A stretch of 55,652 bases of DNA, taken from the NCBI GenBank assembly GCA_002269645.1, contig NIVC01004201.1, forward strand, positions 1-55,652, read 5' to 3'. This stretch comes from Macrostomum lignano (taxonomy: Eukaryota). A program made the position numbers and the translations under genes. Positions within the stretch are counted from its first letter, which is position 1; each line of letters begins with the position of its first letter. The notes under the pieces are model-generated. The model made no database searches. It was not told where the DNA came from and saw nothing but the letters and a program-made list of their open reading frames with translations. Shown here one piece after another: positions 1 through 55,652 of this stretch.

Positions 1-98
1 TGAGGCATTATGGTTGTCATTTTTTTCATACTGTTAGCCGTGACGTCTTTCGGTGAAAAATACTATTTGTAGTAAACACGGATTGACAAGTTTACGTA

Positions 99-400
99 GG
101 GACAGGGTGACAGAGGACAGGGTGACAGAGGGACAGGGTGACAGGGACAGGGTGACAGAGGGACAGGGTGACAGAGGGACAGGGTGACAGAGGGACAGGG
201 TGACAGAGGGACAGGGTGACAGGGACAGGGTGACAGAGGGACAGGGTGACAGAGGGACAGGGTGACAGAGGGACAGGGTGACAGAGGGACAGGGTGACAG
301 AGGGACAGGGTGACAGAGGGACAGGGTGACAGAGGGACAGGGTGACAGAGGGACAGGGTGACAGAGGGACAGGGTGACAGAGGGACAGGGTGACAGAGGG
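99..400. repeat. 16-bp minisatellite (GGGACAGGGTGACAGA)n, ~18 copies
   Basis: Direct tandem repeat read from the sequence; regularly spaced GGG runs. Confidence 0.95.
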
Positions 401-666
401 ATTGAAGAAGACTGAGCTACAGTGAACGAGCGACAGAGAAAGCCAGTTGCACCGGTTCAGTTATTGGCTGAGATCTACTCAAGCAATAACAAAGTAATTT
501 TTATGCAGCTAGGCTCAGCTCAAGACGCGCCAACGGACACTCTTTTGCGCTAGGAAAAGCAAAAAATGCTTTAGCTTCTTCCGAAACTTGAGTCCATTCT
601 CTACGACCGTATTTAGAAGTTGTCAAAAAATAATGAGTTTAGTATGCTGGCATCAGTGCCATCCAG

Positions 667-1429
667 TCAGACCACGGTGTACACAGCATTAAGGAAGTAA
701 CCGCCGCAGGTCTCGCTGGGCTTGCCTGGGCACTGGATTTTGCACAGGTCGTCGTCAACTTTGCCGTACTTGCCGAACACGTTGCCGCACCAGCAGTCGT
801 AGTTTTGAACGCCGAAGAATCTGAGCTTCTTTAGCCGGCACATGGAATTGCAGCCCAGAATGGTGAGCATGTTGCTCCTGCCGCCAAGGACTGGAAAGTC
901 CTTCTTGACTGGGTCGTCCTTGTAGCAGCCATTGTAACCTGGCCTTGCTTCCATGGCTCTGTAGCCCATGTAGCCGTATTGCAGTACCTCCATTGATGTG
1001 CTGACAGCTGCGACAGCAGCGGCTGCAGAGATCGATTGGGGAGTTTTTTGCGGTGGCGGCTGGTTGTTTTTATTGGGCTGTCGGCTGCGAATCACTGATG
1101 CGTCAGGTCGTTGGTTAGGAGTCGTCAGGCTCTAATCTGCTAGGGGCCAGGTTCTAATCTACAACTACAAGGTGTCAAGTTCTAATCGGTGAGGTGTGTC
1201 AGGCTCTAATCGGAGAGGTGTGTCAGGCTCTAATCGGTGAGGTGTGTCAGGCTCTAATCGGTGAGGTGTGTCAGGCTCTAATCGGTGAGGCGTGTCAGGT
1301 TCTAATATATGTATGAGATATCAGGCTTTAATCAATGAGGTATCAGGTCTCGAACTTACACGGACAAGCCTGAGCGGATGAAGTGAAGCAGGCAGCTATC
1401 AGGAGAAATGGAAGCAGAAAACTGAGCAT
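667..1429 (-). CDS. Secreted single-WSC-domain protein, paralog 1 (exons 1429-1360 and 1022-667, ~141 aa)
   Basis: Exon 1 is a signal peptide (MLSFLLPFLLIAACFTSSAQACP) ending at a GTAAG donor, phase 1. Acceptor CTCTGCAG restores the frame into a WSC cysteine pattern (GCYKD...C...C...GVQNYDCWCGN...C...CPG...CGG...VY). Confidence 0.85.
1125..1350. repeat. 24-bp intronic minisatellite (GAGGTGTGTCAGGCTCTAATCGGT)n in WSC paralog 1
   Basis: Tandem copies lie between the inferred donor (1359) and acceptor (1023). Confidence 0.85.
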
Positions 1430-1616
1430 GGTTCTCTGACAGAATTAATTTGCGTATCTTAGACACAAGAGTTGTATATTTTACTATCAAACCGTAAAAA
1501 GTGGAGTTTGACTGAATGCCAAATTGGCAAAAGTTGTCTGGTTTTGCCAGCAGTTTTACCATATAAATACTTCATGATTAGCTTTTAATTGCTTTATTTA
1601 GCTGAATCTAATTGTT

Positions 1617-4615
1617 GCTCGCTCGGCGTATTCAGCATGCCAGTGAAGTATGAGACAGACTAGGCCTATGGGCTAAGGTCTGCGATGCTCCACGCCTGCC
1701 CCTATCTTCAGCAGGTAAAGGCTGGAGGGAGGTCTGCACCCTCTATTTGCCGCTAGCAGCCGCAGAACCCCCCCCACGCTGTTTCGCAAGCCGACCCAGG
1801 GGTACTCGTCCCCGCGAGTGTTCAAGGCAGTCCCTAGGGCTGCCGGACAGACTGGGCTCCGGCGCTGGGGACCCATCCAGTGGCTTTTGCCGAACTTGGG
1901 TATGCGCGGTCTGGCTTGCCCAGTCTGTTTGACCGTGCCGATGGGCTGGAAGGCCGGGGAGTAGTCCGGTCGCTAGCGAGCCTCCTGGTGTCGGGCCAGC
2001 CTTGAGGGTTCTTTGGCCTACTGCCCAGTCAGGTGGAGCGGCCGGGTGGGTACCGCGCCCCTTCGAGGGTAGCCCACCAACCTTTATCATGGCCTTCGAG
2101 CCGACTATGGATAAAAGCCCTATTTCTAGGGACGGGGACCCTTCTAAACCCAAACCTCAGTCCGAATGACCGGCCGGCCCTGCTGGCAGATCCCAACCGA
2201 CTGATTCAACTGTGACAAAGGAAGGACCGGCTGGCTCTGCCGGCAGATCCAACCAGAGCTGCCAAAACCAAAGCACCCAAAGACCTGCCAGCTCTGTTGG
2301 TGGATCAAAGGGAACCGCGAGCTCTGAGCCTAAAGGACCGGCCAAATCTGGCAGATCCGACGAAGCTCAGCGGGCTCGGCTTGATGCTTTCATGCGAGCT
2401 GACAGCAATGCCCCTCAGCAATAATCAGCACGCCTTCCGTACTGGGAGGTCGACTGACAGCGCCCTGCATGCGATAGTCGAGAAGATTGAACGGGCAGTA
2501 CTGGGTGACGGTTACGCCCTGGCTCTTTTTCTCGACATTGTTAGCGCCTTCGACAACGTTATCTTTGAAGCGTTTCAGAGGGCCTTCAAAACCGCAAAGC
2601 TCATGCTACCCTCATACGGTGGATCATGTACATGATCTCTAACCGTACGGTCACTGCCCAACTTCTTGGGCAAACTGCCTCCGTCAGAGTCTGTTAGGGT
2701 GGACCCCAAGGCGGAGTCCTTACCCCGACGCTCTGGAACCTGGTCATGGACGCTCTTCTGAGTGACTCCCGACCCGACCCCGTCTTCAAAGTCGGGTATG
2801 CTGATGACGTCACGGCCATTGTGGCAGGACCGTCTCCCAGCACGCTCAGGGATCTGATGCAGAGCTGTATCCGCAAAGCAGAATCCTGGGCTAATGACAA
2901 CGGTCTGGAACTCTCTGAGCCCAAAAACTGTTGTCATTATGTTCACCAGCAGAATACGCTGGAACATACGACCTCTGCAGTTATACGGCAGAGATATTGC
3001 CTTCGCGCACCAGACAAAATGTCTCGGGTCATACTTGACCACCGGCTCAACTGGTCCTTCCACGTGAAAGCAAAAGCCAAGCGTGCCTCAGCCATCCTGG
3101 CCCAGCTCCGACGAGCATTTGGCACTTCTTGGGGTCTATCCCCAAAGCGGCTTTGGTGGATCTACATGTACACTTCCGCAGTTAGATCTGCCATTACGTA
3201 CGCCTCGGTTGTCTGGGTTAGCGCTACCCAGGTCAAAAGCCATGCAGATTTGCTCAACACGATCCAGGGCAGAGCGTGTAGGCTTATCTGCAACGCCACC
3301 AGGTGCACGCCCTTTGCCGGCATGGGGGCCTTCCTTAATCTACCGCCTCTCGACCTCTTCGTCAGGGGTGAGGTGGCTAGAACGACGCGGCGTTTACTTG
3401 ATGCCGGTGTCAAATTCCTTTACATGAGGGCACCTGCTAAGCGGAACCTCGTCCCGCATAGCGACCAGTGCCTCAACATTCTCAACGAGTGTCAGGCCAA
3501 TCGCGTCTTCACCGATGGGATTGCCTCAACGCTCAACCTGAGACAGCGCTACTCGACTCGCGCGATACCATCAATGACCACTGGAACCATGGAGAGCTTC
3601 ACTGCTACACCGACGGTTCTAAGCAGTCAGCCAACACCGGTTTTGGTGTTGGAATCTTCCTGAACGGGAAGGTCATCGCAACCCACGCTCAGTACACTGG
3701 GGTCAACTCCAGTGTCTTCCAAAATGAAGTTCTCGCCATCAGCTCCTGCATTGCAGAGCTCCTCGCCACTGGCGTATCCGGTAAGAACATAATTTTCCAT
3801 TCGGACAGCCAAGCTGCCTTGCACGCCATCAGTGGCTGTAGTACCAATTCTGCTACAGTCCTCGACTGTATCAAACTCCTCAACATGTTGGGCTCCACCA
3901 ACAAAATCACCCTTAAGTGGGTTCCGGGGCATGTGGGGATCCGAGGGAATGAGTTGGCTGATGCCCTTGCAAAAGTTGGCGCCTCCGGCTTCTCTCTCGG
4001 TCCCGAATCCCTTGTCCCGATTCCTGGCTGTGTCATCGACTCGCGCATCAAAGCGTGGATCAGGACCCAGCACCGCTCGACTTGGGCGAACTGCACTACC
4101 TGCAGGCAATCCAGAGGCGCTGTCCCTCAGCCCTCTCACCAGCTCCTTAAGCTCCTCTTGCGCCTCTCGCGCAGAGACATCCGGGCTGCCACCATGACCC
4201 TCTCAGGTCACGGCTGCTTCTCTAGGCACCAGTACCTGCAGGGCAACGCCACCAACGCCATCTGCAGTTTCTGTAACTCAGGTGACGAAACCGCTGAGCA
4301 TTTCGTCAGCATATGTCCCGCCTTTACGCGAGCCAGACTCAATTACCTCGGGCCACACACATCTATTACTGAAGCGTGCAAACCCGAAAACTTTAATCAG
4401 CTCATGCGCTACCTCCGGGCCACCCGCAGGGCTGAACTCTTCTTTCCAGAGAGCACCATAGCTGCTGGCGACACTGGGGGACCTCCCTGGGCGGCGCCAA
4501 CCCTTCGTCCATAGCGACGCGTCGGCCGTTCAGGGATTAGCGGAATGGGCGCTCGCGCCTTCCCTCTGTGTCCCTCCGGGACAGCCCTGCAGCTAAGTAA
4601 GTAAGTAAAGTAAGT
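1617..4615 (+). mobile_element. Non-LTR retrotransposon (LOA/Lian-like, I group), internally deleted and decayed
   Basis: 11-bp TSD ATCTAATTGTT at 1606-1616 and 4616-4626; (TAAG)n tail ~4594-4615. RT motifs QHAF, FLDIVSAFD, PQGG, YADD. RNase H motifs YTDGSK, SDSQAAL, WVPGH.GI.GNE.AD. C-terminal CxxC...H...C knuckle. Several frameshifts and stops. Confidence 0.92.
2410..4514 (+). pseudogene. LINE ORF2 remnant: RT + RNase H + zinc knuckle, no endonuclease
   Basis: Pieces in ORFs 2297-2635, 2746-3663 and 3468-4514 join across frameshifts (~2600, ~2930, ~3555) and an in-frame TAG (~2695). Confidence 0.9.
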
Positions 4616-4689
4616 ATCTAATTGTTACGAGCATATTGAATCAATTTAGAGGGGTTTTCAGAGGTACACCAAACTTTCAACCGCGCCTT

Positions 4690-4960
4690 TTCAAAGTACC
4701 CCCATCCGCCCCAATTTTTATTGCCCGTCTCGGAATTCCAGCCTAAAGCTGCCATGTACATTTCAGTGGACTGGCTAATGTACATTATTGCTGAACCAAT
4801 TAGCAAGTTGTTTACGCCCGCAAGCTTGGGCTTCTAAACTTATCAAAGTAATTTCAGCTGCCTTTATTTTTATAAAATAGCTTATGCATTCTTCTTTGCT
4901 ACTGAACTGAAAGTAAAAAGCTGTTTTGCTAAGTATATGCGCCTGAGTAGCCCACCCAGT
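4690..4960. repeat. Diverged direct duplicate of ~11140-11410 (non-coding)
   Basis: Shared blocks such as CTCGGAATTCCAGCCTAAAG and TTGCTGAACCAATTAGCAAGTTGTTTACGCC. Confidence 0.8.
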
Positions 4961-6146
4961 TATTTTAATTTATAATCAAATTCGGACAGCTAAAGCGCAT
5001 GTAAACTAGACCAAAAGTACATAAATTTAGCTGCACGTTTATGCCGCACTCTGTCGTCTTGGGGGTTGGCCCTTCATTAGCATGAATCAAATGACAAGCC
5101 CCAGACCAATAGTTACTTGTCATTTGGCAGACAAAATTTGCCGTGGGCTGATAAAACTTCCATTAGGAGAAAAAATTGTCCATTGGCGATAAAATTGTCC
5201 AGTAGAACAATCTACTCAGACGATATCCAGAGTCATCATCCAAACACCATTTGGACTCAAAAGACTGGACAAGGAAACCTCTTCCTTTCAACGAGCCTAG
5301 ACTGCAATATCCCGGTCTGCCTAAGTCTAAGAGACCATCTGGAGGCACATATCGTACATCAGTATCGATAAGTAGCCTGTGTGGCTCTTCATTTCACTGA
5401 ATTGTGGAATACAAATTGCGCGTTGAAGAGTTCCAATATCAGATAGGTCCGCCTAGGGCCAAGAAAGTCCAAAATCAAGCATACATCATATTAAAGGTTA
5501 AATTTCTCTTTTGTGGAAGCTTCCTTTCATTAATAAGAAAAGATTCTTTTTACCCGTGGCATCAATTCAATCATATCTGTAGCTCTGATCCCCGCTTTTT
5601 GGAGAACGTATTTCCTTCCTTCTCTTGCATGTCGCTATATGCAAAACCGTCTTCATCTCGGTCTTAACCTGGATAAGTCATGCTTGTTGGCCTTGCATCT
5701 GCATGTTTCGACGGATGTTTGTGGAAACATACTTGTAAATAGTTTGACTTGAAGTTTGCTACTTATCAGCACTCTACGCTCGCGGTTCAATTGTATGAAC
5801 TCCGGTCAAAAGCAGAATCACCCGAAAACAGGCGTAGAGTGGATTTTGCAACATCAGGCGGCGGCAGACCACTTGGCTCTGCCGCCTGCCTGAAAAGACG
5901 ACGGTTGCATTTCAGGATACTCAAGTACACAACCCCTGGAAACTTCTTTCAGTGAACAACCTGTGGATCCGCGACTCACATTGAGAAGAGCAGCTGGGAC
6001 AGGTGCAGCTAAGGTCAGCTTAAGACGCACCGATAAACACCTTTGTACTAGAAAAATAAAAATGCTAAACTTAAAATCCATCTTCTATCTATTCTAGAGG
6101 CTGTCAAAAATAATGAGTTTAGTCTGCTGGCATCAATGCCGTCCAG

Positions 6147-7500
6147 TCAGACCACGGTGTACACAGCATTAAGGAAGTAACCGCCGCAGGTCTCGCTGGG
6201 CTTGCCTGGGCACTGGATTTTGCACAGGTCGTCGTCAACTTTGCCGTACTTGCCGAACACGTTGCCGCACCAGCAGTCGTAGTTTTGAACGCCGAAGAAT
6301 CTGAGCTTCTTTAGCCGGCACATGGAATTGCAGCCCAGAATGGTGAGCATGTTGCTCCTGCCGCCAAGGACTGGAAAGTCCTTCTTGACTGGGTCGTCCT
6401 TGTAGCAGCCATTGTAACCTGGCCTTGCTTCCATGGCTCTGTAGCCCATGTAGCCGTATTGTAGTACATCAAATGCTGCGCCAACGGCTGGATTGGGAAG
6501 TTTGCAGGAGGCGGCTGGTGAAGGATCTAGTTGATTGCTTTATTGCGGTGTCGGTTGCTAATGGGTGATGAATCAGGGTGTTGTCTAAGAGGTGGTCAGA
6601 CTCTAATTAACAAGTTTGTCAGGCTCTAATCGATGAGGTGTCAGGCTTAAATCGATGAGTTGTGTCAGGTTCCAATCGGTGAGGTGTGTCAGGCTCTAAT
6701 CGGTGAAGTGTGTCAGGCTCTAATCGGCGAGGTGTGTCAGGATCTAATTGGGGAGTTGTGTCAGGCTCTAATCGGTGAGTTGTGTCAGGTTCTAAGCTAC
6801 GAGCCTATGAAACATCAGGCTCTAATCGGTGAGGTGTGTCAGGATCTAATCGGGGAGTTGTGTCAGACTCTAATCGGGGAGTTGTGTCAGACTCTAATCG
6901 GTGAGTTGTGTCAGGTTCTAAGCTACGAGCCTATGAAACATCAGGCTCTAAACGGTGAGGTGTGTCAGGATCTAATCGGGGAGTTGTGTCAGACTCTAAT
7001 CGGGGAGTTGTGTCAGACTCTAATCGGTGAGTTGTGTCAGGTTCTAAGCTACGAGCCTATGAAACATCAGGCTCTAATCGGTGGGGTTTGTCAGGCTCTA
7101 ATCGGTGGGGTGTGTCAGGCTCTAATCGGTTGGGTTTGTCAGGCTCTAATCGGTGGGGTGTGTCAGGCTCTAATCGGTTGGATTTGTCAGGCTCTAATCG
7201 GTGAGGTGTGTCAGGCTCTAATCGGTGAGTTGTGTCAGGTTCTAAGCTACGAGCCTATGAAACATCAGGCTCTAATCGGTTGGGTTTGTCAGGCTCTAAT
7301 CGGTGAGGTGTGTCAGACTCTAATCGGTGGGGTGTGTCAGACTCTAATCGGTGGTGTGTCAGACTCTAATCGGTGGGGTGTGTCAGACTCTAATCGGTGA
7401 GGTGTAAGGTCTCGAACTCACCTTGACAGGCCTGAGCAGATGAAGTGAAACACGCAGCTGTCAGGAGAAACGCAGAGAGAAAACCGACAGCCAAGCGCAT
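6147..7500 (-). CDS. Secreted single-WSC-domain protein, paralog 2 (exons 7500-7422 and 6487-6147, ~139 aa)
   Basis: Signal exon MRLAVGFLSAFLLTAACFTSSAQACQ ends at a GTGAG donor, phase 1. Acceptor AATCCAG is homologous to paralog 1. WSC domain is identical to paralog 1. Confidence 0.85.
6595..7405. repeat. Expanded 24-bp intronic minisatellite in WSC paralog 2
   Basis: Same unit as 1125-1350, with a recurring longer variant (CTAAGCTACGAGCCTATGAAACAT). Confidence 0.9.
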
Positions 7501-8523
7501 GACGCTCTGACTTGGCTGAAATCGAATTTGTGTGCGTATCGCAAGAATAGCTTGCTGTGTATTTAAAAATCAATCCGTATGAAGCTGCTTCACAGAATGC
7601 CAATCGGCAAAACAATTATCTCGCTTTGGCAGAGCAGTTTTACCATAGACGTACTTTTTCATTAGTTTATTAATTTGCTTAATCTAATTGCTATGTTGAG
7701 AGGGCTCTAGGATGCGAGGGCTCACTTGCACTGGGAGTACAACGGCCTAGCTTTCTCCGTCGTCGGACACGTATTGTGCACACAATGGAGGAGAGCTAAA
7801 ATGCTTGTAAAATAGACGTAGGCACAAAAATTCAGCTGTACGTTTATATCGCACGACAAGCTGCCCCAGACCAATCAATATTTGTGCATCGGGTCTCAAA
7901 TTTAGTTTGACGCCGCACCGAATAGAACCCGCGACGGCTTTGGTGAGAAAGTCAGATGCGTGTTAGCTTTGAGCTGATCTGCTCCGAGTGGTAGGGACGA
8001 AATTTGGATATGAAAGTTAGGGAACCAGGAGTGAGTGGTCCTGAAACACCGTTGTCTCTGATGCAGCGTTATGTCTGGTAGAGCGTTGTCTCTTATACAC
8101 CGTTATGTGACGATTTATCCGGTAGACTCGAAAATGACTAACGAAGACAAACACGGCAGAGGCAAATTTTGTAGCGTTTACTTGATGATAGTAACGACTG
8201 ATGCGGGCAATGGCCGCAGTCTTTGTTTATTGTAACCGTATGAGAGGATACGCTCGTAGTTAGGCTTGCTATTATCAATTCCGTCTGGGCGGTCAACAGA
8301 GATAGGTCAGAGTACTTGCTGAATCCGTAAGAAATGCACTGGGCGGCTACGCAACAATAAGATAGATGGTAGACGATAGAGTGAGTCGATGAGCCTGAGG
8401 CAATGATGACGATGTGATGGCGGTGAACGTGTGGTGGCGGTGCTCGTAGCGAGAGCTCGTACAGACAGTAGAGGTGGCGTGACTGAGACTTGGTTTAGAA
8501 CCGTGGCGGAGCGAGGCGGAGAG

Positions 8524-9148
8524 GGGTGCCCTTGAATTTAGTAACCGAAATTTAGTAACCGTGAATTTAGTACCGCCTGAATTTAGTACTGCCTGAATTT
8601 AGTACTGCCTGAATTTAGTACCGCCTGAATTTAGTACCGCCTAAATTTAGTACCGCCTGAATTTAGTACCGCCTGAATTTAGTACCGCCTGAATTTAGTA
8701 CTGCCTGAATTTAGTACCGCCTGAATTTAGTACCGCCTGAATTTAGTACCGCCTGAATTTAGTACCGCCTGAATTTAGTAATGCTTGAATTTAGTAACGC
8801 AACAAATGGTGCAGCTGAGAGATATTCCTTATGTATTAGTACAATACTAATACATTAGTACTATACTAGTGTATTATACATAGTATACATGCATAGTATA
8901 ATACATAGTATAATACATTAGTATAGTACTTCCTGAAGGAAAGGAAGTGAATATGAAGTGAAGGAAAGTTCTATTGTTCTGCAACTTCACTATATATATA
9001 TTATACATTAGTTTTATACATAATATATTTTATGCCTACATATATGTGCGTTACTAAATTCGAGCGGTACTAAATTCAGGCGGTACTAAATTCAGGCGGT
9101 ACTAAATTCACGGTTACTAAATTTCGGTTACTAAATTCACATAGACCC
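8524..9148. mobile_element. 625-bp non-autonomous foldback/MITE (MULE- or Merlin-like)
   Basis: 9-bp TSD GGCGGAGAG (8515-8523, 9149-9157); GGGT...ACCC termini; TIRs built from 16-bp GAATTTAGTACCGCCT subrepeats in unequal numbers; AT-rich core. Confidence 0.85.
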
Positions 9149-9699
9149 GGCGGAGAGAGAAGGCAAGCAAACAAGGAGTGCCGGGGTGGCAAGGGTCTAA
9201 GGGGTCTAAGGCGGGTTAACCCGAGCGCCCCAGCCAGACAGGACTGATAAGGAGCGGGCTGGGGTGGGTGCGCGCGGAGAACTTAATTTCAGGCTAACAT
9301 AATTTATGCGCGGCTTTTCTATTGGCCGGCGAGAAAAACAGAAATTATCGATCGCCTACTGTACTTAGGCTTTACAAACGTACGCAAGTTATTTAAAATT
9401 CTTTGGTCACTACTTTAAGCAGACGTGAGAGTACGAGACCATTAAATTAACAATATTATAGATTGGTACCGTATACTAAAACGGCCCTTGACGGGGCTAC
9501 TTAAATTGACAACGTCACAGTTATGTCTGGTAGAGCGTCGTCTCTGATACAGCGTTATGTCTGGTTAGAGCGTTGTCTCTGATACGGTACTGTCTCTAAA
9601 ACTGTCTCTCTTTTTCACTTCCTCCAATACTCCAGAGATAGTATGATTAAGCGACTGAGTATCGACCAATGAAGAACATGACATCTGGTGTTCTTTCCC

Positions 9700-10050
9700 G
9701 CATGAAAAATTGAGCAACGCTGGAGACCTGGACATGTCAGAGTCTTCTATCGCACAGGCTACAGCGACAAAAAGATGCAACGTGATGCGTCTGCTCAATG
9801 ATGCGAAAAAGTTCATTTGCACTATAGGCTTCGACCCTACGAATGTGTTCATGGAGAACGGACTACCCAAGATGCCGTCGCTGAATGCCAAAGCAATCAA
9901 AGCAGTTCACCAGACCTGCCTTGGTGTTGCCAGGTCGAAATTACAGATCCAGATCGGGGACGAGTTCTGGTGGCCATGCAGCCATAGATAAGGACATAGA
10001 GAGCACGATCAGAAAGTGTGACAAATGGCAAAATCGTCGAATAAAATGTT
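9700..10050 (+). pseudogene. Degenerate LTR-retrotransposon integrase zinc-binding fragment (Gypsy-like)
   Basis: AVHQTCLG...FWWP...DIESTIRKCDKWQ resembles the H..HLG...FWWP...DI...CxxC consensus, read across a frameshift. Confidence 0.5.
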
Positions 10051-10189
10051 TCGTTTTTCGTGGCCAGAAACTTCAAAACTTCTGTTAGGTTTGTCCTGTG
10101 CGTGTGTGCAACGGCCATTTTTGAAAAAATAAAATTGAATGAAAACATAAGAAGCGATCAGTTGCATACGAGTCTGTTGATGTTATGAT

Positions 10190-10700
10190 GTTAGTTTTTT
10201 ATTTAAAAATGCAAAGGCTTTAAAAGAGGACCAAAAAGTAGCTACCCAGCTTCCAACAAAGACAAGTATTGGCCAAGCTTTGCCCACATTGACGTACGAG
10301 CCAATGACCAATTTCGTTGGACCGTCGTCACAGTCGGCTAGGACTGTCTGAATAGCCGGCGTGAAATCCATTGCTGGTCTAAACGACCCCTTTGAAGGAA
10401 ACCTTCTTTATGCCCACGAGTTTCTATGGGCACGAAGCGAGTTTGTCTTTAGCTTCTCAAAAAGTAAGCATCGTCCTCAGACATGCCTGTGAGCTTGAGT
10501 ACGCTTGGTCATGCCGAGTCTGCGCTTTCCTTATCCTGCTTTTCGCCGAAGGTTCGCCGTAGCTTAGGAAATTCTCATAGCGTTTGCGAAGAGCGTCAGC
10601 TGACACGCTTGCCCAGGAGCTTTCTAGCTGATTGATGGGGCGTTCTTGGACTTTAGTCCACGCCGAGGCGTTTCTGTTCGTTTCAATCCTCATCAGCCAG
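10190..10700 (-). pseudogene. Degenerate Gypsy-like RT thumb / RNase H connection fragment
   Basis: FEKLK..., DFTPAIQTVLADCD...GKAWPI resembles AFEKLK...FDP...TDAS...PIAF. Weak and frameshifted. Confidence 0.4.
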
Positions 10701-13267
10701 CCTATATCAGTGTTATGGGTAGGCTAAAGCGCAGACCTAAAACGCGATTTCACGTCCGCGGAAACTGTCTATGGTTGCAACCCGCATAGAGTTTGAAGCC
10801 TTCGTCTCCCTTGTATTCTGCCTCACTCTGCCCTCAGAAGGTCTGTATGTCTATGGTAAAAATACATCCTGAAAAAGACCATCGCATCATAGATCGTACA
10901 TTCCCTACATAGGTCACTCTCAATGCATTCAATAGGAAAAGAACGACCAAGAAAATTGCCAGATAAATTTAATTAAGCCGACAAGTCTGAGGCACAGATA
11001 CTAAAATAACTACTCAGCACATTTGCGTGTAAGCTACTTTCAGTTCAGTAGTAAGTTAAACTGAATCATTTTAATGTATTTTTAAAGACGAGGCCCATTT
11101 ATTGGCCCAAAGCTTAAGCCCTCAAACTCCGCACAGAACTTCTAGCTCGTACCCCAACACGCCACCTAATTTTTATTGCCTTCCTCGGAATTCCAGCCTA
11201 AAGGTGCCATGTAGGACTGGCCAATGTACATCATTGCTGAACCAATTAGCAAGTTGTTTACGCCTGCAAGCTTTGGGCTTCTAAACTTATCAAAGTCATC
11301 TCAGCTGCCTTTGTTCTTTTAAAATAGCTTATGAATTTTTCTTTACTACTTAACTGAAAGTAGAAAGCTGTTTTACTAAGTATATATGTCTGAGTGGCCC
11401 ATCTACTTATTCTAGGAGCGTATTATGGGCTATCTGTGTTCTGAGGTTTAACGTTTCTTGTATTTCGTTTACATGTTTAACTGTTTTGTTTGAATAACAA
11501 GTTTTCATTCGCTGATTCAAGTGAAATATACATCATTTGCAAGCGTTATACTAGAAATAGCTAAAGATACCTTTAAAAATCCCTTGATACGCGAACAAGC
11601 TACTGACCTGATACCCTGGTCGCAAAATTCAAGAAAGACGAAGGATCTAGGGGCATGCTTGTCGTCGCTGAGTGGCTTATCTAGGGAATATAAGATCTGT
11701 AGACAATCGTAGGGATTTAAGGAGAAGATATAGCATAGATTAAGGCGTATATTTATTTTATTTAAAATAAAATAATGAAATAATGACGATCAAGTTTTCA
11801 TTAAACCATCGCTGTGCGAAATTAATACAATGACGTTGCTCAAAAGGCATGTTTAATCTTCTACGTAAAAGATAGAGATTTCCGGGGTGTAAGTGCCTTT
11901 TGCAACCAGAAAATCGGCCATAGACATGAAGAATCGAATAGGAATATTGGGGACATAGCCATAGACAAGTTTTATCAAGAAAAAGATCACTGCTCGATGC
12001 ATTAATTCCTTAGCTCCTCAGCTATATCACAATGTATGATTATCAAGAGGTCACGATTCACACACAACCGCCATAGCGTCGAGGCCGGTAGGCCGACATG
12101 TGTACAATCTGTTTATTCAGCTCTGTTGTATTGCATAAAAAATATCCTCACAAACGCATTGATACAGGAATATACAGATTGCTTTTCTGCAAATGGGTAT
12201 ATCCAAATATAACCCGTTGGGAATATCCAAAGATGGGGGGGCGGCTTGACCATAGACTATTCGCAGATAAGCAATCTGTTGTATTCCTGTTTCGATGCCT
12301 GAAAGGCGCGCAAAAATTTACTTAGTTCACAATTTCCGTCGACGCAATCGTTTGTGGTCCAAACGAAACTAGACACAATTTGATTTGATTTGCCTGACTA
12401 TACAAAATGCCAGAAGAAAGACGCATCAATCAATGAATCTGGTGTAGAAGAATAGCAAATGACGCATGGAACGAACAGGCCACCAGGGTCTGGTTGGAGT
12501 CCGCACGTACAAGCGGACCATTCTCAATCCTTTAATTACTTCAATTAAATTGAATCAATCCTTCCAATACCATAGAGTGCATCTAAGTCCGCATGAATCA
12601 AACAAAAGTCTAAGTCAAAACTTTCATTTGCATGTAATGCCCTCAAATTTGCAAGTTTTGTTTTCAACAAGTTTCTGATTATATTAGGGACGAGATTCTA
12701 CAGAGAATCCAAAAAATAATTCTTAAAATTTTATCCAATAACAGCGAACGGTAGATCATCTTTGAGGTAGACCCAAAGTCATGCAGCAACTAAAGGACGC
12801 GAGAGGGCCTTTACACTGCAAAAAGTACACAACAGTCCGCCATCAGTTTCCGAAATAGAAGGGTAATATCTATCACTAACTCTCTCCCACGAAGAAGAAC
12901 AGAGCACACAGTTTGTCTATGGCCATTAATCAATTACCCAATAAAGTTTCATAGACGCCTACAATAGTACTTGTTGCTTCGATATATTAAAAGCCGGAGC
13001 ATTAAAGCCGGCCCACTATGCTCAAGTCACTTTTGCGCCTGCTAGCAAAACAAAGTGTCGTAGCGGGGTTGCACGGTGACTTCTGTCTATGGCACAAACC
13101 AGCGTACAAAGAAAGGCGATCGTCTTTCTAAGCTCTGAGCTTGTTTTTTTAATTGAAACAAGCGACTATTGTTATTGAGCTATCTAGGTCTGTCCGTTTG
13201 CTAAGCATCAAAATTTATTTTATTGAACAGTTCTAAGTATTGCAGCAGAAGTCAGAAGTAAGCTAGT

Positions 13268-14494
13268 ATGATTTTTTTAGCAAAATGTTGTGCATCTTCA
13301 TGGAAAATAAGCCATCGCCAGCTGGCAATATTTACTATAGTTGCTACGCTGAGTCTCTACTATGTCTTCATCCTGTGGTCATGGAGTAGGAACGAAAAAG
13401 TGTGCAAGCAGATGAACATTGCTGCAAGGCCAAGACGTCAACTACCGAATCTGCCGTCTCCTGAATTCTACATCCAGAAGCTGAGAAGACAGACGCCGCC
13501 TCGTGGTGACAAGTTCGATCCTCGGATAAATGAGACCGAGCTGAGAGCCGCTGTGAAACTGATATGGGCGTTTCTGGACCTGTGCGAGAAGCACGGCCTC
13601 CAGGTGATGTTGGATTCTGGAACTCTTCTGGGCTCCTACCGATACCACGGCTTCATGCCATGGGATGATGATTTTGACGTGTTTCTCAAATGGGCTGACA
13701 ATAAGAAGCTGTTAAAGGCGCTGAATGGGTGAGTCATCACTAAGTGCAAACTTTTTTATGGCCTGCATGGTCCAATGAAGCACGACGATTTTTCTTGGAC
13801 AAAATTTGTCGCTAGCAAAGATTATTCTTGCAATAGCTGTCCCATATCACCAGTTGCAAAGATTGAATACTTTGCAACTTGTATTTGTTATCCGAGTGTC
13901 CGAGAAGATTGTGTCCACATTAAGAAATCAGTTCAACTAATTAAGAATTTAGGCCCTTCATGGATATTAGATAATTTCGTAATAACTATATTTATGACAA
14001 AATCCCTTAGACATCCGGATTTTAATCTGAAAGACGTCGGTTTGTGGAAAGTTTCGCTCAAGTCTGCTTGTCTACACGTGGACGTGAGCGGCTGCTGGCC
14101 CTTCATCGACGTGGCATTCTACGAGGTGCAGGGCAGCTGGATGGTGCAAAAGTTCGGCAGATTTTACGCACCAACAAAGTACACGTTTCCGTTGCACAAG
14201 CGACCGTTCATGGGCCGCTGGGTGGACTCACCCAGGGATACAGAAAAATTTCTTGAATACTTATATTTTGGATTTTGGCCACTCGACTGGTGCTTAACAT
14301 CGACGTATTCTCACAAATATGAAAAGTCAATTTATTCTCGCGCTTTCATAAAATGTTCGAAGCTCCACGAGACCTACCCTTTTGTGATTCGTGTCCCGGA
14401 CACGGAAACATGGTGTGCCGGCGTCGTGGGGACGTTGAAGCTTCCGAACGGCGAAACGGTTTACTCTGTGATGGTTGATGAGCCGGTGGCTTGA
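13268..14494 (+). CDS. LicD/fukutin-family phosphotransferase, type II membrane protein (exons 13268-13728 and 14011-14494, ~314 aa)
   Basis: N-terminal TM segment; LicD motif DSGTLLGSYRYHGFMPWDDDFDV; WPFIDV; phase-2 GTGAG...CTTAG intron joins the two ORF-track pieces in frame. Confidence 0.88.
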
Positions 14495-15806
14495 TGAGAA
14501 CTTATCAAAGAGAATATTCTGCTACTATTAATAATTAAGGTGACGGAAGATGGAGCTGCTTATGGTACGTGAATGCAGTTTAGTATTTCTACAATACATG
14601 TCCTCTTTGGCGTGTCATTACATTGAGAACACCAGTTTTTAAGAAATCTATTGATAACAATAAGATTTGTATTGGTTTAACTTTTCCCTCTTATAATAAA
14701 TTATCTTTTACAGATATATATTGCTCAATTTAGTATAGAGACAAACATTATATGTAGTTTGAGGATATACGAGGGTAGACATAAGACGTAGAGGTAACTG
14801 AATATTCATGCCCTTTTTCTCCCCTAATGTTTATTTAATAACTCTTTAAACTGGTTTTAGCGTAGCTTAATACAAACTGGCTTCGTTTTTCTTCATTGTT
14901 GTCGTTAATTCCGTTAATTACTGTATATTGTATGCCGCATGCCCTATAAATTGTCATACAAAGCTATGAATTACAGTCAATTGTGCGAATTTGACTCATA
15001 AAATACGTTTTTTGTGTTTTCGGTAATACTGTTCTCTAGCCTCTGCTATAGCTACTCTTAATGAACATTCGACTCGCTTAAAGCTAATTATAATTCAGCT
15101 CATAGTCCTTTTTGAATTTAATATGCTTAAGATTTAATGTTGAGAATCCTGAAATCAAATCTTATCGAACATACGGTCTGAACAGTAGACACATGTGTGC
15201 GTTTTATTCTTGTAAAGAAGCGCAAGAGACATTCAAAATTTGAATGGGGCACCCATCCTAGGTAAACATTATCCACATCTGGATTCTTGTAATGCATTAA
15301 AGCGAGTCGAGGAAATATAAGTGGAAGTAAATAAGTACATCTACAGCCAACGTTTTGCGATCTTCCAAAATTGAAGGTTCTCTGGACAGGGGCACAACTT
15401 CATTTGTTCATGGTTAACCTTATTACTTTGTCTATAGGCTAAGTTTAGCTTTCAAAACCTTACCCAGGTTAGAATGTGCTGTTTTACTCGGATACTGTCT
15501 TTATTTTGGTGTTGTTAGTGAGCATCACGCCAAGTGAGCGAGCGGCCCAACCCTCTGGCTTTGCACTAAATCAATGGTCTTTTGGCCATAGACACTCTCA
15601 GCCGGCGGGCAGCAGTGCATATCAAATTTATTGTACCATGACCTTTGTGCCCGCTGGGCACTTATTCTTGCCTTTTAATGCCATAGACTACATTTAAGCC
15701 CGCTTGCAGGAAAGAAATATCGAAATTAGCGGGCAGTTAATGGTATATTCTGGCGCGAGTCGTGTTATTCCAATATCATGCATCCCGACTGCAGAAAAGT
15801 GCATTG

Positions 15807-18800
15807 ACAAGTAGTATGAAGACGCACACGTCTTTTTGCCACCAGTGAACGGGCTTCTTTTTAGACGTGGGTCTTCATACTACTTGATAAACCTAGTTTT
15901 GTACCGATGAAAAAGAACTTTGAGAAGCTCAAGAAAAATGTAAATCTCTACTCCCATTTTCTCTCCTGTCTGTTCTGTTTCCCCCCTCTCCTCTCCTCTC
16001 GCTTCTAGCTCTCGTTTTTCTTATTTCTTATCTCCTCTTAGTCTTATCTCTTCTCTCTCTATTCTCTTTCATTTTCTCTCATCTGATCTGACCCGCAGCC
16101 ATGAGCTGGAATCGAATCTTCTATAATAGGCCCTCGAACTTCTCGAAGGCCTCGATCTAAAAAAATTGTCTAATGACTCTAAGCTAAAGTATCCAGAGCG
16201 TAGCAGGATTATACCACCTCATTAAGCTGGTTGTTTCGGCGCATGATCCTCTTAGCATCAGCTTAAGTGCTTGGAAATGGAAAGTCAGGCCAGTTTTGTG
16301 GAACATAAACCTCGTACTCTCAATCAGATAGTACACACTTAAGAATAATAAGATACCCTAAGCCTCTTCTCCATTAACGGAGTTGCAAAGAAAGCTATAA
16401 ATAGTCTTTCCAAAACACTGTACATAGCTACTTCAGAAGCCGTACCGCTTGACCTTTTAGTCAGGGGGAGGCTTGGAGCTTCCCCCGCCAAACTTTGTAC
16501 TGGGCTTGCAATTCAAATGTGCAGTTAAAGAGCTAAATTTAATACTAAATTCTAATCACGTGACGCCCGTTTATCGATCTAATTTTCCTTGGTCTGTGCG
16601 CGAAGCAAATGAAGCTCTATTGACGCCTCTCCGGTCGAAGCCCACACGCCACAACCCCAGTTAAAAGGGACGGGAGTGTACATTGTATGTACGATTATTC
16701 CTTCCTTCCTTTCCTTTCTAACCAGACTAACTCAGCCCAACGCCAAAGCCATGCAAGCAATCGCATGCAAATGCAAATTATGCAAAGCGGTATGCAGCTT
16801 AATCTGATGAATTTCGATGCAAAAAAGGCATTTTTACATGAAAAAAACATCGAATGGTTATGAAATTCAAGAAATTTGTTAAATTAACTATATGGAACAC
16901 TGTGCATTTGTTTCATTGCAAAATTCCTACCATTTCCAGTTTAAATAGCCCCGGAACTAACGTAAAAGTAAAAAGTCAAGTTTTCAGTTTTTTATCGATA
17001 ATTTTTTACCCAATGAACCGAATCTCTAGAAATTGCACACAAATATGCCTCGTTATGTGGGAAATCAGCCGTCATAAAAATAATGCCATCCTATTGCGTT
17101 TTTTTGCCTGATTTAAAGAAAAATATTAAAAAATCACTACTCTGATCGATTTCCAATCACTTTTGACACATGAGCACTTGTTGCAGACACTCAAAATCTT
17201 GGTCAATTTTAGCCAGACATTAGTACAACTCGTTGCAGTATCCGCATTTGATCTACCATTCTTTTAAAAATTTAATCACCCATTTTTCTGGCACCCAATC
17301 AGCCAAAAATCACAAATTATCGATTTCTGATCGCTTTTTCAACCCGAAAGCAGCGAAATCAGACGGCGGCAATTTAAACCAATATAGTACAGCAACTATG
17401 CTATAGAAATTCGAAATCGGCTTATTCGCACCATGTTCTCAAAATTATAATGAGCAATAATGCGAAAGTCATGTGATTTTTTGAAAAATTATTTTTCTCG
17501 ATTTTCTCAGCACTGGAGAATCGTAGGAAAACAAAACTTTAGACACTTGTAGATTTTTGCATTGCGCATCCAACTGCACTGCTTTGAAGCCGAAACTAAA
17601 AAACCTTTGTAGGAAAAAGTGGCAAAATAATAAAATGAGGGTGACTTTTTTACCCAAAAAACACACCAAAACTGCATAAAGATGGCGAAATAAATCAAAG
17701 CGCCATATACCATTTTGTAGGAAATTTAGTTTTACAACTTTGATCCTCAGATGTCGAAGCCGTATCTCGTAAGGTGTACCAGAATTTTGAGATCTCCTAG
17801 AAGCACTTTTAAAAAAATCGTCTTTCCAGTTAATTTACGGCTTATTTAAAAAATCTCTGCATTTAAAAGTACATTCATTCGATAGATCTAAAAGTTTTCT
17901 ATCGATCGACACCTCACTCAACTCAATCGGTGCAGTGGTTGCAAAACAGGAGCATTTTTTGGCGGAAAAACGTGAAATTTCAAAATGCATTAGAGTCTAA
18001 CTTATTTACTCGTAAATACTTTCTAGCCCATGTCGGCCTTCGGCCGCCATGGGTAGAAATTATTCACTCGCCCTCGGCCCCTGGCGGGGCCTCGGGTTCT
18101 CTCGCTGCTCGTTCACTGGTGGAACTAGGCTACAATCCCCTACTAGGCTACAATTCCCTACTAGGCTACAATCCCCTACAAGTAGTTTGGGCTTCAAAGC
18201 AGTGCAGTTAGATGCGCAATGCAAAAATCTACAAGTGTCTAAAGTTTTGTTTTCCTACGATTCTCCAGTGCTGAGAAAATCGAGAAAAATCGATTTTTCA
18301 AAAAATCACATGACTTTCGCATTATTGCTCATTATAATTTTGAGAACATGGTGCGAATAAGCCGATTTCGAATTTCTATAGCATAGTTGCTGTACTATAT
18401 TGGTTTAAATTGCCGCCGTCTGATTTCGCTGCTTTCGGGTTGAAAAAGCGATCAGAAATCGATAATTTGTGATTTTTGGCTGATTGGGTGCCAGAAAAAT
18501 GGGTGATTAAATTTTTAAAAGAATGGTAGATCAAATGCGGATACTGCAACGAGTTGTACTAATGTCTGGCTAAAATTGACCAAGATTTTGAGTGTCTGCA
18601 ACAAGTGCTCATGTGTCAAAAGTGATTGGAAATCGATCAGAGTAGTGATTTTTTAATATTTTTCTTTAAATCAGGCAAAAAAACGCAATAGGATGGCATT
18701 ATTTTTATGACGGCTGATTTCCCACATAACGAGGCATATTTGTGTGCAATTTCTAGAGATTCGGTTCATTGGGTAAAAAATTATCGATAAAAAACTGAAA

Positions 18801-19976
18801 ACTTGACTTTTTACTTTTACGTTAGTTCCGGGGCTATTTAAACTGGAAATGGTAGGAATTTTGCAATGAAACAAATGCACAGTGTTCCATATAGTTAATT
18901 TAACAAATTTCTTGAATTTCATAACCATTCGATGTTTTTTTCATGTAAAAATGCCTTTTTTGCATCGAAATTCATCAGATTAAGCTGCATACCGCTTTGC
19001 ATAATTTGCATTTGCATGCGATTGCTTGCATGGCTTTGGCGTTGGGCTGAGTTAGTCTGGTTAGAAAGGAAAGGAAGGAAGGAATAATCGTACATACAAT
19101 GTACACTCCCGTCCCTTTTAACTGGGGTTGTGGCGTGTGGGCTTCGACCGGAGAGGCGTCAATAGAGCTTCATTTGCTTCGCGCACAGACCAAGGAAAAT
19201 TAGATCGATAAACGGGCGTCACGTGATTAGAATTTAGTATTAAATTTAGCTCTTTAACTGCACATTTGAATTGCAAGCCCAGTACAAAGTTTGGCGGGGG
19301 GAAGCTCCAAGCCTCCCCCTGACTAAAAGGTCAAGCGGTACGGCTTCTGAAGTAGCTATGTACAGTGTTTTGGAAAGACTATTTATAGCTTTCTTTGCAA
19401 CTCCGTTAATGGAGAAGAGGCTTAGGGTATCTTATTATTCTTAAGTGTGTACTATCTGATTGAGAGTACGAGGTTTATGTTCCACAAAACTGGCCTGACT
19501 TTCCATTTCCAAGCACTTAAGCTGATGCTAAGAGGATCATGCGCCGAAACAACCAGCTTAATGAGGTGGTATAATCCTGCTACGCTCTGGATACTTTAGC
19601 TTAGAGTCATTAGACAATTTTTTTAGATCGAGGCCTTCGAGAAGTTCGAGGGCCTATTATAGAAGATTCGATTCCAGCTCATGGCTGCGGGTCAGATCAG
19701 ATGAGAGAAAATGAAAGAGAATAGAGAGAGAAGAGATAAGACTAAGAGGAGATAAGAAATAAGAAAAACGAGAGCTAGAAGCGAGAGGAGAGGAGAGGGG
19801 GGAAACAGAACAGACAGGAGAGAAAATGGGAGTAGAGATTTACATTTTTCTTGAGCTTCTCAAAGTTCTTTTTCATCGGTACAAAACTAGGTTTATCAAG
19901 TAGTATGAAGACCCACGTCTAAAAAGAAGCCCGTTCACTGGTGGCAAAAAGACGTGTGCGTCTTCATACTACTTGT
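15807..19976. repeat. 4.17-kb inverted repeat: arms 15807-17598 and 18183-19976 (~1.79 kb each) around a ~585-bp spacer
   Basis: Arms are reverse complements with few visible mismatches; the ORF track shows mirror-image identical ORFs (16854+ and 18928-). No TSD found. Confidence 0.93.
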
Positions 19977-20139
19977 TGTTTATGATCGAGAAAGACAATA
20001 ACACGCAGTCTCAGTAGAATCTGTATAGTTCAATTTTGTTATGTCATTTATCTCTCCCTCGCTGCCTTCTGATTGGCTCTCAGTTCTCACCTCTTTCCTC
20101 AGTTGCGGAAACCACCCCACCCCTGTCTTATCTTGCACC

Positions 20140-20620
20140 CCCCTCCAGTATATTTGAATAAATATACCCGTTTAGGCCCTGCGCTTCGCTATCGTTTTTT
20201 CCGAAGCCTCTTCAAGGACAACCTGAAAACCGTACCGTTTCTCCGAGAAGACCGCTCGAGGATATCGATTCCTTCAAGAATTTATGAAGAATCTGAGTGC
20301 GAAGGCCGGTCTAAGCAAAGTCTACACTAATCACTGTATTAGGTAAGTAAATTTCGTTTTCCGATATGGTATATAAATACGAGCTAGTTTTAAATAGTTC
20401 ATATAAAATTACTTTCCTTTGATTCTCCCACAGAGTCACTTGAGTGTGTGATCTAGTCGCCGCTGGCCATTCGCTGCAAGACATACTCGTAATGCTTATT
20501 ACCGGCCAGAAATGTGAAAAGACGGTCAAAAAGTATTTAACCAGGCGCCGGGACCGCAGTCCGTTCAGGAGTTCCAAGGCAGTGAACTGTGCACTAAGCC
20601 GGCATATTCCAAGCACAAGC
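20140..20620 (+). pseudogene. Crypton-like tyrosine recombinase C-terminal remnant with an intron (20343-20433)
   Basis: Spliced frame MKNLSAKAGLSKVYTNHCIR|VT*VCDLVAAGHSLQDI...ITGQKCEKTVKKY matches the Crypton/DUF3504 pattern AGL...TNHSxRAT...AG...TGH...Y. In-frame TGA at 20441. Confidence 0.7.
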
Positions 20621-21501
20621 ACAATGCCGTCCAATGAGGCGTCTTTCTCTGCTAATGCGAGCGGCTCTATCAGTTCTACTGTCTGCGCGCAAGTGATGAC
20701 GAACCGGTTCCTCGGCCAGTTCATATCGAGGCCTGTCCGACCAAGAATATTCGTGTTAGCATTGACGGCAACAACAATTTGTTTAACATTGTGTTTGAGT
20801 AAGGCGTATCTATCAAAAAGACTAATTCTTCGAGAGAAACTATGGCTTTAGACATTTCCCCCTCATGTTCATGCTATAAGTAGTTGTTGTTTATAACTTA
20901 TAATTATAAATTAAAAAATATTCATTTAATGATTAATATTTGGGTCATCTAATAAACTCGTTAAACTAATGTTTTTGTCTATATGGACAATAGCACGCAT
21001 CCCGCGTGCGTGTTAATGGGTAGTGAAATGCTTGTCAATGACATTTAACGCCCGATTATTCTGTCCCACTTTGTCAAGGCATGGGTATACCTTCTGCTTC
21101 CTATTTGGTTTTTTCATCATTCAAATTGGTGCGTGGCCGTCAGCAGTCTGACGTGGCAGCGTAGTAGAGATTCTGCATAGAGAAACCATAGAAAGCCATA
21201 GACAACAGAAATCAATTTGGTTTTAACTGCGAGCAATTTGGGCCATAGCTGAAAGGCAAAGCTAAAGCAAAGAATGGCGCAGAGAGGACTATACGCTAAA
21301 ATCCGTCTGGTGGACAGAGAGAGGATAGCGAATGCATACGTGACGTGAAATAAACCAAATTGGTCGCGAAAAAAAGCAAATTTCTCGGTGACTTCAGTTC
21401 TTAGTCTACGGTGAACATGACTTCTGCTGGGCTATTTGCAACGCACCAAATTGGACGCAGTAAAAACCAAATATGAAGCAAAAAGGTATATTAATGTACT
21501 A

Positions 21502-21720
21502 CACCTTTTCACGTACAATTTTGATCAAAGTCCAGTTCTAAAAAAACCAGCAGAAATTCAATTCAGACTGAGGATAATTTTGTTTACACTGGTTAAACCT
21601 TACTTCGGTTAGAATGTTTTGAACTGGGGTTAGATTGGGCCCCAGTCTAAATTGTCTGAATTGAATTTCCGCTAGTTTTTTTAGAACTGGACTTTGATCA
21701 AAATTGAACGTGAAAAGGTG
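21502..21720. mobile_element. 219-bp MITE-like element with ~65-bp TIRs
   Basis: CACCTTTTCACGT.CAATTTTGATCAAAGTCCAGTTCTAAAAAAAC is inverted at 21654-21720. No clear TSD. Confidence 0.7.
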
Positions 21721-22222
21721 GATCTTTTCCCGCGGCTGATGTCTATGGCCAACCCTTATTCTATCCAGAAAGCGATGTAAATTTCTAAAATCACCTATAC
21801 TTTTTGTAACACAGTATAAATGTGTAAAAGTTTGCATTTAACGCAAAAAGTGTGCTTAGCTCGTAAATGGCTCGTGAACGCGTATTAGTTAGAGTCATAT
21901 AATTCGCAAGAAATCTATTTTGATTACAATACTACTCATTTTTTGAGCACTCCTGACCAAGACATTTAAGAACTCAGAACCAAGTATCTGAATCCTATAT
22001 TTATTCGCGATTGCTGCTCGAGGTACATCAGTGCAGTCTATATATTTCATCAGCCTTACCCATAATTAGTAATTCGCCAGTCTAATGTTGGAAAATACGG
22101 GTCAAGTTATTCTATGGCTGCACTGATTCATAGGTGTCAATCAGAGGAAATACAAAGTGGGATTAAATTCATTCGTAAGGGAAGTTGAGCATTCGTACAA
22201 TAAAAAGCACTAAAGCTGAGAA

Positions 22223-23400
22223 ATGGCGGCCATTGTGAAATCTGCCCAACTTCTGGTCAAGGCCTGCTGCCTGCTGCTGATGCTGCTGACTGCCCGCGCG
22301 ACTGGCTGCATGTCCCTCGGCTCCAGTGAGTGGCCGCTGGATACCTTTGTGCCGCTTATTGGGAGACGGACTGGCAGTGAGGGACTGGCAGTGAGAGAGA
22401 GAGACTGGCAGTGAGAGGGAGAGACTGGCAGCGAGAGGGAGAGACTGGCAGCGAGAGGGAGAGACTGGCAGCGAGAGGGAGAGACTGGCAGCGAGAGGGA
22501 GAGACTGGCAGTGAGAGGGAGAGACTGGCAGTGAGAGGGAGAGACTGGCAGTGAGAGGGAGAGACTGGCAGCGAGAGGGAGAGACTGGCAGCGAGAGGGA
22601 GAGACTGGCAGTGAGAGGGAGAGACTGGCAGCGAGAGGGAGAGACTGGCAGTGAGAGAGAGAGACTGGCAGTGAGAGGGAGAGACTGGCAGCGAGAGGGA
22701 GAGACTGGCAGCGAGAGGGAGAGACTGGCAGTGAGAGGGAGAGACTGGCAGCGAGAGGGAGAGACTGGCAGCGAGAGGGAGAGACTGGCAGCGAGAGGGA
22801 GAGACTGGCAGCGAGAGGGAGAGACTGGCAGCGAGAGGGAGAGACTGGCAGCGAGAGGGAGAGACTGGCAGCGAGAGTGAGAGACTGGCAGCGAGAGGGA
22901 GAGACTGGCAGCGAGAGGGAGAGACTGGCAGCGAGAGTGAGAGACTGGCAGCGAGAGGGAGAGACTGGCAGCGAGAGTGAGAGACTGGCAGCGAGAGGGA
23001 GAGACTGGCAGCGAGAGGGAGAGACTGGCAGCGAGAGGGAGAGACTGGCAGCGAGAGGGAGAGACTGGCAGCGAGAGGGAGAGACTGGCAGCGAGAGGGA
23101 GAGACTGGCAGCGAGAGTGAGAGACTGGCAGCGAGAGGGAGAGACTGGCAGCGAGAGGGAGAGACTGGCAGCGAGAGTGAGAGACTGGCAGCGAGAGGGA
23201 GAGACTGGCAGCGAGAGTGAGAGACTGGCAGTGAGAGGGAGAGACTGGCAGCGAGAGGGAGAGACTGGCAGTGAGAGGCAGTCAGTCCCCAGACTCAGCA
23301 CGCCAGCCGCTCCGCCATTGCAGTGATCGGAGACTACATCGGAGACACCATCGTCACCAAGGGCGTGTCATATGCCACCAGTGTGGACAAACGCGGCTGA
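22223..23400 (+). CDS. Candidate two-exon secreted peptide precursor (22223-22325 + 23324-23400, 59 aa)
   Basis: Hydrophobic signal (ACCLLLMLLTARATG), canonical GTGAGT donor in phase 1, and acceptor CCATTGCAG give mature CMSLGSMIGDYIGDTIVTKGVSYATSVDKRG*. Other acceptors are possible. Confidence 0.55.
22362..23280. repeat. 20-bp minisatellite (GAGACTGGCAGCGAGAGGGA)n inside the inferred intron
   Basis: Direct tandem repeat; shares the GAGACTGGCA core with the 14-bp satellite downstream. Confidence 0.95.
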
Positions 23401-23884
23401 TAAAAGAAGCTCTGAGTCGGAACTGTTGCAACTCAACTGTACAAAGCTGTCAGTTAATTTACACTACTTTCTACTAGGAGTAGTGTAAAATAAGCGACTT
23501 TTTGTTAGTTTAAATTTTAAGTAAGTAGATTTATAAAAGCCTTCTATAGAGGCAGGAACAGCAAGGCTAGGTATCTTTAAAAAAGAATTACAAGCATCTC
23601 TTAAGTCCGTACCACTACTTAGATTATTTTTTAAAGTTTGCAAAATACCTGTATTTAAAGTGTGACTTCATTTTTACGCTTTATGTGTAATGATAGTAAT
23701 ATGGATGCATTTTTTAGAATTTTCGCTTGCTGTACGCTCGTATGGGTTATATATACTACTGTAGAAATTCTTTTTAAGTAGAATTTCCTATATCTCACCA
23801 TTTGGAGTTCCGAATTTAAAATGAAGCAAGCAGAAAGGAGAGAGAGAGGGAGGCAGAGAGAGAGTTAAAAAAGTAGGAAAGGGA

Positions 23885-26800
23885 CAGACTGACAGTCAGA
23901 GACTAGCAGTGAGAGACTGACAGTCAGAGACTGGCAGTGAGAGACTAGCAGTGAGAGACTGGCAGTGAGAGACTGGCACTGAGAGACTGGCACTGAGAGA
24001 CTGGCACTGAGAGACTGGCACTGAGAGACTGGCAGTGAAAGACTGCCACTGAGAGACTGGCAGTCAGAGACTGGCACTGAGAGACTGGCACTGAGAGACT
24101 GGCACTGAGAGACTGGCACTGAGAGACTGGCACTGAGAGACTTGCACTGAGAGACTGGCACTGAGAGACTGGCAGGGAGAGACTGGCACTAAGAGACTGG
24201 CACTGAGAGACTGGCAGTCAGAGACTGGCACTGAGACACTGGCACTGAGAGACTGGCACTGAGAGAATGCCACTGAGAGACTGGCAGTCAGAGACTGGCA
24301 CTGAGACACTGGCACTGAGAGACTGGTACTGAGAGACTGGCACTGAGAGACTGGCACTGAGAGACTGGCAGGGAGAGACTGCCACTGAGAGACTGGCACT
24401 GAGAGACTGGCACTGAGAGACTGGCACTGAGACACTGGCACTGAGAGACTGGCACTGAGAGACTGGCACTGAGGGACTGGCACTGAGAGACTGGCAGGGA
24501 GAGACTGGCACTGAGAGACTGGCACTGAGAGACTGGCACTGAGAGACTGGCAGTCAGAGACTGGCACTGAGAGACTGGCAGGGAGAGACTGGCACTGAGA
24601 CACTGGCACTGAGAGACTGGCACTGAGAGACTGGCACTGAGAGACTGGCACTGAGAGACTGGCAGTGAAAGACTGCCACTGAGAGACTGGCAGTCAGAGA
24701 CTGGCACTGAGAGACTGGCACTGAGAGACTGGCACTGAGAGACTGGCACTGAGAGACTGGCACTGAGAGACTTGCACTGAGAGACTGGCACTGAGAGACT
24801 GGCAGGGAGAGACTGGCACTAAGAGACTGGCACTGAGAGACTGGCAGTCAGAGACTGGCACTGAGACACTGGCACTGAGAGACTGGCACTGAGAGACTGG
24901 CACTGAGAGACTGGCACTGAGAGACTGGCAGTGAAAGACTGCCACTGAGAGACTGGCAGTCAGAGACTGGCACTGAGAGACTGGCACTGAGAGACTGGCA
25001 GGGAGAGACTGGCACTGAGAGACTGGCACTGAGAGACTGGCACTGAGAGACTGGCACTGAGAGACTGGCACTGAGAGACTGGCACTGAGAGACTGGCAGT
25101 GAGAAACTGGCAGTGAGAGACTGGTACTGAGAGACTGGCAGGGAGAGACTGGCACTGAGAGACTGGCACTGAGAGACTGGCACTGAGAGACTGGCAGGGA
25201 GAGACTGGCACTGAGAGACTGGCACTGAGAGACTGGCACTGAGAGACTGGCACTGAGAGACTGGCAGGGAGAGACTGGCACTGAGAGACTGGCACTGAGA
25301 GACTGGCACTGAGAGACTGGCACTGAGAGACTGGCACTGAGACACTGGCACTGAGAGACTGGTACTGAGAGACTGGCAGGGAGAGACTGGCACTGAGAGA
25401 CTGGCACTGAGAGACTGGCACTGAGAGACTGGCACTGAGAGACTGGCAGTCAGAGACTGGCACTGAGAGACTGGCACTGAGAGACTGGCACTGAGACACT
25501 GGCACTGAGAGACTGGTACTGAGAGACTGGCAGGGAGAGACTGACACTGAGAGACTGGCAGGGAGAGACTGACACTGAGAGACTGGCACTGAGAGACTGG
25601 CAGGGAGAGACTGACACTGAGAGACTGGCAGGGAGAGACTGACACTGAGAGACTGGCAGGGAGAGACTGGCACTGAGAGACTGGCACTGAGAGACTGGCA
25701 GGGAGAGACTGACACTGAGAGACTGGCAGGGAGAGACTGGCACTGAGAGACTGGCACTGAGAGACTGGCAGGGAGAGACTGACACTGAGAGACTGGCACT
25801 GAGAGACTGGCACTGAGAGACTGACACTGAGAGACTGGCACTGAGAGACTGGCACTGAGAGACTGGCACTGAGAGACTGGCACTGAGAGACTGGCAGGGA
25901 GAGACTGACACTGAGAGACTGGCACTGAGAGACTGGCACTGAGAGACTGACACTGAGAGACTGGCACTGAGAGACTGGCACTGAGAGATTGGCACTGAGA
26001 GACTGGCACTGAGAGACTGACACTGAGAGACTGGCACTGAGAGACTGGCACTGAGAGACTGGCACTGAGAGACTGGCACTGAGAGACTGGCACTGAGAGA
26101 CTTGCACTGAGAGACTGGCACTGAGAGACTGGCAGGGAGAGACTGGCACTAAGAGACTGGCACTGAGAGACTGGCAGTCAGAGACTGACACTGAGAGACT
26201 GGCACTGAGAGACTGGCACTGAGAGATTGGCACTGAGAGACTGGCAGTCAGAGACTGACACTGAGAGACTGGCACTGAGAGACTGGCACTGAGAGACTGG
26301 CACTGAGAGACTGGCACTGAGAGACTGGCACTGAGAGACTGGCACTGAGAGACTGGCAGTCAGAGACTGGCACTGAGAGACTGGCACTGAGAGACTGGCA
26401 CTAAGAGACTGGCACTGAGAGACTGGCACTGAGAGACTGGCACTGAGACACTGGCACTGAGAGACTGGCACTGAGAGACTGGCACTGAGGGACTGGCACT
26501 GAGAGACTGGCAGGGAGAGACTGGCACTGAGAGACTGGCACTGAGAGACTGGCAGTCAGAGACTGGCACTGAGAGACTGGCACTGAGAGACTGGCAGTCA
26601 GAGACTGGCACTGAGACACTGGCACTGAGAGACTGGCACTGAGAGACTGGCACTGAGAGACTGGCACTGAGAGACTGGCAGGGAGAGACTGCCACTGAGA
26701 GACTGGCACTGAGAGACTGGCACTGAGAGACTGGCACTGAGACACTGGCACTGAGAGACTGGCACTGAGAGACTGGCACTGAGGGACTGGCACTGAGAGA

Positions 26801-29685
26801 CTGGCAGGGAGAGACTGGCACTGAGAGACTGGCACTGAGAGACTGGCACTGAGAGACTGGCAGTCAGAGACTGGCACTGAGAGACTGGCAGGGAGAGACT
26901 GGCACTGAGACACTGGCACTGAGAGACTGGCACTGAGAGACTGGCACTGAGAGACTGGCACTGAGAGACTGGCAGTGAAAGACTGCCACTGAGAGACTGG
27001 CAGTCAGAGACTGGCACTGAGAGACTGGCACTGAGAGACTGGCACTGAGAGACTGGCACTGAGAGACTGGCACTGAGAGACTTGCACTGAGAGACTGGCA
27101 CTGAGAGACTGGCAGGGAGAGACTGGCACTAAGAGACTGGCACTGAGAGACTGGCAGTCAGAGACTGGCACTGAGACACTGGCACTGAGAGACTGGCACT
27201 GAGAGACTGGCACTGAGAGACTGGCACTGAGAGACTGGCAGGGAGAGACTGGCACTGAGAGACTGGCACTGAGAGACTGGCACTGAGAGACTGGCACTGA
27301 GAGACTGGCACTGAGAGACTGGCAGGGAGAGACTGGCACTGAGAGACTGGCACTGAGAGACTGGCACTGAGAGACTGGCACTGAGAGACTGGCACTGAGA
27401 GACTGGCACTGAGAGACTGGCAGTGAGAGACTGGCACTGAGAGACTGGCACTGAGAGACTGGCAGGGAGAGACTGGCACTGAGAGACTGGCACTGAGAGA
27501 CTGGCACTGAGAGACTGGCAGGGAGAGACTGGCACTGAGAGACTGGCACTGAGAGACTGGCACTGAGAGACTGGCACTGAGAGACTGGCACTGAGAGACT
27601 GGCACTGAGAGACTGGCACTGAGAGACTGGCACTGAGAGACTGGCACTGAGAGACTGGCACTAAGACACTGGCACTGAGAGACTGGTACTGAGAGACTGG
27701 CACTGAGAGACTGGCACTGAGAGACTGGCACTGAGAGACTGGCACTGAGACACTGGCACTGAGAGACTGGCACTGAGAGACTGGCACTGAGACACTGGCA
27801 CTGAGAGACTGGTACTGAGAGACTGGCACTGAGAGACTGGCACTGAGAGACTGGCAGGGAGAGACTGACACTGAGAGACTGGCACTGAGAGACTGGCACT
27901 GAGAGACTGACACTGAGAGACTGGCACTGAGAGACTGGCACTGAGAGATTGGCACTGAGAGACTGGCACTGAGAGACTGACACTGAGAGACTGGCACTGA
28001 GAGACTGGCACTGAGAGACTGGCAGGGAGAGACTGACACTGAGAGACTGGCACTGAGAGACTGGCACTGAGAGACTGGCACTGAGAGACTGGCAGGGAGA
28101 GACTGACACTGAGAGACTGGCACTGAGAGACTGGCACTGAGAGACTGACACTGAGAGACTGGCACTGAGAGACTGGCACTGAGAGATTGGCACTGAGAGA
28201 CTGGCACTGAGAGACTGGCACTGAGAGACTGGCACTGAGAGACTGGCAGTGAGAAACTGGCAGTGAGAGACTGGTACTGAGAGACTGGCAGGGAGAGACT
28301 GGCACTGAGAGACTGGCACTGAGAGACTGGCACTGAGAGACTGGCAGGGAGAGACTGGCACTGAGAGACTGGCACTGAGAGACTGGCACTGAGACACTGG
28401 CACTGAGAGACTGGTACTGAGAGACTGGCAGGGAGAGACTGACACTGAGAGACTGGCAGGGAGAGACTGACACTGAGAGACTGGCACTGAGAGACTGGCA
28501 GGGAGAGACTGACACTGAGAGACTGGCAGGGAGAGACTGACACTGAGAGACTGGCAGGGAGAGACTGGCACTGAGAGACTGGCACTGAGAGACTGGCAGG
28601 GAGAGACTGACACTGAGAGACTGGCAGGGAGAGACTGGCACTGAGAGACTGGCACTGAGAGACTGGCAGGGAGAGACTGACACTGAGAGACTGGCACTGA
28701 GAGACTGGCACTGAGAGACTGACACTGAGAGACTGGCACTGAGAGACTGGCACTGAGAGACTGACACTGAGAGACTGGCACTGAGAGACTGGCACTGAGA
28801 GATTGGCACTGAGAGACTGGCACTGAGAGACTGACACTGAGAGACTGGCACTGAGAGACTGGCACTGAGAGACTGGCACTGAGAGACTGGCACTGAGAGA
28901 CTGGCACTGAGAGACTGGCACTGAGAGACTGGCACTGAGAGACTGGCACTGAGAGACTGGCACTGAGAGACTGGCACTAAGAGACTGGCACTGAGAGACT
29001 GGCACTGAGAGACTGGCAGTCAGAGACTGGCACTGAGAGACTGGCACTGAGAGACTGGCACTGAGAGACTGGCACTGAGAGACTGGCACTGAGAGACTGG
29101 CACTGAGACACTGGCACTGAGAGACTGGTACTGAGAGACTGGCAGGGAGAGACTGACACTGAGAGACTGGCAGGGAGAGACTGACACTGAGAGACTGGCA
29201 CTGAGAGACTGGCAGGGAGAGACTGACACTGAGAGACTGGCAGGGAGAGACTGACACTGAGAGACTGGCAGGGAGAGACTGGCACTGAGAGACTGGCACT
29301 GAGAGACTGGCAGGGAGAGACTGACACTGAGAGACTGGCAGGGAGAGACTGGCACTGAGAGACTGGCACTGAGAGACTGGCAGGGAGAGACTGACACTGA
29401 GAGACTGGCACTGAGAGACTGGCACTGAGAGACTGACACTGAGAGACTGGCACTGAGAGACTGACACTGAGAGACTGGCACTGAGAGACTGGCACTGAGA
29501 GACTGGCAGGGAGAGACTGACACTGAGAGACTGGCAGTGAGAGACTGGTACTGAGAGACTGGCACTGAGAGACTGGCACTGAGAGACTGGCACTGAGAGA
29601 TTGGCACTGAGAGACTGGCACTGAGAGACTGGCACTGAGAGACTGGCACTGAGAGACTGGCACTGAGAGGCTGACACTGAGAGGC
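23885..29685. repeat. 5.8-kb 14-bp satellite (GAGACTGGCACTGA)n with higher-order structure
   Basis: About 400 tandem units with recurring variants. Confidence 0.97.
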
Positions 29686-30257
29686 GTCACTATAATAAAG
29701 CGGCAACGCTAGAAATACGGTTGTTGTTTTCTAAATGGATTTCTCAAAGATGTGCTTGTTTGCTCAGCGCTGAATGGAGTTCTGCCATAGACAAAATCGG
29801 TTGGAGAAAAATCTCTCGAGAGAAGCCACAATTCAGTGAAACTTCGCTTCCTTGCCAGTCTCCAGTAGCAGTTCATTTAACAATGGCAGCTTGATAGACC
29901 TTCACACTGAACCAGTGGTATTTTTTCCTTAACCTCTGTTTCAACCTCTTTTTCAGTGCTGCAATACAGCTAGCAAATTAAGCAATTGTGAGCTGCAGCC
30001 ATTTGCCAAAGCAATTAATTAAAAACTGTTCGAAGCTCTGCTTAGCAAAGCGGCTTTCACTGCGCCTGGCAAGCGAAATTGCTTTTGCTAAAAGGCTGAT
30101 TGAAGACCGCGGTTAGCATATTTTTCAGAACAATGCTGACGATGGAGACGCAAAGTCTGACTCTGAATTTTGTGCATTAACAAAAAGGTTTTTTATTTAT
30201 TTTCGTTTTCAGTTAAAAAAATTTTGAAACGCAATTATTTAATAGAGAACTTGCGAA

Positions 30258-30540
30258 TGTCATGGCTCATGATGGAGTTGCTGAGATGCCATGGCTCATG
30301 ATGGAGTTGCTGAGATGCCATGGCTCATGATGGAGTTGCTGAGATGCCATGGCTCATGATGGAGTTGCTGAGATGCCATGGCTCATGATGGAGTTGCTGA
30401 GATGCCATGGCTCAAGGGGGAGTTGCTGAGATGCCATGGCTCAAGGGGGAGTTGCTGAGATGCCATGGCTCAAGGGGAGTTGCTGAGATGTCATGGATCA
30501 TGATGGAGTTGCTGAGATGTCATGGCTCAAGGGGAGTTGC
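30258..30540. repeat. 29-bp minisatellite (CATGGCTCATGATGGAGTTGCTGAGATGC)n
   Basis: About 10 tandem copies. Confidence 0.92.
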
Positions 30541-30564
30541 TGGTATCTTAGGCTACAAAGCTTG

Positions 30565-31125
30565 CTAGTGGAACTCGGGGGGGGGTGATGCTGGAGTTAA
30601 GATTGCTAGTGGAACTCGGGGGATACTGGAGTTAAGATTGCTAGTGGAACTCGGGGGGGATACTGGAGTTAAGATTGCTAGTGGAACTCGGGGGGGATAC
30701 TGGAGTTAAGATTGCTAGTGGAACTCGGGGGGATGCTGGAGTTAAGATTGCTAGTGGAACTCGGGGGGATACTGGAGTTAAGATTGCTAGTGGAACTCGG
30801 GGGGGATACTGGAGTTAAGATTGCTAGTGGAACTCGGGGGATGCTGGAGTTAAGATTGCTAGTGGAACTCGGGGGATACTGGAGTTAAGATTGCTAGTGG
30901 AACTCGGGGGATACTGGAGTTAAGATTGCTAGTGGAACTCGGGGGGGATACTGGAGTTAAGATTGCTAGTGGAACTCGGGGGATACTGGAGTTAAGATTG
31001 CTAGTGGAACTCGGGGGGGGAATACTGGAGTTAAGATTGCTAGTGGAACTCGGGGGGGGGGGATACTGGAGTTAAGGTTGCTAGTGGAACTCGGGGGGAT
31101 ACTGGAGTTAAGGTTGCTAGTGAAA
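30565..31125. repeat. ~35-40-bp minisatellite (GCTAGTGGAACTC-Gn-ATACTGGAGTTAAGATT)n with a variable G-run
   Basis: About 15 tandem copies, no spacers. Confidence 0.92.
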
Positions 31126-31348
31126 AACGAGCCTGTGCTCTTGACGTTGATCTCGCATCCCCTACCCTTGTAGCAGTTTTGCGGGAGCGCAGCCAACAAT
31201 TATTGAACAACAGCGAGAGGCGCCAGTCAAATCTTTCCCAGCCTCCCTGGCAACGCCCTCAAGCACATAAAAACCAATTTGCAATTTCTGCTCTGCTTTT
31301 AATAATTCTGACAAGGTTAAATTTGCAAGCAGTGAAATTTTAACTACA

Positions 31349-32386
31349 ATGAAGCTGCCGATTCTGCTGCTGCTGCCTCTACCACAAATCCTGCTGGCGT
31401 CTCACGGGCTGCAGCGCCAAGCTGAGTTCCGCCGGCTGAGCAGCGCCAACGGCTCGGCAGCGCCGCTGCGCTTTCACTTGAGTTGCGGCAGCTCCGCCAT
31501 TGACTGCGCAAGTCGCTGCGCTGAGCTGGGCGACTGCTTCGGGTTCGCCTTCGTCAGGCTGCTCTGCCGGCTGTTCACCTTCGGTGCCTTCTTCGACAGC
31601 TGGACGGCCTCCGAGCCGGGGACCGCCGTTTTCACCCGGCCGCTCAGTGAGTCTATATGGATATCCTTAGTGCTGAAAGCAATGCATTTCAGGATTGATA
31701 AAACCAGCGCCGAGACAAATCTGACCATTCGGCTGACTCTTGAGCACAGTGCAAGCTCGCCAACACTGTACGCAGGCACTCATGCACTCGCTCACACAGG
31801 GTGTTACCGTGGCACTTACTTTCTAATAGTCAGGCATTTGCACTCTCTGTGCCTTTGGGCTGGGGGTTGGCGATCATGGCTGTGGATCGCAAGACAACCC
31901 ACCGGCCAATTTTCATGCACACAAGTCGACGGAATCGATCAGTTATCACTTCAAGCATACAATTTATTAACCTGCTCAGATATGGTCCAGCTGCCGATGC
32001 AGAGCTGCTCTCAGAGTTCAGTATACGACGACGGCGTCTGCTCCCGAGCTATCGACGGCAACACTGATCAAGATCTAACCCAAGGCTCCTGTACCCATAC
32101 CGGCTGCTGGCCCAGTATGCGGCAGTGGTGGACCGCCAACTTCTCTGCTGCATCGTTTGTGTCTTACGTGATCATCTACAACCGGATGGACTGCTGCTCA
32201 AAGAGGCTGGACGCATTCTCCATCCTAATGGATGGAGTCAGCTGCGCTGAGAGAAACGAAACGTTCTCATTCTCGGTCGGCAACTTCACGTGCGGCAGAT
32301 TCGGCAGTCAGCTGACTGTGCTCAACAGCCCGGCAGAGTGCCTGAGCATGTGCGAGCTTAAAGCCTATGGCTTCAGGTTCCCTTGA
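31349..32386 (+). CDS. Secreted PAN/apple-like + F-type lectin (fucolectin, F5/8 type C) protein
   Basis: Signal peptide; C-x3-C...C-x2-F...C pattern; SQSS...RAIDGN...SCTHT...WW...IYNRMDCCSKRL contains the F-type lectin H...RxDx4R motif. A hidden in-frame intron cannot be excluded. Confidence 0.82.
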   Translation: MKLPILLLLPLPQILLASHGLQRQAEFRRLSSANGSAAPLRFHLSCGSSAIDCASRCAELGDCFGFAFVRLLCRLFTFGAFFDSWTASEPGTAVFTRPLSESIWISLVLKAMHFRIDKTSAETNLTIRLTLEHSASSPTLYAGTHALAHTGCYRGTYFLIVRHLHSLCLWAGGWRSWLWIARQPTGQFSCTQVDGIDQLSLQAYNLLTCSDMVQLPMQSCSQSSVYDDGVCSRAIDGNTDQDLTQGSCTHTGCWPSMRQWWTANFSAASFVSYVIIYNRMDCCSKRLDAFSILMDGVSCAERNETFSFSVGNFTCGRFGSQLTVLNSPAECLSMCELKAYGFRFP

Positions 32387-32724
32387 AATTCAAATTTGCA
32401 TTGGGATTTTTTTCAGAGATTTATTTATGACTAAAAGTGGAACTTAATCTAGGCGGTCAGGCAATTGTGAGCAAAATATAACGGCCTCATCATAACGCAA
32501 TCTCTATTGTGAAGCAGACAGGTAGAACCTTTCTGTCAACCTTTTTGTTCTACTTTGATCGCCCCACAGCGGGGCAGAGCAGCTCGCAGCGGCAACCGCA
32601 TCTGCCTCTCGCGCCCCGACCCCTGGTTCGATTCCCTGTGCAGCCAACATTCATTTGGGGCTTGTGCGCGCGAAATTTGTTGGTGGCTTGTCGTGCGATT
32701 CCCACCCATTAGGGCCAATCACAC

Positions 32725-33465
32725 TCTTACTCTCCCCCACTCCCTTCTCTCCCACTCCCAATCTCCCCAACTCCCCTCTCTCCCACTTCCACTCTCCCCC
32801 ACTCCCCTCTCTCCCACTTCCACTCTCCCCAACTCCCCTCTCTCCGACTCTCACTCACCCCCACTCCCACTCTCCCCCACTCCCTTCTCTCCCACTCCCC
32901 TCTTTCCTACTCCCATTCTCCCCCACTCCCTTCTCTCCCACTCCCCTCTTTCCCACTCCCACTCTCCCCTACTCCCTTCTCTCCCACTCCCCTCTTTCCT
33001 ACTCCCACTCTCTTCCACTCACTTCTCTTCCACTCCCCTCTTTCTCACTCCCACTCTCTTCCACTCCCTTCTCTCCTACTCCCCTCTTTCCTTCTCCCAC
33101 TCTCCCCCACTCCCTTCTCTCCCACTCCCCTCTTTCCCACTCCCACTCTCCCCCACTCCCTTCTCTCCCACTCCCCTCTTTCCCTCTCCCACTCTCTCCC
33201 ACTCCCCTCTTTCCCACTCCCACTCTTCCCCACTCCCTTCTTTCTCTCCCACTCCCCTCTTTCCCACTCCCACTCTCCCCCACTCCCTTCCCTCCCACTC
33301 CCCTCTCTCCCACTCTCTTCCAATCCCTCACTCCCACTCTCCCCCACTCCCCCTCTCTCTCACTCCCCTCTCTCCTACTCCCCTCTCTCCCACTCTCTCC
33401 CACTCTCTCCCACTCCCCTCTCTCCCATTCCCCCTCTCTCTCCCACTCTCCCTCCCAATCCACTA
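32725..33465. repeat. Degenerate pyrimidine-rich repeat (CTCCCACTCCC-like)
   Basis: Almost G-free C/T/A tract on the + strand. Confidence 0.9.
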
Positions 33466-33946
33466 AGTGAATTTAGTATTCGAACTAGCAATCTACGCCC
33501 CCCGTTGGGGAGCCAAAGAAAGAATGTAATGATGTAATGTAGCAAGCAATCCCCCAGACAGCAAGCATCACTTTCCCACTCCCACTCTCTTCCACCCCCT
33601 TCTCTACCACTCCTCATCTATGATTGATGCAACTTTTTCATTTTTAGTATATTAGATTTACCGACTGCATTACTTAAAAGTAGCAAAGTCAGCGGTGGAT
33701 TATTAAATTTTATATATGCTCATAAGTTTCTATTATACTCGTATATTTTCCTGCCAATTAGTGAACCAGCGCGTGAGCACGAGCAATGCAGACAGGCAAT
33801 TCAGAAATGTTGTTTTAGAACTTCGGTGCGCTGGGACTGCGTTATCTACTATTAAACTTGACTTTGTATTGCGTAGAGACTTGACAATAGCTTGAGAAGC
33901 CCCTAGCAGATAAAGAACAGACTTAGTTACACAGCTTAGAGACTCA

Positions 33947-34062
33947 GGGGTCGTACTATAAAGCTGTCGTAGCGTAAGTTCGATCGTACGTCGGAACTTT
34001 TACACTGCGGAGATAGGAGCTAAGAATGATCTTATCTTACGATGGCTTTATAGAATGGGCCC
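33947..34062. mobile_element. Possible decayed Harbinger-type MITE
   Basis: TCA flanks on both sides, GGG...CCC termini, imperfect ~25-bp inverted ends. Confidence 0.4.
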
Positions 34063-34240
34063 TCAGTGAGTTGAAGCAGGGGAGCGCAGAGAAAGAGCTG
34101 AAAGCGCATGCAATTACAAATTTGTTTCTAACGTGGACAGCTGAAGCAGAGGGGGCCGGAAAATTCTACTACTTTGCTGGAGACCATTTTTTACCATAAA
34201 AGTTCCAATAATCCCACATTTTGGACTTCTGAATTCCACT

Positions 34241-34845
34241 TATCGAGCTGCCATTGCTGCATGAGCTGCTACTGGAGACTGGCAAGGAAGCGAAGTTCCA
34301 GCGATGTCCCAGCTGCTTCTGTCTCTGTAGTCCAGCTTTTCTAGACGGGTTCTTCTCAACCGATTTTGTCTATGGCAGAACTCCATTCAGCGCTGGGCAA
34401 ACAAGCACATCTTTGAGAAATCCATTTAAAAAACAACAACCGTATTTCTAGCGTTGCCGCTTTATTATAGTGACACCTCTCAGTGCCAGTCTCTCAGTGC
34501 CAGTCTCTCAGTGCCAGTCTCTCAGTGCCAGTCTCTCAGTGCCAGTCTCTCAGTGCCAATCTCTCAGTGCCAGTCTCTCAGTGCCAGTCTCTCAGTGCCA
34601 GTCTCTCAGTACCAGTCTCTCACTGCCAGTCTCTCAGTGCCAGTCTCTCAGTACCAGTCTCTCAGTACCAGTCTCTCACTGCCAGTCTCTCCCTGCCAGT
34701 CTCTCACTGCCAGTCTCTCAGTACCAGTCTCTCACTGCCAGTTTCTCACTGCCAGTCTCTCAGTGCCAGTCTCTCAGTGCCAGTCTCTCAGTGCCAGTCT
34801 CTCAGTACCAGTCTCTCAGTGCCAGTCTCTCACTGCCAGTGTCAT
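34241..34845 (-). repeat. Inverted copy of 29685-29897 unique DNA plus a short inverted 14-bp satellite array
   Basis: 34241-34476 is the reverse complement of 29685-29897 (diverged); 34477-34845 is (CAGTGCCAGTCTCT)n. Confidence 0.9.
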
Positions 34846-35170
34846 GGCAACACCCCATTTAGAGATCTAACTGCTTCTTCAGAGACCGAAATCCGGTCTC
34901 TGCGGGGAAGTTCGCACTTGCAGCGACCTTCAACTTCAGCTGTCCTGAGTAGAAGTCCTTGACACTGGTTTAGTTTTGGATTTTGAAGCAGTGCTGAATG
35001 CTTGTCATATATGAGGTTGCAAGTAGCCTATTTAGGCGCGTACTAACCGCGACAAACTCTGCTTAACTTGCAGCAGAAGCTCTTAAAACTAGCTATTGAG
35101 AGTTTTTCGCGTCTTATCCCATTTTGCTAGGCAAATTTAGCAATGCTGCTGAGCTGCTCCAGCTGACTCC

Positions 35171-46158: not shown

Positions 46159-46869
46159 ATGGAGACAGTGCAAGACTTCAACTGCGTCAAGCGAGAGCTG
46201 CTGGCACTCAAACCGCGAGGTCCGAGCTTCAACGGGGTTGAAACGTTTGACATTGAATATGACGAACAGGGACCTCTCTACTTGGCCAATGCGGTCCCTG
46301 TTTTGATCGTCAAGGGCGTGCGTACTGACAACGAAGGTCGCGAATTCATCATCATTGCACAAAAACACATTGAAAGCTGCATACCCTACACTTTCAACAC
46401 TGTGGCGGAGCACCTTTCCAGCGAAAGTCTAGCTCTGCTGGGCTACAACCCAGCGTTTGGAGGTGACAGTGCAGCGTTTGGGCTGGCTCACGACTTTAAA
46501 ATGTACGACCAAAACGGACTGCCTGTAGAGGATTACAAAAACAAGAGCGGCTACTACAGGATTCTGTTTACTCTCGACACGGCCGTGATTCGAGACGCTG
46601 TTTTGACCGCAATGCCAAAAATTCAACAGCTACAGTTTGTCGAAGAAGCCAAACAGGCATTCGATCGTTGCTATTGGACGCCACCTCCAAAAATCAAGGT
46701 AGGCGCTAAGAAAGTAAGCAAGAAAGCAAAGAAACCACCAAAGCTTGTCAAGGAGAAGCAGCCAAAGGTGCCTAAAAATCAGGCCAGAAAGCGACAGCAT
46801 CAATCGAAACTAGTAGCAGCCAACGAATCAAAGAAGCGGTCGAAAGCCCCAAGAAGGATACGAAAGTAA
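46159..46869 (+). CDS. Polinton protein, possible OB-fold ssDNA-binding protein with a Lys/Arg-rich tail (236 aa)
   Basis: Beta-rich pattern ending YRILFTLDTAVIRDAVLTAMPKIQQLQFVE, reminiscent of gp2.5-like viral SSB C-terminal strands; very basic tail. Function is inferred. Confidence 0.6.
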   Translation: METVQDFNCVKRELLALKPRGPSFNGVETFDIEYDEQGPLYLANAVPVLIVKGVRTDNEGREFIIIAQKHIESCIPYTFNTVAEHLSSESLALLGYNPAFGGDSAAFGLAHDFKMYDQNGLPVEDYKNKSGYYRILFTLDTAVIRDAVLTAMPKIQQLQFVEEAKQAFDRCYWTPPPKIKVGAKKVSKKAKKPPKLVKEKQPKVPKNQARKRQHQSKLVAANESKKRSKAPRRIRK

Positions 46870-46888
46870 AAACTGCCGAAAAATCTAC

Positions 46889-47368
46889 TTGCAGAACGTC
46901 GAGTGTGTGAACCGAGTGTTTTGCGCGAAATGGAGCCGCATGCCTGACTTGGACTGGGCGAGCGCACGGACATTTCGCAGACCAAGAGCTCTTATCAATT
47001 TGCGAATAGGAAAGTGTACAATCAACTTTTTTCAGCGTTCTTTGTCTGCAATTGTATTCGGTTGTCGCTCAGTCAACCAAGTTTTGCGTCTTTTTCCTCA
47101 ATGTAAACCAATTTCTGTTGTTGTTACCACTAGTACTTACCGCGCTGAAGTAGACAGATGGCCAAACTTTTTCCAAATTGCATACTCCGGGTCCCGCTGG
47201 GTGAAGTGGGAGTGTGAAGTTTTCAATGGAATAGTAATAAAGTCTCCATTTCGCAATGCTAAATGTTTATTATGCGGAAAGAATGGCCGCCTTGTTTTCC
47301 TTGGAATACGAAACTTTAAAGAGCTCTGTCAAATGTACGATCATGTGACTAGCGTTTTGCATGTCTAA
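46889..47368 (+). CDS. Divergent TATA-binding-protein (TBP)-fold protein
   Basis: Two-repeat TBP pattern: NRVFCAKWSRMPDL ~ NIVSTVNLGCKLDL; ALINLRIGKCTINFF...IVFGCRS ~ AVIMRIREPRTTALIF...VCTGAKS; WECEVFNGIVIK ~ YEPELFPGLIYR; LLCGKNGRLVFLGIRNFKELCQMYDHV ~ [27 protein letters not shown]. No ATG before the first motif. Confidence 0.7.
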   Translation: MQNVECVNRVFCAKWSRMPDLDWASARTFRRPRALINLRIGKCTINFFQRSLSAIVFGCRSVNQVLRLFPQCKPISVVVTTSTYRAEVDRWPNFFQIAYSGSRWVKWECEVFNGIVIKSPFRNAKCLLCGKNGRLVFLGIRNFKELCQMYDHVTSVLHV

Positions 47369-47508
47369 TCCATGTAGCTGTTGCGTAACTTTACTGCTTT
47401 ACCACTGTACCGAATTTGTATGTACGTACAAGCTGCTATGAAATTGTCTATAAATATATTGTGCATAAATTGCAGTGCACTGCAACCAACATCTTTTTGC
47501 TAAACAAA

Positions 47509-47865
47509 ATGACAAACGGAATCTCCAGACTATGTTCTTGTCGCGGCGAGCTCGCAGAGCTCGCCAAAGCCCGTCCCACTCTTCGGCGGGCCATTATTCG
47601 AGGTGCAGGCAAGGAACTGATTCATTGTCTCTGTGAATTGAGTCACAACGTGCTCCGGGGAAATATCGATCTTTCTCCGAAACAGTATCTGCGATTAAAG
47701 CGATACAGAAGATCGTTGCGTGAATTGGCAGACACAAAATTGTCTATAAATAGGAAGAAGAATATGCTTCTCTCGAATCCTCAAGTCGGTGGCTTTCTAC
47801 CCATCCTTGCATCTGTTGCTGCACCGCTAATATCAAGCCTGTTTGGCGGACTACTTGGTCGCTAA
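47509..47865 (+). CDS. Conserved small basic Polinton/adintovirus virion protein with an adenain-type cleavage site and amphipathic tail
   Basis: LIHCLCELSHNVLRGNIDLS...LKRYRRSLRELAD...QVGG|FLPILASVAAPLISSLFGG; ATG 60 bp after TATAAATA. Confidence 0.8.
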   Translation: MTNGISRLCSCRGELAELAKARPTLRRAIIRGAGKELIHCLCELSHNVLRGNIDLSPKQYLRLKRYRRSLRELADTKLSINRKKNMLLSNPQVGGFLPILASVAAPLISSLFGGLLGR

Positions 47866-47866
47866 A

Positions 47867-48517
47867 ATGAATAAATACGTTGTTGTACCAGAAGAAGAAT
47901 TTAATAGACTAAGTCAAGGCGCACCCCGAGAAATTGCATCCAAAACAGAATATGAAAAACTCATTGAATACAACACTCAACTCCAAAATAAACTAAGTCA
48001 GATCAAGCAAAAGAAGAGTAATCGTTTTCCTGAACGACAACAACGTGTTTGGGACATGCTGACAGAAAGATACCCAAATTTGGAGTACAACAAGTCGTGG
48101 GAAATTGTATTTGATGGAAAAACCTGGCCAGGAAGCAATATTTTCGATCTATTGAAGGAGATTACATCGAATGAAAGGCGCGACCGCCCAAGCCCAAAAT
48201 ATAGTACCGCTTTTTGGGCCCTGGCCGAAGAGGCAGATATTGCAAAAGCTCTACTAGGACGACGCCAACAAGAAGAAGTCAGTGTGAAAAAAGAAGTCGG
48301 CACGGATCCGGATCGAGACGATTTTTTAGTCGAGCAAGCAATTGGAACTAATGATTTCTACAACGACTTCCACAAAGACCAAGCCAGTGGCCTGAATGAA
48401 ATTAAAAAATATGAAGATCGTGGCAGCAATGCCTACAGGCATGCTTCATACCAACTTCGCGAACCAAAGAGGCGGCAGAAACCAGCAGTAAAATACGAGA
48501 CGTTAAAAAAACTATAA
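47867..48517 (+). CDS. Conserved Polinton protein of unknown function (GSNIxDL motif)
   Basis: MNKYVVVPEEEF start and EIVFDGKTWPGSNIFDLL resemble a family recurrently found upstream of Polinton integrases. Confidence 0.72.
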   Translation: MNKYVVVPEEEFNRLSQGAPREIASKTEYEKLIEYNTQLQNKLSQIKQKKSNRFPERQQRVWDMLTERYPNLEYNKSWEIVFDGKTWPGSNIFDLLKEITSNERRDRPSPKYSTAFWALAEEADIAKALLGRRQQEEVSVKKEVGTDPDRDDFLVEQAIGTNDFYNDFHKDQASGLNEIKKYEDRGSNAYRHASYQLREPKRRQKPAVKYETLKKL

Positions 48518-48654
48518 ATAGAAATCATTTTCATGATTTATAATCTGTTTTTGGATCATGGGTGCCGCAGCTGTAACTTCAAAGCTTTGCTCAGACAAAC
48601 CGTCTGTGGAGTTCAAGTGTAATTACTCATGCTGTGCATCGAATCTAGTTGCGA

Positions 48655-49722
48655 ATGAGGGTGAAAACCGCTCTTCGGAGAGTGTACGAACAGGGGGACG
48701 CCGCTTTTACAAATGCTGCCCGTGTATATCAGGAGGCCAAACGGCTGGTCCCCTCCCTGACGAGACGCCAAACAGACGAATGGCTGAAGACCCAATCGAG
48801 CTACACCCGGCACAAGAGGGTTAAAAGAAAATTCCGAACCGGAAAAGTAATGTCGGGAGGCTTCATGGAAACTGTGCAAGCGGATTTGATGGACATGTCG
48901 CGATACGAACAATGGAATGATGGTCATCGATATATTCTAGTTGCAATTGACGTGCTTAGTAAATTGGCTTTTTGTCAGTCAATAAAATTGAAAAGCGACA
49001 CTCCAAAGGCTTTTGAAAGCATGATCAAAGACTTCCCCATTAAGCCTTTATATCTACACGTTGATCGAGGTACCGAGTTTTATAACAATCGCATGCAGAA
49101 CTTACTGAAAGCCCATAATATCAAAATGTACAGTACAAACTCTGTATACAAGGCAAATATGGCTGAAAGGCTGATTAGGACTCTCCGAAAACGTTTAGCT
49201 CGCTACTTTGAGCATAAAAACACGTGGCGTTGGATCGACTATTTGCCAATATTGGTTAAAAGTTACAACAACACAGTACACTCTACTATTGATATGAAAC
49301 CTTCGAGTGTCGGTCTGCACAATCAAAAAGAATTGTGGGAAAAGCTCTACAAGGATCCTGAATATGATGAACCAGTTTACCAAAAAGGGGACTTTGTCAG
49401 AATTTCAAAATCTCGTCGAGCCTTTGACAAGGAAGCATACGATATGTACAGCGAAGAAGTTTACGTTGTGTCTCAAGTATGCCCGGGACCGCCTCATTTT
49501 TATCGCATTTCCGACCTATCTGGAGAACAAATCGAGGGTCGATTCTACTATAATGAACTTTCAAAGACGGTTCGACCGGACCGCTTTGTTATAGACAAAA
49601 TTCTGCGTCGCAATGTCATCATCAATGGTGTCGCTCATCATTTCGTTAGTTGGCGCGGCTATCCCGAGTCGTTCAATGCATTTGTACCAGTTGAGGAAGT
49701 TATAAATATAAGACAAGGATGA
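48655..49722 (+). CDS. Retroviral-like (RVE) DDE integrase with C-terminal chromodomain
   Basis: VQADLMDM (D), LHVDRGTEF (D), ANMAERLIRTL (E); chromodomain IDKILRR...FVSWRGYPESFNAFVP. ORF is intact. Confidence 0.95.
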   Translation: MRVKTALRRVYEQGDAAFTNAARVYQEAKRLVPSLTRRQTDEWLKTQSSYTRHKRVKRKFRTGKVMSGGFMETVQADLMDMSRYEQWNDGHRYILVAIDVLSKLAFCQSIKLKSDTPKAFESMIKDFPIKPLYLHVDRGTEFYNNRMQNLLKAHNIKMYSTNSVYKANMAERLIRTLRKRLARYFEHKNTWRWIDYLPILVKSYNNTVHSTIDMKPSSVGLHNQKELWEKLYKDPEYDEPVYQKGDFVRISKSRRAFDKEAYDMYSEEVYVVSQVCPGPPHFYRISDLSGEQIEGRFYYNELSKTVRPDRFVIDKILRRNVIINGVAHHFVSWRGYPESFNAFVPVEEVINIRQG

Positions 49723-49756
49723 ACACACATACACTCGAAACGTGTAGTATATTACA

Positions 49757-50910
49757 ATGCATCTATTCCTACCTAGCAATGCGTGCGTTGAGCACTATCC
49801 TGAGAATAATTCGGCACATTATAGCATTAATTTGCCCGACACCCTCCACTTTCCGAATCATGAAGTCTGCATCGAACGGATCTACTTTTGTAAAGAATTC
49901 AAAACCGTCCCCGATAATCGAATGGTTGATGTCCTGACCAACGCTCCCGAGGATGAAGTGATTGACATTGAGGTGAGAGAAAAACCCGCCTCCACGTATA
50001 AACAGTTTGCGTCGGTTTCTCTCGCCGCGGGGCTATCAACAGCCAACGAAGTGGTTGATGCAATCATCGCCGATCTAAAATATGAGCAAGACGATAATGC
50101 GATGATTTGCATTGAGCGTTCACAGGAAGGCCAAATTTCAATTGTGAACAAATCATGGTATGGTGCGAACATTAGGCTGTCCAGTAATGTGCGTAGCATG
50201 TTTAAAAAGGTTGATGACGCTGGAAATAAATCAAATATCGAAGTAACGACTTTTTTATTAAACCCAAGAAATTCGTTAGTATTCGCTATAGAATTGGAGT
50301 CCTCCTCCTCCATAGAGAGTCCGATGACTCTAACGTTTGAAAAGAGTGTCTGGCCTTCTAGAACGTCACTGCGGATTGCTAAAGGATTCTACCGCACGCC
50401 TGATGAGCTCTTAAATTATGTTAATGGAGCGCTTTGGGGCGTCGTTTCAAAGCTCCCAATAAGTCCAGCGACGAGAGTGGATGCATTCCGCTACAACCCT
50501 TTTCTGAACCGGTGTGAGTACAAACCCATTGAAAACATTTTATTCGACATTGGAGAGCTTGCTGCCATTCTCGGCTTTCGCGAAGATGTTTTCAATGAAA
50601 CTCCAAAGACCGCTAAACGACCAATCGATTTAACAAATGGTGTACAAACTATGTACATCTATTCAAATATTGTCGACTCTGCCATTGTTGGAGACGTCAA
50701 AGTCCCCCTGCTTGGGCAATTCCTTTGAATGAAAAGGTATACGGCGAACGAGAGTACTACGAGTTTGTCAATCCATCCTACTTACCGTTGGTGAAACACC
50801 CATTCAAAACCATTGAGGTGCAAATCTGTGACGATATGGGCAAGTTAATGGATCGGATTCTTCGAGGCAAAACTGTTTTATCGATCAACATTCGTGAAAT
50901 TAAGCTATAA
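49757..50910 (+). CDS. Minor capsid (penton-like) protein; one 1-bp frameshift at ~50712
   Basis: LFLPSN...YPENNSAHYSINLP...L start; IYSNIV...IVGDVKVPLL and FVNPSYLPL...FKTIEVQICDDMG...GKTV.SINIR end. Adding one G to CTTGGGCA joins ORFs 49757-50728 and 50725-50910. Confidence 0.85.
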
Positions 50911-50954
50911 ATAAAGAAGTTTTCACGAATAAAAGGTAGCAACTGATCGACAAT

Positions 50955-51323
50955 ATGCCTTCAATCTTGATCGGAGGAGCTTTACCGGTATTTTCCGGTG
51001 CACAGCGCGGCAACGGCCTGTTTGGCAGCATTGCCCGATTTGCCCTGCCAATTTTAAAGAGTTTTGGCAAAAATATTCTTCGCCACGGAACACGAGCCCT
51101 AGCTACAACAGTTAGCGACACACTCGATCAAGGCGGGAACTTGAAAGAAGCGGCATTGCGTAACTCTGTCCAGGCAGCTAAAGATGCTTTCAAGGACACA
51201 GTCGCACAACGAGGTAGCGGCAGACAAAGACGAAGAAAGATGACTAACAAAAAAACGAGAAAAAGACTGCAGCATTCTGATATTTTCGACTCTATAAATA
51301 AAAAAACCCGTGCCAATAACTGA
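50955..51323 (+). CDS. Basic core-like Polinton protein (pVII-like) with two QRGxG motifs
   Basis: FSGAQRGNGLFGSIARFALPILKSFGK...QRGSGRQRRRK...HSDIF pattern typical of the protein preceding Polinton MCP. Confidence 0.8.
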   Translation: MPSILIGGALPVFSGAQRGNGLFGSIARFALPILKSFGKNILRHGTRALATTVSDTLDQGGNLKEAALRNSVQAAKDAFKDTVAQRGSGRQRRRKMTNKKTRKRLQHSDIFDSINKKTRANN

Positions 51324-51366
51324 TCTGTCTATTAGAGCACCACACTAAGCCGCTGTTGAAAGAAAA

Positions 51367-52649
51367 ATGACTGAGTGCCTGTGTACAAAGTCGGAATTCG
51401 AGCTATTTGCTCCTCGCGCACACCAAATTGCTGCAATTAGCGCTACCACTGAAGAAGTTCACCCTGTTGCCAGTGTTGAAAATGCCAGCGTGGTCGAATT
51501 TAGGATTGTTGGTGGTGAGACGTTTATCGATCTTAACGACATTGACCTCGAGATTAAGGCCCGCGTTAAGCAGTCTAATGGTACAAATCTTGCTGCTGAT
51601 TCGAATGTTGCGCCGGTCAATTACGTCCTTGAAAGCATGTTTAAAAACGTCACGTTGACAATCAACGGGACACACGTAGAGTCGAGCAATAACAACCACG
51701 CTTACAAGGCCTATATTCGCACGTGTTTGAATTACGGACACGATTCAAAAACCAATCAACTGAGAATGATGGGCTACGCAAAGGACGCTGGAGGTCAAAT
51801 GGCTGTGGTTGGAAATCCTGGCTTTGTAGCCCGCAAGGCGATGGCGGCAAACTCACGCACCTTTCACCTTTATGGACCTCTTAGTTTAGACTTTTTTGTT
51901 ACCAACGACCGAATGCTACTGCCATACACTGATATGGTAATTACGCTGACCATGCACAATTCCGGCTTCGTTCTGGAAAACCACGCGGACGGGGTTGATG
52001 CGCGGCTAGTACTCGAGAGTGCCAAACTACATGTGCGCCGCGTCAAGGCAAACCCCCAATTGGCATTGGAGATTGAAGAACAACTAGGCAAACAGAATGC
52101 AATCTATCCGATTGAGCGACTTGTTGTGCACAATACTTCAGTGGCTGGCGGTGTTCGGGACATGTCAATCAATAATATATTTCCTGAACAAAAGCCTAAA
52201 CTAGTGGTTGTTGGCATGGTGAACAGCGGCGCATACAACGGTGTGGCTACACATAACCCGTTTAATTTTGAACCGTTTGGGCAGACAGTGTCGCTCTGTA
52301 TAAGGACGGAGTCAGTCTGTGTGGACAACCGTTTACTCCTCGATTCGGTGTTCATAACTATGCTCGCGAGTATGCCATGCTACTAAAAAGCCTAGGAAAG
52401 ATGAATCGGGACCTGGATATTGACGTATCATATTCCGACTATGGAGCTGGCTACTGCTTCTTCGCCTGGAATCTCATGCCCGACATGGAGCTGGGCGGGC
52501 ATAGCATGCCTCGCGAGCGAGGGAATCTGACGCTACAAATAAAGTTTTCTGCTGCCTTGGCCGCAGGAATCAACGTGTTGGTGTTTGGCTACTTTGACAA
52601 TACTGTGCAAATCACTCGCGGTCGTCAGGTTATTCTAGACTACGTGTAG
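51367..52649 (+). CDS. Major capsid protein (double jelly-roll, hexon-like); one 1-bp frameshift at ~52280
   Basis: CTKSEFELF, FIDLNDIDLEIKARV, APVNYVLESMF, HAYKAYI, NPFNFEPF; continues in the -1 frame as ADSVALYKDG...YGAGYCFFAWNLMPD...GNLTLQIKF...L...INVLVFGYFDN. Confidence 0.92.
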
Positions 52650-52699
52650 AAACAAACATCTCTTTTTTATTCTCGAATAACGACCATATTCATGCCGAT

Positions 52700-53149
52700 A
52701 TGAATAGTCTAGATATATTAGAACGTCTAATACTACCTGTCCCTGTTCGAGTAACACCAGTTGACAGGATTCCGCAGCCTGTTTATCCTGCTGCATACGT
52801 GATTAACTTTGACACTGGCAATCTACCAGGCACTCACTGGGCTTTAATTTGTCTTCATGCCGATGAGAGCGTGACATTTTTTGACCCCTTGTGTATCGAT
52901 CCTGTGCCAGATTTATTAAAGTTGTGGATCGCAAAGTATGTCCCTGTGGAGGTGGCCATGAACCGGCATCCTGTACAGCATCCGCTGAGTGTGACCTGCG
53001 GGGCTCATGTAATATTTGTGGCTGAAAAACACTTTCTGGAGGGTCTGTCAATTGAAAAAATATTGCGCGACTGTTATAGCACAAATCTTTACGAGAACGA
53101 CTTGATGGTGCAGAATCACTGTCTACAAATAAAGCAGCATCATCCATAA
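52700..53149 (+). CDS. Adenain-like cysteine (maturation) protease
   Basis: YVINFD...PGTHW (His), FFDP (Asp), VQHPLSVTCG (Gln, Cys). Confidence 0.92.
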   Translation: MNSLDILERLILPVPVRVTPVDRIPQPVYPAAYVINFDTGNLPGTHWALICLHADESVTFFDPLCIDPVPDLLKLWIAKYVPVEVAMNRHPVQHPLSVTCGAHVIFVAEKHFLEGLSIEKILRDCYSTNLYENDLMVQNHCLQIKQHHP

Positions 53150-53151
53150 AT

Positions 53152-53801
53152 ATGATTGGGCTGCCTATCAAAATGTATCAAACAATAGACCCCGACTCTT
53201 TAAAATTTGCCCCCAAAACGTCTGCAATTTTTGCTGGGGTGGCTCAAAGCGGCAAGACCACACTTGTGAAAAACCTATTGAGACAAGAATTTTTTCAAGA
53301 TCCGAAGCCGATTCGCGTAGACTGGTTTGGCCACTATCCGGATCCTGAACTGTTTGAATTGCCGTACCCTGTAAATTTTCGTTCGTGTACATTTGATCCT
53401 GAACAATATGTCCCTGAACCAAATATTCTGCTTGTCGTCGACGACCAAATGCATGCCATGGAAAAGAGTGGCGCTTTTACAACTTTTTTCACGCGCAAAG
53501 TCTCCCACGTGGGGTTCCGACTTTGGTATCTTGTGCAAAACCTGTTTGCAAAGGGTAAGGAGCACCGAACTCAGTCGCTCAATTCGAACTACCTTGTTTT
53601 ATTCCGCAATGTACGGGATGCCAGCACAGTGTCTCATATTGCAAGGCAGCTGGTCCCCACTAATCCAAAAAGTTTTGTCAAACGTATGAGGATGCTACTC
53701 GCGACCCCTACTCATACTTGATTGTAAACTGTTTGCAAAATGCTCCTGCTCGCTATTATTCAAACGTTTTGGGTCGTCACCCAATTGTGTATGCTAAATA
53801 A
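53152..53801 (+). CDS. FtsK/A32-like genome-packaging ATPase; one 1-bp frameshift at ~53682
   Basis: Walker A GVAQSGKT, Walker B LLVVDD, VQNLF, SLNSNYLVLFRNVRD; the -1 frame continues YEDATRDPYSYLIVN...* ending at 53801. Confidence 0.92.
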
Positions 53802-53960
53802 ATATACGTATCAAAGTTCGGCCGGCTTTTTGTGTAAATATATATACGCCTTTTGAAAACTTATTTGGGAGAGGGGGTTGGTGGATGACGTAATTGTCTC
53901 GGAGTGTCGACGAGGGCTGAATTCTAGAGAGTGAAGTATGGAAGGAGTGGATATAACAGT

Positions 53961-54667
53961 GTGGATAGCGGCGATTTACAGCGGCTGACTCATCATGCCT
54001 CCGCGCGGGGCCGCCAATTAATTGTGGGGGTCAAAGAATATTTTCTTGGATGGGTGGGCGCTACAACTCTGTGCGTACGCGAAGTTTGGTATATAAACAG
54101 CTATGGGTTGGGTGGGCGCTACAATTCTGTGCGTACACGAAGTTTGGTATATAAACAGCTATGGGGTGGGCGCGGCGCTACAATTCTGCGCGTACACCAA
54201 TTTTGGGATGGACAGTAAATATGGACAAGTAATAATATAGACGTTATGGGGTGGGTGAGCGCTACAATTCTGCGCGTACACCAATTTTGGGATGGACAGT
54301 AAATATGGACAAGTAATAATATAGACGTTATGGGGTGGGTGAGCGCTCTAATTCTGCCAATTTTTGGTATATGGACAGTTAATTCTGCGTACACCAATGC
54401 TGCATTGTGTGGGGATGGCGCGCGCGCGTTTCTACGTACAACAACGGTGAAGCGCTAATTATGCGTACTATATTGTACTCGTCGCTGCTGTACGATACAG
54501 TGTACACTGATTACATGTATAGATTTTACATGAGAGTATAAATGTCTCACATAATGACTCTGGACCAATTAGAATCGGTCTAATGTATTTAGATAGGCGT
54601 TGAATTTGCATTGGCTCTGACACCCACCTCACCTCCAAAACCCGGCTCTATCTGCGCATTACGTAGT
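53961..54667 (-). repeat. Right TIR (~707 bp) with 84-bp x2 and 58-bp x2 units
   Basis: Reverse complement of the left TIR; ends ...GCGCATTACGTAGT. Confidence 0.95.
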
Positions 54668-55652
54668 ACTGTGAATATACGTGTTAACACTACTTAGAGT
54701 AGCTAGATAGTAGCTATGCAAGAATAATCAAAGTTGGATTAAGGGATGAGAGTTTAGATCAGAATGGCAATGGTAGATTGTATAGTATTCAACGAAGTTG
54801 TATACTATACAGAACAAGTGCATTGTACTTATACTTTCACTCAGCACGCAGTCATTATTCCACACTTTGCGGCCATTATTCCACACTTTTGCGGTCATTA
54901 TTCCACACTTTTTATCATGCTTCAATTGGCTGTTTTAAGAGTTATTTTACCCATAGACCACTGAGTTGTGTGTCTTAGTTTGACCATAGACACCGTGTGA
55001 TGAGTGCTGATTTTGCTTGCGTCTTTTAAGAAATCAGAAAAGCGAGTAGTGAGAGAAAAAGCTATTTGTCTTGTCAAACAACTATGGCTGGTGCATCTCG
55101 TCAAACAGCCGCGCTTATTAATTGGAAAAATCTTCTTGTCGACGACTGAACGAACCGTGCGGCGCAAATTCGACCATGCAGTCCTTCAACGCCTCGACGG
55201 CTATAAGCGATGCCTCAAAGCGGCCAAGATTTAGTCGAGCAGTCGACAGTCCCAAAGAATCCCAGCTTGGATACTGCGGTACCAAAGAAGCTCATCAGAC
55301 GTGCATCTTTCAAATGGTAAGTTCGGCAACTATACCTGTATTTCTCTTTTATAGAAAACATTCAAAAATAACAACTCCTTTTGCAGTGCCAAATCATCAG
55401 GCTAAAGTGTCGAGCATCTTTGAGAACTGCGGCTTTGAGAACTGCATGTTCAATCCAAATGTCAATGGTACACATCAAAACTGTGGAATAATGGCCAAAA
55501 TATTTTGTTATTACGTCTGGGCAAAAGTATAATTACAATGGAGTCTGTGAGGCGGGTGGGGATCCGGATTGGGAAGAGGATGAGATGAGGACGGGGATGA
55601 GGGTGGCATGAGACTGCCTCATGATTAGGGCTGTGAAATATGTACTAAAGCA

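Follow-up and report, generated by a model that had tools for sequence, protein, structure and literature searches.

The window, by which we mean the whole stretch of DNA analysed (55,652 nucleotides, Macrostomum lignano contig NIVC01004201.1, assembly GCA_002269645.1), contains a real, selected TBP-fold gene carried by an animal Polinton that lacks pPolB. The new parts are a predicted splice fusion and lineage-specific boxes; viral TBP mimics are already known, and TBP-like genes are established in giant viruses (NCLDVs; PMC7221094) and herpesviruses (PMC12529657).

The gene is located within a young family A element, the parts of which are listed below in window coordinates.

44132 to 54667, no strand: whole element, family A Polinton without pPolB, 10,536 bp; TIRs 99-100% complementary, flanked by a TSD
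44132 to 44922, no strand: left TIR (about 790 bp) with internal tandem units of 84 bp and 58 bp
45527 to 46063, forward strand: ORF of 178 aa without family match, kept in family B (62% identity, dN/dS about 0.1)
46090 to 46097, forward strand: canonical TATA box in the context GGGTATATAAG, 69 nt 5' of the upstream gene; the same in family B, similar in family F
46159 to 46869, forward strand: upstream gene for a 180-aa domain followed by a tail rich in Lys/Arg, with the candidate first exon at 46159-46698
46699 to 46894, forward strand: candidate intron with a phase-0 donor GTAGG at 46699, a second phase-0 donor GTAAG at 46714 and a phase-0 acceptor TTGCAG ending at 46894
46895 to 47368, forward strand: TBP-fold coding frame, candidate second exon, 157 codons; first ATG at 46940
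47449 to 47456, forward strand: TATAAATA box; other copies at 47745, 48513, 49701, 50906 and 51293 (and 45101)
47509 to 47865, forward strand: ORF of 118 aa without database match, which we take to be core-protein-like
47867 to 48517, forward strand: ORF of 216 aa without family match, with a weak relative in family C
48655 to 49722, forward strand: retroviral-type integrase with a C-terminal chromodomain (Pfam rve 2.5e-8, Chromo 0.055)
49757 to 50728, forward strand: candidate ORF of what is presumably the minor capsid protein; frame broken near its end in this copy
50955 to 51323, forward strand: basic ORF of 122 aa, assumed to be core-protein-like
51367 to 52649, forward strand: candidate ORF for the major capsid protein, presumed from motifs and position; frame broken in this copy, 27% identity to the family C counterpart
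52700 to 53149, forward strand: adenain-type maturation protease (four-protease profile: ASFV S273R 2e-6, adenain 1.8e-4)
53152 to 53721, forward strand: ATPase with a Walker A motif, weak P-loop matches only, presumably serving in packaging; frame broken near its end in this copy
53961 to 54667, no strand: right TIR (about 710 bp)

The 6-bp TSD ACTGTG occupies 44126-44131 and 54668-54673, and 6-bp TSDs were also present at four further loci (C296, C807, C150 and C181); the element ends at C1070 and C110 were less clean. With its long TIRs, TSD, retroviral-type integrase and adenain-type protease the element agrees with the Polinton location given in an earlier note on this DNA, with the exception of pPolB, for which there was neither room nor match in the window element or the mapped copies of families A and B (9.8-10.6 kb). 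Both families are presumably non-autonomous derivatives that have no pPolB. The capsid ORFs gave no sequence match in Pfam or PDB. As the three downstream frame breaks coincide with small indels in public contigs, they may be assembly errors. The upstream gene had no match in Pfam, PHROGs, PDB or Atlas, and its family F counterpart was matched weakly (probability 33%, E 4.6e-4); its 180-aa domain may resemble the SSB/OB-like fold of phage T7-type and NCLDV proteins.

Several further features of the locus were observed. The termini of families A and B read 5'-ACTAC, and those of family C 5'-AGTAG. An ORF of 88-92 aa with a Met-Gly start (48558-48824, forward strand; 6351-6629 in the family B copy L023) overlaps the start of the integrase gene in a different reading frame; the TATAAATA copy at 48513 is located about 44 nt 5' of it, and copy L032 fuses this ORF to the integrase frame. 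A partial tandem duplication (45100-45400 versus 45860-46110) takes in the end of the 178-aa ORF together with the promoter behind it, and the copy number varies among element copies, including L032. The host flank contains fragments of reverse transcriptase/RNase H, one of LicD, a 5.8-kb tandem array of a 14-bp unit and an exon for an F5/8-type domain (window 2746-4514, 13268-13732, 23886-29683 and 31349-32386); many of the long ORFs in this flank are tandem-repeat artefacts.

The earlier note had read positions 46889..47368 as a stand-alone ORF for a TBP-fold protein, both repeats of which aligned by eye. The frame is indeed open, from 46817 to 47368 on the forward strand, but the codon at 46889 is TTG, and an ATG is not reached until 46940, after the first beta-strand; the frame looks like a second exon. 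As a single sequence, the window protein gave zero matches in Pfam, PDB and Atlas, and its single-sequence structure model was unusable (pLDDT 44). Its relatives gave more: against the Pfam TBP family PF00352, for which the cut-off (gathering score) is 22.9 bits, the relative P0003 scored 24.6 bits and family G 31 bits, and the sister family B, 78% identical to the window protein, scored 22.5 bits. A Pfam search, as had been suggested, thus fails for the window protein and succeeds for P0003 and family G. Among 23 candidates there were four relatives with 61-67% identity, all of which touched Pfam TBP, one above the cut-off. A six-sequence profile produced 21 weak matches in PDB, 20 of them TBP-containing, and also four representatives, one being an archaeal-type TBP.

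AlphaFold was run on an alignment of eight element-type sequences, with cellular TBPs left out, and predicted a two-lobed saddle with a pLDDT of 84.4 and a pTM of 0.70. Foldseek returned 44 PDB matches at E<=1e-3, which were TBP or TBP-containing chains throughout the best 40 of the 44 (best E 7.6e-9, TM 0.62-0.75); the next fold followed at E 0.025. By VIA, five TBP chains were matched with Z scores of 11.8-14.0 across residues 1-159, the next fold having a Z of 7.0. The model displays the pseudo-twofold saddle, the curved beta-sheet and the convex helices of the TBP fold superfamily (VIA Z 14.0 over 157 residues). At the level of the predicted structure, the TBP saddle fold of the 46895-47368 frame can be regarded as settled, and the central claim of the earlier note was borne out by the AlphaFold and Foldseek comparison it had named. 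Identity to cellular TBPs in the structural matches was 15-20%. A global profile alignment against cellular TBPs covered 154 columns (probability 92.8%), but the N-lobe alone was undetectable by sequence profile (probability 0.2), and the alignment of two repeats therefore rests on the structure and not on what the eye had seen in the letters. The protein is basic (pI 10.0). No relatives were found in IMG/VR viral contigs, searched with four query sequences, or in JGI metagenome contigs, and thus neither a free virus nor another host context was seen.

A genome search yielded 90 matches, comprising 21 near-complete ones with 96-100% identity (family A), 21 near-complete ones with 78% (family B) and 48 partial or decayed ones, counts that overstate the copy number as the assembly seems to contain duplicated haplotypes (the host TBP occurs at three places). 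The TBP frame was open in 18 of 20 family A loci. Comparison of A and B resulted in a dN/dS of 0.076 over 157 codons, equal to that of the integrase, although this value is rough because the synonymous sites, some 70% of which differ, are near saturation. A Pfam TBP search of the genome produced 330 candidate places, of which 150 were scored; most of the 18 TBP places obtained, with the two host genes excluded, adjoin capsid-like and ATPase genes. Family C elements (about 16.8 kb) encode an integrase, PC4, pPolB and a TBP-like gene with its own ATG, and family D also has a stand-alone TBP-like gene with its own ATG. Families F and G, with 73 matches, have a TBP-like frame that is more distant and adjoins pPolB; the pair formed by this frame and its upstream gene is positioned just upstream of pPolB. 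Family E encodes pPolB and an integrase, and the stretches read gave no TBP-like match. pPolB was found in families C, E and F.

The phylogeny that the earlier note had proposed was computed as a tree of 20 rows, which has long branches and contains no NCLDV sequences. Families A, B, F and G together with P0001-3 and P0005-6 fell on one side of a supported branch (95/98), and C and D were grouped (83/82); all element sequences formed one clade with a support of 55/37, a value compatible with one capture of TBP as well as with two. The families also differ in other genes. Family B has a Fic-domain gene (Pfam 6.6e-14) and a 117-aa ORF (L023:2412-3191 and 3226-3579) that are absent from family A. 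In subfamilies of family C (L048-L064), the first TBP lobe is near-invariant and the second strongly divergent, and an upstream ORF overlaps the first lobe; the PC4 coactivator/ssDNA-binding domain of this family (L094:7173-7835, Pfam 1e-7) represents a second transcription-related gene. Family F (L113, L114; C2285) has a dUTPase (Pfam 6.8e-34) and a pPolB of 1,426 aa and seems to occur in tandem. The upstream gene of family G appears to have a further canonical intron.

Alignment with the host TBP, which like a TRF-like gene occupies a locus separate from that of the element gene, demonstrated that two of the four intercalating Phe are kept, the count that had been noticed from the letters. 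They are the second F of NFF in lobe 1 and, in lobe 2, the first of the pair, within VFNG. The other two positions are Arg and Cys, so that the four Phe of canonical TBP are not all present, and substitutions also affect the second-lobe Asn and the stirrup Pro. In the alignment, about 12 residues of the long helix in the N-lobe of host TBP are missing, and the model has a helix of 7 residues, not the full helix of canonical TBP; we take this helix to be the surface used by TFIIA, Mot1/BTAF1, TAF1 and Brf1. The two acids of the C-lobe stirrup, by which canonical TBP contacts TFIIB, are retained: the Glu pair is invariant in 19 of 19 aligned sequences, and the acidic positions are Asp/Glu in families F and G. 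No TFIIB Pfam match was obtained among the ORFs of the element. Ravarani et al. (PMC7221094) describe the stirrup acid positions as contacting TFIIB and as variable in most viral TBPs, which encode their own TFIIB. KSHV ORF24 requires all four Phe (PMC12529657), and this requirement counts against simple TBP-like DNA bending by the element protein.

How the protein is started and made requires explanation. In none of the 35 loci translated was an ATG found before the first strand in the stretch shown, and in family B the first Met is located near the C-terminus. A start-codon loss private to this copy is thereby ruled out. In families A and B, the sequence TTGCAG ends at a codon boundary just 5' of the saddle, and a GT is positioned at a codon boundary in the upstream gene. 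This phase-0 donor and acceptor were present in all scorable loci (20 of the 21 family A loci and 14 of the family B type), with two decayed copies having a changed acceptor context. The acceptor equivalents are TTTCAG in family F and TTTTAG, which includes an in-frame stop, in family G, both with T-rich tracts, and the upstream genes of these families have the phase-0 donors GTAAG and GTGAG. In all four families A, B, F and G the donor follows a W..P..K motif. The upstream genes are weakly homologous among the families and stay about 1 kb 5' of F/G-type frames in many subfamilies. The intervals between donor and acceptor measure 196-206 nt in A, 66-67 nt in B, 619 nt in F and 342 nt in G, and as all of these lengths would yield an in-frame product, a spliced fusion is predicted. 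On the conservation of these splice sites, we consider it probable that splicing links the upstream domain in frame with the TBP saddle.

Other data bear on this prediction. The splice joint was absent from four runs of public contigs, three of which were only guessed to be RNA, and two contigs from possibly RNA runs span the interval unspliced; as contigs drop rare forms, this absence is weak evidence. A search for longer fused proteins gave no match among 124 candidates. Relatives with long frames (337-473 aa) are not obviously intron-less fusions, as by coordinates the upstream domain is located in a separate frame about 1 kb 5'. The A/B interval is purine-rich and has no pyrimidine tract, with a T content of 13% in A and 8% in B. 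The donor GTAGG differs from the top donor motif of the host, GT[G/A]AG (PMC8629364). A conserved ribosomal frameshift was ruled out, since the frames are offset differently in A and B (interval lengths mostly 197 and 67). One family B copy (L030) reads through the interval, which may be an assembly indel.

Instead of a fusion, the saddle might be made as a stand-alone protein that starts either by spliced-leader trans-splicing, the leader ending in AUG, or at the near-cognate TTG at 46889, which is possible, if not what we would expect. The main alternative to the fusion is that the terminal AUG of the spliced leader is used at the same acceptor; we think this unlikely as the sole route, yet it may coexist with the cis fusion. 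With ATG as the last letters of the host leader and [T/C]TNCAG as the top trans-acceptor motif of the host (PMC8629364, PMC12582326), trans-splicing could provide an in-frame start. The acceptor fits this motif in A, B and F, and the leader sequence occurs 96 times in the genome. Cis- and trans-splicing often use common acceptors in parasitic flatworms (PMC12582326), and the failure to find the fused protein among the 124 candidates also agrees with a stand-alone start. However, a phase-0 donor at a matching motif, kept in four families, would be needless for trans-splicing, and a TTG start fails for family F as well as for family G, whose frame starts directly after the in-frame stop that forms the acceptor. 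Since the acceptor motif is common (13 in 9 kb), its weight comes from position and phase. Copies of the spliced leader (C108:361251 and 368944; C236; C240; C505) were often found paired on one strand at a distance of 7.5-8 kb, an arrangement that would fit the two LTRs of a retrotransposon, and further copies occur in arrays with 11-18 kb spacing; at the three leader loci examined, a GTAAG donor does not follow.

The in-frame fusion by splicing, which we favour, would provide a saddle for which candidate binding sites exist. Within the element interior, the coding strand has seven copies of TATAAATA and the opposite strand none (shuffle mean 0.14). Six copies are positioned 49-142 nt 5' of a gene and recur before the same genes in family B, despite the differences at about 70% of synonymous sites; six downstream genes have the box in common. 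Three copies are located within coding sequence, one of which keeps 31 of 33 bases between A and B. The TBP frame itself has no TATAAATA box, nor do the protease and ATPase genes. As some of the boxes overlap the stop codon or AATAAA of the preceding gene, they may partly be 3'-end signals. TATAAATA is a canonical TATA box, which host TBP could read without help. Family C has TTAAGAA instead, with 8 coding-strand copies in one subfamily and 9 in another, most of them 38-160 nt 5' of genes, its TBP gene included, and no TATAAATA was present in the 5.9-6.2 kb scanned per copy. No box above chance was found in the incomplete family D copy, family F has a TBP-like gene yet no enriched common box, and the AT-rich family E has no single strict box. 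That box and protein are matched in two lineages, A/B and C, is suggestive of reader-box pairs.

We give an about even chance to the reading that the protein is an element-specific late transcription factor, which reads the shared box, recruits host TFIIB and Pol II and avoids the host TBP regulators. Host machinery would first transcribe the upstream gene from its canonical TATA box. Part of the transcript would be spliced, producing the 180-aa upstream domain and the TBP saddle in frame, and the unspliced transcript would yield the upstream domain with its basic tail. The saddle would then bind the common promoter box of the element (TATAAATA in A and B), the kept acidic stirrup may recruit host TFIIB and Pol II, and the shortened N-lobe helix could let the saddle escape host TBP regulators, so that the integrase and virion genes would be switched on as a late class. 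This is supported by the TBP fold, the low dN/dS, the invariant stirrup Glu, the basic charge, the boxes and the conserved splice sites. It is weakened as host TBP could use TATAAATA, as two of the Phe that ORF24 needs are lost, as families F and D have no enriched box, as the family C box precedes the TBP gene itself, and as the protease and ATPase genes have no TATAAATA.

Alternatively, the protein might act as a repressor or decoy that occupies TATA boxes or titrates TFIIB without initiation and thereby quiets the element or damps host transcription. The lost Phe, the second-lobe Asn and the stirrup Pro may block productive bending while the TFIIB-facing acids stay, and host TBP could read the A/B box. 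We regard this as unlikely, as family C pairs a divergent TBP-like protein with the non-canonical TTAAGAA, which seemingly needs a dedicated reader, and as a decoy for host regulators should retain the N-lobe surface that is shortened here (an interface in part assumed by us and in part covered in PMC7221094). Altered specificity or a decoy role had both been proposed from the letters; the former fits the data better, given the kept acidic pair and the strict promoter-like box common to the element genes. A role in DNA handling, in which the fused saddle binds ssDNA or terminal DNA in replication or packaging and host TBP reads the boxes, is also doubtful. The predicted fusion partner, we presume, resembles phage-type SSBs, and in F and G the gene pair is positioned just upstream of pPolB. 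Giardia TBP, which lacks key Phe, is reported to favour ssDNA (PMC12209930). Nevertheless, the pair is under purifying selection in A and B, both without pPolB, DNA handling would not require the kept TFIIB-contact acids, and families C and D have stand-alone TBP-like genes. Some other mechanism has a small chance. A captured host TBP that has decayed and is now functionless would account for the missing start codon, the low identity to cellular TBPs and the lack of pPolB, but is hardly tenable and largely refuted by the selection signal, the open family A loci and the same architecture in four families.

Returning to the late factor, a wider scheme may be conceived, which we put forward tentatively and hold to be rather improbable: animal Polintons would run an early-to-late switch in which alternative splicing joins an ssDNA-binding domain to a captured TBP saddle, which would restrict late promoter firing to genomes in replication, with lineage-matched TBP and box (TATAAATA versus TTAAGAA) and host TFIIB and Pol II. 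The findings bear on how Polinton capsid genes are expressed and on whether a viral life cycle exists in animal Polintons at all, and a TBP-like factor with matching boxes offers a direct handle on Polinton expression in a laboratory flatworm. The element genes also provide natural TBP variants with two intercalating Phe and possibly different box preferences. As the gene has no ATG of its own and the single sequence misses Pfam, such genes have probably been overlooked in annotations.

The novelty of a TBP in a Polinton turned out to be lower than assumed, since the genome holds several more Polinton families with TBP-like genes and the label 'TBP' already appears in the legend to Fig. 5 of Starrett et al. 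2021 (PMC8502044; preprint 10.1101/697771), applied to MELD viruses that have an adintovirus-like PolB, where non-animal datasets are treated. In the portions of that work considered here it is a single legend abbreviation, with no residue, splicing or promoter analysis, and one supplement file contains no further mention of TBP. Likewise, no Polinton TBP is mentioned in the sections covered of the nematode Polinton paper (10.1101/2023.08.22.554363), Krupovic et al. 2024 (PMC11161782) and the Macrostomum genome paper (PMC10468722), a scope to which subscription journals and Repbase do not belong.

Compared to known systems, the element shares TIRs, a 6-bp TSD, a retroviral-type integrase, an adenain protease, an ATPase and capsid-like genes with Polintons/Mavericks (adintoviruses), but A and B lack pPolB and have termini that start with ACT instead of AGT. 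With cellular TBP/TRF (PF00352; yeast, human, archaeal) the protein has in common the full-length two-lobed saddle, the C-lobe stirrup acids, two Phe and the basic charge; it differs in its low identity of 15-20%, the two lost Phe, the shorter N-lobe helix, the lack of an own start and the predicted fusion. Among viral proteins, those matched best in structure were NCLDV TBP-like proteins, with Heterosigma akashiwo virus TBP at E 4e-8; chain 8p0j_H of the vaccinia intermediate factor reached a VIA Z of 5.4. NCLDVs mostly encode their own RNA polymerase. They also mostly encode TFIIB (PMC7221094), whereas no TFIIB or RNA polymerase was detected in the element.

The herpesvirus TBP mimics (KSHV ORF24, EBV BcRF1, CMV UL87) likewise combine a viral TBP fold, a genome without RNA polymerase and a TATA-like box 5' of structural genes, and BcRF1/UL87-type proteins matched weakly in the viral fold search. 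ORF24 has no TFIIB acids, and acts in a six-protein complex that binds Pol II directly (PMC12529657). In contrast, the element protein keeps the acids and loses two Phe, and a partner set is not evident in 10.5 kb; the 157-aa saddle is not a large protein with a Pol II-binding N-terminal domain, four Phe and five partners. At best, it works like a herpesvirus mimic without being a member of that group. If the proposed role is true, a genome of 10-17 kb would hold a pared-down equivalent of the late-transcription system of herpesviruses.
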